Notes: a model not told the origin generated them from the sequence alone. Counted from the first letter of the stretch, positions 1 through 64,000 are shown. The stretch: 64,000 bases of DNA from an uncultured Pelagibacteraceae bacterium (GCA_902624455.1 CACNXQ010000003.1:39029-103028), one strand, 5' to 3'. Numbers and translations: made by a program.

Positions 1-411
1 AGGCATCCTATTTTCAAAACCCGTAAGTGACACCATCTTAAGAGTTTTATTTATCCGTTCTTCAATTTCATCTTTATCAATCTTTCTGACTTTTAAAGGA
101 AATGCTAAATTCTCATAAACTGATAAATGTGGAAACAGTGCGTAATTTTGAAAGACCATACCAATCCCTCTTTTGTGTGGAGGAATATTATTGATTGGGT
201 TGCCATCAAAATAAATTTCTCCATTAGTAGGAGTCTCAAACCCAGCCAGCATCATTAATGTTGTAGTTTTTCCTGAACCAGATGGACCCAGAAGTGTTAG
301 GAATTCGCCCTCAGCAATATCAAGATCAAGCCCCTTAACAACCAATTCTTTACCATCATAGCTTTTATCTACTTGTTCAAATTTTACAAAATCTGTCTTC
401 CTATTTGTCAT
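1..411 (-). CDS. ABC transporter ATP-binding protein, N-terminal part (gene continues past left edge); PotA/importer-type ATPase
   Basis: Truncated, so absent from ORF track. My minus-strand translation from ATG at 411: MTNRKTDFVKFEQVDKSYDGKELVVKGLDLDIAEGEFLTLLGPSGSGKTTTLMMLAGFETPTNGEIYFDG...GMVFQNYALFPHLSVYENLAFPLK. Walker A GPSGSGKT and Q-loop region present. Confidence 0.85.
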   Translation of the reverse strand, partial: MTNRKTDFVKFEQVDKSYDGKELVVKGLDLDIAEGEFLTLLGPSGSGKTTTLMMLAGFETPTNGEIYFDGNPINNIPPHKRGIGMVFQNYALFPHLSVYENLAFPLKVRKIDKDEIEERINKTLKMVSLTGFENRMP

Positions 412-467
412 GCAGCAACACTAAGATAAAAACAGTTGGGAATCTAGGCTTTTCTTGAATTAATTTC

Positions 468-1106
468 TTAATCATTATCTACAAGTCCTGCACCTGCAGC
501 ATTACTTTTTAATCTTTCGTTTTCTTCAACAAATGTATTCGTTGAAAGCTCGTGGAGCTCTTCCCAAACTTTATTTGAGAATGAGTCTTCATTTTCCAAT
601 ACTTCAATTGTTACAGCTTCTGCAGACTTTATTATTTTTCTTTTTAAATCCTGATTTATTGAAAGAGTATTGGTTAAATGAAGTTCAATCTGAACATCAT
701 CGAAATTTAAGCGAATATTTTTTCCAATATTATAGGATATACGTTGCATAAAAGGCAGAAAAATCAATGGATAAGCCAACCTACTGAATTTAATCTTTTT
801 TAAATTTAAAACTTTGTTCGAATTATCTAGTAAGTAGATCCCCAAAAAAATCGGACAACAAACTGATGAGTTGCTTGAACTCAAATTTGCGATGTTAAAT
901 TTACTTTCTAAATTGAGTGAGTCCTTTTCTTTTAAGTATTGATTGAAATTTTCAACTCCTGATAAATTGAACATCTCAAGTAAGTTAATATTTTTGCCAA
1001 TTTCTTCTGAAACTCCCCAGGAAAAACCTGATGCCTTTGCAGCCCTTTTGCTTACTGTAATAATTTCACTGGAAGTCCTCATTTCAAGAGTACATCCAGT
1101 TATCAT
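468..1106 (-). CDS. Hypothetical protein (about 200 aa; possibly DUF3726-like); alternative start at 1082 (MRTSSE...)
   Basis: 212-aa ORF co-oriented with neighbours; overlaps upstream gene by 23 nt (or 1-nt gap with the M9 start). Motif FSWGVSEEIG. No catalytic motif recognised. Confidence 0.5.
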   Translation of the reverse strand: MITGCTLEMRTSSEIITVSKRAAKASGFSWGVSEEIGKNINLLEMFNLSGVENFNQYLKEKDSLNLESKFNIANLSSSNSSVCCPIFLGIYLLDNSNKVLNLKKIKFSRLAYPLIFLPFMQRISYNIGKNIRLNFDDVQIELHLTNTLSINQDLKRKIIKSAEAVTIEVLENEDSFSNKVWEELHELSTNTFVEENERLKSNAAGAGLVDND

Positions 1107-2742
1107 GTGAGTTATGAATTTCTTCCATTAGAGGAGCACCCTGGTACATGCAAATTCTAAGCCACTTGTCTGATCTTGGATCAAATTTCTGGGCTCCAAA
1201 ATAAGACAGTTTTAGTCGCAACATGTCAATGGGAACTAAGTTTGATCCGATGGAGTTATCTTGAATTTCAGAATAAGGAAGCTTCTCGATGATAAAGCAT
1301 CTTCTTACTATGTGTCTCAAATCATTATTATTAGATAGAAATTCAGCAACAGTTTGTTGCGCCTCTAAATTATCCAACCTTACATGTAAATCTTTTATAT
1401 CTCTTGCAATAGCTAGTGGTTGCTCAAGGTCAGAACCTTCCTCTTCAAAACGATTGGCAATACGAGGCTCTTCTTTATTCTTTGAAATGAACCAAAAATT
1501 TTCATTTTCTAAATCTTTTGAAAAATCTATTTCAATTATATTGCTGTAAGAATTTTCAATAATTTCTTTTAAATCAGTAGTAAGTCTTTCGCCAGGAATT
1601 TCAAAGTAGCTTTCTTCATTAGAACTCATTTGCCTAACTAATGGATTAATGATTTCATCATAAGGCTCCATCATTAGAGAAACGACTAACTCTATGCCTT
1701 CATCGCTTAAGTTGCTCTCTACCCAATTATAAAGTTTGTTCCATATAAACTCATCTTCTAAATTGATATTTGCAAGGTAATTGTCCTTTAAGTTTGTTAT
1801 GTCCGATTTCAATTTCGCTATTTTTTGTAATTGATATTCACTTTCTGTGTTCCAATCTTTCAAATTAATTTCTGATTGATTTAGACATTTGATAAACAAT
1901 TGTAATTGTTCTTTGTTAACACTTTCTATTTCTCTAATTTGTTTTAACGCCTCTTCCTTTGCAAAGATCCATTGATGAAGAAGTGAGGGGTGATTAATAA
2001 TAAATGGTGCCATTCCCAGACCTGTTGAGTTACCAATTCCAAGACTTCTTGCAATTTCTTTATCTAACTTAACTGCGCTTTCTGGATTTTTTTCTTTCGC
2101 AACATGATTAACCTGATCAAAGGTAAATTGCCTAACAAGATAAACCAACATCATTTCCAGTCTAAACGGTCCATTGATTTCACTTCTATTTTTGATCCGG
2201 TAGCGATCAGCCAACCCAAATTTACCTGACCCATAGACTGCAGTCGTTCGGTATAAATAACCCACTTCTTTTATAAGTTTTAGATCAGGTTGCTTTCCCT
2301 GAGATAAGCTATCAATTACATGATTAAATAAACGAACAGATCTATTTGCACGAGATAATGTTAGTTCTTTATAAGAACATCTACCCACTTCTTGTTTGGG
2401 TACGTTATTACGAAGTCTTTCAATATCATCTTTTGTAGGCTTACCATCATGAAGAACAAATGCTGCATCCCACTTAGTTGCTATTACACGATCTGATCTT
2501 TCAGAGTCATCGAGTTCATTTGCAAAACACACTAGAGAATATGTCCGATTGTGTTTACTTACACTATAAACGATTGTTCCATAGCCATTAGAATCAAGAT
2601 CACAAATCTCTCTTTTAAAATGCCAATCATTAAACTCTCTAATAAAACTTCTTAAAAAAGATAGTTTCGATTGATGAAATGACCCAAGCTTTGATAATTT
2701 CATGATCTCTTTAGGATCTCTATGCGAAATATTTTGACTCAT
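1084..2742 (-). CDS. Conserved hypothetical protein, 552 aa, function unknown
   Basis: Long uninterrupted ORF. Its start codon shares 1 nt with the stop of the upstream dipeptidase gene (TAATG). I recognise no family. Confidence 0.6.
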   Translation of the reverse strand: MSQNISHRDPKEIMKLSKLGSFHQSKLSFLRSFIREFNDWHFKREICDLDSNGYGTIVYSVSKHNRTYSLVCFANELDDSERSDRVIATKWDAAFVLHDGKPTKDDIERLRNNVPKQEVGRCSYKELTLSRANRSVRLFNHVIDSLSQGKQPDLKLIKEVGYLYRTTAVYGSGKFGLADRYRIKNRSEINGPFRLEMMLVYLVRQFTFDQVNHVAKEKNPESAVKLDKEIARSLGIGNSTGLGMAPFIINHPSLLHQWIFAKEEALKQIREIESVNKEQLQLFIKCLNQSEINLKDWNTESEYQLQKIAKLKSDITNLKDNYLANINLEDEFIWNKLYNWVESNLSDEGIELVVSLMMEPYDEIINPLVRQMSSNEESYFEIPGERLTTDLKEIIENSYSNIIEIDFSKDLENENFWFISKNKEEPRIANRFEEEGSDLEQPLAIARDIKDLHVRLDNLEAQQTVAEFLSNNNDLRHIVRRCFIIEKLPYSEIQDNSIGSNLVPIDMLRLKLSYFGAQKFDPRSDKWLRICMYQGAPLMEEIHNSHDNWMYS

Positions 2743-3722
2743 TATGTGATGTATTTTTTATAAAAATTATACCAGTTGTTCCCAAGGATCCCATTTATTT
2801 CAGTCTCATTAAAACCAATCTTTTTAAGACCATTTTCAATATTACTAAAACCACGAGCATCCTCAAACCAGTCCGGTTGTTTAGGAAATGCAGCATTGTC
2901 TTTTGTTCCTTCCCCATAATCTTTGGATTTTGTCCAAGTTCCGTTTCTCATCCAATCAACAACACTATCTGGCTGACCTAAACACAAATCGGATCCTATC
3001 CCAATCTGATTAACATTTATCAGTTCAGCAGTCTGAGCAACCATTTTGCAAAAACTTTCAATAGTACAATTCGTTCCATCTTTTAAATGATGAGGATACA
3101 TTGACAGTCCAATCATTCCTCCTGAATTATTTAATGCTTTTAAAACTTGATCTGATTTGTTTCTTCTGGACTCATGCCATGAGAAGGGATTAGCATGTGT
3201 AATGGCTATTGGATATTCAGAAATATCTATAGCATCAAGAGTAGACTGCTCTGCAGAATGAGACATATCAACGACGATACCAACTCGATTCATTTCTTTT
3301 ATAACTTCCCTGCCCATTCGGGTAACACCGCTGTCAACATTTTCATAACATCCTGTTGCAAGTAACGATTGGTTATTATAGGTAAGCTGCATAAACACAG
3401 CACCTATATCTCTTACCGACTGAACTAAATGAATATCATCTTCAATAGGCGAGCAATTTTGAAATCCAAAAAATATAGCTGTTTTATTTTCTTTATGAGC
3501 CTTCTTTATGTCTTTGTAAGAGTTTCCATGACTAATTAAATTACTGAAGCTATTGAAATACTCTTTCCATGTCTCAACATTTTTTTGAACCTCATCATAA
3601 TCTTCGTGATAAGCAATAGTAACATGCACTGCATCTAACTTAGCTTCATTATTAATTTTAAATATCTCTTCATTCCAATTACAATATTGGAGGTTATCGA
3701 TTCTATAGTTTACTTCTTCCAT
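2742..3722 (-). CDS. Membrane (renal-type) dipeptidase, peptidase family M19
   Basis: 326 aa with M19-like segments HVTIAYHEDYD, VVDMSHSAEQSTLDAI, ITHANP, IGIGSDL. Confidence 0.85.
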   Translation of the reverse strand: MEEVNYRIDNLQYCNWNEEIFKINNEAKLDAVHVTIAYHEDYDEVQKNVETWKEYFNSFSNLISHGNSYKDIKKAHKENKTAIFFGFQNCSPIEDDIHLVQSVRDIGAVFMQLTYNNQSLLATGCYENVDSGVTRMGREVIKEMNRVGIVVDMSHSAEQSTLDAIDISEYPIAITHANPFSWHESRRNKSDQVLKALNNSGGMIGLSMYPHHLKDGTNCTIESFCKMVAQTAELINVNQIGIGSDLCLGQPDSVVDWMRNGTWTKSKDYGEGTKDNAAFPKQPDWFEDARGFSNIENGLKKIGFNETEINGILGNNWYNFYKKYIT

Positions 3723-3916
3723 TGTGGAAATTGTTTACCACGGTACCTCAAAATATTCTATGAGCTTGTAAAAGTTTTAAGTTCGGAAATAACTGAGATT
3801 AACCAACAAAAATTGAGGTCAGATGCGACAATTTAAACCCTTATGAGAGCTCTTAATTGCTTCATTATTACGAGAAATAATTGTATTTTGAGCACAGATA
3901 CTAACAGATTACATAA

Positions 3917-4516
3917 ATGTACACACCTATCAACCAATACATCGAAAGATTAGAAAATATTTCTTTTGATGTAACTGAACTTAACGAAGCGGTTAGCCGT
4001 CTAACTGAAATTAGACCATTTGAAGACGTAAGTCACAAGCCGGGTATGCTTAAATCAAACGCTATTTGTCTTAATTATGATGAAAAAGAACTTGATGAAT
4101 GGTTTGGAGGAAACGTAAGAGGTAAGTATTGGACTAAACCAGACTCCTCTTTTGAAGAAATGGAGAGAGAACCTTACATCGATGAAAGTCGATATACACT
4201 TTTTAACCCAAAATTAAACAACACATACTTTAAATATGTGTATGAAAAACTTAATGAATATTTTGATATCGGTAGATGCAGAGTTATCAAAATGCCACCA
4301 AGAACTACACTTAGCTGGCATCGTGATCCTGAGCGACGATTACACATAGCAATCAAAACAAATTTTGGCGCTAGAATGTTTATAGAACACACTGGTTATC
4401 ATATTCCTGCGGATGGAAATATCTACTTAACTGATAACACTAAGTATCATACAGCAATCAATGGTGGTGAAGAGGACCGCATTCATCTTGTTGCTACTGT
4501 TCTAAACACTAAATAG
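3917..4516 (+). CDS. Aspartyl/asparaginyl beta-hydroxylase-like (cupin / 2OG-Fe(II) oxygenase fold) protein
   Basis: 199 aa. IKMPPRTTLSWHRDPERRLHIAIKTN...YHTAINGGEEDRIHLV matches the HxD...H / R.HL pattern of the Asp/Asn beta-hydroxylase family. Confidence 0.55.
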   Translation: MYTPINQYIERLENISFDVTELNEAVSRLTEIRPFEDVSHKPGMLKSNAICLNYDEKELDEWFGGNVRGKYWTKPDSSFEEMEREPYIDESRYTLFNPKLNNTYFKYVYEKLNEYFDIGRCRVIKMPPRTTLSWHRDPERRLHIAIKTNFGARMFIEHTGYHIPADGNIYLTDNTKYHTAINGGEEDRIHLVATVLNTK

Positions 4517-4517
4517 T

Positions 4518-5837
4518 TTAACAATCAATCACATTCTGTCTTGCCCAGTCGGCTCTACTGGCATAGTTGGATTTTTGATATTCTGAAATCTCTCTCTTTT
4601 TAAGTTTCTCGTATGAGTTTATAATTTTCTCACCAAAAACTTTTTTTGGCAGCTTTCCATCTGTTAGCAATCGTAAAGAGGACTCAAGACTGTTTGGCAA
4701 TTTTTTAATATCCTCTAAATTTTTACCTTCAGTATACATGTTGACATCAATCCTTTTGCCAGGCCAAATATTTTTTTCCATACCATTAATTCCCATTGCC
4801 GCAAGAGAAGCCTGCAGAAGGTATGGATTTACAGCTCCATCTGCAACTCTAAATTCGAAACGTCCTTTATCAGGTATTCTAATCATGTGAGTTCTATTAT
4901 TACCTGAGTAGGTAATTGCTGTAGGAGAGTAGGTTGATCCTGAGTCAGTCATTCTGGCATTAAGTCTCTCAAAACTATTTACTGTTGGGGTAAGCCATGC
5001 TGAGAATTCATCAACTGACTTCATGATACCACCAATGAAGTTATAACCTTGACGTGAGAGTCCTAACTCATCTTTATGATTTAAAAATATATTTCTCTTC
5101 TTGTTTTTTGTCCAAACAGAGACATGTGCATGGCAGCCATTCCCTGTAAGGTTTTCAAAAGGTTTGGGCATAAATGTTGCTCTCAGACCATGATTTTCTG
5201 CAATGGATTTTACCATGAATTTAAAAAAAACATGCCGATCAGCTGTTGTTAAACAATCTGAATAATCCCAATTCATTTCGAACTGTCCATTTGCATCCTC
5301 ATGGTCACTTTGATAGGGAGCCCATCCGAGATGTATCATTGCTTCACTTATTTCTTTTAAAACATCGTAGCGTCTCATAAGAGCTGATACATCATAACAA
5401 GGTTTAGATGCTGTATCTCTTGAGTCATAGATCTCTTTTCCATCTTCAGTAATAAGAAAGAATTCACACTCAACACCTGTGTACATATAATAACCTGACT
5501 CTTTTAATTTACTGATTTGTTGCTTTAACATGACCCTTGGACATTGATCCATCGGTTTATCGTTAATCACAAGATCAGCTGCAAGCCATCCAACTTCTTG
5601 CTGCCAAGGTAATTGAGTCAAACTGTCTGGGTCAGGCACAGCAAACATATCAGGGGCGTCATAGTCAAGATCGAGATAGGTTGCAAAACCTCCAAAACCT
5701 GCTCCAGTTTTTTGCATTTCAGAAATTGCTCGCGCGGGAACTAATTTAGCTCTTTGAATACCAAATAAATCAACAAAACTGACCAAAAAGTATTTGATCT
5801 TTTTTTGACGTGCAATCTTTGAGAGGTCTTTTTTCAT
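4518..5837 (-). CDS. Glutamine synthetase family protein (GlnA/PuuA/GmaS-like gamma-glutamyl ligase)
   Basis: GS beta-grasp and catalytic segments (KYFLVSFVDLFGIQRAKLVP, GVECEFFL, HEDANGQFE, NGCHAHVS, NRTHMIRIP). I moved the start to the internal ATG at 5837 (MKKDLSKIARQKKIKYFLV); the 31 upstream codons of the track ORF look like hydrophobic read-through. Confidence 0.85.
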   Translation of the reverse strand: MKKDLSKIARQKKIKYFLVSFVDLFGIQRAKLVPARAISEMQKTGAGFGGFATYLDLDYDAPDMFAVPDPDSLTQLPWQQEVGWLAADLVINDKPMDQCPRVMLKQQISKLKESGYYMYTGVECEFFLITEDGKEIYDSRDTASKPCYDVSALMRRYDVLKEISEAMIHLGWAPYQSDHEDANGQFEMNWDYSDCLTTADRHVFFKFMVKSIAENHGLRATFMPKPFENLTGNGCHAHVSVWTKNKKRNIFLNHKDELGLSRQGYNFIGGIMKSVDEFSAWLTPTVNSFERLNARMTDSGSTYSPTAITYSGNNRTHMIRIPDKGRFEFRVADGAVNPYLLQASLAAMGINGMEKNIWPGKRIDVNMYTEGKNLEDIKKLPNSLESSLRLLTDGKLPKKVFGEKIINSYEKLKKREISEYQKSNYASRADWARQNVIDC

Positions 5838-5921
5838 ATAAATAATTATCAGAATTAAATATTGAATCAGACTCAAACTCAATAGTTTTGCAAAAAACCC
5901 ATTTTGGGTACATAATAAGTT

Positions 5922-6986
5922 ATGGATCAAGGGCTTTTAAAGACTAGAAATGTCTTCATCGATAAAATTTTAGAATTAGAGGACAGTTCAATTGCAATTT
6001 TGCTGTTAATACATTTTTCAAGACACCAAAATTTATTTCTACACAACCAAAAAGACTGGGAAGACAGTCCAACCGATTGGTTGACTGAAGATAAAAGAAT
6101 TCAAGATGAAATTATTGGCATACTCTCATTTGTGATTCTTTACTCTCTTACAAATGCTCATACAGATAATACAATATTTCCTGAGTCAAGAGATTTGATA
6201 GCTAGCATGGGATTAGAAGATTTTCTAAATCAAAAAGAATATTTTTCATCTTTTGATAGTTTTATAGGAAAAAAAATTTCTATAAAGTCCATCTCAGATT
6301 TTTTTAGCATACCAAAAGAAAATACTAGAAGGTATATGAAGCTTATTCTTGAAGCAGGCTTTATTAGTAAGGATAAAAAATATGGATATATGTTAAACAT
6401 TGAAGCCTATAAACAATATATATTCACGGACTCTTTGAATAATATCTGCAAATCACTAATGAGGACATTAGCCGATTTTATATCTAATATCGAAGATGAA
6501 TATCAAGTTGAGTTCAATATAAAACCACTCAAGAATTTTAATTTAAAAAAAGCAAATTTAAAAACATGGTGCCGTGTAAGATTACATTTATACCATTTCT
6601 GGGTTAGAGTTCTAACTCTCGAAGGCAATGATAAAAATTTGAGTCCTAATGATCGGGCGGTTTTATCAGCATCTGTATATTTTAAAAATAGACAAGGGAT
6701 ATTACAATTTAAAAATATTACTGAACTATATGAAAATAACTATTTGCTGCCCACTAATATTTCATCAATTTCAGAGGCTGCTCAAATGCCAAGAGAAACA
6801 GTTAGAAGATCAGTGATGAAACTTATTAAATTAGAACATCTTGAAAAAAAAGGGCGCGATATTTATCGATATAATTATCCAAAAAAAGATGGAGAAATAG
6901 ATAACTTTCTTAAAGTAAAGCAAATATCAGTAAGAGATATGATGAATTTTTATTTTAATATTTATAACGATCTATCAAAAATTTAA
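5922..6986 (+). CDS. Putative transcriptional regulator with two winged-helix HTH-like segments
   Basis: 354 aa. Two HTH-like stretches: ISDFFSIPKENTRRYMKLILEAGFISKDKKYGY and ISEAAQMPRETVRRSVMKLIKLEHLEKKGRDIY. 3' end overlaps the convergent OMF gene by 4 nt. Confidence 0.45.
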   Translation: MDQGLLKTRNVFIDKILELEDSSIAILLLIHFSRHQNLFLHNQKDWEDSPTDWLTEDKRIQDEIIGILSFVILYSLTNAHTDNTIFPESRDLIASMGLEDFLNQKEYFSSFDSFIGKKISIKSISDFFSIPKENTRRYMKLILEAGFISKDKKYGYMLNIEAYKQYIFTDSLNNICKSLMRTLADFISNIEDEYQVEFNIKPLKNFNLKKANLKTWCRVRLHLYHFWVRVLTLEGNDKNLSPNDRAVLSASVYFKNRQGILQFKNITELYENNYLLPTNISSISEAAQMPRETVRRSVMKLIKLEHLEKKGRDIYRYNYPKKDGEIDNFLKVKQISVRDMMNFYFNIYNDLSKI

Positions 6987-9808
6987 ATTGAGCACATCAT
7001 AATGACTTCTTCATTACAGATTAACTCAGCCTCAACAATTGAGGTATTATCGGAGCTCAATTGAGTATCTAATGACTCAAGCATAGACACGGCGTCATTT
7101 TTTGGAACTGGACCAACAATCACTGAGTAATCGTTCTTAGCGATTTGGTCTACGTTAATGTCATATTTAAGAAATCTGCTATCAAAACCCATGACGTCAT
7201 ATAAATAATTCATAAAACTGAAGGCAGAGTTACCTCTCTTATAGGAGCCAATTTTTATATAAACATGTTCGGCATCAGTGTTTTCAATTAGTTGTCCAGT
7301 ATTCGTTTTTGATTCACTTGCCTGTGCCGAATAGCTACTTGAGATTGAAACATCATTAGGATCGATAATCTCATTTAAATCTTCAATAGCATTATTAGCT
7401 TCTAATAATAATTCCTCTTCTTTTTTAGAGGCAATCATTTGATCTAATTCATTTTTTGCATCATGTGCCTCAGCAACAATCTTTTCTAGTTCCTTCTTTG
7501 CTTCATTTGCCTCGGCAACAAATTTACTTACTTCAACATTATCAGATGGCAATTTTTCTGGAAGAATATTTATTAATTCTTCATTTGTTACAGAGTTAGA
7601 TACTACTTCCTCTTCTATGCTGCTCACAACAGATTGTTCAACGACTTCTTCTTCAACTAATTCATTTGTGATTTCAGTTTCAGCATTATTATTAACAATG
7701 TCTGAACTATTTAAAATATTCTCAGCCTCATTCATTGTTTGTTCAACTGAGTCAAGTAAGTTGCTTAAAAGATCAGTTGAATTGATGGCAATATCACTTG
7801 TTAGTGGGGCTTGGCTTGATGGCGCTTCAGAAGTTTCTACAAGTTCTTGTGACTCGTTATTGCCATCTTCAATGACTGCAACTTCCTCCTCAGTTATATT
7901 AAATTCTTCTTCAATGGTTTCATCTATATTTTGGGCTTGTTGGTATAATTCAATAAGCTCTCTTCTTGCTTTCTCACTCTCATCTGCAAGAAATTTTTCT
8001 TCATCAACAAAATTGAGAGTAAAATCATCATTGGTAGAAACGAGGGCATTAGATACAGAAATATTTAGTTTAATACCAGTTACATCTTCAGGAGGATTAC
8101 CTACAATAGATAAATCTGATGTTAGGAATGCTAACCATCTTGGAAGTTCTGTTCCATCTTGTTGAGTAACTTCATATCTTAATTTGCCTGGGCCAGTGAT
8201 ATTAAACGTTTCTTCAGAAATTTTGAATTTATTACTAGTTTGTTGAGTATTGATAGGATCACTAATGATAAGCAGTTTTGGATCTTGTTGATCTAATGGC
8301 AAGTTCACAACAGCTTGATAGTTTTCTCCCCATTCCATCAAACTCATTTCAATATTTTTGCTCAGATCATCCACTGACAAGTTTTCATGATCTGGTGGAA
8401 GAATATCTTTACCTACAGATGCATATATTTGACCAATACTATGCTGCATGTCAGAGAAGGCCAGGTCACGTCTTAGCTCGGCGACTAACAAACTTGCTTC
8501 TTCCCTTATGACTTCTAATTCACCAAATCTTGAGACTTTTTGGGCATTTTGAACCTGTTTACTAATTCTCTGTGCTACATCGAGATATCTTTGGGCAGTA
8601 TCATATTCTTCTATTGCAAGATCATAATTCATATTGGAGAGATGAACTTGTGATAACACTGTCATAGCTATTGCAAGATGTCTCTCGGCAATCAACTCTT
8701 TACTAGCTTTTGAGGATTTAGATACAGCACCGATAGAAAAGATATCAAAAAGATTGCCACCTATTGATGCTCCATATTCTGTGGTATCTTGATTTAATAG
8801 TAAATGGTTATCGCTGTAACCATAAGTTGCATTAAACTTGATTCCTGGAATTAAACCAATAATTGCAGCTCTTGCATCCTTGCTTGTAATCCTCTTTTGG
8901 TACCTACTTTCCATTAATTCTGGTCTCGAAACTAGAGCAATGTTTTCCATAGACTCAATATCCATATCAATATTAGTCAGATAGCTATTTTGATCTGATA
9001 AAGTGAATTTTTGATTTGGCAATAATCCCATAAGCGTAGCTAGTTCATTCTTAGAATTGATTAGTGCTCTTTGCTGAGTTTGAAGCGTTCTTTGAACATC
9101 CAATAATTCTTTTTGATATAACAGGGAGTCCATTGGAGATGATAAAAGAAGTTCTTCAATATACTGAGAGTCGGCCAGAGCTGCATCAACTCTTTCAAGG
9201 AGTGGATTCAATTTATTTAGTAAATTTTCTGAAGCCTTGGCTTTCCAATAAGATCGAATAATATCACGGGTTATGTTTTGTATAGCCTTACGTTCCAACT
9301 CTTTTGCAATGAGAAATCGGTCTGCTTGTTGGCCAGCTCGGATGTAGGATAATCCGAAATCTAGAGCATTCCACGTAAATTCAATATTTCTAGTTTCCAA
9401 TCTTTTATCACGAGAAATTGTATAAGACTCGGTTCCATCAAGTCGTTCAGCATCACCCATATCGTTTTCAACACTCAAACTAGTAGAAGGTTGTAGCTCA
9501 GTAAATTCAGAGTAACCTGCATTTAATGCAATATCAGGCAACATATCAAACCGCTGAAGTTCGTTTTGACGTTGCGCCAAAGCTGACTCCATAACGCTGA
9601 TACGAAGGTCACGATTGTTTTTTATTGCGATAGCAATTGCAGTGTGTAAATTGATATTTTTTAGAGACTCGTTTACACTTAATGCTTCACGATCTGCCGC
9701 AATTGACGAATTGATTTCATCTACATCAAGCACGACTGGCGTTCTTGTACAACCCAACAAAATTAAAAATAGACAAAGAGAGAATATCTTTGTTACTTTA
9801 TCTAACAT
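6983..9808 (-). CDS. TolC-family outer-membrane factor lipoprotein with long C-terminal extension (cadherin-like module, acidic coiled-coil, SPOR-like domain)
   Basis: 941 aa. Lipobox LFLILLGC near the N-terminus. First ~480 aa have the two-repeat OEP/TolC heptad pattern (AIAIAIKNNRDLR..., ALVSRPELMESRYQ...). Then ELPRWLAFLTSDLSIVGNPPEDVTG, an E/D-rich low-complexity and coiled-coil stretch, and a terminal YIKIGSYKRGNSAFSFMNYL...YSVIVGPVPKNDAVSMLESL (SPOR-like). Confidence 0.8.
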   Translation of the reverse strand: MLDKVTKIFSLCLFLILLGCTRTPVVLDVDEINSSIAADREALSVNESLKNINLHTAIAIAIKNNRDLRISVMESALAQRQNELQRFDMLPDIALNAGYSEFTELQPSTSLSVENDMGDAERLDGTESYTISRDKRLETRNIEFTWNALDFGLSYIRAGQQADRFLIAKELERKAIQNITRDIIRSYWKAKASENLLNKLNPLLERVDAALADSQYIEELLLSSPMDSLLYQKELLDVQRTLQTQQRALINSKNELATLMGLLPNQKFTLSDQNSYLTNIDMDIESMENIALVSRPELMESRYQKRITSKDARAAIIGLIPGIKFNATYGYSDNHLLLNQDTTEYGASIGGNLFDIFSIGAVSKSSKASKELIAERHLAIAMTVLSQVHLSNMNYDLAIEEYDTAQRYLDVAQRISKQVQNAQKVSRFGELEVIREEASLLVAELRRDLAFSDMQHSIGQIYASVGKDILPPDHENLSVDDLSKNIEMSLMEWGENYQAVVNLPLDQQDPKLLIISDPINTQQTSNKFKISEETFNITGPGKLRYEVTQQDGTELPRWLAFLTSDLSIVGNPPEDVTGIKLNISVSNALVSTNDDFTLNFVDEEKFLADESEKARRELIELYQQAQNIDETIEEEFNITEEEVAVIEDGNNESQELVETSEAPSSQAPLTSDIAINSTDLLSNLLDSVEQTMNEAENILNSSDIVNNNAETEITNELVEEEVVEQSVVSSIEEEVVSNSVTNEELINILPEKLPSDNVEVSKFVAEANEAKKELEKIVAEAHDAKNELDQMIASKKEEELLLEANNAIEDLNEIIDPNDVSISSSYSAQASESKTNTGQLIENTDAEHVYIKIGSYKRGNSAFSFMNYLYDVMGFDSRFLKYDINVDQIAKNDYSVIVGPVPKNDAVSMLESLDTQLSSDNTSIVEAELICNEEVIMMCSI

Positions 9809-9993
9809 CTATAAGTCTTTTCAATTATTCACTTTTTTCGTTATTGTAATAGTACTAGTAAAATAAAAAACACATATAAAATATCCCCAAAATGGGTCAT
9901 TTTTGTGAATCTAAGTACACCTTAGAAAGTTTGTAGGATATAACTAAATCCATAAATATCAATGAATTAGGTATAGATTCTAATTAAATATAA

Positions 9994-12900
9994 ATGAGTA
10001 AAAAACTGATCCAAGCATTAGAACCACGAGTTATGCTCGATGGTGCCGCTGTAGCCACGGCATTGGATACAATCGATGAGCTCACTCAATCCAACAAAAT
10101 CGATGAGGGATCAGAAAATAAGAGTACTAAATTTAAAGCAGCTAGCGATACCAAACTTCCATTTGTGAATGGAATTGATGCAAGTCAAAATGCGAAGTCA
10201 CGACAAATTATTTTCATCGATAGTGCCGTTGAAGATATCGATACTCTTATAAACAGTTTTGATGCTCATGCAGAAGTTCATGTCATCCAAAGTGATCAAG
10301 ATGGATTTGTTGAAATTCAAAAAATTCTTTCAGATGAAACAAATGTAGATGCATTGCATATCATCGGTCACGGTAGTGTTGGACAAATCGCATTTGGAAC
10401 AGCTGTTTTAAATAGTGATACGTTAGATGCTTACGAAGATACACTCAAAACCATTGGTTTAAGTTTAAGCGAACAAGGGGACATTTTATTTTATGGTTGT
10501 AATGTTGCTGCCGATCAAAATGGTGAAATCTTAATTAATCAAATTGCGGATATTACGCAAGCAGATATTGCAGCATCAGATGATGTCACAGGTAAAGGTG
10601 GCGACTGGGATCTTGAAAAGCATACAGGTATTATTGAGGCCAATAATATTGATGTTGTAAATTATGAACACTCACTTGCAAATGGAGTAGCTTCAACTGA
10701 TTCATCAGTGGTTGAAATTCACGGTGCTACAAACTATGAGGCACGTTGGACTGACCCCACTAACCGTGACGGACAAATGGATCCAAGCTCCGATCGATTT
10801 ATTATTTCTCAAGAGAGAGCTGATGTAACAGGTGGAGCAGGGACTTTAAGTTTTGACGTTTCTGGTGCGAAAAGTTCGCATACACCAAGTACGAGTGAAC
10901 CAGTTCACGTGTATTTACTTTTCTCAAACGATAATACCGATAGCAACTCTCGTCGATCTGGCTCAAGAACAGGTGTCGTGACTTTTGAAAACGATATTTT
11001 GGGTGTCTTCACTAGCCCCTATAAAACCATTGCAATGACTGGGATTTCAAAACCAAACGCTTCATATCCAACGGCAACTTCGGATAAGATTGGAATGAGG
11101 GATTTAGAATATAAAAACGATAATGCTCCAGGACAGCAGGGGAATAAAGACTGGTTTAGAATTTACAATTCAAACAGGTCGATTGAAATTGGTACAAAAA
11201 ACGGACTTAAAGGTGACTTCATTCGTGTCATTACTAGAGCTCCGACTACAGTTGTGGTTGAAGGTAATAATGATGCGGGTTATATCAATGAAGACTCAGC
11301 ATTAAGTGTCACAAATGGTGCTAGTGCAAATGATAGCACGCCTGATACATCAGGAGAACATACAGGTGATGTATTGCTTAATGATACCGGGGGTAACGGA
11401 TCTGATTTATTTGTGAGTGCAATACAAGGAGGATCCGTTGGATCGCTAGTTGATGGTACGTATGGTCAACTAAGGCTCTTTTCGAATGGTTCATACACTT
11501 ACACGGCTAATAAAGATGCTGCTGACACACTTGATGACGGTGATACAGTAACTGACTCATTTACTTATACTGTTAGTGATGATGCAAATAATACCGATAC
11601 TGCAACCATTACAATTACTGTTAGAGGTATCAATGATCCGATTACCGCAGTTAATGACACAGATGCAGTATTTGAAGATCAAAGTATCAGCCGAGGGATT
11701 TCAAGTTCTAAGGAGTTAGATCATGACGATACCGATCCGGATGGTAGTGACTCATCTGGTAGTTTTACAATTACTGCAATCAGAACAGGAAGAGAGTCCT
11801 CAAGTAGCGGAAATGTAACTGGAACTGTTAACTCAGCTCTAAATGGTACTTATGGTGTTCTAACCGTAGGTTCAAACGGATCTTATTCTTATGCAGCCAA
11901 TAGAAGTGGAGCAGACGCGTTAGAAGCAGGTGCATCAGCTATTGATTACTTTACATATACCGTACAAGATCACAGCGGGGGTGACACGGATACAGCTGAG
12001 CTTGCAATTACTGTTACAGGTGTTGGACCAGGCGCTGTGAATGATACTGATACTGTTGCTGAAAATGGTTCCCTCAATCGTAATGCAGCCGCTGGAGTAT
12101 TGGACAATGATGATGATAGTGCTTCATTTGACCAAGAAAATTTAATTGTCACCAACATCACTTCAGATAGCACTGGTAATAGTGGGAATGCTACACAAGG
12201 TGTACTCGGAACCTACGGAACCTTAACAGTTGCAGAGGATGGTAGTTATACATATGTAGCAAATACTGCTGCTGCAGAAGCTTTAGCCGCTGGTGATAAC
12301 AGTCAAACCGATGTATTCACCTATACAGTAAAAGATGATAATGGCGTTAACGCAGATACTGCAACTCTAACCATTACGATACAAGGTCAAGACGATGATC
12401 CTGTCGCATCAGCAGACACAGGAACAGCTACTGAGGATGGTCCACAAGTTTCAGTGAGTGCTGCTAGCGGTGTTTTAGCCAATGATACTGATGTGGATGC
12501 TGGAGAAACGTTAGAGGTTTCAGCTGTTGGGGGTAATGGATCAGCCGTTGGCCAAAATGTTACAGGGTCTCTAGGAACTTTAAATTTAGATGCAGATGGA
12601 TCTTACACATATATTGCTGATCAAGCTGGTGCCGATGCAATTACCGCAGGACAAACTGCGACAGATACATTTAGTTACACCTTAACTGACGGTGAAGGGG
12701 AAACAAGCACGGTAAACCTAGTCATTACGGTTACAGGTAAAGGGCCAGAGGGTGTTGCGGACACAGCAACGGTAAATGAAAACTCAACAGTAGAGAAAAA
12801 CAACGCGGCTACTAATGGTGTATTAGCAAATGATGACGATAACGCATCATTTGATCAAGAAAGCCTTGCAGTAACTGCTATCACGGGAGCATCAGCCGGA

Positions 12901-15900
12901 ACAGTTGGTGGAACAACAGCTGGTACTCATGGTACTCTCACGATGAACCAAGATGGTACTTATTCTTATGCAGCAACTAACGATGCACTTGATGATGGAG
13001 AAACTGTTAATGATGTATTCACGTATACGGTTAAAGACGACGATGATAAAAACTCAAGCACCGCAACATTAACCATTGCAGTAACTGGAGTAAATGACCC
13101 AATTACCGCAGCTGACGATACAGATGGTGTTACGGCTGGGTCAACCATAACAAGAGATGAGGCATCAACCTTTGAGTTAGACCATGACGATACTGACCCT
13201 GATGGTGATGATGTGTCAGGTAACTTTACTATTACTGCTGTAACTCACGCTTCAGGAGATCTTACAGTTGGTCAACAATATACAACATCTAAAGGTAGAA
13301 TTACGATCAATTCAAACGGTTCATATACATATATAGCTGATCAAAGCGGTTCAACAGGCTTATCAAACGGTGCTCAAACAAATGACGTCTTTACATATAC
13401 AGTGAGAGATCACAGTGGAGGTGATACAGACACTGCAACACTTACAATTACAATTACAGGTTCAACTAATAATGCCCCTGTTGCTGATGACCCGGAAGTA
13501 GATGGCAATGCTGGAACGGGATACATCTTAGAAGATCAAACATTGACAGTTACGAATGGTTCTACTGGTGTAACTGGATCTGACAGCAATAATAATAACG
13601 AAACTGGAGACAATACAGGAGACGTTTTAAATAATGATACCGATGCAGATGGTGATCCACTTACTGTTTCTGCAATATCAGGTGGTTCTGTTGGTGCTGG
13701 AGGTGCCACAGGAACATATGGAACATTAACCATTCAAAGTGATGGTAGTTATACCTACAATGCAAATAATGCAAACTCGATAGCAAAAGATACTGAAGCA
13801 ACTGACGTTTTCACTTACACAGTCAGCGATGGCAATGGTGGTACAGATACTGCTACCATAACTATTACTATTTTAGGAGTAAATGATGCTCCAAGTGCAA
13901 GCAATGATACGAATGCTGTTGATGAAGATGCTACAGCATCCAAAAATGCCGGAGCGGGAGTACTGTCCAACGATAGTGATGCTGATACGGGTTCAAGTAT
14001 GACGGTGACTGCAATTACTGGAGTATCAGCGGGTTCGGTTAATGGAACAACAGATGGAACTTATGGTACTCTGACTCTTAATGATGACGGCAGTTATTCT
14101 TATACCGCCAATAAAGCTGCTGCAGACCAATTGGCACACAACGCTACGGCAAATGATGTCTTCACTTATACGGTCAAAGATAACGAGAACGCTACTGCTA
14201 CTGCAACTTTGACTATTGTGGTTACCGGTAAGGGACCTGTTGGTTCAGCTGACACTGCTTCAGTGAATGAAAATGTTTTACTTGAAAAGAATGAAGCAAG
14301 TGGTGTGCTAGCAAATGATAACGGTGGAGATACTGAGAATTTAATTGTTACTAACATTGAATCGAATGATACCAGTAATACCGGCACTGCAGGTCAAGGT
14401 GTTTTAGGAACCTATGGTACTCTCAATATTGCCTCTAATGGAAGCTATACGTATACACCAAATACGGCTGCTGCAGAAGCACTGGATCAAGGTGATGTCG
14501 TTTCAGAAGCCTTTACCTATACCGTAAAAGATGACAATGGTGTCAACTCAAGTACTGCTACCCTTACTATTACGGTAACCGGTGTGAACGATCCGATTGT
14601 AGCAGTTGACGATACCGACAGTGTTGATGAAGGTCAGAGAATAACAAGATTAATCAGTGATGATCAGGAACTTGATCACGATGACACGGATGTAGATACC
14701 GATGATGTGAGTGGAAGTCTTACGATTACAGATATCAGAACAGGTCCTAAGGATGGGACTGGCACCGATGGTTCTGTTAATGTGGCATTACAAGGTGAAT
14801 ATGGAACACTTACTGTACGCCCTAATGGGGGTTATACATACATTGCTGATCAAACAAAATCAGATGACTTGGTTACAGGTCAAACAGGAACAGATATATT
14901 CACTTACACAGTAAGTGACGGCACTGAAACATCGACAGCTCAACTTACTTTCACAGTAACTGGCGTCAACGATAATGACCCTGTTGCAGTGGATGATACA
15001 GATACGGTTAAACGTGATGCTTCAATAACTCGTGCTTCTGGATCTGCATTTGATATAGACTCAGATGATACAGATGCTGATGGAGAAACCCTAACCATCT
15101 CTGCAGTACGAACAGGTCAAGATGAAGGTGGAGGTAAAGGGGGCCCTGCTAGAGTTGGTAAAACACTTGTAGGCACATACGGTACTCTAACCTTGAATTC
15201 TGATGGTAGCTATACTTACGCAGCTGATCAGGATGCAGCGGATAGTCTGAAAAGGGGCGATAGTGCTATTGATTATTTCAACTATACAGTGACCGATGGA
15301 GAAAGAACAGACACAGGAGTAATTGCATTTACAGTTGAAGGTATCAGTGATCCACCTGAACCAGAAGATGATACCCTAGAGGTTGATGCAGGCGCAACGG
15401 CTACAAAGGATGCAACACAAGGCGTATTAAACAATGATAGTGACCCGGATGGAGATACCCTAATTGTTGATAGCATTAGAACGGGTCGAGAAAATAAAAC
15501 AGGTACATCTGGAACAGTTGGCACACCAGGAACAGATGGTACGCCTCTTACTGGCAGATATGGTGACTTAATAATGTATTCTGATGGTAGTTACGAATAC
15601 TCAGCAAATAATGCAAAATCATTAAATCCTGGTGAAACAGCAACAGAATATTTCACTTATACAGCATTTGACACTGATACTTCAGTTCCTGCCGAAATTG
15701 CAATTACGGTTACTGGTCAAAATGATCCACCTGAAGTCGTATTTCCTGTAAATGACCCGATAGTAGTAACAGGACAACAAATCAACATAAGACACAAACA
15801 AATTTTTGACGATCCTGACAGAGGCGCATTTGACATTACTGAATATAAAATTATCGATCCAGAAACAGAAGCAGAAACCAGTCTTCCAGAAGGACTTAGA

Positions 15901-17109
15901 TTAAAGCAAAATAAGTTACATGGAAGTATATCTACTCCTGGTATATATACGATTACTATAAGAGCAATTGATGGAGCTGGTTTATATGCTGATCATACCT
16001 TTACAATTACGGTTCGACCTGCGCCAGGTTTTTTCGCTGAAAATGAACCTATTTTTGAAGAATCATCAGTCAATATTGAACCATTGGTCATAAAGCCTAA
16101 GAAAGATTTCCTAGCAGCAGTCAAAGAGGCATTTAATGAAGGAACATCTAATATCTCTGATGATGGATTTAACTTGGATACCATTTCAATTGCTGACACT
16201 GCATCTCTATCTAAACCATTAAAATTTAATGGTGGCTTGAGATTGATGGACGCAGTCGCTAGTGATGTATCTGATATTGAAGGGGCAGACTTAAAAGTCG
16301 GTGTTAAATTAAATGATGACAACCAAAAAAATGTAGAGTCTTATTCAGGACAACTTTCTGATGGAAAAGCATTACCTGAGTGGATAAGTATCAATCCTGA
16401 AACAGGAGAGACAACTGCAGATATGCCAGATGGTGTTGACCAGGTAGAGGTTCAACTTGTCGCTCTAGATAAAGATGGAAATACAAGAGATATTAATATT
16501 GTTTTAGACAAAGCGAAAATTAAAAATGACCAAGACTTTACTCGAGGTACCGTTGGTCAAACACGAGTTGTTGTTGATAATGACTCTAATGTAAATCTTA
16601 TTCGAGAAAATAATGGTAACGTGAATAACACTGCTTCAAATAATTTGAATGCCGATGCAGACTTTGTTGGCAATATGAAATTAAGCTCACTTCAAATGGA
16701 CTCAGGTAAATTTACAATAGATATTATTGATGATAATCAGTCCAATGTGAAAGCTTATAAAGCTCAACTCAAAGATGGTAGCGCCTTACCTGATTGGGTT
16801 ACGATTGATCCTGAAACAGGAGCTATTTCTGCTGATCCATCTCTAAGTAAAACTGATGTTTCAGTACCTTCATTCATTGCAGATACTCCTACTATTCTAG
16901 AATTAAAGATAATAGCAGAAGATGAGGATGGAAATGAGAGAACAATTGAAGTTGAAATAAACCTTGATGAATTACCAGTTTCAGAAGATGATAGTGCTGA
17001 AAGCCCTGAAAATAATGAACTTTCTTTTATTCCATTAAACGAGCAATTGAAGAACCAAGCTCAACAATCAGATAGCTATGGCGAAAAAATTATGAGTCTT
17101 GTAAGCTAG
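9994..17109 (+). CDS. Giant repetitive surface/secreted adhesin-like protein (N-terminal DUF4347, 12 VCBS-type repeats, cadherin-like C-terminal modules)
   Basis: 2371 aa. N-terminus [14 protein letters not shown] followed by DUF4347-like [14 protein letters not shown]...[16 protein letters not shown]...[10 protein letters not shown]...GGDWDLE. 12 repeats of GTYGTLT..DGSYTY.AN..AADAL..G....DVFTYTV.D..G..[16 protein letters not shown]. C-terminal LPEG/LPEW/LPDW modules. Confidence 0.9.
11260..15735 (+). repeat. In-frame array of 12 diverged ~95-110-aa VCBS-type repeats inside the adhesin gene, with a higher-order pattern of alternating linker types
   Basis: I counted 12 FTYTV/FSYTL/FNYTV/FTYTA cores. 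Linker types recur: ELDHDDTD(P/V)D...FTIT (repeats 2, 6, 10), ANDDDxASFDQE(N/S)L.VT.IT (3, 5) and a related [17 protein letters not shown] linker (9). DNA copies are clearly diverged by eye, not recent duplicates. Confidence 0.85.
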
Positions 17110-17121
17110 TCTCATAAGGTC

Positions 17122-17844
17122 ATGAAAAAATTATATATTTTTTTGACAACGGTTTGTTGTTTTTTACTCATTTTTAAAAGTACTTTTGCCAATGAGTCCT
17201 CAACTCGTATTTTAGTTACGTCAACTGAAGAAGCAACTCTATCCAGCGAAATTGCAGCAAAAGTATTATCCATTCCGGTAAAGACGGGAAATTTATTCAA
17301 AGAGTCAGATCCACTGATTAAATTTGATTGTTCTTTTTTTGAAGCTCAAAAGGATGTGGTCGAGTCAGAATTAGAGAGTGCCAGGGTAACTCTTAAAAGC
17401 AATCAAGATCTTGTCTTGATGAGAGCAATTGGTGATTATGAAGTACAATTATCACAAATTGCAGTAGAGCAAGCTGAAGCTGAGTTAAAGATAGCTCAAC
17501 TTAATACAGATCGATGTATTATTCGAGCACCTTATGATGGTCGTATGTCTGATATCTTTGTGAATGAGTTTGAAAGCATTGAAAGACAACAGCCTCTCTT
17601 GAAAATCATTGGATCGGGTTCGCTAGAGGCTAAGTTAATGGTCTCGAGTAAATGGTTGTCATGGATAACCGTTGGGTATCCTATGCAAATTGTAATTGAT
17701 GAAAATGGTTTAATGTATCAAGCCAAAGTAAGTTCAATTGGTGCAAATATAGATCCAGTAAGCCAGACAATAGATATTACTGCAAAATTTGACGAAAATT
17801 ATGATACATTACTATCTGGAATGAGTGGGACGGCAACATTTTGA
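17122..17844 (+). CDS. Periplasmic adaptor (membrane fusion protein, HlyD/RND-adaptor-like), short form with signal peptide
   Basis: 240 aa. Signal-like MKKLYIFLTTVCCFLLIFKSTFA; lipoyl-like SSEIAAKVLSIPVKTGNLFKESDPLIKFD; coiled-coil; IIRAPYDGRMSDIFV hairpin-return motif. Starts 12 nt after the adhesin stop. Confidence 0.7.
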   Translation: MKKLYIFLTTVCCFLLIFKSTFANESSTRILVTSTEEATLSSEIAAKVLSIPVKTGNLFKESDPLIKFDCSFFEAQKDVVESELESARVTLKSNQDLVLMRAIGDYEVQLSQIAVEQAEAELKIAQLNTDRCIIRAPYDGRMSDIFVNEFESIERQQPLLKIIGSGSLEAKLMVSSKWLSWITVGYPMQIVIDENGLMYQAKVSSIGANIDPVSQTIDITAKFDENYDTLLSGMSGTATF

Positions 17845-19175
17845 GTGAAAACTCTTCTATAAAAATAGCAAGACTAATCACCCTTGAAAAAAAGTTCCGT
17901 ATGTCAGAGACTGAAACGGAGCTTGAATTTACATGTGTTAATGAATTACGAAGTATAATCGATTATAATTTTTTATTTCTTTTAACTAAATCAAATCTTA
18001 ACAAGTTAAAGGTCAAAGCTATCTCAGATATTTCTGTAGTAGATAGAACCGCTCCAGCAGTCACTTTTATCGAAACTCTAATAAAAAAAGACCTTATTCA
18101 AAGTGATGAAATATCAGAATTAAGTCTGAAAGATTTAGAGAATGAAACTGATATTGTATTACCAGAAAATTTTCCAAATGAATTTATCACCGTACCCCTG
18201 ACATCACCTACGAGGGGTAACATAGGTTATTGGGTTATGGTTCGATCTGAGCGTGCAACCAATACTGAACAAGAATTATTGTTACACATTTCAGAAACAT
18301 TTAGCCATGCACTAGGTTCGTTTACTTCAAAAAATTCAATAATGTCTTTCTTTCAAAAAGTATTTACTGGTTGGGTCAAATGGTTATTAATTACCGCTAT
18401 TGCTGCTGCAATGTTTATACCAATAAATATGTCTGCCTTAGCCCCTGTTGAAGTAATTGCAAAAGATCCATCGATCATTACATCCCCTGTTAACGGTGTT
18501 ATTGAAAAAGTATTAGTTAATACTAACGATCCAGTAAGTGTAGGAGATGATTTAGTTAAACTTGATGACTTAAATTTTAAAAACAATTATGAAATTTCTC
18601 TTCAAGAGCTTGAAGTCGCAGAAGCTGAATTGTTAAGAGTTAAGCAATCTTCTTTTACTAATCCTGACGATAAAGCTAAACTTGTGGAACTGTCAACTGA
18701 AGTAGGTTTGAAAAAGAAAGAAGCTGCGTATGCCAAAGAACAGTTAAATTATTCAGTCATTAGTGCTGAAACTAGAGGTGTTGCAGTAGTAGAAGACTCT
18801 ATCGATTGGCAGGGAAGGCCAGTCAGAATTGGTGAAAAGATTTTAACCATTGCTGATCCAACTCAAGTCGAGTTTCTGATTTTCTTACCGACTAAAGATT
18901 CTTTGTTAATTCAAGAGTCTGCAGAAGTTAAAGTATTCTTAGACAGTGATCCTCTTAATTCTTTAGATGCAGAAGTTATTAGAACTTCATACAAACCAGA
19001 ATTAACACCTGAAAATATTCTTGCTTACAGAATATATGCAAGTATTGAGGATGTGGCTCAAAATCCAAGAATAGGATTGAGAGGTACAGCCAAAATTTAT
19101 GGCGAAAAGACCAGTCTATTTTATTATCTTTTCAGGGTTCCTATCAATCTTACCCGACAATTTGTAGGTTTTTAA
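17841..19175 (+). CDS. HlyD-family membrane fusion protein with N-terminal cytoplasmic GAF-like domain
   Basis: 444 aa. TTG start overlaps the upstream stop (TTGA); alternative ATG at 17901. GAF-like ending ITVPLTSPTRGNIGYWVMVRSERATNTEQELLLHISETFSHAL; one TM (WVKWLLITAIAAAMFIPINM); then IITSPVNGVIEKVLVNTNDPVSVGDDLVKLDD plus a coiled-coil and beta-barrel region. Confidence 0.7.
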   Translation: MSENSSIKIARLITLEKKFRMSETETELEFTCVNELRSIIDYNFLFLLTKSNLNKLKVKAISDISVVDRTAPAVTFIETLIKKDLIQSDEISELSLKDLENETDIVLPENFPNEFITVPLTSPTRGNIGYWVMVRSERATNTEQELLLHISETFSHALGSFTSKNSIMSFFQKVFTGWVKWLLITAIAAAMFIPINMSALAPVEVIAKDPSIITSPVNGVIEKVLVNTNDPVSVGDDLVKLDDLNFKNNYEISLQELEVAEAELLRVKQSSFTNPDDKAKLVELSTEVGLKKKEAAYAKEQLNYSVISAETRGVAVVEDSIDWQGRPVRIGEKILTIADPTQVEFLIFLPTKDSLLIQESAEVKVFLDSDPLNSLDAEVIRTSYKPELTPENILAYRIYASIEDVAQNPRIGLRGTAKIYGEKTSLFYYLFRVPINLTRQFVGF

Positions 19176-21281
19176 ATGTTAACACCATTTATCAGACAAG
19201 ATCTTAAACTAAGCAAAGGACCAAAAAAAGAAGATGGTTCTTCAACATGGCTCCTCTACGATGCATTAAGAAACAAATATTTCTCCATCAATAAAAAGGC
19301 TTTTGATTTATTAAGCAACTGGACTGGTGGACAAAAGATGGATGAGTTTATTGTGAAGATGCAATCAATTAATGCATCAATACGTGACGATGAAATAAAA
19401 GACTTTGCTAACTTCTTAAATATTAATAATTTGACTACCAAGAAAACTCAAGACGAAGTCAAATCTCTAGTAGTACAAAAAAATAAATTAAATAAGCATT
19501 GGCTACTTAAACTTGTGCATAATTATCTTTTCTTCAAAATCCCTTTTTTTAGACCAGGCAGTTGGCTAGAAACAACCTTGCCGTATGTATCTGTATTAGG
19601 ATCCAGACTGGTTAGAAACATTATTTACATCTTAGGACTGATTGGTATTTATTTAACAATCTCAAATTATGAAACATTTTTAAATACGTTTTCATATTTC
19701 TTTAATTTAAATGGTTTAATATTTTATATTCTCACCATTATTGTGATTAAAGCATTGCATGAATTAGGGCATGCTTACGTAGCTACATACTATAAATGTA
19801 ACGTATCCTCCATCGGTCTTGCAATGCTGGTATTCTTTCCATTTTTATACACAGATACATCTGATGCTTGGAAACTAACAGATCACCGAAAACGATTACT
19901 GATTAATTTTGCAGGCATGCTGACAGAATTACACATCGCACTGATTGCAACGTTTGCTTGGGCCATCATACCAGAAGGTATTTTAAAAAGCGCAGCTTTC
20001 TTTATAGCAACTTCAAGTTGGATATCCTCTCTCCTTATAAACATAAGTCCGTTCATGAGATTTGATGGCTACTATGTATTATCTGATTATTTAAAAGCCG
20101 ATAACTTACAACCAAGATCCTTTGAATTAGGGCGATGGCAGTTAAGAGAATGGATTTTTGGTTTTAAATTTCAACCCCCTGAGCAGCTGATGAGCAATAG
20201 AAGATGGACGTTTATTATTTATGCATGGTCTACGTGGCTCTATCGGTTCTTTATCTTCATTGGTATTGCATTATTGGTCTATTACTTAACATTTAAAGTG
20301 CTAGGGATAATCTTATTCATTATTGAAATTGTTTGGTTCATCCTTCTTCCAATTTACAGGGAAGTGAAGCGGTGGTGGGGATTGCGTAAATCTATGACAG
20401 TCAATAGAACCTCAATGAGGTCTTTAAGTCTATTTTGTATTTTATTAGTGGCTCTCTTTATACCTTGGAGAACTTCTCTTAGTTTACCAGCAGTTATTGA
20501 GAAAGAAGCTGTGATTGATATTTTTCCACCTGAGGACTCGATGATTAAAAACATTTTTATTGATAATAATCAGATCGTAAAGAAAGGAGATTTATTAATT
20601 AGATTTACTAATCCTTACTTAGCAACTCAAGTTGAACAGGCAATTGATCGTGTAAAACTGATACAAAAGAAACTGGATCGAAGAATAGGATCTGAGTTGG
20701 ATATGAGTAATTTAATGGTTCTAGAAAACCAACTAAAAAAAGAACTGGAAGTACTCAATAATTTAAAAGAACAAAGTAAGGAATTAACAATTTATGCTAA
20801 CCAGGACTCAACTGTTGTAGATTTAAAATATCTTGAGAACAATCAATGGGTCAGTCAGAATGATAAGTTGTTCTCACTAATAGAATCTGGAAATTCTCAA
20901 GTTATTGCATATGTCAATGAGACAGACCTAAATAAAATTAAAAGTAAGAGCACAGGGGTCTTTTTTTCAAAAAATAATGAATATTCAAATATTGAAGTTC
21001 AATTAAGAGATCTTAATGAAACATCTACTGAAGAACTGCCTTACTTATCACTCACATCTTCTTATGGCGGTCCTATTGCAACAAGAGAAGTTGAAGGCAA
21101 AAAAACTTCGCAACGCCCTGAAAAAGCACTTTACCAAGTAAATTTTCAAACTCTCTCACAACACAGCGATCTTCAATGGGAAACGCCTGGAGTCGTTAAA
21201 TTAAAAAGTGAGAATTACAATGTATTTCAAAACCTCTTCAATTTAGTAACATCAACCCTAATTCAAGAAAGTGGTTTTTAA
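19176..21281 (+). CDS. Site-2 protease (peptidase M50) / membrane-fusion-protein chimera with PqqD-like N-terminal domain
   Basis: 701 aa. ATG directly abuts the upstream TAA. N-terminus WLLYDALRNKYFSINKKAFDLLSNWTGGQKMDEF (PqqD-like). HELGH at nt 19758-19772 and NISPFMRFDG at nt 20040-20069 lie within multi-TM segments. C-terminal MIKNIFIDNNQIVKKGDLLIRF plus long coiled-coil and TVVDL (HlyD-like). Confidence 0.8.
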   Translation: MLTPFIRQDLKLSKGPKKEDGSSTWLLYDALRNKYFSINKKAFDLLSNWTGGQKMDEFIVKMQSINASIRDDEIKDFANFLNINNLTTKKTQDEVKSLVVQKNKLNKHWLLKLVHNYLFFKIPFFRPGSWLETTLPYVSVLGSRLVRNIIYILGLIGIYLTISNYETFLNTFSYFFNLNGLIFYILTIIVIKALHELGHAYVATYYKCNVSSIGLAMLVFFPFLYTDTSDAWKLTDHRKRLLINFAGMLTELHIALIATFAWAIIPEGILKSAAFFIATSSWISSLLINISPFMRFDGYYVLSDYLKADNLQPRSFELGRWQLREWIFGFKFQPPEQLMSNRRWTFIIYAWSTWLYRFFIFIGIALLVYYLTFKVLGIILFIIEIVWFILLPIYREVKRWWGLRKSMTVNRTSMRSLSLFCILLVALFIPWRTSLSLPAVIEKEAVIDIFPPEDSMIKNIFIDNNQIVKKGDLLIRFTNPYLATQVEQAIDRVKLIQKKLDRRIGSELDMSNLMVLENQLKKELEVLNNLKEQSKELTIYANQDSTVVDLKYLENNQWVSQNDKLFSLIESGNSQVIAYVNETDLNKIKSKSTGVFFSKNNEYSNIEVQLRDLNETSTEELPYLSLTSSYGGPIATREVEGKKTSQRPEKALYQVNFQTLSQHSDLQWETPGVVKLKSENYNVFQNLFNLVTSTLIQESGF

Positions 21282-21287
21282 AAATAA

Positions 21288-23324
21288 TTAATGCTTAGAA
21301 ACTAGATTTACGAGAAAAGCATTATCCAAAGCACTTTCTTCTAACGCATTTAACCGTCCACTTTTACCAGCATGCCCGCCAACCAGATTCATTTTCATGA
21401 GTATCGGATTATCTGACGTTGAATTTTCTCTTAGTTTTGGAACATATTTTGCAGGTTCATAGTACTGAACTTGTGAGTCATAAAGGCTCGATGTGACAAG
21501 AACTGCTGGATAATTAGACGGTTTGATATTGTCATACGGTGAATAGCTTTTGATGTAGTCATATTCTTCTTTATTGGCTGGATTGCCCCATTCTTTGTAC
21601 TCAAATGTTGTTAAAGGTATCGATTCGTCAGACATGGTGGTTAAAACATCTACAAATGGAACAGCAGAAATAATTCCCGTATACAGTTCTGGTTCCATGT
21701 TGATCACTGCTCCCATTAAAAGACCTCCTGCACTGCCGCCCATTGCGAATACACATTTGCTGTCACCGTATCCCCTCTCAATCAATGATTTGGTGGCATC
21801 AATAAAATCATGAAAGGTATTTTTTTTATTTAAAATTTTACCATCGTCATACCATTGACGTCCCATCTCAGATCCACCTCTAATGTTTGCAACAGCAAAA
21901 ATAAAACCTCTGTTCAATAAAGGAAGAATTGAAGTTCTAAATGCAGCATCTATGATAATGCCATAAGATCCATAACCATAAACAAGAATAGGAGCATTTT
22001 TTAAATCGACACCTTTCTTATAAACTAAAGATACAGGTACTTTTGTATCATCCCGAGCATGAATTTTCAGTCTTTCCACATCGTATAAGCTTTCGTCATA
22101 ATTACTCACCAATTGTTGCCATGCCAAATCACTTTTACCAGTTTGAATATTCTCTTTGAAAATTGAACTAGGCTTTTTTGGACTTGAATAGCCATAGTAA
22201 AATTCTGTGTCAAGATAATCGTTATTGGTAGCTAGATAACAAGAAAACGCAGGCTCACTAAACTCAATGTATTGTCTATCAAGCGACTTTCTATGTATTT
22301 TTAAAATTTTGGGTAAGCCATCTTCTCTAATCTCTAAATATAAATATTCAGGAAAAGCAATAAAGTCTTCGATTAAAATCTTACTATCGTGTTCAATCAC
22401 CGTTTCCCAGCTATCGTAGTTATTAATTTGGTCGAGATTAAATTTTAGGATTTCAAAGTTTTTTTTGTCATTTTTATTACTGCTTGCATAAAAACATTCA
22501 GGTGTATCTTCGATAGAATAAAGATGTTTTTCCGATCTTTCTAAAACGCAGAAAGGCTTACTATTTTCATCGTCTAAATCAAGCAACCATGTTTCGGATG
22601 CTTCAGTCTTGCTACTATAGATGTTAAGATATTTTTTTGTTCTAGACTCAAAAATATGTAAATGAAATTCTGTGTCCTTTTCTTCGTATATTAGAATGTC
22701 TTCTTTTGTATCAGTGCCTACTTTGTGTTTAAACACTTTATTTTCAATTAAGGTAACAGGATCTTTGAGAGCGTAATAAATCGTGTCATTGTTTTTGTTC
22801 CACACCACACTGCCCGATGATCTTTGAATACTTTCGTCAATTATTTGACCTGTTTCTAAATTCTTTATCTTTATATTGTACTCTCTCCGTCCTGATAAAT
22901 CTTCGGCATAAGCTATATAATGATTATTTGGTGAAGGTGTAATGGAGGCCACATTAAAATAATCTAAATCTTTTGCTAACTCATTTACATCAAGGACTAA
23001 TTCTTTGTTTCTATTTATTTCACGATAATATGTTTTGTATTGTTGATCTGAACTGATCTCTGAAAAATAATAATAATCACCATACTTAACCTTCATTGAA
23101 ACTTCATGTGGTGGAATAAAGCTAACTAATTCATCGTAGATCTCTTTTCTACAATCGTTCTTACTTTCAAACCAAGACTCCAGGTATTTATTTTCAGCTT
23201 CTAAATAGGAGATAACCTCAGGATTTTTGCGAGTATCGTCTCTCAGCCAATAGTAATCATCAATACGTTCATCACCGTGAGCGGTATGGATCTTTGGAAT
23301 TTTTTTTGGCTGAGGAGGTTTCAT
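21288..23324 (-). CDS. ptrB: Oligopeptidase B / prolyl oligopeptidase family S9A serine protease
   Basis: 678 aa. N-terminus HGDERIDDYYWLRD; catalytic-domain GGSAGGLLMG nucleophile elbow; C-terminal GGHAG. Confidence 0.85.
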   Translation of the reverse strand: MKPPQPKKIPKIHTAHGDERIDDYYWLRDDTRKNPEVISYLEAENKYLESWFESKNDCRKEIYDELVSFIPPHEVSMKVKYGDYYYFSEISSDQQYKTYYREINRNKELVLDVNELAKDLDYFNVASITPSPNNHYIAYAEDLSGRREYNIKIKNLETGQIIDESIQRSSGSVVWNKNNDTIYYALKDPVTLIENKVFKHKVGTDTKEDILIYEEKDTEFHLHIFESRTKKYLNIYSSKTEASETWLLDLDDENSKPFCVLERSEKHLYSIEDTPECFYASSNKNDKKNFEILKFNLDQINNYDSWETVIEHDSKILIEDFIAFPEYLYLEIREDGLPKILKIHRKSLDRQYIEFSEPAFSCYLATNNDYLDTEFYYGYSSPKKPSSIFKENIQTGKSDLAWQQLVSNYDESLYDVERLKIHARDDTKVPVSLVYKKGVDLKNAPILVYGYGSYGIIIDAAFRTSILPLLNRGFIFAVANIRGGSEMGRQWYDDGKILNKKNTFHDFIDATKSLIERGYGDSKCVFAMGGSAGGLLMGAVINMEPELYTGIISAVPFVDVLTTMSDESIPLTTFEYKEWGNPANKEEYDYIKSYSPYDNIKPSNYPAVLVTSSLYDSQVQYYEPAKYVPKLRENSTSDNPILMKMNLVGGHAGKSGRLNALEESALDNAFLVNLVSKH

Positions 23325-23365
23325 TTATGTCTAATATATTACTGATATGTGTTTCTTCAATCTAG

Positions 23366-23439
23366 TGGTGCCCCTAGCTGGTTACGCTCCAGCGGCTGAT
23401 CATTACCAATGACCTGCTTTACTATTAAGCGATAGGGGC
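23366..23439 (-). tRNA. Atypical tRNA-like gene; cloverleaf with Thr (GGU) anticodon but non-canonical D- and T-loops
   Basis: Minus-strand 74 nt: GCCCCTA TC GCTT AATAGTA AAGC A GGTCA TTGGTAA TGATC AGCC GCTGG AGCGTAA CCAGC TAGGGGC A CCA. All four stems pair perfectly (one G:U). The T-loop is AGCGTAA instead of TTCRANN, and the 7-nt D-loop has no GG. Confidence 0.5.
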
Positions 23440-23455
23440 GAGATGTCTCTAAGTA

Positions 23456-23857
23456 TCAAGAACACCAGTCTTTTTTATTGCCTCGTTCATATACTACACC
23501 CAGATTATTGCTTCTAATTTTAGCTGATGCATCATCACCATCAATAATTAAATATCCTAACGTTCTTCCAAAATAATCTTTTTCATAATCAGTTTTAATT
23601 TCAACTGATGAGGCATTAGCGATAAGATTGTTAAGATAATCTCTAGCCTCTAAGCCAAGCTCAAGCTCTGCTTCACATTTGGGTTTAGATATTTCAGGAG
23701 TATCAAGCTCTAATAATCTAATCTTGGCTTTAGTGCCATCAATCATGACATAGCATGTGTCACCATCATAGCAGTATTGCCCGTTGTATTGACGCAATGC
23801 TATTTCAGCTTCGGCTAAAGTCACCATGCTAAAAAATAGTAAGATTAGATGTTTCAT
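23456..23857 (-). CDS. Secreted thermonuclease (staphylococcal nuclease, SNase-like) family protein
   Basis: 133 aa. Signal peptide MKHLILLFFSMVTLAEA; SNase-like KIRLLELDTPE ... DYFGRTLGYLIIDG. Confidence 0.7.
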   Translation of the reverse strand: MKHLILLFFSMVTLAEAEIALRQYNGQYCYDGDTCYVMIDGTKAKIRLLELDTPEISKPKCEAELELGLEARDYLNNLIANASSVEIKTDYEKDYFGRTLGYLIIDGDDASAKIRSNNLGVVYERGNKKDWCS

Positions 23858-23932
23858 TTTAATAAACTATAAATCTTGTTTTTATATGACAAACCCATTA
23901 GAAGACAATCAATATTATTTTATCACTCATCA

Positions 23933-25756
23933 ATGACATCAAAACTAAGGAACATTGCAATTATTGCCCACGTGGATCACGGCAAAACCACCTTGATTGA
24001 CTCTTTAATGAAACAAACAGGTATGTTTCGAGAAAATCAAAATGTAGACGAACGACTTATGGACTCTGGTGATCTTGAAAAGGAAAGAGGTATTACTATT
24101 TTAGCAAAACCAACCTCAATTGTTTGGAAAGATGTTCGAATAAATATTATTGATACCCCTGGACATGCTGATTTTGGTGGCGAAGTTGAGAGAGTTCTTG
24201 GTATGGCCGATGGTGTGATCATACTAGCGGATGCTGCTGAAGGTCCGATGCCGCAAACAAAGTTTGTACTAGGAAAAGCTCTTGCCCAAGATCTAAAACC
24301 CATTGTAGTTATTAATAAAGTTGATCGCCATGATGCTCGCTCAGAAGAAGTGGTTAATGAGGTATTCGATCTTTTCGTAGCATTGGATGCAAGTGAAGAG
24401 CAATTAGATTTCCCAATATTGTATGCAGCAGGCAGAGAAGGTTGGTGTGTCAAAGATTTAAACGATTCACGAGAAAATTTGCATCCTTTACTTGATTTAA
24501 TCTTGGCCCATGTTCAAGAACCTAATGTTGATTTAAATAAGCCGTTTGCCATGCTTGCTACACTTCTTGACTCAGATCCGTATCTTGGAAGATGTTTAAT
24601 TGGACGAGTGATCAATGGATCTGCAAAGGTAAACGATCAGGTCAAGTCTATTAATCTAAGGGGTGAGCAAATTGAAAATGGAAGATTAACTAAGTTATTT
24701 ACTTTTAGGGGTACGGATAGGGTTCCTGTGGAGCAGGTCACAGCAGGAGATATTATTTGTATCGCCGGTTTAGCAGTGACTTCTGTGGCAGATACCGTAT
24801 GTGACCCAACAGTTACTGATCCTCTCAATTCCACTCCGATCGATCCACCGACAATGTCAGTTACTATAACAGTAAATGACTCACCCTTTGCGGGCATAGA
24901 TGGGAAAAAAGTAACTTCTACATTAATTCGTGAGAGGCTTTTGCAAGAAGCGGAAACCAATGTTGCGATTACATTTGAAGAAAATGATCAAAAGGATGCT
25001 TTTGAAATTGGTGGAAGAGGAGAATTACAGATTGGAGTTTTAATAGAACAAATGAGACGTGAAGGATTTGAATTATCAGTATCCCGACCGAAAGTATTAT
25101 TTAAAGTAGATGAGAATGGAGCCAAAACTGAACCCATAGAAGAAGTTATAATTGATGTCGACGATGAATTCACAAGCACAGTAGTCGATGGCATGAACCA
25201 AAGAAAAGCAGATATGCAAGATATGCGAGCTTCAGGAGCCGGCAAAACTAGACTTACATTTTTAGCACCGTCTCGTGGTTTAATTGGATATCAAAATAAA
25301 TTTCTAACAGATACAAAAGGTACAGGAGTTCTAAATAGACTGTTCAACAAATATGACGCTTATAAAGGCAACATCATTGGTCGTAAGTACGGTGCACTGA
25401 TTTCAACTGATACAGGATCTGCTGCAGCATACGCAATTTTTAATTTACAGGACCGTGGTGTGATGTTCATAGGCCATCAAACAAAAGTATATACCGGCAT
25501 GGTAGTAGGGGAGCATAGTCGAGATAATGATCTTGAAATAAATGTTATTAAAGGAAAACAACTTACCAATGTAAGAGCTTCTGGAACAGATGAGGCCGTT
25601 AGATTGACGCCACCTAGAAATATGTCATTAGAGGAAATGATGGCCTATATTAATGAGGATGAGCTCTTAGAAGTGACACCAAATAATTTAAGACTTAGAA
25701 AACGATATCTCTCTGCTGTAGAGCGTAAACGTGATAAAAAATCAAAATCTTTATAA
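23933..25756 (+). CDS. typA: Translational GTPase TypA/BipA
   Basis: LRNIAIIAHVDHGKTTL, DTPGHADFGGEVER, NKVDR. Full-length BipA-like C-terminus. Start moved from the track TTG (23876) to ATG 23933 (MTSKLRNIAII). Confidence 0.95.
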   Translation: MTSKLRNIAIIAHVDHGKTTLIDSLMKQTGMFRENQNVDERLMDSGDLEKERGITILAKPTSIVWKDVRINIIDTPGHADFGGEVERVLGMADGVIILADAAEGPMPQTKFVLGKALAQDLKPIVVINKVDRHDARSEEVVNEVFDLFVALDASEEQLDFPILYAAGREGWCVKDLNDSRENLHPLLDLILAHVQEPNVDLNKPFAMLATLLDSDPYLGRCLIGRVINGSAKVNDQVKSINLRGEQIENGRLTKLFTFRGTDRVPVEQVTAGDIICIAGLAVTSVADTVCDPTVTDPLNSTPIDPPTMSVTITVNDSPFAGIDGKKVTSTLIRERLLQEAETNVAITFEENDQKDAFEIGGRGELQIGVLIEQMRREGFELSVSRPKVLFKVDENGAKTEPIEEVIIDVDDEFTSTVVDGMNQRKADMQDMRASGAGKTRLTFLAPSRGLIGYQNKFLTDTKGTGVLNRLFNKYDAYKGNIIGRKYGALISTDTGSAAAYAIFNLQDRGVMFIGHQTKVYTGMVVGEHSRDNDLEINVIKGKQLTNVRASGTDEAVRLTPPRNMSLEEMMAYINEDELLEVTPNNLRLRKRYLSAVERKRDKKSKSL

Positions 25757-25759
25757 AAA

Positions 25760-26326
25760 TTAATTTATAAATTCTACTTCTTTCACATGTAGTTCAGCCT
25801 GGTGATCTCTTCCAAAAGCGACTAATCCGATAGAAGTGATATTTTTTGGATTGACTTTACCTGTCATCAAAAGACCAGATTTTTTAAACTCATTAATAGG
25901 TAAAATAAATTCATCAAAGGTCTCAGTAACTTTAAATTCTGCTGAATAATATTGCCAAGGAAGAACCGTTCCAGTTGTCCTGAGAAAGACAAAATATTCT
26001 TGATCATTGCCTTTTGCGATGATTTTTACTGATTTTGCATCCTTAAGATCAATATCTCTAAGCGCTCTTCTGATTTGAATAAAACCACCGTTGTTCTCAG
26101 TAGAAACATTACCTTGCAGTAAAGCAATATTGCCACCTTCAATACTTTGAAACTTCACATTTCCCTTTGAAACGCCTCCCATGACATCATCAGCAATGTA
26201 CTCCCACAAATTAAGTTTTTCAAAATTGTCCTTTAACACAGTATCTGACCAGCTTTTATTTGAAATGCTCAGAAATATAACAACAAAACATCCAATAATA
26301 AAAGTATTTACTTTTGTTGTTCTCAT
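25760..26326 (-). CDS. CIA30 (complex I intermediate-associated protein 30-like) domain protein, secreted
   Basis: WEYIADDVMGGVSKG motif typical of the CIA30 domain. Start set at ATG 26326 (MRTTKVNTFIIGCFVVIFL, signal-like) to avoid overlap with the upstream permease. Confidence 0.6.
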   Translation of the reverse strand: MRTTKVNTFIIGCFVVIFLSISNKSWSDTVLKDNFEKLNLWEYIADDVMGGVSKGNVKFQSIEGGNIALLQGNVSTENNGGFIQIRRALRDIDLKDAKSVKIIAKGNDQEYFVFLRTTGTVLPWQYYSAEFKVTETFDEFILPINEFKKSGLLMTGKVNPKNITSIGLVAFGRDHQAELHVKEVEFIN

Positions 26327-26330
26327 TATT

Positions 26331-27092
26331 TTAGCTTTTGATGTTGTAACCTTTTGTAATGACAATCGCTACTCCAAAAATACAAATCACTAAAAAGCTT
26401 ACTAATGAAATCACACTTATCCAAATGTTAATGTCTGAAACACCATAGAATGAATACCGCATCCCGTTAATTAAATATACAACTGGATTAAAGTAACTGA
26501 CTTTTTGCCAAAAATCAGGAAGCATTTCAATTGTATACAAGCTACCTCCAAGAAATACTAAAGGAGTAATAATGATGAGAGGAACAACCTGAAGTTGTTC
26601 AAAATTATTGCTTAAAAGACCTATCAGAAATCCAAATAAACTAAAGGTGAGACATGTTAGAACAAGTAAAAATATCATTAGCAATGGATATTGAATACTC
26701 AGCTCAACAAAAAAACTTGCCGTTACAAGAATGATTACGCCAACTATTAGAGATTTTGTTGCACTTGCACCGACGAAACCAACAATTATCTCAAAAGATG
26801 AAATAGGAGCGGCAAGTACCTCATAAATTGATCCAGAATATTTTGGGAAAAATATACCAAATGCCGAGTTTGAAACACTTTGAGTTAAAAGAGTTAACAT
26901 TAAAAGACCAGGAACGATGAATGAGCCATAACTTACACCGTCAACTTGCGGGATCATGGCCCCAATAACGGAACCAAATACAATAAAATATAAAGAGGTA
27001 GAAATCACCGGTGACATAATGCTTTGAAAAATGGTCCTCCACATCCTGTGCATCTCATGTAAATAAATTGCTCTTACTGCGTAATAGTTCAT
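26331..27092 (-). CDS. ABC-2 type exporter permease (YadH-like)
   Basis: 253 aa, six hydrophobic segments. 4-nt overlap with the upstream ATPase gene. Confidence 0.8.
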   Translation of the reverse strand: MNYYAVRAIYLHEMHRMWRTIFQSIMSPVISTSLYFIVFGSVIGAMIPQVDGVSYGSFIVPGLLMLTLLTQSVSNSAFGIFFPKYSGSIYEVLAAPISSFEIIVGFVGASATKSLIVGVIILVTASFFVELSIQYPLLMIFLLVLTCLTFSLFGFLIGLLSNNFEQLQVVPLIIITPLVFLGGSLYTIEMLPDFWQKVSYFNPVVYLINGMRYSFYGVSDINIWISVISLVSFLVICIFGVAIVITKGYNIKS

Positions 27093-28024
27093 GAATTATC
27101 CTTAGATACTAATTCAACAAAAATGTTTTCAAGTGAACTCTGTTCAGTTTTGAGATCTTTTAATTTTAGTCCAGCTTCTCTAATACTTTGAAGCAGTGAA
27201 GTAATCCCAGTGTGTTTGCTTTTTCTATCATATGAATAATTAAGTGATTTCCCATTATTTATAATTTTAAGATCAAGGTTTGATAAGTTTGTAGGCAATT
27301 CAGTTATTGGATCATGCAATTCTATCGTTAAGGTTTTTTTACCCATAGAATTAATTAAGCTTTCTTTTTCATCAACTACTATCATTTCACCATTGTTGAT
27401 TACTCCAACTCGATCAGCAATTGCCTCTGCCTCCTCGATGTAGTGGGTTGTAAGAATAATTGTAACACCTGTATCTCTGAGATTTTCAATCACTTGCCAC
27501 ATCTCTTTTCTCAGTTCAACATCTACTCCTGCACTTGGTTCGTCCAAAAATAAAATGGATGGCTCATGAGATAGAGCTTTCGCAATTAGGACTCTTCTTT
27601 TCATCCCACCTGAGAGATCATTGATTTTTGAATCTTTTTTATCCCACAGACTCAGTTCTTTCAGTGTCTTTTCAATATGTTTTGGATTAGGAGCTTTCCC
27701 GTAAAGACCTCTAGTATATGACACATTATTAAAAACGTTTTCAAATGTTTCAAGTGATAGCTCTTGAGGAACAAGACCTATTTTGGACCTGGCTTCTCTG
27801 TAATTTTTTATAATGTCATAACCCTCTACATGAACATTGCCTTCAGATAAATTTACTAAACCACAAATAATACTAATTAGAGTTGTTTTTCCTGCACCGT
27901 TTGGACCAAGAAGCGCAAATATTTCATCCTTGTGAATGTCTAGATCAACATTCTTAAGTGCTCGAAAATCATTCTTATAGACTTTTGATAAATTATTTAT
28001 TGAAACAACACTTCTCATTTTCAT
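27089..28024 (-). CDS. ABC-2 type exporter ATP-binding protein (YadG-like)
   Basis: Walker A GPNGAGKTT, signature LSGGMKRR, Walker B ILFLDEPSAGVD, plus a C-terminal extension typical of YadG-like proteins. Confidence 0.9.
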   Translation of the reverse strand: MKMRSVVSINNLSKVYKNDFRALKNVDLDIHKDEIFALLGPNGAGKTTLISIICGLVNLSEGNVHVEGYDIIKNYREARSKIGLVPQELSLETFENVFNNVSYTRGLYGKAPNPKHIEKTLKELSLWDKKDSKINDLSGGMKRRVLIAKALSHEPSILFLDEPSAGVDVELRKEMWQVIENLRDTGVTIILTTHYIEEAEAIADRVGVINNGEMIVVDEKESLINSMGKKTLTIELHDPITELPTNLSNLDLKIINNGKSLNYSYDRKSKHTGITSLLQSIREAGLKLKDLKTEQSSLENIFVELVSKDNS

Positions 28025-28030
28025 AAACTA

Positions 28031-28630
28031 TTATTGGTACTTATAGTAATTTTCAAGAGATATATCTCCGCTCCACCTCCAACAAGCAATTAAATGCTCA
28101 TCGGTTGTTCTATTTGCATGCATAGCCATCGATGGATGAAAGACATATTCCCCAATTATTTTCTCTCTTTCTTCATTATCTTCGAGTTGCCAAAAGCTTT
28201 TTCCTGATAAAGTATAAAAAGTTTCCTCAGCAGGATGTCTCCTTTTAGGGTAATTAACATTTGGTAATTGAAGAAATACGCCTAATTCAAACTCTTCTGT
28301 ATAAAGGAGTGAGTGAGGACCCACTAACTCAGTCATGATCATTTGGCTCTTTAGATCATCATCAATTCTTCCACCCATATCTGTTTGATACCATGGCAAA
28401 AGATGTGAAATTTTTCTTACTTCCTTTACAAGAGGGTGCTCATTTTCAACTTCAAATGAATTAAAAATCCGTGACAGTGACTTTGAGTTTTCTTGCTCAT
28501 TTAGTTTTATAGACTGACAATTGGCACTGTATAAGAATTTAGCAGTTTCTTTCGCATCTTTATTGTCTTCATGGCTATATATTTCAGCAAGATGCTGTAT
28601 ACAATTCTCAAATATCTCTAATTCATTCAT
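28031..28630 (-). CDS. Cupin-domain protein (possibly DddQ-like DMSP-lyase family; tentative)
   Basis: 199 aa. Cupin motifs YPKRRHPAEETFYTLSGKSFWQ and VFHPSMAMHANRT. Family assignment is from motif memory only. Confidence 0.45.
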   Translation of the reverse strand: MNELEIFENCIQHLAEIYSHEDNKDAKETAKFLYSANCQSIKLNEQENSKSLSRIFNSFEVENEHPLVKEVRKISHLLPWYQTDMGGRIDDDLKSQMIMTELVGPHSLLYTEEFELGVFLQLPNVNYPKRRHPAEETFYTLSGKSFWQLEDNEEREKIIGEYVFHPSMAMHANRTTDEHLIACWRWSGDISLENYYKYQ

Positions 28631-28637
28631 AAAATAA

Positions 28638-28760
28638 TTACTGAAAAGGAAAAATTAAGAAGTCTTTTGTATCAAATACAATTGAGAAAATCCCACTTAT
28701 TATAAAAATAATTCCAATAAAGATTACAATTTTTTTAACTAATTTTTTTAAATCGAACAT
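28638..28760 (-). CDS. Possible 40-aa single-TM small protein
   Basis: Hand translation: MFDLKKLVKKIVIFIGIIFIISGIFSIVFDTKDFLIFPFQ*. Fills the gap between the DUF3299 gene and the cupin gene. Below the ORF-track length cutoff. Confidence 0.25.
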   Translation of the reverse strand: MFDLKKLVKKIVIFIGIIFIISGIFSIVFDTKDFLIFPFQ

Positions 28761-28775
28761 TCCAATAAATTATTA

Positions 28776-29246
28776 TTACCAATCAAAGAAGCCATGAGTT
28801 CCGGTTTCTCCTCTATAGAACTCAATATCATTTGCATATAAAGCATAACCAACAACAGCGAGTTCATCAAAATCTTGGTTTTCTATCTTTAATGTTCCTG
28901 TTACATACACGGGTTCCCACCATTCAATAGCATCCCATGGTTTTTTGGAGTCAACATATACTATCTGATTAGGAGGTGGTGGGGGAACATGAATACAAGC
29001 TCCAATATAAGGAACAAGAAGAAACGTATTTATTTCTCTTCCGTAATATTCTAAAGGAATCACGTAACCAGGCAATTTCACTTCTTTATCTTCTAAACTT
29101 TTATTAAATTTTACTTCATCTGGAGAAAAAACAGTTGTCCAAGGAATCAAGTCATCCCAGTCAATGACCTTAGGGGAACCGAAAGACATAGTGATAAAAA
29201 GAAATAAGAAAAGAGCAGTAAGAATTTTAAGTTTAAATATTTTCAT
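28776..29246 (-). CDS. zrgD: DUF3299-family periplasmic protein (ZrgD-like)
   Basis: Start set at ATG 29246 (MKIFKLKILTALFLFLFITMSFG signal), sharing 1 nt with the permease stop. CIHVPPPPPNQ motif. Sits downstream of the FtsX-type ABC pair, as in Zrg loci. Confidence 0.65.
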   Translation of the reverse strand: MKIFKLKILTALFLFLFITMSFGSPKVIDWDDLIPWTTVFSPDEVKFNKSLEDKEVKLPGYVIPLEYYGREINTFLLVPYIGACIHVPPPPPNQIVYVDSKKPWDAIEWWEPVYVTGTLKIENQDFDELAVVGYALYANDIEFYRGETGTHGFFDW

Positions 29247-30496
29247 TAAATTTTTATAGTCATTCCATCGTTTATTGAGAACCAATAGGCTCTTGCTGCA
29301 GGCAATAAACTCACTACCATTGCTGCAATGATAAACATTATAAAGACATACATATCCTTTATAGATAACATTTCAACGCTAACTAAAATACCGTAGTTGT
29401 TGTCAATCCAAGGTTGTAAGATAGCTAATGAGAAAAAAAGTAAAACCGTACTTATTATAACACTTAACATGGAGATAAAGAATGCTTCTAACATCAGTAA
29501 ACCTATGATTGTTCTCGGTGTCGCACCCATAGCTCTCCAAATAGCCATCTCTCGTCTTCGCTCATTAAGACTGGAAAATATGATTGCGGTCATCCCAATT
29601 AATGTTGTGAATATCACAACTACAGATATCCCAAGTAATAAATTTTCAACAACACCAACAACTCTCCATAATTCTTGAAGTGCGGCACCTGGAAGAATGG
29701 CAGTCAGAGCTTCTTCTGGATAGTCATTTATCCAACGCTGAAGATAAAAAATAGATAATTTTGATTTTACTCCAACTAGTGCTGCAGTAATATTTTTTGG
29801 AGTAAGATCCATCTGTCTTATTTCTTCAATTGGAGTTTGTTGGCCTGGTATTTTTGCTCCTGTTGACCAATCCACGTGTATAGCTTCAATTGCCGCTAAA
29901 CTTACTATGACGGTATTATCTACTGGTGTCCCTGTTTTTTGTAGTATACCTGACACTCTGAACGGTTGATCGTCGTGTTTGGTAAAAGATTCCAGTCCAT
30001 GTGATACTATAAGTGGAGTACTTATATCGTATCCTAATTTCTCCGCGACTCCTGAACCTAGAACAACATCATAGAGATCCTCAAATAAAAATCCTTTTTC
30101 AATTTCTATTGGCTGACCGCCTCTAAATTTGTAACGATTAAAGAATTCTTTATTCGTTCCCATCACTCTAAATCCTTTATGACTATCTCCTAGAGAAATA
30201 GGCACTGCCCAATCAACTTCATCTCTATCAATAATATCTAAATAGCTTTCCCAAGTTATATTATTTGTTGCGTTACCGATTCTAAATACTGAATACAGTA
30301 ATAATTGAACAGAACTAGCCCTTGATCCAACAATTAAATCGGTTTGAGATATTGTATCAGTAAAACTTGTATAGGCAGAAGTACGAAGTTTTTCTACACT
30401 CATATAAAGCATTAACGAGAGTGAAATAGCAAATACTGTCATACATACTGTTAAGAAACGTGCATACAAGGAATTTAGTGTTAGCTTTAATAACAT
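29246..30496 (-). CDS. zrgC: FtsX/MacB-type ABC permease (ZrgC-like)
   Basis: 416 aa. N-terminal TM, large periplasmic domain, C-terminal FtsX-like 3-TM bundle (ERRREMAIWRAMGA). Confidence 0.8.
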   Translation of the reverse strand: MLLKLTLNSLYARFLTVCMTVFAISLSLMLYMSVEKLRTSAYTSFTDTISQTDLIVGSRASSVQLLLYSVFRIGNATNNITWESYLDIIDRDEVDWAVPISLGDSHKGFRVMGTNKEFFNRYKFRGGQPIEIEKGFLFEDLYDVVLGSGVAEKLGYDISTPLIVSHGLESFTKHDDQPFRVSGILQKTGTPVDNTVIVSLAAIEAIHVDWSTGAKIPGQQTPIEEIRQMDLTPKNITAALVGVKSKLSIFYLQRWINDYPEEALTAILPGAALQELWRVVGVVENLLLGISVVVIFTTLIGMTAIIFSSLNERRREMAIWRAMGATPRTIIGLLMLEAFFISMLSVIISTVLLFFSLAILQPWIDNNYGILVSVEMLSIKDMYVFIMFIIAAMVVSLLPAARAYWFSINDGMTIKI

Positions 30497-30498
30497 GA

Positions 30499-31185
30499 TT
30501 AATTTTCTCGAACTAAAATTTCATTTATATCAATTACCTGATCAAAATAGTTTGTCAGAGACTTGTCGTGAGATACCATTAGTAATGTTGATGAATTTTT
30601 AAATATTTGATCAAACATTAAATCTAAAAATAATTCTTGAGCTTCAGTGTCCAAAGAAGAAGTGGGTTCATCTGCAACAATTATGGAGGGACTGCCAATT
30701 AGTGCTCTGGCTACTGCCACTCTTTGTTGTTGTCCTACACTTAAATTCGATGCTTTTTGGTTTAAGATAGACTCAGGCAACCTTAACTGATCACAAAGAT
30801 TCATTGCTGCATTGATTTTGTTTTCAACTTTTTTTGATCTTTGTTTTGAAAAGTAAAGAGGCAAGATAATGTTATCAATCACATTGGCATAAGGAAGCAA
30901 ATTAAATTGTTGAAATATAATTCCAATGTTATCGGATCTATACGCATCCTTATTTGTGGACGTTAGATCACTTATTATTTTGTCATTAATTGAGATTGAG
31001 CCTGATAATGGTTCAAGAAAGCCGCAAATCAGAGATAAAAGAGTAGTTTTGCCAGAGCCACTTTCTCCAAGAAATAAAACCTTTTTCCCTCTACCTACTT
31101 CAAGTTTAGGGACAAATATTTTAAAATTATTATTTTTCGACCATTGAAACCTTAGTGATTCAATTTTGACAATACTATCATCCAA
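30499..31185 (-). CDS. zrgB: ABC transporter ATP-binding protein (ZrgB-like, MacB/LolD class)
   Basis: Walker A GESGSGKTT, signature LSVGQQQRVAVARAL, Walker B IIVADEPTSSLD. TTG start directly abuts the zrgA-like stop. Confidence 0.85.
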   Translation of the reverse strand: MDDSIVKIESLRFQWSKNNNFKIFVPKLEVGRGKKVLFLGESGSGKTTLLSLICGFLEPLSGSISINDKIISDLTSTNKDAYRSDNIGIIFQQFNLLPYANVIDNIILPLYFSKQRSKKVENKINAAMNLCDQLRLPESILNQKASNLSVGQQQRVAVARALIGSPSIIVADEPTSSLDTEAQELFLDLMFDQIFKNSSTLLMVSHDKSLTNYFDQVIDINEILVREN

Positions 31186-31821
31186 CTAGATCTTACCCTT
31201 TAAGTTTATGAAAGGCTCATCACCTTCCACTTCAAAACTCGTAGAGCCCATTTCAGATACAAACTGAATTTCTAGCTCTCCAGAGTTTGGAAAAGTAGTA
31301 AAATATGTAAAGTTAATTCTGTCAATTTCTTTTACATTTCCGCATGTAAATGAGTAGTGAGCAACAAACTCATTATGAGTTTCCTCTCCATGTTCCTCAT
31401 GTTCATGCTCATCATGCTCATCGTGCTCATCATGTTCGTCATGCTCATCGTGTTCCTCATGCTCCTCATGCTCTTCATGATCATGCTCATCGTCATGATC
31501 ATCACCTTGATTAATTGCTATTTCAGCTTCAACCAAATTACAATTCGCTGCATTTGGTATTGTAAAAATATTACTAAAATCATCAAATTTTGTGAGAGCT
31601 GTATTTACTAATGAAATATCTTCATCACTTTTTGCTTTATATTCAAATCCAACAATGTCCGCTCCAGGTATCATAAACTCTAAATTTATTGAACTACCTT
31701 CGATAGCAATATTAAGCTCACCAACGCCATGTTCATGTTTGTCAACTTGCCTAGTTTCTTCTGCTGCAGCAACAGATATCATTGCAGATAAGATCAGTGA
31801 ATAATAAATACTTTTTCTCAT
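31186..31821 (-). CDS. zrgA: DUF2796-family periplasmic His-rich metal-binding protein (ZrgA-like)
   Basis: 211 aa. Signal peptide; HEHGVGELNIAIEG start typical of DUF2796; central DDHDDEHDHEEHEEHEEHDEHDEHDEHDEHDEHEHEEH tract. Confidence 0.7.
   Translation of the reverse strand: MRKSIYYSLILSAMISVAAAEETRQVDKHEHGVGELNIAIEGSSINLEFMIPGADIVGFEYKAKSDEDISLVNTALTKFDDFSNIFTIPNAANCNLVEAEIAINQGDDHDDEHDHEEHEEHEEHDEHDEHDEHDEHDEHEHEEHGEETHNEFVAHYSFTCGNVKEIDRINFTYFTTFPNSGELEIQFVSEMGSTSFEVEGDEPFINLKGKI
31375..31503 (-). repeat. In-frame His/Asp/Glu-coding short tandem repeat tract in the zrgA-like gene
   Basis: Plus-strand run of catgctcatcgtgctcatcatgttcgtcatgctcatcgtgttcctcatgctcctcatgctcttcatga... with 6-nt periodicity (HE/HD dipeptide units). 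Confidence 0.8.
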
Positions 31822-31882
31822 TTGAACTCCCTTAAAATGTTTTGAAAATTTTATTAAAAAAAATTTTAGGTGTCTAGAAAAA

Positions 31883-31897
31883 ATGTTACTTTATAAC
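31883..31897. promoter_or_regulatory. Candidate Zur box upstream of the zrgA-like operon
   Basis: TGTTACTTTATAACA matches the perfect palindrome at 33892-33906 at 13 of 15 positions. Lies 62 nt upstream of the zrgA-like start codon (31821), in the gap before the zur stop. Confidence 0.55.
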
Positions 31898-31904
31898 ATT
31901 ATGA

Positions 31905-32327
31905 TTAATGTTGAGTACTCTCAGGCTGTTTATTTTTGCAAGCTTTACAAGTTCCAAAAAATTCCAAATTATAACCATCAAACTTAATTCCATCATTATC
32001 ACTGAAATCTTTTAATTGCTTAAAAAGTTTTGGATCTTTTATTTCTGACACAATTTCACAAGAATTACAGATTGAAAAAATTGTTTTATGTGGGGTATCG
32101 CAGTCTGAAACTTTACATGCTACAAAAGAATTTTGACTTTCAACTCTATGTATTTTTCCAATCTCAATTAATTTATCTAATGCACGATAAACTTGTGGTG
32201 GAGCGTTAATACCTTTCCTTTTCACGTTTGATAAAATTGAATAAGCTTTTACAGGTTTTTTATTTTTTTGGATAAAATCTAAAACAATTTTTTGATTTTT
32301 TGATAATGGCTTATTTTTTTTATCCAT
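31905..32327 (-). CDS. zur: Zinc uptake regulator, Fur family
   Basis: Winged-helix N-domain (KAYSILSNVKRKGINAPPQVYRALDKLIEIGKIHRV) and CxxC pairs (CNSC, CKAC). Start set at ATG 32327 (MDKKNKPL). Overlaps the znuB stop by 8 nt. Confidence 0.8.
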   Translation of the reverse strand: MDKKNKPLSKNQKIVLDFIQKNKKPVKAYSILSNVKRKGINAPPQVYRALDKLIEIGKIHRVESQNSFVACKVSDCDTPHKTIFSICNSCEIVSEIKDPKLFKQLKDFSDNDGIKFDGYNLEFFGTCKACKNKQPESTQH

Positions 32328-33117
32328 AATTTTTCTTTCTGATTCCAACTAATGATAAGATAAATAAAATTAATGCAACTACAACAATTGTTGGTCCTGA
32401 AGATGTATTAATTTCAAAGGATGTATATAACCCTATAAATACCGATAATAGACCTCCAATAATTGACAAAATTACCATTTTTTTTGGGTTATTTGATAGA
32501 TTGCGGGCCATTGTTGTTGGAATAATAAGCATCCCAGTAATGAGTAATAATCCTACCATTTTTATGGATATTGCAATTAAAGCAGCTAGTAAGATCGTGA
32601 AAATAGCATTAACTCTTTCAGGGTTCATGCCTTCAGCTTCAGCAAGCTCGTAATTTACAGTAGATGCAAACAAAGGTTTCCAAATATACCACAAGACTAA
32701 CAAAATAAATGCTCCGCCAATCCATATTGCTAGTAAATCGTAAACATTTACAGATAATATGTCGCCAAATAATAACCCCATTATATCAAATCGAATAAAA
32801 GATAAAAATCCTAATACGACCATTCCAACAGCTAGTGCAGAATGAGATAGTAGACCTAACAGTGCATCATTTGGAAGATTAGTCGTTTTTTGTAACCTCA
32901 ATAATATAAGTGCAATTAAAGATGATACTGCAAATATAGTAAGGGAAATATTTAAATTGAACGCAACTGACAATAAAACACCCAATAATGCCGAATGAGA
33001 TAATGTATCTCCAAAGAATGACATTCGTCGCCAAACTACAAAACAGCCAAGTGGTCCGGTTACTAACGCAATACCAATGCCTGCCAATAAAGCTCTAAAT
33101 AAAAAATCATCAAACAT
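32320..33117 (-). CDS. znuB: Zinc ABC transporter permease ZnuB
   Basis: 265 aa ABC-3 family permease (FLFRALLAGIGIAL..GPLGCFVVWRRMSFFGDTLSHSAL). Confidence 0.9.
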   Translation of the reverse strand: MFDDFLFRALLAGIGIALVTGPLGCFVVWRRMSFFGDTLSHSALLGVLLSVAFNLNISLTIFAVSSLIALILLRLQKTTNLPNDALLGLLSHSALAVGMVVLGFLSFIRFDIMGLLFGDILSVNVYDLLAIWIGGAFILLVLWYIWKPLFASTVNYELAEAEGMNPERVNAIFTILLAALIAISIKMVGLLLITGMLIIPTTMARNLSNNPKKMVILSIIGGLLSVFIGLYTSFEINTSSGPTIVVVALILFILSLVGIRKKNYG

Positions 33118-33869
33118 TAATTTTCACTCTTTTCTATATTTCCGTCAGCAGTGTGAACATGGTCATGATCGTGTTCGTAAATAGATAATAATTGTGATGA
33201 CCTCTCACCAAATAGCTCTTTATAGTTTTTATCTTTAGCTACATCTACAGGTGATCCTGAACAGCATACATGACCATTTAAGCAAACAACATAATCAGTA
33301 GCTGACATAACAACATGTAAATCATGTGAAATAAGAAGAATTCCACAATTTAAAGTCTCTGAAATTTTTTTAATAAGCGCATATAATGCTACTTCCCCAG
33401 CAAAATCAACTCCTTGAACAGGTTCATCTAGCACTAAAAGTTCTGGTTTTTTTGCAATAGCTCTAGCAAGTAAAACTCTCTGAAACTCGCCACCAGACAA
33501 TTCTCGAATATTTCTGGACATTAAATGTTCAACGCCAGTTAAGTTTAAAGAGTATTTTATCTCATCTGACTCTAAATCTTGTGTCAGTGTCATAAAATCA
33601 ATTACTCTTAAAGGCAAGGTCCAGTCAATCAGGACTTTTTGAGGAACATATGAAATTTTATTTGTATATCTATCAACATGTCCATTTATTTTTTCGAATA
33701 GACCAAGTGCAATTTTCGCTGTAGTAGACTTACCTGACCCATTAGGACCTATAATTGTTACAATTTCTCCTTTGTGAATTTCCAAACTAACATCTTTCAC
33801 AAGCCATTTATCATTCATAAGAATGCCGGCGTTAGACATTTTCACTAAGATATTTTCATTATTACCCAT
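33117..33869 (-). CDS. znuC: Zinc ABC transporter ATP-binding protein ZnuC
   Basis: Walker A GPNGSGKST, signature LSGGEFQRVLLARA, Walker B LLVLDEPVQGVD. His-rich C-terminal tail YEHDHDHVH. Confidence 0.9.
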   Translation of the reverse strand: MGNNENILVKMSNAGILMNDKWLVKDVSLEIHKGEIVTIIGPNGSGKSTTAKIALGLFEKINGHVDRYTNKISYVPQKVLIDWTLPLRVIDFMTLTQDLESDEIKYSLNLTGVEHLMSRNIRELSGGEFQRVLLARAIAKKPELLVLDEPVQGVDFAGEVALYALIKKISETLNCGILLISHDLHVVMSATDYVVCLNGHVCCSGSPVDVAKDKNYKELFGERSSQLLSIYEHDHDHVHTADGNIEKSEN

Positions 33870-33891
33870 TTAATACTTGTCATTCAAATTA

Positions 33892-33906
33892 TGTTATATT
33901 ATAACA
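33892..33906. promoter_or_regulatory. Candidate Zur box in the divergent znuC / znuA promoter region
   Basis: Perfect 7-1-7 palindrome TGTTATA T TATAACA in the 70-bp gap between the znuC start (33869) and the znuA start (33940). Confidence 0.7.
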
Positions 33907-33939
33907 CTACACTCAATTATTTATGAAAGCAATAATACT

Positions 33940-34974
33940 ATGAAATTACAACAAAAATTAGGCATCTTATTATCATCTATATCTCTATTTTCTTTTATTT
34001 CATACGCTGAAGCAGAGCCGAAAGTTGTAACTTCTATAAAGCCTTTACATTCACTAATAAGCTATGTGATGGATGGAGTAGGTAGCCCTAATTTGCTTGT
34101 TGATGGAAGTTCCTCTCCTCATACGTTTCAACTAAAGCCCTCACATGCAACAATGCTGCAAGAAGCTGATGTGGTTTTTTGGATCGGCGAGGACTTAGAG
34201 TCTTTCTTAGAGACACCCCTTGACTCGATTGCTGTAAATGCAAGGAAAATAACATTAATGGACTCAGATCAGATTGAATTATTAAAATTTAGGGAAAAGA
34301 ATGTATTTGAAGATCATCATGACGAACACGAGGGACACGATGATCATGACGAACACGAAGGACACGATGATCATGATGAACACGAAGGACACGATGATCA
34401 TGACGAACACGAAGAACATGCTGACGGACATGACGAACACGAAGGACACGATGATCATGGCCATCATCATGGTGAATTCGACATCCACTTTTGGTTAGAT
34501 CCTGAAATCGCAAAGAGTATTGTGAAAATTGCTTCTTTAGAATTATCTAAAGTCGATCCCGCTAATCAAGCTACATATCAAACAAATGCTTCAAACGCAG
34601 TTAGTGAGCTCGATAAGTTAATCAATGACACTAGAACAAAAATAAATAGTGATGCCAAGTACATTGTTTTTCATGATGCTTATCAGTATTTTGAACAAAG
34701 ATTTGGTATCGAAGTTATTGGAGCATTAACAGTCAATCCTGAAGTGTTACCTGGCGCCAAGCAGCTTGCTGAGATCCGAGAAGTTATTGAACATGAAAAA
34801 GTTAATTGCTTATTTTCAGAGCCTCAGTTTAATCCAAGTATTGCCAATACAATTGCACAAGATACAGGTATCAAAGCAGCAGTATTAGATCCTCTTGGAG
34901 CCGAATTAGAGCCTGGAAAAGAATTATATTTCCAGCTTATAAATGATATGGTGAGTTCATTCGAAAGTTGTTAG
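33940..34974 (+). CDS. znuA: Periplasmic zinc-binding protein ZnuA with extended His-rich loop
   Basis: Start moved to ATG 33940 (MKLQQKLGILLSSISLFSFISYAEA signal). Cluster-9 SBP motifs (VVTSIKPLHSL, SPHTFQLKPS, DIHFWLDP, FHDAYQYF). His/Asp/Glu loop of about 50 aa. Confidence 0.9.
   Translation: MKLQQKLGILLSSISLFSFISYAEAEPKVVTSIKPLHSLISYVMDGVGSPNLLVDGSSSPHTFQLKPSHATMLQEADVVFWIGEDLESFLETPLDSIAVNARKITLMDSDQIELLKFREKNVFEDHHDEHEGHDDHDEHEGHDDHDEHEGHDDHDEHEEHADGHDEHEGHDDHGHHHGEFDIHFWLDPEIAKSIVKIASLELSKVDPANQATYQTNASNAVSELDKLINDTRTKINSDAKYIVFHDAYQYFEQRFGIEVIGALTVNPEVLPGAKQLAEIREVIEHEKVNCLFSEPQFNPSIANTIAQDTGIKAAVLDPLGAELEPGKELYFQLINDMVSSFESC
34315..34473 (+). repeat. In-frame 27-nt tandem repeat (HDEHEGHDD units; 3 near-perfect, 2 degenerate or displaced copies) encoding the ZnuA His-rich loop
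   Basis: catgacgaacacgaRggacacgatgat repeated at 34318, 34345 and 34372. A 30-nt variant lies at 34399 and another copy at 34429, followed by catggccatcatcat. Confidence 0.85.
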
Positions 34975-34982
34975 TATCTAAA

Positions 34983-35606
34983 TTATAAGCTTTCAAACAT
35001 TTTCTTATCATGACAGTAAGATTCTAAAGATCCTGTCCCTATATCATTCCAAATGCCATAAAGACTAATGGACTGTGTTTCCAATTCTTTTTTTATGAAT
35101 GGATAGTCACTTAAATTTTCGAGAGATGTTACAATGCTTAATTTTTCAAGTTCACCGATATTCTCTTTTTCACTTTTTTCAGATAGTTTCATATAAGCAG
35201 GTTTTAATAATTGTAACCAATTAGAAATTGAGGAATTTTCCATAAATTTATTCTCTTTGCACGCAAGGTAACCGTTCTTAATGCCGCCACAACCTGAATG
35301 GCCCATAACAACAATATTTTTGATATTCAATGCTGTAACGCCGAATTCAATAGCTGCAATTGTTCCGCTATGTTCCGTTAAATAATCATAGGGCGGAACT
35401 AAATTAGCAATATTTCTGTGTACAAAAAAATCTCCTGCTTCAGTTTTAAACATTGAGTTAGGATCAACTCTCGAGTCTACACATGAAATGATCATGTACT
35501 TAGGAAACTGACCTTCTTTTGCTAACTTTTCAAAATGAGATTTCTTTATTGAAAAAGTATCATTTTTCCATTCATAAAATTTGTCTTTTAAGTTCTGTGG
35601 AAACAT
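34983..35606 (-). CDS. Beta-class carbonic anhydrase
   Basis: 207 aa. Zinc ligand motifs SCVDSRV and GHSGCGG. Confidence 0.9.
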   Translation of the reverse strand: MFPQNLKDKFYEWKNDTFSIKKSHFEKLAKEGQFPKYMIISCVDSRVDPNSMFKTEAGDFFVHRNIANLVPPYDYLTEHSGTIAAIEFGVTALNIKNIVVMGHSGCGGIKNGYLACKENKFMENSSISNWLQLLKPAYMKLSEKSEKENIGELEKLSIVTSLENLSDYPFIKKELETQSISLYGIWNDIGTGSLESYCHDKKMFESL

Positions 35607-35610
35607 ATAA

Positions 35611-37548
35611 TTAATTATCCTTTATCCATATAGGGGAAGACCACGCCATTTCCTTTATTGTTGCCGGATAATCTTTTCGAGGCTTTTCTCCTAACCTCAA
35701 GCTATCATAAGTTGACCATCTGCACGTAGGATTTTGAATTACTCTAACATAATAAAATGAATTTTCATCTGATTTGTAATTTTCATCGGTCCATAATGTA
35801 TTAAGTGTTTGAGCTCCTCTAGATTCATCAAAGCTACAGTCCGTTAGGTTTACTTCAACATCAATTTCTTTACATTTTTTTGTAATTGGATCAATAGGTC
35901 TATTTTCACTACACAGCACATCGATTACCTGTTCTTTACTTTCATTCCCCGATAAATATCCTTTGATTATCTGAATTTTATCAAGTGGAGCACTTAAATT
36001 ATCCTCCTTAGCCATAATCAGAAATTTAGGTTTTTTATTCGTTTCAGAACTAATAGTACTTCCCATCGGATGACCATTTTCGTATGCAAATTCGATTGCT
36101 TTATCTGAATTTAATATATCTTCACTGAAATTAAAACTTCCAAAAAATCTCAATTCTATTCGAGTACCACTAGTTGCATAAACTTCTTTTCTCTGCATTG
36201 AGTTAAAGAGAGAGTCCCTTGTATTTTCTTCTGACCATATAACTGCTAACCCTCCAGGATTACTCAAAAGAGCTCTTTGGGGAAAAGGACCTCGATTACT
36301 TATTCTTCTCTGGGCCGATCCCTCAAAAAGACCTGCACTTCCTCTCCAGTCCCATTCTTCTGTATCGCCAGGATTAGAATGATGAGTATCAGTACTTCCA
36401 ATCATACCAAAATCGAGAGGGTTAAATCCCAATTCCCTCTCTAATTCTAATCCTTTTTTTAATCCACTACGTGCCATTGAAGTATTTGAAATACATCCAA
36501 AATCAAGATCTTCTTCACATGGTGGAAAAAACTGCTCAAATGCACATTCTTCATCGGTTGTTCCAAACCCGACGCTGCATTCAGAGTTACCTTTTACCTG
36601 AAACATTTCGATAAGTGGTTCAAACTTATCACGCTGCTTCCAATCATCAATAGTATATGAGTCACCGTCAATTGTTTGACTTGCAAATGCAAGCCCCCAG
36701 CTTCGATTAGCATTGTGTGGTATTGATAAGAACTCACACTCATCATCGCAATTTTGACTCAACATTTTCCATAATTCAATTTCACTTGCAGCATCAAATG
36801 CTGAAACTGTTCTATCTGGTACTGTTGTATTTTTAAATATTATATTTCTATGATGTTTGCCAAACTCAGGCAGCACAGGTGAGTATTCATATGCAATAAA
36901 TGTTGTAAAAAATCCTGGCTCATAATGTTTATTGGCTGCTTCAATTGTTTTTTGCCATGTAGACTTATGAAAAAGTTCCGCTCGACTTGTACCTTCATCT
37001 CTTTCCAAAGGATTTATGATTGGACGTTGTTCTCCAAAATTTCTAAGCTCATTGAAAAATTCTATATTTGGATTGTTAAAACGTTCACAGGTTACTAAAG
37101 TCATCATAGAAGATATTGGATCATCACATGCTTCAAACATTCCATAACTTTCAGCATGATCAGTAACAGCAATAAAATCTAATGGTCTACTTAGCCTCAT
37201 AGACTCGCCCGACATACTCTTCATAACTTCACCTTTAGCAAAGTGATAAGACTCATCAAGACTTAAACGGTTACCAAAGAGATATGAGTCAAAAGATAGT
37301 GCAGAGTGAACATGTAAATCACCATAATAGGCATTTTTTAAAATATTTTTTTTTGGATATTTGGGCGGTTGATAGAGGGGTTGAAAAAAGGCATCTTCAT
37401 TTTGCTCTTCAACAATAATTTTAATTTTAGCAATCCTTTCTGGATTAAAAATAGGAGTTTTTGTGAAATTTTGAAAGACAATGTAACCACTAATTAATAT
37501 TATAGTGATGATTACTATTGAGATTATGGCCCAATTCTTTTTTGTCAT
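35611..37548 (-). CDS. DUF3604-family protein (PHP-like metal-dependent hydrolase fold), membrane-anchored or secreted
   Basis: 645 aa. N-terminal TM WAIISIVIITIILISGYIVF; YYGDLHVHSALSFDSY and AVTDHAE motifs typical of DUF3604. Confidence 0.7.
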   Translation of the reverse strand: MTKKNWAIISIVIITIILISGYIVFQNFTKTPIFNPERIAKIKIIVEEQNEDAFFQPLYQPPKYPKKNILKNAYYGDLHVHSALSFDSYLFGNRLSLDESYHFAKGEVMKSMSGESMRLSRPLDFIAVTDHAESYGMFEACDDPISSMMTLVTCERFNNPNIEFFNELRNFGEQRPIINPLERDEGTSRAELFHKSTWQKTIEAANKHYEPGFFTTFIAYEYSPVLPEFGKHHRNIIFKNTTVPDRTVSAFDAASEIELWKMLSQNCDDECEFLSIPHNANRSWGLAFASQTIDGDSYTIDDWKQRDKFEPLIEMFQVKGNSECSVGFGTTDEECAFEQFFPPCEEDLDFGCISNTSMARSGLKKGLELERELGFNPLDFGMIGSTDTHHSNPGDTEEWDWRGSAGLFEGSAQRRISNRGPFPQRALLSNPGGLAVIWSEENTRDSLFNSMQRKEVYATSGTRIELRFFGSFNFSEDILNSDKAIEFAYENGHPMGSTISSETNKKPKFLIMAKEDNLSAPLDKIQIIKGYLSGNESKEQVIDVLCSENRPIDPITKKCKEIDVEVNLTDCSFDESRGAQTLNTLWTDENYKSDENSFYYVRVIQNPTCRWSTYDSLRLGEKPRKDYPATIKEMAWSSPIWIKDN

Positions 37549-37595
37549 ATTTTTATAGTAAATGACAATATTAGGGATTATGGTTTTTTACAAGT

Positions 37596-38738
37596 ATGTC
37601 AGAAGGTTATATTTTAAAACAAGCTGAAAAGTCTTTACCTTTAAAGTGGTATTATGATCAGAGTCAATTTGATTTAGAAGTTTCAAAAATATGGGCTAAT
37701 GATTGGTTTTATGTAACTCACGAAAGTGCATTAAACGAGCCGTTGAGTTTCGTTACAGTAGAAGTCAGCAAGTATAACATTTTATTACTTAAAGACAGAG
37801 ATGGTAATATAAATTCATATTACAATACATGCAGTCATCGTGGTTCAGTTCTTCAAAAGGATAGTTCAGGCAAACTTAAGTCAAATTTATTAGTATGTCC
37901 TTATCATCAATGGTCTTACAATGCTAGTAATGGTGATCTCGTTAGAACAACTTCAATCAATGATCCAAAAGATTTTGATAAAGAGAGTAATTGTCTCACT
38001 AAAGTAAATTTAAAAATATGGAATGGACTTATTTTTGTAAACTTAAATAAGAAGGCTGTGTGGGATGCTGAAAGTGTATTTGTAGACTACAGCGCAGCAT
38101 TTTTAAAACTTAATGTTAGTGATTATAAATTAGGTCATACATGGAAAAAAAATATTCAATGCAATTGGAAAATATTCTGGGAAAATTATAGTGAGTGCCT
38201 TCACTGTCCCAATCTGCACCCTGAATTATCAGATTTAGTACCAATTTATGGCAGACGACTAGTTGATATCAAAGATGATCCAGATTGGGAGAAATTAATT
38301 GAAAATCCTGATCCAAAATTTCAAGGAGGAATGCGAGAAGGTGTGCAAACATGGTCGATGGACGGTAGTGCTCAAGGCCACAAAGATCAGTACCTAGAGT
38401 CAATGAATGATTTTCCAGGATATATTTATATGACTTCATGGCCTTCAGTTTTTATTGCTATTTTTACAGATCATATTCGTATGGTAAGAATACTTCCAAT
38501 ATCAAATGATGAAACAGAAATAACTGCAGAATGGTTATTTCGTGAAGCCACACTAAATGATCCAAATTATGATAAGAATAATGTAATAGATTTTGCAGTT
38601 ATGGTCATGAAGCAAGATGGAGATGCATGTGAACTTAATCAAAAAGGTGTTTATAATCCAGCACGAGAAACAGGCACGCTAATGCCAGAGGAATATGAGA
38701 TAAAAAGATTTCACGATTGGTTGAAATCTAAAATATAA
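37596..38738 (+). CDS. Rieske [2Fe-2S] non-heme iron oxygenase, alpha-subunit type (possibly of the quaternary-amine CntA/GbcA-like group)
   Basis: Rieske CSHRGS...CPYHQW. Mononuclear iron site NWKIFWENYSECLHCPNLHP (HxxxxH with a Glu-containing bridge motif). Confidence 0.8.
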   Translation: MSEGYILKQAEKSLPLKWYYDQSQFDLEVSKIWANDWFYVTHESALNEPLSFVTVEVSKYNILLLKDRDGNINSYYNTCSHRGSVLQKDSSGKLKSNLLVCPYHQWSYNASNGDLVRTTSINDPKDFDKESNCLTKVNLKIWNGLIFVNLNKKAVWDAESVFVDYSAAFLKLNVSDYKLGHTWKKNIQCNWKIFWENYSECLHCPNLHPELSDLVPIYGRRLVDIKDDPDWEKLIENPDPKFQGGMREGVQTWSMDGSAQGHKDQYLESMNDFPGYIYMTSWPSVFIAIFTDHIRMVRILPISNDETEITAEWLFREATLNDPNYDKNNVIDFAVMVMKQDGDACELNQKGVYNPARETGTLMPEEYEIKRFHDWLKSKI

Positions 38739-38752
38739 TTAAGGAGAGACCT

Positions 38753-40195
38753 ATGTACGAGAAATTTGGACAATTTATTAATGGAGAATGGAAACCAGCT
38801 GACTCTGGGGAAACCTATGAAGTTATTAATCCAGCAACTGAGGAAATAATTGGAAATGCATCTAAAGCTTCAAGTAGTGATGTTCAAAAAGCCCTTAAAG
38901 CAGCAGATCAGGGTTTTAAAGCATGGAGAGAAATTCCTGCATGGGAAAGAGCAAAGCTTTTAAGACGTATCTCTGAATTAGTTAGAGAAAATTCAGAAAG
39001 CTTGGTTGAATGGATGACCCTTGAAGGCGGCAAATCATATAATGACGGCGTTGCTGAAGTTGGGGCAACTGCCGATGTATTTGAATGGAATGCGGAAGAA
39101 ACAAAAAGAATATACGGTCAAACTATTGAAAGTCGATTTCCTGATACAAGAATACAAATCAATTACCAACCAGTTGGTGTTGTAGCAGCACTTTCTCCAT
39201 GGAATTTTCCTCTTGTTTTAACTGCGAGAAAAATAGCTACGGCTATGGCAGCAGGATGTTCAGTAATATGTAAACCTGATGTAATAACTCCAGGGTCTGT
39301 TATGGCTCTCGTAGATATAGTCAATCAGGCAGGCACACCACCCGGTGTTGTTAATTTATTATCGGGAGACCCAGCGGAGATTGCGTCTGAATTAATAGCA
39401 TCAGATATTACAAAAAAAGTTTCTATAACAGGATCAACACGAGTAGGTAAGATAATTCTCAAACAGGCAGCAGAAAAAGTACAACGAGTTACTATGGAGC
39501 TTGGAGGTCACGCTCCTTTTATTGTATTTAAAGACGCCGATATTAATAAAGCGACTGATATGGCCTTGGCTTGCAAATATCGTAATAATGGACAGGTCTG
39601 TATATCACCAAGTAGATTTTATATTCATGAAGATCATAAAGAAAAATTCATAAATCTTTTCGTTGAAAAAACTAAAACTTTAAAAATTGGAAATGGATTA
39701 GATAAGGACACAGATCTTGGACCATTAACAACGAAAAAGAGATTAGATGAAGTTGAAAATTTAGTTGAAAAGACAAAAAGTGAAGGAGCAAAAGTTTTAT
39801 GTGGTGGACAAAGACCAGCTGGTTTCAACAAAGGATACTTTTATGAGCCAACAGTCTTTGATAACGTAAAAGATGATTACACGATCATGCACGAGGAGCC
39901 ATTTGGTCCTTTAGCGCCAATTTTGAGTTTTAAGGAGTTCGATGAGGTGATTGAGAGGGCGAATAATCATGAAGTAGGTTTAGCAAGTTATGTGTGCACG
40001 TCATCAATGGAGACAGCCCAAAAGTCCTCTGAGTCTCTTGAGACCGGGATGGTTGCTGTCAATACTCCGGCACTTTCTTCTGCTGAAACACCTTTTGGTG
40101 GAATTAAACAAAGTGGTTATGGAAGAGAAGGTGGATCGCTTGGTATTAAAGATTACTTAAATGTTAAGTATACTCATACAGGTTTAGTAGGATAA
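38753..40195 (+). CDS. NAD(P)-dependent aldehyde dehydrogenase (succinate-semialdehyde dehydrogenase-like)
   Basis: 480 aa. SPWNFP, catalytic MELGGHAP and NNGQVCISPSRF motifs, EEPFGP. Confidence 0.9.
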   Translation: MYEKFGQFINGEWKPADSGETYEVINPATEEIIGNASKASSSDVQKALKAADQGFKAWREIPAWERAKLLRRISELVRENSESLVEWMTLEGGKSYNDGVAEVGATADVFEWNAEETKRIYGQTIESRFPDTRIQINYQPVGVVAALSPWNFPLVLTARKIATAMAAGCSVICKPDVITPGSVMALVDIVNQAGTPPGVVNLLSGDPAEIASELIASDITKKVSITGSTRVGKIILKQAAEKVQRVTMELGGHAPFIVFKDADINKATDMALACKYRNNGQVCISPSRFYIHEDHKEKFINLFVEKTKTLKIGNGLDKDTDLGPLTTKKRLDEVENLVEKTKSEGAKVLCGGQRPAGFNKGYFYEPTVFDNVKDDYTIMHEEPFGPLAPILSFKEFDEVIERANNHEVGLASYVCTSSMETAQKSSESLETGMVAVNTPALSSAETPFGGIKQSGYGREGGSLGIKDYLNVKYTHTGLVG

Positions 40196-40199
40196 TTTC

Positions 40200-41354
40200 A
40201 TGCTAACACAATCTTTAGACACGCAGATGCGCGAATGGAGACATGACTTCCATCAACATCCTGAACTGAACTTTGATCTTAAATACACGTCTCCTAAAGT
40301 TGCTGAATTATTGAAAAACTTAGGATTAGAAACTCATGAAGGTATTGGACATTCAGGTGTGGTAGGCATTTTGAAGAATGGAACAGGGAAAAAAAGCATT
40401 GGAATTAGAGCTGATATGGACGCATTACCAGTTCAAGAAACAAATGATCTTACCTACAAGTCAAAAAATGAGGGAAAGATGCATGCCTGTGGACATGACG
40501 GTCATATGTCAATGGCTCTTGGTGCTGCAAAGTTTTTGTCTGAAAATAAAAATTTTGATGGAACAATTTATTTTATATTTCAGCCCGATGAGGAAAAAAC
40601 CCAGGGTGCCCAAGCTATGATTGATGATGGATTATTCAGTAAATTTTCCATTGATGAAGTCTATGCTTTTCATAACATGCCAGGAATGGATTTAGGGACC
40701 TTTGCCACAAGGCCTGGGACAATAACAGCTAGTGAAAGTATTTTTAAAATTGAACTTTGGGGACAAGGCGGTCATTCAGCCTTACCTCATATGGGAGTTG
40801 ATACTATTACGGTAGGTACGCAAATAATTACTTCACTTCAATCCATTGTTTCAAGAAAACTTAATCCAGCTATGAACGGTGTAGTTTCAGTTACTGATTT
40901 TAAATCAAATGGAAATGAAAATGTCTTACCAGGTCATTCAGTAATAACAGGCGATACTCGCGCATTATCACCTGAAGCAAACAAAATAATTGAAGCCAGC
41001 ATGAAAGATATTGTTCAAGGAGTTGCTGCAGCTCATGGAATTAAAGTTGATTTTTCTTATGAAACAAGAACAAACATGACAATCAATACTCAAGAGCAGA
41101 CTTTAGTAGCAGCTGAGGTAGCAAGTAAAATGGTAGGTGCCAAAAATGTAGACGCAAACTGTGAGCCAAAATTATTTTCTGAGGATTTTTCGCAGATGTT
41201 AATGGTAAAGCCAGGTTGCTTTATATTAATTGGTAACGGTTTAGATGGTTCGCACGCTCAATCGCTTCATTCTTCAAATTATAATTTTAATGACGAACTA
41301 CTTGTAATTGGTTCTACATTTTGGACTGAACTCGTAAAAAAAAGATTGTCATAA
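40200..41354 (+). CDS. M20-family amidohydrolase (hippurate hydrolase / N-acyl-amino acid amidohydrolase type)
   Basis: 384 aa. WRHDFHQHPEL, RADMDALP, MHACGHDGH, FQPDEE motifs. Confidence 0.85.
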   Translation: MLTQSLDTQMREWRHDFHQHPELNFDLKYTSPKVAELLKNLGLETHEGIGHSGVVGILKNGTGKKSIGIRADMDALPVQETNDLTYKSKNEGKMHACGHDGHMSMALGAAKFLSENKNFDGTIYFIFQPDEEKTQGAQAMIDDGLFSKFSIDEVYAFHNMPGMDLGTFATRPGTITASESIFKIELWGQGGHSALPHMGVDTITVGTQIITSLQSIVSRKLNPAMNGVVSVTDFKSNGNENVLPGHSVITGDTRALSPEANKIIEASMKDIVQGVAAAHGIKVDFSYETRTNMTINTQEQTLVAAEVASKMVGAKNVDANCEPKLFSEDFSQMLMVKPGCFILIGNGLDGSHAQSLHSSNYNFNDELLVIGSTFWTELVKKRLS

Positions 41355-41358
41355 CAAG

Positions 41359-42528
41359 ATGAATTTTTCAAAAACAGAGTATGGCAACAGACTTTCTAAT
41401 ATTAAGCGTTCAATGCAAGAAAAAGGCATTGATCTTCTTATTTCTCAAGACACATCTAATATTAATTACACTACTGGCTATGATGCATGGTCATTTTATT
41501 ATGCTCAGTGTGCACTAATTCATATTGATCTAGACGAGCCTTTATTATTTGTCAGGGAACAAGATGCAGGTGGTGCATTTCTTCAAAATGTTTGGTCCCA
41601 AGAAAATATTTTGGTTTATAATGAAAAATATATACATACGTGGCCAACTCATCCTTATGACCGATTGATTGAGATAATCAAAGAGAGGGGATGGGATAAG
41701 TTGAGTATTGGACTTGAAATGGATAGTCATTATTTCACGGCTTATAGTTACAAGAAACTTGTAGACGGCTTACCAGAGGCAACACTAAAAGACGCAGAAA
41801 GATGCGTTAATTGGGTAAGGTATATTAAATCAGATGCAGAAATTGATTTGATGAAAGCAGCATCACTTATTTCTGTAGAAGCTATGAACACTGCAATTGA
41901 AACTATTAATCCCGGTATTCGCCAATGTGATGCAGTAGGCGAGATACAAAAAGCAATGTTTTACGGTACAAGTGATTTTGGAGGTGAGTATTCAAGTATC
42001 GCCACACTGCTTCCTACAGGGAAAGGCACATCTGCATCTCATCTTACTGCAACTCAAGAAAGATTTGTTAAAGGTGAAGCAACAATTATAGAGTTAGCTG
42101 GAGTTTATAAAAGATACCATGCACCTATTGCGAGAACGGTCTTACTTGGTAAGGCTGAGCAAAAAAAGATCGATGCAATGAAGGCAACTAACGAAGCACT
42201 GAATGAAGGACTTGATGCCATCAAACCAGGCAATACTGCAAACGATGTAGCTCAGAAATTTTGGTCAGTTCTTGATAAATATGAAATTAAAAAAGAATCA
42301 AGAACTGGCTATTCGATTGGTATTGGTTATCCGCCTGATTGGGGAGAACATACACTTAATATATACAAAGGTGATATGACAGAGTTACAACCAAATGTGA
42401 CGTTCCACATGATAGCAGTCATGCAGTTCGGAAGTTGGGGTGTTGAGGCAAGTCATTCTGTTCGTGTGACTGATAAAGGATTTGAAAAGTTTATAGACTT
42501 TCCAAGCGATCTATTCATCAAAGACTAG
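41359..42528 (+). CDS. M24-family hydrolase (creatinase / Xaa-Pro peptidase / ectoine-hydrolase-like)
   Basis: 389 aa. Creatinase-N-like N-domain and pita-bread C-domain (IIELAGVYKRYHAPIARTV, GYSIGIGYPPDWGE). Confidence 0.75.
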   Translation: MNFSKTEYGNRLSNIKRSMQEKGIDLLISQDTSNINYTTGYDAWSFYYAQCALIHIDLDEPLLFVREQDAGGAFLQNVWSQENILVYNEKYIHTWPTHPYDRLIEIIKERGWDKLSIGLEMDSHYFTAYSYKKLVDGLPEATLKDAERCVNWVRYIKSDAEIDLMKAASLISVEAMNTAIETINPGIRQCDAVGEIQKAMFYGTSDFGGEYSSIATLLPTGKGTSASHLTATQERFVKGEATIIELAGVYKRYHAPIARTVLLGKAEQKKIDAMKATNEALNEGLDAIKPGNTANDVAQKFWSVLDKYEIKKESRTGYSIGIGYPPDWGEHTLNIYKGDMTELQPNVTFHMIAVMQFGSWGVEASHSVRVTDKGFEKFIDFPSDLFIKD

Positions 42529-42544
42529 TTTTTACCTATGATCT

Positions 42545-42573
42545 CTTAGGAAATAACTAAGATTTTATTTTTT
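42545..42573 (+). terminator. Weak candidate intrinsic terminator after the M24 gene
   Basis: CTTAG-gaaataa-CTAAG 5-bp hairpin followed by attttatttttt. Confidence 0.35.
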
Positions 42574-42625
42574 ATAGAGAATCCTATATAATTTGTATAA
42601 AGTAGCCGCTAATCAGGAGTTAACT

Positions 42626-42814
42626 ATGGGTATTCATCACGATTATAAGTCAAAACGTGGCGAAAGAGCTATGGCCAAACAACAGAAGCGTGAGGCTAAA
42701 TTTAACGATAATTCAGACAAAAAAGAAGAAGAAAAACTCATAAAAGAGTTAAAAAAAGCAGGTTTAAATAAAGATGAAATCAAACAATTCCTCGAAGGAC
42801 GAGCAAAAGGATAA
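42626..42814 (+). CDS. Small Lys/Glu-rich hypothetical protein (62 aa)
   Basis: ATG at 42626 preceded by AGGAG at -11..-7 (rare strong SD in this window): MGIHHDYKSKRGERAMAKQQKREAKFNDNSDKKEEEKLIKELKKAGLNKDEIKQFLEGRAKG. Confidence 0.4.
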   Translation: MGIHHDYKSKRGERAMAKQQKREAKFNDNSDKKEEEKLIKELKKAGLNKDEIKQFLEGRAKG

Positions 42815-42917
42815 TAAGAATAAAAGTGACGATAAAATACAGAGAATGTCTGAAGCATTACGTCAAAACTTGAAAAAAAGAAAAGTATTTCAAAGGAAGC
42901 AGAAGGCAGAAAACTAA

Positions 42918-43472
42918 ATGACCATAATGTCAGACAACTGGATTAAAAAAAAGGCCCTTGAAGAAGGAATGATTGAACCTTTTATTGATGGGCAAAAAAA
43001 AGATGGAACAATTTCTTTCGGACTTTCTTCTTATGGATATGATGCGCGAGTTTCTGAAGAATTTAAAGTCTTTACAAATGTAAACTCTGCAATCGTTGAC
43101 CCAAAAAACTTTAGTGATAAAGGTTTTGTTGATCGACCTGGAAATGAGTGTGTAATACCACCAAATTCATTCGCTTTAGCAAGAACTGTTGAGTACTTCA
43201 GAATACCCAGAGATGTACTAGTTATTTGTTTGGGGAAATCTACTTACGCTCGATGTGGGATAATCGTTAATGTAACGCCTTTGGAGCCTGAATGGGAAGG
43301 ACATGTCACGCTAGAGTTTTCAAACACAACACCATTGCCTGCAAAAATTTATGCCAATGAAGGTGCATGTCAGTTTCTTTTTTATAAAGGCGAGGCGCCA
43401 CCAGAAGTTTCCTACAAAGATCGACAAGGAAAATATATGAAGCAGACAGGCGTCACACTTCCAAAGTTATAA
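42918..43472 (+). CDS. dcd: dCTP deaminase
   Basis: 184 aa. [39 protein letters not shown] motifs. Confidence 0.9.
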
Positions 43473-43478
43473 CCATAT

Positions 43479-44738
43479 ATGGATAGAATTATTATAAATG
43501 GGGGCCAGCCTCTATCTGGAACTATATCTATTAGTGGTTCAAAAAATGCGTGTTTACCAATTATGGCTGCTTCAATTTTAACAGACCAAAATATCAATCT
43601 TTCAAATGTACCTAACCTTGAAGATATTAAAACAATGTCAAAAGTTTTGACATCACTCGATGTAGAGGTTGATACAAGCAAAGCTAACGAAAACAAAATA
43701 ACTTTAAAATACTTAAATACTGGTAAGTCAATTGCAGAATACGATCTTGTTAGAAAAATGAGAGCGAGCATTCTTGTTCTTGGACCACTTCTTGCGAGAA
43801 AAAGACATGCATCAGTATCTCTCCCAGGTGGATGTGCAATAGGAGCAAGACCAGTTGATCTGCATCTAAATGCACTTGCCAAGCTTGGTGCTGAATTCAA
43901 ATTAGATCGAGGATATATAGAATGTAGTGCTCCAAAGGGATTAAAAGGAGAAGAAATAACCTTTCCTACCATATCAGTTGGAGCAACAGAAAGCTTGTTA
44001 ATGGCTGCAACTTTAGCTGAGGGGAGGACTAAGCTAAATAATATTGCGATTGAGCCTGAAGTGATTGATTTAATCCATTGTCTTCAATCAATGGGTGCAA
44101 AGATCGAGATTACTGATCAAAGAACTGTTATTATTGAGGGAGTTAAGGAATTATTTGGAACTTCTCATAATATAATTTCAGACAGAATTGAGACACTAAC
44201 ATATGTAATTGCCGGAGCTTTAACTGGTGAGAATTTAAAAATCGAAAACATTCAATTAGAGCATGTTAGTAATGTTCTTGAGATATTCAAATCTCTTAAT
44301 ATCGATTTTTCATTTAATAATAGTTCACTCAATATAAATAAAACAAAAATCTTTCAGGGTATCGAATTAGAAACAAGAGAATATCCTGGTTTCCCAACTG
44401 ATATGCAAGCTCAACTTATGGTCCTATTATCTAAAGCTAACTCTGAGTCAGTTATCACTGAAAATATATTTGAAAATAGATATATGCATGTTCCTGAGCT
44501 AAATAGGATGGGGGCCAATATCTCGGTAGAAGGAAAAAAAGCAATTATTAAACCTAGTGAAAAATTGATTGGAGCGGAGGTAATGGCTACTGATTTAAGA
44601 GCCTCTGTAAGTTTGATTTTGGCTGGACTTATTGCTGAAGGCGAAACTGTTGTAAATAGAGTTTATCATTTAGATCGAGGTTACGAACAAGTTGAAAGCA
44701 AATTAAAGAATGTTGGAGCTGTAATCAAAAGAGTCTGA
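43479..44738 (+). CDS. murA: UDP-N-acetylglucosamine 1-carboxyvinyltransferase
   Basis: 419 aa. SGSKNACLPIMAASIL, LPGGCAIGARPVDLHL (active-site Cys), FPTDMQAQ. Confidence 0.95.
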   Translation: MDRIIINGGQPLSGTISISGSKNACLPIMAASILTDQNINLSNVPNLEDIKTMSKVLTSLDVEVDTSKANENKITLKYLNTGKSIAEYDLVRKMRASILVLGPLLARKRHASVSLPGGCAIGARPVDLHLNALAKLGAEFKLDRGYIECSAPKGLKGEEITFPTISVGATESLLMAATLAEGRTKLNNIAIEPEVIDLIHCLQSMGAKIEITDQRTVIIEGVKELFGTSHNIISDRIETLTYVIAGALTGENLKIENIQLEHVSNVLEIFKSLNIDFSFNNSSLNINKTKIFQGIELETREYPGFPTDMQAQLMVLLSKANSESVITENIFENRYMHVPELNRMGANISVEGKKAIIKPSEKLIGAEVMATDLRASVSLILAGLIAEGETVVNRVYHLDRGYEQVESKLKNVGAVIKRV

Positions 44739-44745
44739 AAAAAAT

Positions 44746-45153
44746 ATGAATTTAAATGCAATTGATACTGACGAATTAAAAATTATTGCAACAATTCTCC
44801 AAGATGGACTCGTTGAAGTGAGTGAGGTTAAGTATCTTCCGTCAATTAGATCATTTATAATTATGATTACTCGTTTCATGTGGGAAGAAAAAATTATAAA
44901 TAAAGAAAATAAGCGAGTAAAAGCAGTCTTAGTGTTCGAAGATGTTTTGTCTGTATTCTCTAAAAATATCGATCAAATGAATAAAAGTAATACTTTAGAA
45001 TTAATGACATTTAACTATTTTCCGACTAAAACAAAAAATATTGAAATTCAATTGCTTTTCAAAAATGATGCAATTATAAAGCTCGAAACTGAAATTATTA
45101 AATGTAAGCTTCAAGATCAAGGTAAGCCATGGTCTGTTAAAATTGTAGAATAA
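44746..45153 (+). CDS. DUF2948-family protein
   Basis: 135 aa. Position between murA and hisD is typical for alphaproteobacteria. Confidence 0.55.
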   Translation: MNLNAIDTDELKIIATILQDGLVEVSEVKYLPSIRSFIIMITRFMWEEKIINKENKRVKAVLVFEDVLSVFSKNIDQMNKSNTLELMTFNYFPTKTKNIEIQLLFKNDAIIKLETEIIKCKLQDQGKPWSVKIVE

Positions 45154-45157
45154 TAAT

Positions 45158-46447
45158 ATGAACAAAATTTTGAAATCAAGTGATGGTGATTTTTTGAAAA
45201 AGTTTCATGAAGTCGTTAATTACGATAGAAGTGAAATTTTAGATGTATCATCAGTAGTTTCTGAGATAATCAAAAATGTAAGAGAAAGAGGTGATGCTGC
45301 AGTTATTGAGTATACAAGTAAGCTTGATAGAAATAATGAAGTACAATTAGAGGTTTCTAATGATAGTATTGAAGAATATATCAAAGATGTCCCAGAAGAT
45401 ATTAAAGATGCATTAGATTTAGCTGCAGAAAGAATAAAGAATTATCATCAAAAACAATTGCCAGCTGATCAATCATATCAAGATGAAAACGAAACAACGC
45501 TTGGATACTTTTGGAGAGCAGTTGAGTCTGTTGGGATTTATGTTCCTGGAGGAACTGCAAGTTATCCAAGCTCAGTCTTAATGAATGCAATTCCTGCTAA
45601 AATTGCAGGTGTGAAGGACGTAACAATGGTCACGCCTTTTACAGATGGTAAAATAAATCCATCAATCATGTATGCCGCTAAAGTTGCTGGAATAACCAAT
45701 ATACATCCAATTGGTGGGGCACAAGCTATTGCAGCACTTACATTTGGAACTGAAACAATTAAACCCGTTAACAAAATTGTAGGACCAGGCAATATATATG
45801 TAGCTGAAGCTAAGAGACAAGTCTCTGGAACTGTAGGTATAGACATGTTTGCAGGACCCTCAGAAGTTGTAATAATTGCTGATACAAATAATGAGCCAAA
45901 GATTATTGCTGCAGATTTAATTGCACAGTCTGAACATGATCCAAGTGCTCAGAGCATTCTTATTTGTAATGATGAGAGTTTAGCTAATAATGTAATTAAA
46001 GAAGTTGATGATCAAATAAGTAATTTGCCAAGAGGAGAAATTGCCAGATCAAGTTGGGATAAAAATGGATATATCATAATCGCTAATGATATTGATGAGT
46101 CTTTTAATTTATCTAACCAACTCGCACCTGAACATTTAGAACTTTTAATAGATAATGCCGAGAGTTATTTAAGTAAAATATCAAATGCAGGAGCAGTATT
46201 TTTAGGTAAAAATACACCAGAGGCACTGGGGGATTATATTGCAGGACCAAGTCATGTTCTGCCCACATCGAGAAGTGCAAAATTTTCATCTGGATTATCA
46301 GTTTATGATTTCCTAAAAAAGATATCATTGATTGGTTGTACCGATAAAAGTCTTGCGAACCTGGGTGAAGCTGCTATTAAGATTGCAACTAATGAAGGAC
46401 TTGACGGGCACGCGAGATCAATAGAATATAGACTTTCAAAAAAATAA
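45158..46447 (+). CDS. hisD: Histidinol dehydrogenase
   Basis: 429 aa. GIYVPGGTASYPSSVLM, GPGNIYV, QSEHD, APEHLEL, GDYIAGPSHVLPT motifs. Confidence 0.95.
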   Translation: MNKILKSSDGDFLKKFHEVVNYDRSEILDVSSVVSEIIKNVRERGDAAVIEYTSKLDRNNEVQLEVSNDSIEEYIKDVPEDIKDALDLAAERIKNYHQKQLPADQSYQDENETTLGYFWRAVESVGIYVPGGTASYPSSVLMNAIPAKIAGVKDVTMVTPFTDGKINPSIMYAAKVAGITNIHPIGGAQAIAALTFGTETIKPVNKIVGPGNIYVAEAKRQVSGTVGIDMFAGPSEVVIIADTNNEPKIIAADLIAQSEHDPSAQSILICNDESLANNVIKEVDDQISNLPRGEIARSSWDKNGYIIIANDIDESFNLSNQLAPEHLELLIDNAESYLSKISNAGAVFLGKNTPEALGDYIAGPSHVLPTSRSAKFSSGLSVYDFLKKISLIGCTDKSLANLGEAAIKIATNEGLDGHARSIEYRLSKK

Positions 46448-46450
46448 TAT

Positions 46451-46669
46451 ATGTCAAAAGAAGAGATACTAGAATTCAAAGGTAAAGTTACAGATATATT
46501 ACCCAATGCTATGTTTAAAGTTGAATTAGAAAATGGACATGAAGTCTTAGCCCATACTGCAGGCCGTATGAGAAAAAATAGAATAAGAGTTTTGGCAGGT
46601 GACGAAGTGTTGGTCCAAGTTACGCCATATGATCTTACAAAAGGTAGAATAATTTTTAGATATAAATAA
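46451..46669 (+). CDS. infA: Translation initiation factor IF-1
   Basis: 72 aa. [65 protein letters not shown]. Confidence 0.95.
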
Positions 46670-46680
46670 AAGGATTTTCT

Positions 46681-47250
46681 CTGAAATTAGTTTTAGGAAG
46701 TTCATCTCCAAGAAGATTAGAATTGCTATCTACTATAGGCATTAAACCGGTAAAAATTCTCTCACCAGATATTAACGAAACACCTCATAGTAAAGAAAAG
46801 CCTTCAGATTATTCGAAGAGAATTGCTAGAGAGAAAATTAAATCGCTCCTTAAAGACAACAATGATCAAATTCTTTTAACTGCAGATACCGTTGTTTATT
46901 GTGGAAGCCGTATAATAGATAAGACAGCAAAAACTGATAAAGCAAAACAAAATCTAAGCATCCTATCAGGTAGGCGGCATAAAATTATGACGAGTATTTG
47001 TGTCAGAGGAGTAGATAAAAAAATAAGAACAAAATCAGTAATAACCACTGTTCACTTTAAAAGAATGTCTAGCAAAGACATTGACAACTATCTTGAATTG
47101 AATGAATGGCAAGATGCAGCAGGATCCTATAAAATACAAGGTTTTGCTGAAGCGTTTATTAAATCAATTAATGGTTCATATTCTAATGTTGTAGGACTCC
47201 CTTTATATGAAACAAGAAATTTACTTCAGTCATCGGGCTTAGAAATATGA
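46681..47250 (+). CDS. maf: Maf-like nucleoside triphosphate pyrophosphatase (start extended upstream to a non-ATG codon)
   Basis: The track ORF begins at TTG 46723, but the in-frame upstream codons encode LKLVLGSSSPRRLELL, the conserved Maf N-terminal SxSPRR motif. The frame is open only from 46666. CTG 46681 is the most plausible initiator. Confidence 0.75.
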   Translation: MKLVLGSSSPRRLELLSTIGIKPVKILSPDINETPHSKEKPSDYSKRIAREKIKSLLKDNNDQILLTADTVVYCGSRIIDKTAKTDKAKQNLSILSGRRHKIMTSICVRGVDKKIRTKSVITTVHFKRMSSKDIDNYLELNEWQDAAGSYKIQGFAEAFIKSINGSYSNVVGLPLYETRNLLQSSGLEI

Positions 47251-47606
47251 ATGAATTGATATTTATATACAATGCTAAAAGTGGTGTTCTTAATGCTTTC
47301 TTGGACTGGTCTCATAAGATGTTTTCACCAAATACTTATGAGTGCAACCTTTGTGGAATTACATATAATTCTTTTGGAAAAGTCTCAAAATGGAAAACAT
47401 TTTTAGATAGCAAGAAACTAAAAAAGACTTTTTACTATACTGATCATATAAGCTCATTAGATTTTATGACTGAAGATATTAAGCCACCGTGCATCTTCCT
47501 TAAGAATGCTACGACTACCGAGCTGATAATGAACTCTAGTGAACTAAATAAATTAATTTCAGTAGATGAATTGATAGATAGGCTTAATAATCTAATAGAT
47601 GACTGA
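47247..47606 (+). CDS. Hypothetical protein with CxxC motif (119 aa)
   Basis: 4-nt overlap with maf. YECNLCGITY. Family not recognised. Confidence 0.5.
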   Translation: MNELIFIYNAKSGVLNAFLDWSHKMFSPNTYECNLCGITYNSFGKVSKWKTFLDSKKLKKTFYYTDHISSLDFMTEDIKPPCIFLKNATTTELIMNSSELNKLISVDELIDRLNNLIDD

Positions 47607-47672
47607 ACATAGATAATATTTTCTTTGCACGAATAAATTATTTAGAATAAAACATAATCTTACTGAATAAAT

Positions 47673-47748
47673 GGCTCGATAGCTCAGTTGGTAGAGCAAA
47701 GGACTGAAAATCCTTGTGTCGGTGGTTCAATTCCACCTCGAGCCACCA
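47673..47748 (+). tRNA. tRNA-Phe (GAA)
   Basis: GGCTCGATAGCTCAGTTGGTAGAGCAAAGGACTGAAAATCCTTGTGTCGGTGGTTCAATTCCACCTCGAGCCACCA. Canonical cloverleaf, anticodon loop CTGAAAA, encoded CCA. Confidence 0.95.
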
Positions 47749-47753
47749 CGTAT

Positions 47754-47830
47754 GCAGCTGTAGCTCAGTTGGTTAGAGCGCCTGGTTGTGGTTCAGGAGG
47801 TCGGTAGTTCGAATCTACCCAGCTGTACCA
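47754..47830 (+). tRNA. tRNA-His (GUG) without encoded G-1; G1:U72, A73
   Basis: GCAGCTGTAGCTCAGTTGGTTAGAGCGCCTGGTTGTGGTTCAGGAGGTCGGTAGTTCGAATCTACCCAGCTGTACCA. Anticodon loop TTGTGGT. The base before G1 is T. 5 nt downstream of tRNA-Phe. Confidence 0.9.
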
Positions 47831-49041
47831 CTTTTTACTTGTTGAGATGGAAGTGATAGGACAATGATAAAAAGAGCGATCATAACAAATCCAAAGATCA
47901 TATAGAGATATTCAAAGTCACCAGAAATTTCAAAGCTGTGTGAAATCATTAGTAATGCAATCGGACCTATTGAGAATGATACGATAAATTTAATGCCATA
48001 TACTAAACTTTGATATTTTTCAGGAGAGTACTTTGCTAACAATAAGTTTTCTGCCGGTAAGATACTTGAATTAAAAGCAACTATCATAAGACTGAAAACT
48101 ATCAGCCATACATTTGAAAGACTTATGATAAATAAAAGCAGACATCCTTGGCCAATAATACCAGCTATATAAACAGATTTCTCTGAATAACGGTCAGCTA
48201 GCACTCCACCAATATAATTCATTAGACCGCTTACAATATATATTGCAGCTACAATAAATCCTATTTCTGAGGTGGTTAGGTTTAAATTATTTGCCAGCCT
48301 TATATCAATAACTTTTGGCAAACTGGTCTGTAAAATTTGATATACAAAACTCAAGCAAGCAATACTTATTAGCATTATAATTGCAATTTTAAGCATCTGA
48401 TCTTTACTAGGACTTTTACTAAATTTTTCAGAAGTAATATTTACAATAGAGATTTGTCCAGACCTTATGTGATTTATTAGAAATACGCCTGTAATTAAGG
48501 ATATAATGCCCGGAATAATAAATGCGCTTTGCCAATTAATTAATTGGATTAAAGCACCAGCAAAAAATGCACCTAAACCAATACCAACACCACCAAAAAT
48601 ATTATTCACACCTAGCGCCTTACCAGTTTCTTTTGATGTATTTACAACCCAAGATATACCTGCGGGATGATAAATTGCACAAAACAATCCGAGAAGAGAA
48701 AGACTGAAGAAGAGCATTAATTTATTTGAACTAAACCCACACAAAATCGAGCTTATACCTAGACCTACAAACATCACTGCGATCATTCCAGATCGGCTCC
48801 ATCGATCACTTAACCAACCTGCTGGCAATGCGCCTAAACCTACTAATAGTGAACCAAGAAACCATAAATTTAATAATTCGTTATATGAGTAGCCCCATGC
48901 ATCTTCTATAGCTAAGACAATTACAAAATAGAATGCAGCGAACATGTGCATTAGTAGATGGCCAATTGCTGCATATACCGCTGTCAATTTTGTATTATTA
49001 GTTGTGTTATCCATATTAGAAAAGATAAGCAGTTTTACCAA
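47815..49041 (-). CDS. Major facilitator superfamily transporter
   Basis: 408 aa, about 12 hydrophobic segments, MFS loop motif GWLSDRWSRSG. Alternative start ATG 49014 (MDNTTNN). Stop codon and last 5 codons lie inside the tRNA-His gene on the opposite strand. Confidence 0.8.
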   Translation of the reverse strand: MVKLLIFSNMDNTTNNTKLTAVYAAIGHLLMHMFAAFYFVIVLAIEDAWGYSYNELLNLWFLGSLLVGLGALPAGWLSDRWSRSGMIAVMFVGLGISSILCGFSSNKLMLFFSLSLLGLFCAIYHPAGISWVVNTSKETGKALGVNNIFGGVGIGLGAFFAGALIQLINWQSAFIIPGIISLITGVFLINHIRSGQISIVNITSEKFSKSPSKDQMLKIAIIMLISIACLSFVYQILQTSLPKVIDIRLANNLNLTTSEIGFIVAAIYIVSGLMNYIGGVLADRYSEKSVYIAGIIGQGCLLLFIISLSNVWLIVFSLMIVAFNSSILPAENLLLAKYSPEKYQSLVYGIKFIVSFSIGPIALLMISHSFEISGDFEYLYMIFGFVMIALFIIVLSLPSQQVKSGTAG

Positions 49042-49123
49042 ATATTGGGAGTGATCATTATATGAAAGCCATAAAATTACAAATAAATTGACATTTTCTT
49101 ATAAATAGGGCAATTCACCAACT

Positions 49124-49159
49124 ATGTTGATAATTAAACATCATCATTCACATATCTGA
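49124..49159 (+). promoter_or_regulatory. Candidate His-rich leader peptide ORF upstream of hisS-hisZ-hisG
   Basis: ATG TTG ATA ATT AAA CAT CAT CAT TCA CAT ATC TGA = MLIIKHHHSHI*. Followed immediately by a perfect 9-bp hairpin (GTTTGTTAG 49160-49168 / CTAACAAAC 49178-49186), with a T7 run at 49199-49205. Confidence 0.4.
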
Positions 49160-49250
49160 GTTTGTTAGTAAAAAAAGCTAACAAACCACAACCCCCTATT
49201 TTTTTAAATTGTAAACAACGTTATAGTACTTTTAGTACTAAGGAAGACTA

Positions 49251-50645
49251 ATGAAAAATAAGAAAGATAAATTAAAAGCTAAATTACCGAGAGGTTTTAA
49301 GGATAACCAAGAAGACGTTATTAGTCTGAGGAATGCTGTATCTGATGTTATAAAAAATGAATGTCAAAAATATGCATTTTCAGAAATTGATACCTCTACT
49401 ATTGAATATTCTGAGTCACTTGGAAAATTTTTACCTGATAGTGATAGGCCAGAAGGTGGAGTATTCTCATTTCAAGATGAAGACGGACAATGGCTTTCCT
49501 TAAGATATGACTTAACTGCTCCATTGGCTAGATATGTTGCAGAAAATTATCAGTATCTTAATAAACCATTTAAGAGGTATCAGACTGGATTAGTATTTAG
49601 AAATGAAAAGCCAGGGCCTGGTAGGTTTAGAGAGTTTCTTCAATTTGATGCAGATGTTATTGGAATTCAATCGTCATTTATTGATGCCGAGCTTTGCATA
49701 ATGGTTTCTAATATTTTTTTAAAACTTGGACTAGGTTTTGATAAATTTTGTATCAAATATTCTAATAGACAAATTTGGGATAAGCTTTTTACAGATAATA
49801 AAATAAATGGTGAATTACAAACTTTAGTTTTACGTGCGATTGATAAAAAAGATCGTGTAGGAGAAGACGGAGTTAAACAGCTGCTTACGAAAGGTCGTAA
49901 GGATAAATCTGGTGACTTTATGAAAGGTGTTGGTTTAAGTGACTCTCAGGCTTCAAATATCATTGAGTTCCTTAATTCTAAAACACAAACTAACGAACAA
50001 TTAGAAGAGTTTAATAATTACCTTTCAAATTATAAGGATTATCCGATTGTATTCGATCCATCCATTGTAAGGGGACTAGACTATTATACTGGAATGGTAT
50101 TTGAAGCCGAGTTACTCATAAAAGTTAAAAATGACAAAAATCAAAATGTTATTTTTGGCTCAGTAGCTGGAGGTGGAAGATACGATAAACTTGTTTCTAG
50201 ATTTGGAGGAGAAGATATACCAGCTACGGGTATATCAATAGGAGTTGATAGGCTCATAGTTGCACTAAAACAAGAAAACCTTCTTCAAAGCAATAAACAA
50301 CCGCTTGTAGTTGTGGCAAATATGGATGAAAACTTGCTTTCTAATTACTTGGAGATTGCTGATGAAATTAGAGCCAATAACATAGCTTGTGAGATTTCAT
50401 TCGGCAATAAGAACTTGGCCAAACAGTTAAAGTATTGTGATAAAAAAAATGCAGATGTTGTGATTATTGCTGGTCAAGATGAATTTGATAAAAAAGAATT
50501 ATCTATAAAAAATTTAGCTCTAGGTAAAAAAATCTCAGAAAATATAACTGAAAGAAGTGAATGGAAAGAACAACGAGCAGGTCAACTAAATATTCCGAGA
50601 GATGACCTTATAAACCAATTAAAGAAAATCTTAACAATAGAGTAA
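49251..50645 (+). CDS. hisS: Histidine--tRNA ligase (atypical alphaproteobacterial type)
   Basis: 464 aa. Class II motifs (LRYDLTAPLARY; motif 2 FRNEKPGPGRFREFLQFDADVIG; motif 3 GGGRYD). SD-like AAGGAAG upstream. Confidence 0.95.
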   Translation: MKNKKDKLKAKLPRGFKDNQEDVISLRNAVSDVIKNECQKYAFSEIDTSTIEYSESLGKFLPDSDRPEGGVFSFQDEDGQWLSLRYDLTAPLARYVAENYQYLNKPFKRYQTGLVFRNEKPGPGRFREFLQFDADVIGIQSSFIDAELCIMVSNIFLKLGLGFDKFCIKYSNRQIWDKLFTDNKINGELQTLVLRAIDKKDRVGEDGVKQLLTKGRKDKSGDFMKGVGLSDSQASNIIEFLNSKTQTNEQLEEFNNYLSNYKDYPIVFDPSIVRGLDYYTGMVFEAELLIKVKNDKNQNVIFGSVAGGGRYDKLVSRFGGEDIPATGISIGVDRLIVALKQENLLQSNKQPLVVVANMDENLLSNYLEIADEIRANNIACEISFGNKNLAKQLKYCDKKNADVVIIAGQDEFDKKELSIKNLALGKKISENITERSEWKEQRAGQLNIPRDDLINQLKKILTIE

Positions 50646-50649
50646 TTTA

Positions 50650-51795
50650 ATGTCTATTCAAGAATTGAACTTGCAATTGAAAAATTATTTTGAGTCAAAT
50701 GATTTCACCTATGTTGATTTACCGCTCGTTTTTGACTCTGATGTTTTTTACGAAATGTCTGGAGAAATTTTAAGAAAACAAATGTATTCCTTTTATGATA
50801 ATTCTGGCAAAGAAAAATGTTTAAGACCAGATTTAACTATTCCAGTATGTCATAACTACATTACAAATAGCCAAAAATTTAAATCAGGTAAGCTCTGTTA
50901 CAGCGGACCAGTGTTTAGGTCCTCTATTGAAAGTGAAGGCTCAGTTGAACTAAATCAATCGGGAGTAGAAATTATCTATCAGGATAATAGAAACGAATCT
51001 CAGCTCATCAAAGATATTGAGATCATTCAATGCGCTTTAGAAACATTGAAAAATATTGGCATTGAGAAGATAAACTTAAGATTAGGTAATTTAAAATATT
51101 TTATGAACTTCATAAATGTACTTAATTTACCTCAGAGATGGAAGGAACGTCTATCGAGACATTATTTTCGAAAAGATTATTTTGAAACTTTGCTTGTAAG
51201 ATTATCTAGAGGCGTTGGCTATAATAGTCAACAGAGAGATAAAATAATTAAAGAAATATTAGGAACTGAAACAACAAATTCTAAACATTTAAGAAAAATT
51301 ATTGAAGAGAAAAATATTTTTAAATCTTCACGAACAACCACTGAAATCATCGATAGGTTTAATCAAAAAGCAGATATGATTATTCAAAAAGAAGATGGTT
51401 TGAAGATAGTAGAATTAATTAGAGAATATCAAAAAATAAATGGGAACATTGATGACTATAATCAAAATCTTAACAAATTTATTAAGGATTATGATTTAAA
51501 TAATTTTGAAGATAATACTGAAACACTAAATAAATTCAATGAATTATGTTTAAGCAGTAAGAGCGTAAATGAAGCAATATTTTTGAATAATTTTCGTAAT
51601 ACAATTGAATTTTATGATGGATTGATATTTGAGATTTTTGATACAAGTGGAACCTATCGATTGATAAGTGGTGGAAGATACGACAAGTTGCTCAAGAGCT
51701 TGGGTTCAGATGAAAAATTATGTGCTGTAGGTTTCGCTACATATAATAACGAAATAAATAAGTACTTGGAAAGTAAATCAAATGGACAAAATTAA
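50650..51795 (+). CDS. hisZ: ATP phosphoribosyltransferase regulatory subunit (HisRS paralog)
   Basis: 381 aa HisRS-like catalytic-domain paralog without an anticodon-binding domain (CLRPDLTIPVCHNY, SGGRYDKLL), immediately upstream of short-form hisG. Confidence 0.85.
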   Translation: MSIQELNLQLKNYFESNDFTYVDLPLVFDSDVFYEMSGEILRKQMYSFYDNSGKEKCLRPDLTIPVCHNYITNSQKFKSGKLCYSGPVFRSSIESEGSVELNQSGVEIIYQDNRNESQLIKDIEIIQCALETLKNIGIEKINLRLGNLKYFMNFINVLNLPQRWKERLSRHYFRKDYFETLLVRLSRGVGYNSQQRDKIIKEILGTETTNSKHLRKIIEEKNIFKSSRTTTEIIDRFNQKADMIIQKEDGLKIVELIREYQKINGNIDDYNQNLNKFIKDYDLNNFEDNTETLNKFNELCLSSKSVNEAIFLNNFRNTIEFYDGLIFEIFDTSGTYRLISGGRYDKLLKSLGSDEKLCAVGFATYNNEINKYLESKSNGQN

Positions 51796-52474
51796 AATTG
51801 CTCTTCCAAGTAAGGGTCGTTTAAGGCGTGACATGGAAACTTTGTTTAAAGCAAAACAAATTTCCTTTGCTAACTTATCAAATGATAGAGATTATATCGG
51901 CTCGATTGAGGGACATGATAACATATTAATATATTTTTTGAGTGCTAAAGAAATAACAAACAGACTAGAGGAAGGATCAATTCATCTTGGGTTAACAGGC
52001 GATGATTTGATTCAGGAAAAGGTTGAGAACTTTGAAAGTAAAGTGTCTAAACTTATTAAACTAGATTTTGGTAAAGCTAATTTAGTTGTTGCTGTGCCAA
52101 ACTTTTGGATAGATGTATATTCAATGGCGGATTTAGAAGAAATATGTAATTTACACCGATTAAAAACAACGAGGAGACTCCGAGTTGCTACAAAATATAC
52201 AAATCTTACTAACAATTTTTTTTCAAAATGTGGAGTTCTTGATTACAGGACAGTAATGAGTCACGGTTCAACTGAAAGCGCTCCATTTAATGGATTTTCA
52301 GAAATCATTACTGACATTACTTCTTCGGGTGAGACCTTAAGGGCTAATAATCTTAGAGTATTAGATGATGGTGTAATTTTACAATCATCGGCAAACATTT
52401 TTAAATCGAATATTGCCGAATGGAATAGTAGTTCTGAAAAAATTTGTAATGAATTTATTGATATTTTGACATAA
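51782..52474 (+). CDS. hisG: ATP phosphoribosyltransferase, short form
   Basis: 230 aa. KIALPSKGRL, VATKYTNLT, ITDITSSGETLRAN motifs. 14-nt overlap with hisZ. Confidence 0.9.
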   Translation: MDKIKIALPSKGRLRRDMETLFKAKQISFANLSNDRDYIGSIEGHDNILIYFLSAKEITNRLEEGSIHLGLTGDDLIQEKVENFESKVSKLIKLDFGKANLVVAVPNFWIDVYSMADLEEICNLHRLKTTRRLRVATKYTNLTNNFFSKCGVLDYRTVMSHGSTESAPFNGFSEIITDITSSGETLRANNLRVLDDGVILQSSANIFKSNIAEWNSSSEKICNEFIDILT

Positions 52475-52502
52475 AAAAACCCGGCTTAGCCGGGTTTTTT
52501 TA
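52473..52502. terminator. Bidirectional intrinsic terminator between hisG and groEL
   Basis: aaaaaaa CCCGGC tta GCCGGG ttttttt. GC-rich 6-bp stem flanked by an A-run and a T-run, between convergent genes. Confidence 0.85.
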
Positions 52503-52516
52503 ATTAAATTTCTAAA

Positions 52517-54187
<1,671 letters not shown>

Positions 54188-54502
54188 TTATTTTTTCTTT
54201 TTTGATTTAGATTTTGTGTTTATGACACCCATGATGTCTGACTCTTTCATAATACAGAGTTCTTCACCATCGATCTTTACTTCAGTTCCAGACCATTTGC
54301 CAAATAAAACAATATCACCCACTTTAAGATCTAAAGGAGTTACTTTTCCGTCTTCACTTTTGGTTCCATTGCCTACGGCAACTATTTGTCCCTCTTGAGG
54401 TTTTTCTTGTGCTGTATCAGGTATGATGATACCTCCAGCTGTTTTTTCTTCAGTATCTAGTCTTCTAACTAGAACACGATCATGTAAAGGTCGAAAATCC
54501 AT
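54188..54502 (-). CDS. groS: Co-chaperonin GroES
   Basis: 104 aa. [36 protein letters not shown]. Confidence 0.95.
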
Positions 54503-54550
54503 GTGTAACTTCTCCTAATAAATATTTGCTATATTGCTAAAGTTAATAGG

Positions 54551-54579
54551 CATATAGTGATCTGTGACATCTGTGTCAA
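54551..54579 (-). promoter_or_regulatory. Candidate sigma70-type promoter of groES-groEL
   Basis: Minus strand reads TTGACA (54579-54574), 17-nt spacer, TATATG (54556-54551), about 50 nt upstream of the groES ATG. Confidence 0.45.
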
Positions 54580-54639
54580 GGGGCAGTTCAATTAAAGGGA
54601 AAATCTATAGTTTAGAAAAAAATGATTAATTTCAAATAG

Positions 54640-55419
54640 TTATGATTGTTCTGATTCACCACCATCAATTACTATATTCTGCCCAGTCATAAATGAGCCC
54701 GCTTCGGAAGCTAAAAACACTGCTGCGCCAGCAATTTCGTCAGGCATACCAATTCTTTTAAGGGCGGTTCTATTTGTAGAGGCCTTTAAAATACTCTCAT
54801 TTTCCCAAAGCGCTCTTGCAAAGTCAGTTTTAATTAATCCAGGTGATATACAATTGGCTCTTATATTATTGCGACCATACTCAACTGAAATATTTCTAGC
54901 TAGTTGTGAGTCTGCAGCTTTTGAAATGGCATAAGTTCCTAAAAAACTGCTTCCGTGTAATCCAGCAATAGATGATATTATAATAATTGAACCATTTTTA
55001 TCTTTTATCATGTCAGGAATAACTTCATTGCATAACCAAAAATTACTTTGAACATTTGATTTCATAATCTTCTCGAAAGCTTCGTCAGATATATTCATTG
55101 ATGGTCCAAAGTAAGGATTTATCGCCGCATTGCAAACTAAGGTGGAGATATTGCCACAGAACTCTAATGATTGAGTGTATAGGTTTTTCAATTGATCTTT
55201 ATAGGAAATGTTGCAAGCTATTGCTAGCGCCCTATCTTTTCCAAATTTTGAATTAATCTCATCTGCAACAACTTGACAGGCATCTATTTTTCTACTGGTT
55301 ATAATTACTTTCGCTCCATGCTCAGCCATCCTCAAAGCAATGGCCTTGCCAATTCCCCTTGACGAGCCAGTAATAATCGCATTTTTTCCTGTAAGATCAA
55401 ATAGAGTAGTCATTATCAA
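54640..55419 (-). CDS. Short-chain dehydrogenase/reductase (SDR) family oxidoreductase
   Basis: TGSSRGIGKAIA cofactor motif; YAISKAA catalytic YxxxK. Alternative start 55413. Confidence 0.85.
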   Translation of the reverse strand: MIMTTLFDLTGKNAIITGSSRGIGKAIALRMAEHGAKVIITSRKIDACQVVADEINSKFGKDRALAIACNISYKDQLKNLYTQSLEFCGNISTLVCNAAINPYFGPSMNISDEAFEKIMKSNVQSNFWLCNEVIPDMIKDKNGSIIIISSIAGLHGSSFLGTYAISKAADSQLARNISVEYGRNNIRANCISPGLIKTDFARALWENESILKASTNRTALKRIGMPDEIAGAAVFLASEAGSFMTGQNIVIDGGESEQS

Positions 55420-55464
55420 ATATAGTGTATAAATATAATTTAAATTAATCTTAACATTATATTT

Positions 55465-56319
55465 ATGAAAATAACAAACGTAAATAATGTAACTGAATTC
55501 ATAGAAGACTATAAAGTTATCTTATGTGATTTATGGGGTGTCATTCATAATGGTATGAGCGTATATGAAAATGCTAAAAAATTCTTAGGTTATGCTCACC
55601 AAAAAAATATACCAGTTTTCTTTATATCGAACGCTCCTAGACCTGAGTCGGTGGTAAGAAAAGGCCTAACTAATAAACTTCACCTTAATGAAAAATATTA
55701 TGAATCTATTTTCACTTCAGGTGACACCGGTGCAAAACACATAAATGAATTAAATCATGGAGAAAGTTATTTCCATTTAGGTCCTAATAAAGATGAAGAT
55801 TTACTTGATACTATTAATATTAAAAAACACTTAGATTATGAAATTGCAGATTTTATTTTATGTACAGGTCTAATGGACGACAGTTTCGAGAAACCTTATC
55901 ATTATTCTGGTATGTTTGAGGAATTCATTTCTCACAATAAAGAAATGGTGTGTGTTAATCCTGATGAGATAGTTTATCGAGGAGAACAACTAATTTCATG
56001 TGCAGGTGGCCTTGCTAAACTATATAAAGAAATGGGTGGTAAAGTGAAACTATATGGAAAACCACATAATGAAATCTATGATTATGCTTATCAATATCTG
56101 ATGGAGAATGGGTTGGTCGAAAATAAATCTGAAATCTTGGCTATTGGTGATAGTTTTAAAACTGATATCTTAGGAGCTGAATTGTTTAATATTGATTACT
56201 TATTTATTCAAAATGGTATTCATAAAAATGAAATTAAACACCAGAGTGATTTGTCAAAACTTTTTAGAATGCATGTTGGTAAAGAAATTAGAGAACTTAG
56301 GACGTTAAAAACACTTTAA
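55465..56319 (+). CDS. HAD-superfamily hydrolase, subfamily IIA-like
   Basis: ILCDLWGVIHNG (DxxGV), FISNAPR, IGDSFKTDILGA motifs. Position upstream of ribF is common in alphaproteobacteria. Confidence 0.7.
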   Translation: MKITNVNNVTEFIEDYKVILCDLWGVIHNGMSVYENAKKFLGYAHQKNIPVFFISNAPRPESVVRKGLTNKLHLNEKYYESIFTSGDTGAKHINELNHGESYFHLGPNKDEDLLDTINIKKHLDYEIADFILCTGLMDDSFEKPYHYSGMFEEFISHNKEMVCVNPDEIVYRGEQLISCAGGLAKLYKEMGGKVKLYGKPHNEIYDYAYQYLMENGLVENKSEILAIGDSFKTDILGAELFNIDYLFIQNGIHKNEIKHQSDLSKLFRMHVGKEIRELRTLKTL

Positions 56320-56324
56320 AACCT

Positions 56325-57287
56325 ATGAAAATAATTCGTAGCTTACAAACCTCAAAAAAATTTACAAAAGACTCAGTATTAATTATTGGAAATTTAGATG
56401 GCGTTCATAAAGGCCATCAAACTATTATTAAATCAGCCAAAAAAATTGCTGTAAAAAATAATACCTATTTGGGTGTATTAATATTTCATCCACATCCAAG
56501 AGCATATTTTACTAAAAAAAATAATTTCTTAATCACTCAGCTGGATCAAAAAATAGAAATATTAAAAGAGCAAGATGTCGATTATGTAATAGTAATGAAA
56601 TTTGACAAAAAAATATCATCAATGAGCCCTAAAAACTTTTGTGATAAAATTCTAAAAAATGGTATTCAAATGAACCATATCTTTGTTGGATCTAATTTTA
56701 AGTTTGGCAAAGCAAGATCTGGAGATTATAAATACCTTAATTCTTACGGTAAAAAAAATAATTTTAAGTTAACGCCAATTAAATTAATTAAAACTTCTGT
56801 AAATTTAGCCAAGAAAACAAACTGTAAAATATACTCGTCTACAAATGTAAGAAAGTTAATCAGTGCAGGAAAGCCCAAACATGCAAAAAATTTGTTGGGA
56901 AGAAGTTTTGTTGTTGAGTCAAAAGTTGATAAGGGAGATCAGAGAGGAAGAACCATTAAAGTACCTACAGCAAATCTTAATATAGATAATTATGTAAAAC
57001 CAAAAAAAGGAGTTTACGCTGTTGAAGTTGAAATAAATAGGACAAATATTAAAAAAAAGAAATACCTAGGAATTGCGAACTTTGGAATAAGGCCAACTTT
57101 TAATAAAAAGAAAGCCGTCCTCGAAGTTCATATATTTAATTTTAATTTGAATATTTATAATTCTAAAGTAAAAGTAACTTTTGTAGATTTCCTGAGAGAT
57201 GAAAAGAAGTTTTCTGGCATTGAGATGCTGAAAAGGCAGGTAAAATCTGATATTTTAAAAGCTAAAAAAATTTTAAGTAAATTATGA
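56325..57287 (+). CDS. ribF: Bifunctional riboflavin kinase / FMN adenylyltransferase
   Basis: 320 aa. IGNLDGVHKGHQ, GDQRGRTIKVPTANL, GIANFGIRPTF motifs. Confidence 0.9.
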   Translation: MKIIRSLQTSKKFTKDSVLIIGNLDGVHKGHQTIIKSAKKIAVKNNTYLGVLIFHPHPRAYFTKKNNFLITQLDQKIEILKEQDVDYVIVMKFDKKISSMSPKNFCDKILKNGIQMNHIFVGSNFKFGKARSGDYKYLNSYGKKNNFKLTPIKLIKTSVNLAKKTNCKIYSSTNVRKLISAGKPKHAKNLLGRSFVVESKVDKGDQRGRTIKVPTANLNIDNYVKPKKGVYAVEVEINRTNIKKKKYLGIANFGIRPTFNKKKAVLEVHIFNFNLNIYNSKVKVTFVDFLRDEKKFSGIEMLKRQVKSDILKAKKILSKL

Positions 57288-60094
57288 GTGAGAAGCAACA
57301 ACACAAAGATATAAGCGAAACACTTTTTTTGCCTAAGACTAGTTTTGCAATGAGAGCTGGGCTACCCGAACAAGAGCCTAAAATACTAGAGGAATGGTCT
57401 AAAAAAGATATCTACAAGGCTCTACGCACAGCATCAAAAGACAAAAAAAAATTTACACTTCATGATGGACCTCCTTATGCTAACGGAAATTTACATATGG
57501 GCCATGCTCTCAATAAAATATTAAAAGACTTTGTAGTCCGTTCACAACAAATGTTGAATCAAGACAGTTCATATATACCTGGATGGGATTGTCATGGACT
57601 ACCAATTGAATGGAAGATTGAAGAACAGTATAGATCAAAAGGCAAAAATAAGGATGAAATAGATATTTTACAATTTAGAAAAGAGTGTAGAGAATTTGCC
57701 GAAAAGTGGATTGATATACAAAGAGAAGAGTTTATCAGATTAGGTGTTACAGGCGATTGGTATAACCCTTATACGACAATGTCTTTTAATGCTGAAGCAA
57801 CTATTGTTAATGAATTTTTCAAGTTCGTTGAAAATGGAAGTTTATACCGTGGTTCAAAACCAGTCATGTGGTCAACAGTAGAAAAGACAGCCCTTGCTGA
57901 AGCCGAAATTGAGTACAAAGAACATAAATCCACTACTATTGTTGTAAAATTTCCTATTAAGGAAAGTTCAATTAAAGAATTATCGAATGCAGCTGTACTT
58001 ATTTGGACGACAACCCCTTGGACAATTCCTGGTAACAGAGCAATAGCATTCAGTAAGAATATTAAATACTCACTGTATGAAGTATCTGAAACTTTAGAAA
58101 AGTGCTTATTAGATAAAAATGAAAAAATAGTTATAGCAGATGATCTCATAGAAAATTTTTTGACTCAATGTAAGGTCTCAAAAATTAATAAAATCTGTAG
58201 TGTACAAAATTTAGATGAAATTGTTTGTCACCATCCCTTTGTAGGTTCTGGTTATGAGTTTGATGTTAGACTGTATAACGCTGATTTTGTAACATTAGAA
58301 CAAGGAACTGGATTTGTTCATATTGCACCAGGTCATGGAGCTGATGACTATGTTTTGGGAATTGAAAATAATGTAGAAGTACCAGAAACAGTAAATGAAA
58401 ATGGTGAGTATTTTCAACATATTCCAATATTCAAGGGCATAAAGATATTTAATGACGATGGATCCGATGCTGAAGCAAATATTGCCGTCATTAAATCTTT
58501 AGCTGCCCGTAAAAATTTAGCAGGTAAGGGATCATTGAGACACAGCTACCCTCACTCATGGAGGTCTAAAGCCCCAGTTATATTTAGAAATACTCCACAG
58601 TGGTTTATAAGCATGGAAAGTAATAATTTAAGAACTACGGCACTTAAAGAAATTGAAAAAGTAAACTGGTTTCCAAAACAGGGTAAAAATAGGATTTATT
58701 CGATGATAGAAGAGAGACCAGACTGGGTTGTATCAAGACAAAGAGCTTGGGGAGTGCCATTATCAATTTTTTATAAAATTGAGACTGGCGAGGTATTAGT
58801 AGATAAAGAATTAAACCAAAAAATAGTTAATTTATATGAAAATGAAGGATCTGATGCTTGGTTTAAATATACAAAAGAAGAATTATTAGGATCAAAATAC
58901 AATCCCGATGAATACGCTAAAGTAAATGATATTTTAGATGTGTGGTTTGACTCGGGTTGCACTCATGCATTTGTTCTTGATGGTAAAGAAAATCAAATAT
59001 GGCCAGCATCTATTTATTTAGAAGGAACTGACCAACACAGAGGATGGTTTCATTCATCATTACTAGAATCTTGCGGCACTAGAGGTATCGCTCCTTATGA
59101 GTCTGTTTTAACGCATGGTTTTGTTTTGCATGAAGATGGCTTAAAAATGAGCAAGTCATCATCAAATATTGTCTCACCGACAGAAATTGTTGATAAATCT
59201 GGAGCAGATATACTAAGACTATGGGTCGCAAGTAGTGATTATTCTGAAGATTTAAAAATTGGTCCCGATATAATTAAAAGTAACATTGATAGCTATAGGC
59301 GTCTGAGAAATACATTACGTTTTATTTTGGGGAATCTTTCGGATTTTTCAAAAGATGAAGTTGTACCATTTGATAATTTAAATGAACTCGATCAATACAT
59401 CTTATCAGAACTGTCAAAACTAGAAATTAAGGTAATAGAAAACTACAAAATATTTGAATATCAAAAAGTTTTTTCCATGATTTTTAATTTTTGTACTAAC
59501 GATCTTTCTTCATTTTATTTTGATATAAGAAAAGATTCTCTTTATTGTGATGCAAAAAATAATTTAACTAGAAGATCTACAAGAACTGTCTTAGATATTT
59601 TATTCCATCATTTGCTCAAGCTTTTAGCCCCATTACTCTGTTTTACTACGGAAGAAGCGTGGCAAAGTAGGTATGGCAACGATGGCTCCATTCATATGCA
59701 ATTATTTCCAAATGTAAATGAAACCTGGATAAACAATGATTTGGATGAACGATGGAGTAAATATAAGCAAATAAGAAAGTTTATTTATTCAGCCATTGAA
59801 GAAAAGAGAAAAGACAAAATTATTGGCTCAAGTCTTGAGGCAGATGTAATATTGTTTTTACCTCAAAATGAATATCAAGATTTAGATCAAAAAATTATAG
59901 AGGATATTGCAATAGTTAGTAAGTTAAGAATAGATAGTTCCAATCCTCCCAAAGACAGTAAGATTGATGAAAATAACGGTAGTTTAGGCGTTCAAGTTAC
60001 AAAAGTTTCTGGAGAAAAATGTGAAAGATGTTGGAAGTACTTTGATGTTTTGGATAGTAATTTATGTAACAGATGTATGCAGAATGTAAAATAA
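57284..60094 (+). CDS. ileS: Isoleucine--tRNA ligase
   Basis: 936 aa. PPYANGNLHMGHA (HIGH), KMSKS, C-terminal zinc-finger CERCWKY...CNRC. Confidence 0.97.
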   Translation: MSEKQQHKDISETLFLPKTSFAMRAGLPEQEPKILEEWSKKDIYKALRTASKDKKKFTLHDGPPYANGNLHMGHALNKILKDFVVRSQQMLNQDSSYIPGWDCHGLPIEWKIEEQYRSKGKNKDEIDILQFRKECREFAEKWIDIQREEFIRLGVTGDWYNPYTTMSFNAEATIVNEFFKFVENGSLYRGSKPVMWSTVEKTALAEAEIEYKEHKSTTIVVKFPIKESSIKELSNAAVLIWTTTPWTIPGNRAIAFSKNIKYSLYEVSETLEKCLLDKNEKIVIADDLIENFLTQCKVSKINKICSVQNLDEIVCHHPFVGSGYEFDVRLYNADFVTLEQGTGFVHIAPGHGADDYVLGIENNVEVPETVNENGEYFQHIPIFKGIKIFNDDGSDAEANIAVIKSLAARKNLAGKGSLRHSYPHSWRSKAPVIFRNTPQWFISMESNNLRTTALKEIEKVNWFPKQGKNRIYSMIEERPDWVVSRQRAWGVPLSIFYKIETGEVLVDKELNQKIVNLYENEGSDAWFKYTKEELLGSKYNPDEYAKVNDILDVWFDSGCTHAFVLDGKENQIWPASIYLEGTDQHRGWFHSSLLESCGTRGIAPYESVLTHGFVLHEDGLKMSKSSSNIVSPTEIVDKSGADILRLWVASSDYSEDLKIGPDIIKSNIDSYRRLRNTLRFILGNLSDFSKDEVVPFDNLNELDQYILSELSKLEIKVIENYKIFEYQKVFSMIFNFCTNDLSSFYFDIRKDSLYCDAKNNLTRRSTRTVLDILFHHLLKLLAPLLCFTTEEAWQSRYGNDGSIHMQLFPNVNETWINNDLDERWSKYKQIRKFIYSAIEEKRKDKIIGSSLEADVILFLPQNEYQDLDQKIIEDIAIVSKLRIDSSNPPKDSKIDENNGSLGVQVTKVSGEKCERCWKYFDVLDSNLCNRCMQNVK

Positions 60095-60604
60095 ATGAAT
60101 GCAACTACTTTTCGTTTTATAGTTTATATATTTATTATTGCTCTTGTTGATCAGATAAGTAAATATTTAATAATTTTTAAGTATCAGATCGACACCACAT
60201 CATTAAATTCTCAATATTTGCACACTGTAAACGATTATCTCAATTTTTACATAATATGGAACAAAGGTTTTGCTTTTGGATTATTTCAGAATGATATTGT
60301 CACTATTAATACAATTTATATTTTAATAATGATTGTAATAGCTGTAGGAATTTTTATTTATGCCTTAATGATTAATAAAAGAGCATATTACTTTTCTTTT
60401 GGTTTATTAATAGGAGGAGCAATTGGAAATCTTATTGACCGCATTCAATATTCAGCAGTTCTTGATTTCATTGATGTTCACTATGGCAATTATCATTGGT
60501 ATGTATTTAATATTGCTGATATAAGTATCAGTTGTGGCTGTATTGCAGTTATTTTTTTAGAAATATTTACGAAAAATAAAACCAAAAATGAAATTAATAG
60601 CTAA
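60095..60604 (+). CDS. lspA: Lipoprotein signal peptidase (signal peptidase II)
   Basis: 169 aa, four TM segments. NKGFAFG and VLDFIDV...FNIAD motifs. ATG abuts the ileS TAA. Confidence 0.9.
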   Translation: MNATTFRFIVYIFIIALVDQISKYLIIFKYQIDTTSLNSQYLHTVNDYLNFYIIWNKGFAFGLFQNDIVTINTIYILIMIVIAVGIFIYALMINKRAYYFSFGLLIGGAIGNLIDRIQYSAVLDFIDVHYGNYHWYVFNIADISISCGCIAVIFLEIFTKNKTKNEINS

Positions 60605-61229
60605 AGTTTTCTTTTTATTTTTAATCTCAATAATCTTTATTTACGGTTGTTCAAATAATAATACTGTACGTGATTATACAACCTTAAAACAAAAAGCACT
60701 TGAAATACCTCCAGAATTTGATCTTACTCCACCCGTTGAAGGTAAAGAAAATATTGATGAAGAAGATGTTGTCTCTTCAACTTCAGAAGACTTAGAAGAC
60801 ATTTTGGGACAGACCGTGAGTGAAGAAACATCATCAGACGGTAATCAAAATCAGTCATTAGATGAATTCATTGATCAAAACTTCGTAAGTGAACAAATAA
60901 ATGACAATAATACTGAAATTTCTCAAGACATTCAAATTGAAGAGCCTGTCGTGGCTGAAGAATTGACAGAAGTTGAAGATCAAAATTTATCTACAGTTGA
61001 TGAAGACTCAACATCTGTAGAAGACAACATTGAGTCATTTTCTGAAGAGCAGTTCATTGAAAACTTATCAAATACTGACGAAATAACTTCATTGCCTGAG
61101 GAAGAACAACTTAAGCCTGAAATTCTTGATGATAGTATTTATGAGGATACACCAACATTTTCTAGTGACGATGAACTAAATGATTTGCTTAATAGAGTAG
61201 ATGATTTACTAAATACTTATTCAAACTAA
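60588..61229 (+). CDS. Lipoprotein (DUF3035-like N-terminus) with acidic low-complexity C-terminal region
   Basis: Lipobox FIYGC. LEIPPEFDLTPP resembles DUF3035, which commonly follows lspA in alphaproteobacteria. Rest is E/D/S-rich. Confidence 0.6.
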   Translation: MKLIAKVFFLFLISIIFIYGCSNNNTVRDYTTLKQKALEIPPEFDLTPPVEGKENIDEEDVVSSTSEDLEDILGQTVSEETSSDGNQNQSLDEFIDQNFVSEQINDNNTEISQDIQIEEPVVAEELTEVEDQNLSTVDEDSTSVEDNIESFSEEQFIENLSNTDEITSLPEEEQLKPEILDDSIYEDTPTFSSDDELNDLLNRVDDLLNTYSN

Positions 61230-61245
61230 CTAATTGTTCTTGTGA

Positions 61246-62241
61246 ATGTTTAAGTTTTTTAAAGATCCAAAATGGTTTATCTGGGCTTATATAGGGTCTG
61301 CAATTATTTTATCGTCCATTTGGGTACAAGTTCAAATTGACGTCAAAATAAATGAATGGTTTGGTGACTTTTATGACATGATCCAAGAAGCCTTGTCTGC
61401 ACCAAATGCAATTACTATCGAAGAATACTGGGCAAGCTTATTATCATTTATTACATTAGCAGGGATGTACGTCGCAGTTGCAGTTCTTGTGAGCTATTTC
61501 ACCAATCACTTTTTGTTTAGATGGAGAACCTCTATGGTTGAATGGTACCATTCCGTTTATGATAAGGCTCGCAAAATAGAGGGAGCTTCTCAGCGAGTTC
61601 AGGAAGATACGATTAAGTTTTCAAGAATAATGGAGTCACTTGGAACTAGTTTAATTGAAGCTCTTATGATTTTAGTAGAATTCATGCCCATCTTATTTGG
61701 TCTTAGTATTGGTATTCCAATCTTCTTTTTTGGTGAATGGGAGTATGGACTCGTAGTTGGAGCTTTATTGTGGTCTATTGGTGGCACACTATTTCTTGTG
61801 GGTTTAGGATTAATTTTAAGATTGGTGGGTATTGAGTATGATCTTCAAAAGCAAGAGGCAGCTTATAGAAAGTTACTTGTAATTGCCGAAGACGATGAAA
61901 CAGTAAGACCAAAAACTCTTGAGGAGTTGTTCAATGACGTCAGGCAAATACATTTTTTAAGTTATATAAGATATCTTTACTTTGACATTGGAAGAATTGC
62001 TTTTTTACAAGCTAATGTATTGTCAGCTTATGTTTTTTTAGCCCCTGCTATTGTTGCTGGCGTAGTCACACTTGGCGTAATGCAACAAATTATTAGAGCA
62101 TTTGGCAGAGTCGAAGGGTCAATGCAGTATCTTTTAAAGGCATGGCCAACCATAATTGAACTTGCAAGTGTCTATAAACGATTAAGAGAATTTGAGTCTA
62201 AAATTGAACAAGTAGGCATGGAAGAAACATCAAAAATTTAA
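61246..62241 (+). CDS. SbmA/BacA-like inner-membrane transporter family protein
   Basis: 331 aa. FFKDPKWFIWAYIGSAIIL...INEWFGDFYDMIQ and ASQRVQEDTIKF resemble the SbmA_BacA family. Multiple TM segments, no NBD. Confidence 0.6.
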   Translation: MFKFFKDPKWFIWAYIGSAIILSSIWVQVQIDVKINEWFGDFYDMIQEALSAPNAITIEEYWASLLSFITLAGMYVAVAVLVSYFTNHFLFRWRTSMVEWYHSVYDKARKIEGASQRVQEDTIKFSRIMESLGTSLIEALMILVEFMPILFGLSIGIPIFFFGEWEYGLVVGALLWSIGGTLFLVGLGLILRLVGIEYDLQKQEAAYRKLLVIAEDDETVRPKTLEELFNDVRQIHFLSYIRYLYFDIGRIAFLQANVLSAYVFLAPAIVAGVVTLGVMQQIIRAFGRVEGSMQYLLKAWPTIIELASVYKRLREFESKIEQVGMEETSKI

Positions 62242-62244
62242 GTC

Positions 62245-63282
62245 ATGAAAAAACTGAACCTTGAGAAACCTTTTTTGAATTTTGATAAATTGGAGAAAAA
62301 TTATCAAATAAACAAAAACTTCATCAAAACCAATTTTACAAATATTATTGTAATTGGAGTAGGTGGATCTTCTCAGGGATCTAAAGCTATTTCAAGCTTC
62401 TTAAATGAAGAAAGAATAGTTTATTTTGATCATTTATCTTCTCCATTGATAATGAATGCTCTAGAAAATTTTAATCTAAAAAGTACTGCTTTTCTTTTTA
62501 TTTCAAAATCGGGCAAAACATCTGAAGTACTTACTATTTTTGATTTCCTGTGCGAGTACTGCGACAGTAAATTATCGATAAGAGATAATTTTTTCGTAAT
62601 AACAGACAAAAATGAGTCTTCGCTTGAGGATCTTGCAAATCATAAAAATATTTCCATTTTACACTGTGACAGTGAAATCGGAGGAAGGTTTTCAATTTTT
62701 GGATTAAATTCTTTAATACCTTCATTTTATTTTGAAACTAACAGAGTACACAAATTTTTTGAAGGGGCTCGGTCAACGCTCACCTATATTGACAAGTTAA
62801 TCATAAAAGCAGAAAGAATGAACGAATTGGTAAGTTCAGGAAAAGCTATAAACCTTAACCTCGTTTATGGAAATCATCTCATAGAAACAGTGAATTGGAA
62901 AAAACAATTATTTGCTGAGTCACTTGGAAAAAATGGAAATGGTTTTATGCCAATTACAGCAGAAATGCCAAAGGAACAGCATAGTTTGCTACAACTCATG
63001 ATGGATGGGCCAAAGAATATTTTTTATGATTTGTTTTCAAGTAATCCTACCAAGCCAAATCTTATAAATATTACTCTTCAAAATCATAAGTCTGCAACAC
63101 ATGAGGCTCTACTTGGTAAAAAATTTGAAGTTGAAGAAACTATCATTGATGAAGAAGATCTCCCTCATCTTGGACAATTTTTTGTCGAACAGATGATCAT
63201 TGTCATGCAAATGGCAAACATGAATGATATTGACCCCTTCTCTCAAAATGAGGTTGAAATACAAAAAAATTTTTTAAAATAA
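62245..63282 (+). CDS. Short glucose-6-phosphate isomerase-like (SIS/PGI family) protein
   Basis: 345 aa. IIVIGVGGSSQGSKAI, FLFISKSGKTSEVL, GGRFSIFG, ESLGK motifs of PGI. Clearly shorter than canonical bacterial PGI. Confidence 0.6.
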   Translation: MKKLNLEKPFLNFDKLEKNYQINKNFIKTNFTNIIVIGVGGSSQGSKAISSFLNEERIVYFDHLSSPLIMNALENFNLKSTAFLFISKSGKTSEVLTIFDFLCEYCDSKLSIRDNFFVITDKNESSLEDLANHKNISILHCDSEIGGRFSIFGLNSLIPSFYFETNRVHKFFEGARSTLTYIDKLIIKAERMNELVSSGKAINLNLVYGNHLIETVNWKKQLFAESLGKNGNGFMPITAEMPKEQHSLLQLMMDGPKNIFYDLFSSNPTKPNLINITLQNHKSATHEALLGKKFEVEETIIDEEDLPHLGQFFVEQMIIVMQMANMNDIDPFSQNEVEIQKNFLK

Positions 63283-63840
63283 TTTATAAAAAGAAAAATT
63301 AGATATTCCTATTTGCTTCTCTCTAATTAATTCTAATTCTTCGAAATTAGATTTTTCAGTCTTTATTTCCTCTTCAAGAACAATAATTGCATTATCGCTC
63401 AGCATTCCTTTTTTTAAGAGATTTCTTATAGATCTTTTTGCTAGGTTTTTACCATAGGGTGGATCTATATATGCTAAATCAAATTTGTAATTATCATCAT
63501 TATCAAAAGAACAGGCATTTTGGTTTTTCACTTCTATTTTATCTAAAAAGTCTAACTTTTTTCCATTTTTATATATGACATCAACCATTTCATTGTTGTT
63601 TTCAATCATAAGTGCTTTATGCGATCCTCTTGAGAGAGCCTCAAATGAAAACGAACCTGTTCCAGCAAATAAATCAATCAAATTACATCCTTCTAATGTA
63701 AATTCAGAATTGATTATCTCCTTACCATGAACAAGTATATTAAAGATAGTCTCCCTGTTTTTGTCTGATATTGGTCTAACCTCACTATTTTTGATGCTCG
63801 TGATTGAGTGACCTTTTTTGGTTCCACTAATAATTCTCAT
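63274..63840 (-). CDS. rsmD: 16S rRNA (guanine966-N2)-methyltransferase RsmD
   Basis: 188 aa. MRIISG..KG, DLFAGTGSFSFEALSRG, IDPPY motifs. 9-nt convergent overlap with the PGI-like gene. Confidence 0.85.
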   Translation of the reverse strand: MRIISGTKKGHSITSIKNSEVRPISDKNRETIFNILVHGKEIINSEFTLEGCNLIDLFAGTGSFSFEALSRGSHKALMIENNNEMVDVIYKNGKKLDFLDKIEVKNQNACSFDNDDNYKFDLAYIDPPYGKNLAKRSIRNLLKKGMLSDNAIIVLEEEIKTEKSNFEELELIREKQIGISNFSFYKLF

Positions 63841-63846
63841 AAATCC

Positions 63847-64000
63847 TTAACCATAATGTTTTACTTTTATTAGGCCGCCTTTTTGCAACTTACCGAGTCG
63901 ATATTTTCCATAAGATATCCTTATTAATCTAGTAACTGTCATATTTAACGAGTCAAAAATTTTTCTTATCTCCCTGTTTTTACCTTCGGTTAAAATCATA
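63847..64000 (-). CDS. Pseudouridine synthase (RsuA/RluB family), C-terminal fragment (5' end beyond right edge)
   Basis: My minus-strand translation: ...ILTEGKNREIRKIFDSLNMTVTRLIRISYGKYRLGKLQKGGLIKVKHYG*. The EG+NREIR+ motif is characteristic of this family. Confidence 0.7.
   Translation of the reverse strand, partial: MILTEGKNREIRKIFDSLNMTVTRLIRISYGKYRLGKLQKGGLIKVKHYG

Follow-up and report, generated by a model that had tools for sequence, protein, structure and literature searches.

A histidine-codon leader ORF and a conserved hairpin upstream of hisS-hisZ-hisG in SAR11 bacteria: a putative attenuator without a terminator

In a SAR11-type genome, the hisS-hisZ-hisG operon is preceded by a short open reading frame (ORF) with a cluster of histidine codons and by a hairpin that begins directly after its stop codon, and both are conserved upstream of hisS in related loci. 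We consider it highly probable that this element is functional and translated, and that it depends on its His codons. The idea that charged tRNA-His controls the operon, proposed in a first-pass annotation of the same DNA, is well supported by the comparison of related sequences: the part of the proposal that stands relies on the conserved His codons, the conserved stem, and the synonymous and compensatory changes in both, while the long-range structure suggested along with it does not hold. It is moderately probable that the element acts in cis as a sensor of charged tRNA-His for the three genes, with the direction of regulation set out below. In enterobacteria, his operons are controlled through His-codon leader peptides by ribosome-mediated attenuation. 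The element described here is most likely a terminator-less variant of such control, which would work like the leader-peptide attenuators without two defining features of the classical ones and without belonging to any Rfam family.

The stretch of DNA analysed (64,000 nt; hereafter, the window) has a G+C content of 31–37% over most of its length, and the closest HisS proteins in species-representative genomes, at 69% identity and below, belong to single-cell and metagenome genomes of uncultured Pelagibacteraceae; judged from its sequence, the window is of the SAR11/Pelagibacteraceae type. All three genes of the operon are on the plus strand. The gene for histidine–tRNA ligase, hisS (49251–50645), matches NCBIfam TIGR00442 with 386.8 bits (cutoff 286.75), and the short-form hisG (51782–52474), coding for ATP phosphoribosyltransferase, matches TIGR00070 with 168.2 bits (cutoff 75.75). 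Between them lies hisZ (50650–51795), the gene for the regulatory subunit of ATP phosphoribosyltransferase, which was assigned from this position and from its best NCBIfam matches, which are HisZ models (NF008953, 250 bits, under its cutoff of 384). The operon is closed by a GC-rich bidirectional intrinsic terminator of textbook form (52472–52502; AAAAACCCGGC-TTA-GCCGGGTTTTTTT). On the other side, 5′ of the hisS leader, there is a divergent MFS transporter gene (47815–49041, minus strand), past which, farther upstream, are hisD and the genes for tRNA-Phe and tRNA-His(GTG), the latter at 47754–47830 on the plus strand and adjoining the former (the pair spans 47673–47830). In this very compact window, few intergenic regions are longer than the 209-nt spacer before hisS. 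As read from the sequence, hisS has a Shine–Dalgarno element, AAGGAAG, at 49240–49246 (plus strand), 4 nt 5′ of its ATG.

The leader ORF (49124–49159, plus strand) codes for MLIIKHHHSHI* in 11 codons and a TGA stop (ATG TTG ATA ATT AAA CAT CAT CAT TCA CAT ATC TGA), with His at codons 6, 7, 8 and 10 (49139–49147 and 49151–49153), all of them CAT. On re-reading, the first-pass annotation had described the ORF and its four CAT codons correctly, and only the gap to hisS had to be amended, from 92 to 91 nt (49160–49250; the hisS ATG starts at 49251). Among the 1366 short ATG-initiated ORFs on both strands of the window, three have at least four His in six codons, and the leader ORF is the sole one of these located in an intergenic region beside his genes. 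In any case, what decides against a chance ORF is the conservation of both ORF and hairpin across about 70 loci. From 176 loci collected around hisS relatives by an alignment-based genome scan (a GTDB single-protein scan gave nothing), all of the approximately 70 that combine a HisS 59–99% identical with a complete upstream region have an ATG-initiated ORF of 11 codons in the same place; the first 55 of these loci comprise 37 unique sequences. The consensus in these SAR11 loci, which we call the short type, is M-x4-H-H-(H)-x-H-I-stop, and the peptides include, for instance, MFIIKHHHLHI, MIVFTHHHIHI, MFKFKHHHYHI, MFNFKHHTAHI and MITLLHHHYHI.

Codons were counted in an alignment of 31 unique SAR11 sequences running from the promoter region to the hisS ATG. 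The length of 11 codons and the ATG start are kept in all 31, as are the CAT triplets at codons 6 and 10. Codon 7 encodes His in 30 (CAT in 22, CAC in 8) and codon 8 in 21 (CAT in 11, CAC in 10; another residue in the other 10), codon 11 is one of the three Ile codons (ATC, ATT or ATA) in 29, and the stop is TAA in 28 and TGA in 3, with codons 2–5 and 9 varying freely. Length, frame, start and His identity are thus maintained as third positions and other residues drift, which is the pattern of a translated leader with regulatory codons that matter. The first-pass annotation had made its proposal depend on the conservation of the His-codon run and the stems in relatives, and both are indeed found there, including in clades with HisS only 59–69% identical. 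A covariance model built from the ORF, the hairpin and the C-tract that follows it (R1) finds exactly one copy per locus, always 5′ of hisS, and a single one in the 64-kb window; the same search of loci and window returned no further copies away from hisS. Another candidate, a 29-codon ORF that runs from a TTG at 49162 to a TAA at 49249–49251 and overlaps the hisS ATG, is not conserved and was discarded because, on reading the sequences, stops appear in that frame in other clades.

The hairpin, P1 (49160–49186, plus strand), begins at the base after the leader stop codon, as it does in all short-type sequences. As the first-pass annotation had noticed, its stem is a perfect helix of 9 bp (GTTTGTTAG, 49160–49168, with CTAACAAAC, 49178–49186), to which RNAfold adds a U·G pair; the predicted folding energy is −11.4 kcal/mol (z = −4.55), and none of 200 shuffled sequences folds as well. 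When the 31 sequences were folded together with RNAalifold, P1 was the only conserved helix. All of its nine pairs are standard in the 31 sequences, and three of them show compensatory changes (C-G/U-A, G-C/A-U and A-U/G-C), with four more varying one-sidedly through G·U.

Four nucleotides after P1 (4–5 nt across clades) there is an invariant A-CCCC-n-T-n-T motif (ACCCCCTAT, 49191–49199, plus strand), which corresponds to columns A113, C114–C117, T119 and T121 of alignment A2, and, further past P1, the SAR11 alignment also has a near-invariant ATTAAA-like block. No conserved pairing partner was found in that alignment for the ACCCC motif, which might be a relic or else be recognised by a protein or by Rho. 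The run of seven T residues that had been reported after the hairpin is indeed present (49199–49205, plus strand), 12 nt from P1, and because of this distance it is not the tail of a terminator. A run of five T residues is found in the L001, L002 and L014/L045 clades, and none in the L034–L040 (CCCCCTTATACC) and L039/L041/L043 (CCCCCTATATAA) clades. On reading the sequences, a pseudoknot between the A-rich loop of P1 and the T-run would be possible in only four of the six clades, and it was not retained.

The leader ORF is probably leaderless, or nearly so. A −35-like box, TTGACA (49088–49093, plus strand; TTGAC invariant in the 31 unique sequences, with A or T as the sixth base), is followed after 17 nt by a −10-like box, CAATTC (49111–49116, plus strand; C-A-W-W-T-C across clades), in which positions 1, 2 and 5 are always C, A and T, respectively, and position 6 is nearly always C. 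The latter box lies 7 nt before the ATG in the window and 6–7 nt across clades, in a stretch of variable sequence and constant length, and in every clade 35–36 nt separate the initial T of TTGAC from the A of the leader ATG. The same distance is found in the divergent loci L062, L070, L072 and L123, with TTGCAT, TTGAAT or TTGAAA and unrelated spacers. This is the distance that separates position −35 from position +1 of a promoter. The spacing, the invariant ATG and the lack of a Shine–Dalgarno sequence upstream of it lead us to infer that the leader mRNA starts at or beside the AUG. The promoter function of the two boxes is likewise putative: CAATTC is a poor fit to the sigma-70 consensus, and a sigma-70 promoter scan of the leader region called no promoter. 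A sigma-32-like reading of CCCCCTAT was discarded, as it comes without a matching −35 box. Elsewhere in the window, the arrangement TTGCAA-17-CATAAT-5-ATG, before the gene starting at 5922, makes a second leaderless candidate.

A further block, P2 (TAGTACT-TTT-AGTACTA, 49224–49240, plus strand), abuts the hisS Shine–Dalgarno element and can be read as a hairpin or as a DNA palindrome. It is predicted in both the minimum free energy and the centroid structures of the window. Its left half, (T/G)AGTA(T/C), is invariant in all clades, without covariation, and its right half differs between clades in sequence and position and still pairs. P2 could be a hairpin in the RNA, but also an operator or a −10-like box (TAGTAT), and the conserved TAGTAT block could constitute a second promoter that bypasses the leader.

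The first-pass annotation had also pointed out that the geometry of the element is not that of a textbook attenuator, and our results agree with this view, given the 12 nt between hairpin and T-run and the lack of an intrinsic terminator. An intrinsic terminator scan of the leader found nothing in the window, L014 or L087, and the only hairpin that passes it is that of L062, a locus of the long type described below. The missing leader terminator is meaningful, since the end of the operon shows that this genome does use canonical terminators. There is no conserved antiterminator either: when nt 1–31, 1–40 or 1–46 were blocked during folding, no alternative helix shared between clades replaced the P1 pairs that were lost, which indicates that the classical switch between an antiterminator (2:3) and a terminator (3:4) is not there. 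Other arrangements were tried and set aside. By eye and in constrained folds, the P1 3′ arm can pair with the conserved TTTGTAGTA block or the hisS start (3:4) in single clades only, and a GGG/CCC mini-terminator would be possible only in the L014/L045 clade, where the P1 3′ arm reads GCGGGC. A 5′ hairpin, ATGTTTA...TAAACAT, which involves the start codon and His codon 6, can be drawn in several clades with a register that shifts between them; it was not counted as evidence because of this shift and because complementarity between AUG and CAU is automatic. No Rfam family, His_leader (RF00514) included, matched the window at the gathering score or the segment 48900–49400 at E ≤ 10. T-box leaders are the usual control of hisS in Firmicutes. 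Here, a T-box leader was rejected as well, as there was no Rfam match and the leader has only about 127 nt and one conserved helix.

We infer the translation of the leader ORF, the geometry of the ribosome on it and the direction of regulation along the following lines. Transcription would start at the leader AUG or no more than a few bases away from it, and a 70S ribosome would load on the 5′ end. With His-tRNA scarce, the ribosome would stall with the CAU of codon 6, 7, 8 or 10 in its A site, covering approximately nt 1–40, so that P1 (from nt 37) would be largely folded and the 5′ end occupied. With His-tRNA plentiful, the ribosome would reach the stop codon and, extending to about +15 from the P site, would melt the whole 5′ arm of P1 with its front edge; its release would then leave a naked, untranslated leader of about 90 nt with C in excess of G. 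With the leader vacated, the transcript would be lost prematurely, 5′ of hisS; with it occupied, RNA polymerase would read through. The footprint of a ribosome extends about 15 nt beyond the first base of the P site in the 3′ direction, with unwinding of the mRNA from about +11. P1 would accordingly be untouched with His codons 6–8 in the A site, would lose up to four of its nine pairs with His codon 10 there (front edge at about nt 40), and would have its whole 5′ arm covered with the stop codon there.

For the output step, we would suggest as the likeliest candidate that transcription ends in the ACCCC/U-rich tract, by factor-dependent (Rho-type) or pause-assisted termination, with the CAU-rich ORF forming part of the loading site; this is a guess, made because there is no conserved intrinsic terminator or antiterminator, and a rather doubtful one. 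P1 might serve here as a pause or spacer element, like boxB in lambda tR1, where that hairpin separates the two halves of the rut site. The first 100 nt of the leader contain 18 C and 9 G, and, on direct reading of the sequences without a tool count, several clades have 0–1 G between P1 and the TTTGTAGTA block; as the excess of C over G reaches only the 87th percentile of 100-nt windows here, a rut-like argument is weak. The occupancy model, moreover, gives no account of the strong conservation of P1 and ACCCC. Only tentatively do we propose the more complete description, in which SAR11 bacteria and their relatives would have a minimal, leaderless and terminator-less stalling sensor, made of a His mini-ORF, a hairpin and ACCCC, with a non-classical output (Rho loading, pausing or 5′-end protection), and in which, through the leader that precedes the tRNA-His gene in sister lineages, charged tRNA-His would feed back jointly on tRNA-His, the synthetase and the first enzyme of histidine synthesis.

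Three other explanations have to be weighed against this one. The same His-codon sensor might act after transcription, with the stalled ribosome blocking 5′-end-dependent decay or altering, via P2, the access of ribosomes to hisS. Stabilisation by a stalled ribosome is known for the ermC mRNA. Protection would in this case come from a ribosome placed 15–30 nt from the transcript 5′ end, and it would fit with the position of the ORF, at the very 5′ end provided that the mRNA is leaderless, and with a leader that has no terminator; additionally, mycobacterial leaderless poly-Cys short ORFs act translationally (10.1101/834739). By contrast, in none of eight clade representatives did the His tract pair better with the hisS initiation region (−2.1 to −6.7 kcal/mol) than with random coding windows or shuffles, the fraction of controls at least as good being 0.22–0.83; no conserved alternative pairing joins P1 to P2; and the hisS Shine–Dalgarno element is free of P2 in the predicted structure of the window and is not conserved in the L001, L034 and L039 clades. 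We regard this output, although it is the principal alternative, as rather unlikely. More improbable still is classical attenuation through an intrinsic terminator, in which ATAGGG (49105–49110) and CCCTAT (49194–49199), singled out in the first-pass annotation, would form a stem before the T7 run under the control of ribosome position. The complementarity is real and even extends to 8 bp in the window (AAATAGGG, 49103–49110, with CCCTATTT, 49194–49201), most sequences retain the GG/CC pairs and the A-U pairs next to them, one A-U becomes G-C in three sequences, and a T-run follows in four of the six clades. However, 71% of the alignment cells are paired, against 50–75% when the 3′ partner is slid by 1–3 columns, and a slide of +3 (74.6%) surpasses the proposed register in both pairing and covariation; as slid controls do equally well in these A/T- and C-run sequences, the pairing carries no signal. 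Furthermore, the 5′ arm, 14–21 nt upstream of the ATG at the expected position of the transcription start, sits between the promoter-like boxes and is therefore probably untranscribed. The stem would also enclose a loop of 83 nt, the GG is missing in the L034–L040 clade and the T-run in two clades, and the terminator scan has nothing there.

It is also improbable that the element does not regulate hisS at all, as would be the case if the ORF encoded a His-rich micropeptide (for instance, a metal-binding one), or if the conserved features were DNA signals, such as divergent promoters or a TGTAGTA/P2 operator for a TrpR/HisR-type repressor, and the ORF was incidental. In favour of this explanation, the spacer between the two promoter-like boxes (TAAATAAGG) is, like the left half of P2, conserved as sequence and without covariation, codons 6 and 10 are invariant as CAT at the nucleotide level, and the proteobacterial HisR motif, TGTAnTA..., resembles TTTGTAGTA (PMC9413887). 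It is hard to reconcile, though, with the synonymous changes at His codons, with the covariation of P1 as RNA and with the existence of three unrelated types of leader peptide that share only their richness in His and their position. Against a HisR/TrpR operator at P2, the palindrome has a spacing of 18 bp, at odds with the 20 bp of the HisR motif, and the neighbouring ORFs tested included no gene of the TrpR family.

These leader types bring us to the distribution of the element. In the long type, found with HisS proteins 42–51% identical, the order is tRNA-Phe, promoter-like boxes, a His-rich ORF of 15–25 codons (for instance, MKYIYISTHRYHPHARHVLS or MIKKNRIFRTVHRHHNFHAGCMLAI), an AT-rich spacer, tRNA-His(GTG) and hisS, with the hisS ATG only 5–13 nt after tRNA-His; this type occurs in divergent genomes of Pelagibacteraceae and in metagenome contigs of marine or freshwater origin. 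The GC-containing hairpin, GCTAGGC...GCTTAGC, is the only conserved helix there (that of L087 fails the terminator scan); it falls within the final codons of the ORF and immediately follows a His codon, so that a stalled ribosome would melt it; the geometry of the ribosome would thus not be the same in all lineages. A third, Caulobacter-like type is represented by two loci of high G+C content, with MTRTAHHHGHHHPTLAGSAGGLVA and MTRFAHHHHGHHHPTSQSGIGRDRLA 5′ of hisS and several GC-rich hairpins. The Rfam family RF01528 (CC3513, a Caulobacter sRNA) matches only these loci, L148 with 46.1 bits and L125 with 35.5 bits (cutoff 40), on the strand opposite to the leader ORF, and its consensus, read backwards, includes the His-codon run; the window has no RF01528 match. 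In many other alphaproteobacteria, such as Martelella, Zhengella and Notoacmeibacter, there is no His-rich ORF within 400 nt 5′ of hisS. The three types of peptide, of 11, 20–25 and 24–26 residues, are unrelated and have in common only their richness in His and their place before hisS or tRNA-His; as His-rich leaders of different sequence recur before hisS or tRNA-His-hisS, the association is with the codons and not with one peptide. Alphaproteobacteria therefore have at least three forms of recurring His-codon leader 5′ of hisS, of which the SAR11 short form is the most reduced.

Several known systems resemble the SAR11 element in part. Like hisL, it is a short ORF, located in the leader of histidine-pathway genes, in which His codons are clustered, and the expected signal is the supply of charged tRNA-His; unlike hisL (RF00514), it has no Rfam match, four His codons instead of seven, a single conserved hairpin in place of a terminator/antiterminator set and, probably, a leaderless start, and it precedes hisS-hisZ-hisG and not hisG...I. 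In E. coli, the pheM leader peptide controls the synthetase operon pheST through a canonical terminator and antiterminator. The SAR11 element shares with it an ORF rich in cognate codons before a synthetase gene, with a synthetase that would answer to the charging of its own tRNA, and differs in having no terminator/antiterminator and in also driving the first biosynthesis enzyme. The leader-peptide switches of tnaC, mgtL and speFL are Rho-dependent; they also consist of a short leader ORF without an intrinsic terminator, and in them it depends on the position of the ribosome whether an untranslated C-rich stretch becomes exposed, the C/G bias of the SAR11 leader being modest. In the Bacillus cereus group and in C. 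difficile, His-leader peptides have been described 5′ of hisZ and of a hisS paralogue (PMC2965389; PMC9413887). These are likewise His-codon ORFs before members of the hisS and hisZ families, but they belong to another phylum, have no sequence similarity to ours, and possess premature terminators and alternative hairpins, through which they were found. In mycobacteria, the Cys tract of a leaderless poly-Cys short ORF pairs with the downstream Shine–Dalgarno region (10.1101/834739). There, as presumably here, the transcript begins with a short sensory ORF, an intrinsic terminator is lacking and ribosome occupancy of the regulatory codons is the signal; an equivalent pairing of the tract with a Shine–Dalgarno region was not found in SAR11.

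The Caulobacter-type hisS leader, at the RF01528 locus, also has a His-rich ORF (MTRFAHHHHGHHHP..., MTRTAHHHGHHHP...) directly 5′ of hisS. Its hairpin extends across the stop codon, and after it comes ACGACCCC, an arrangement reminiscent of P1 and ACCCC, although the C residues of ACGACCCC pair with a GGG in the ORF, whereas those of the SAR11 motif have no conserved partner. Unlike the SAR11 element, this leader is GC-rich and longer and has several further hairpins; no similarity to the window was detectable at E ≤ 10, and R1 does not match the Caulobacter-like loci. In the literature searched, we found no description of a hisS leader peptide from SAR11 or from other alphaproteobacteria, and the study by Meyer et al. 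(2009) on Pelagibacter RNAs makes no mention of hisS, histidine or leader peptides.

The interest of the element lies in the organism, in its minimal architecture, in its output step and in the sister arrangement with a leader before the tRNA-His gene. SAR11 bacteria rank with the most abundant organisms of the ocean and have very few transcription factors, so that each conserved cis-regulatory element in them tells a great deal about how their metabolism is controlled. Through this one, both histidyl-tRNA synthetase and HisZG, the committed step in making histidine, would be coupled to how far tRNA-His is charged, as would the tRNA-His gene itself in related lineages, and all this in about 80 nt, without the textbook apparatus of terminator and antiterminator. 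The ratio of leader to hisS coverage would offer a handle on histidine limitation in metatranscriptomes, and, if the output mechanism of the element is new, it would show what the smallest workable amino-acid attenuator is like.

Two loci with high G+C and resembling Caulobacter, L148 and L125, match the Rfam family RF01528 ('CC3513', a Caulobacter sRNA) upstream of hisS, in both cases on the minus strand (L148, 576-750; L125, 2233-2389), that is, opposite to the strand of their His-rich leader ORF. Once reverse-complemented, the consensus of the RF01528 model contains the CAC/CAT run. Either CC3513 is truly antisense to the leader (L148 has a weak terminator-like site on its minus strand, 583-569), or the family represents the attenuated hisS leader, recorded on the wrong strand.

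On the plus strand of the window, CATCATCAT is found elsewhere only at 34462-34470, within the gene of a znuA-like zinc-binding protein (33877-34974), where it presumably encodes a His-rich loop unrelated to the leader. The region 9994-21281 begins with an ORF of 2371 codons (9994-17109). Next come two RND-adaptor-like genes and one whose product is weakly similar to HExxH intramembrane metalloproteases, and the whole has the look of a giant protein, secreted or at the surface, together with the genes for its export; G+C content rises to 0.42 at 12-16 kb. Judging from its promoter-like boxes, TTGCAA-17 nt-CATAAT-5 nt-ATG (5886-5924), directly 5′ of a 354-codon gene (5922-6986), the window may also encode a second leaderless transcript.

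The tRNA-His gene of the window (47754-47830) does not encode G-1, a T standing before the gene, and carries G1.U72 and A73 (GCAGCTG...CAGCTGT-ACCA). This is the atypical type of tRNA-His of an alphaproteobacterial group to which Pelagibacter belongs and whose HisRS is correspondingly divergent.

In the clades of L034 and of L039 and L041, SAR11 relatives with the short leader, hisS has no Shine-Dalgarno sequence and its start codon is overlapped by a mini-ORF of 3-6 codons, ATGAATGTA TGA or ATGAATGTAAATTATGAATAA (L034, 2480-2503; L039, 2480-2506; same region in L041), an arrangement that suggests translational coupling or re-initiation. In the window, a 29-codon ORF in another frame (49162-49251) runs from a TTG just within P1, the hairpin following the leader, to a TAA overlapping the hisS ATG (TAATG); as it is not conserved in the other clades, it is probably due to chance.

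In more distant SAR11-like lineages, the order is tRNA-Phe, a His-rich leader ORF of 15-25 codons whose last codons contain a hairpin, and tRNA-His(GTG) (L062, 2285-2497; L070, 1844-2044; L072, 2289-2500; L123, 180-389; L087, 2180-2377; L094, 2309-2503; L126, 2310-2503; L158, 139-332). A tRNA-His gene preceded by a His-codon leader is an unusual arrangement. Only 5-13 nt separate the 3′ CCA of this tRNA from the hisS ATG. There are only two routes for the hisS message: processing of the tRNA sets it free, or its translation does without a Shine-Dalgarno sequence.
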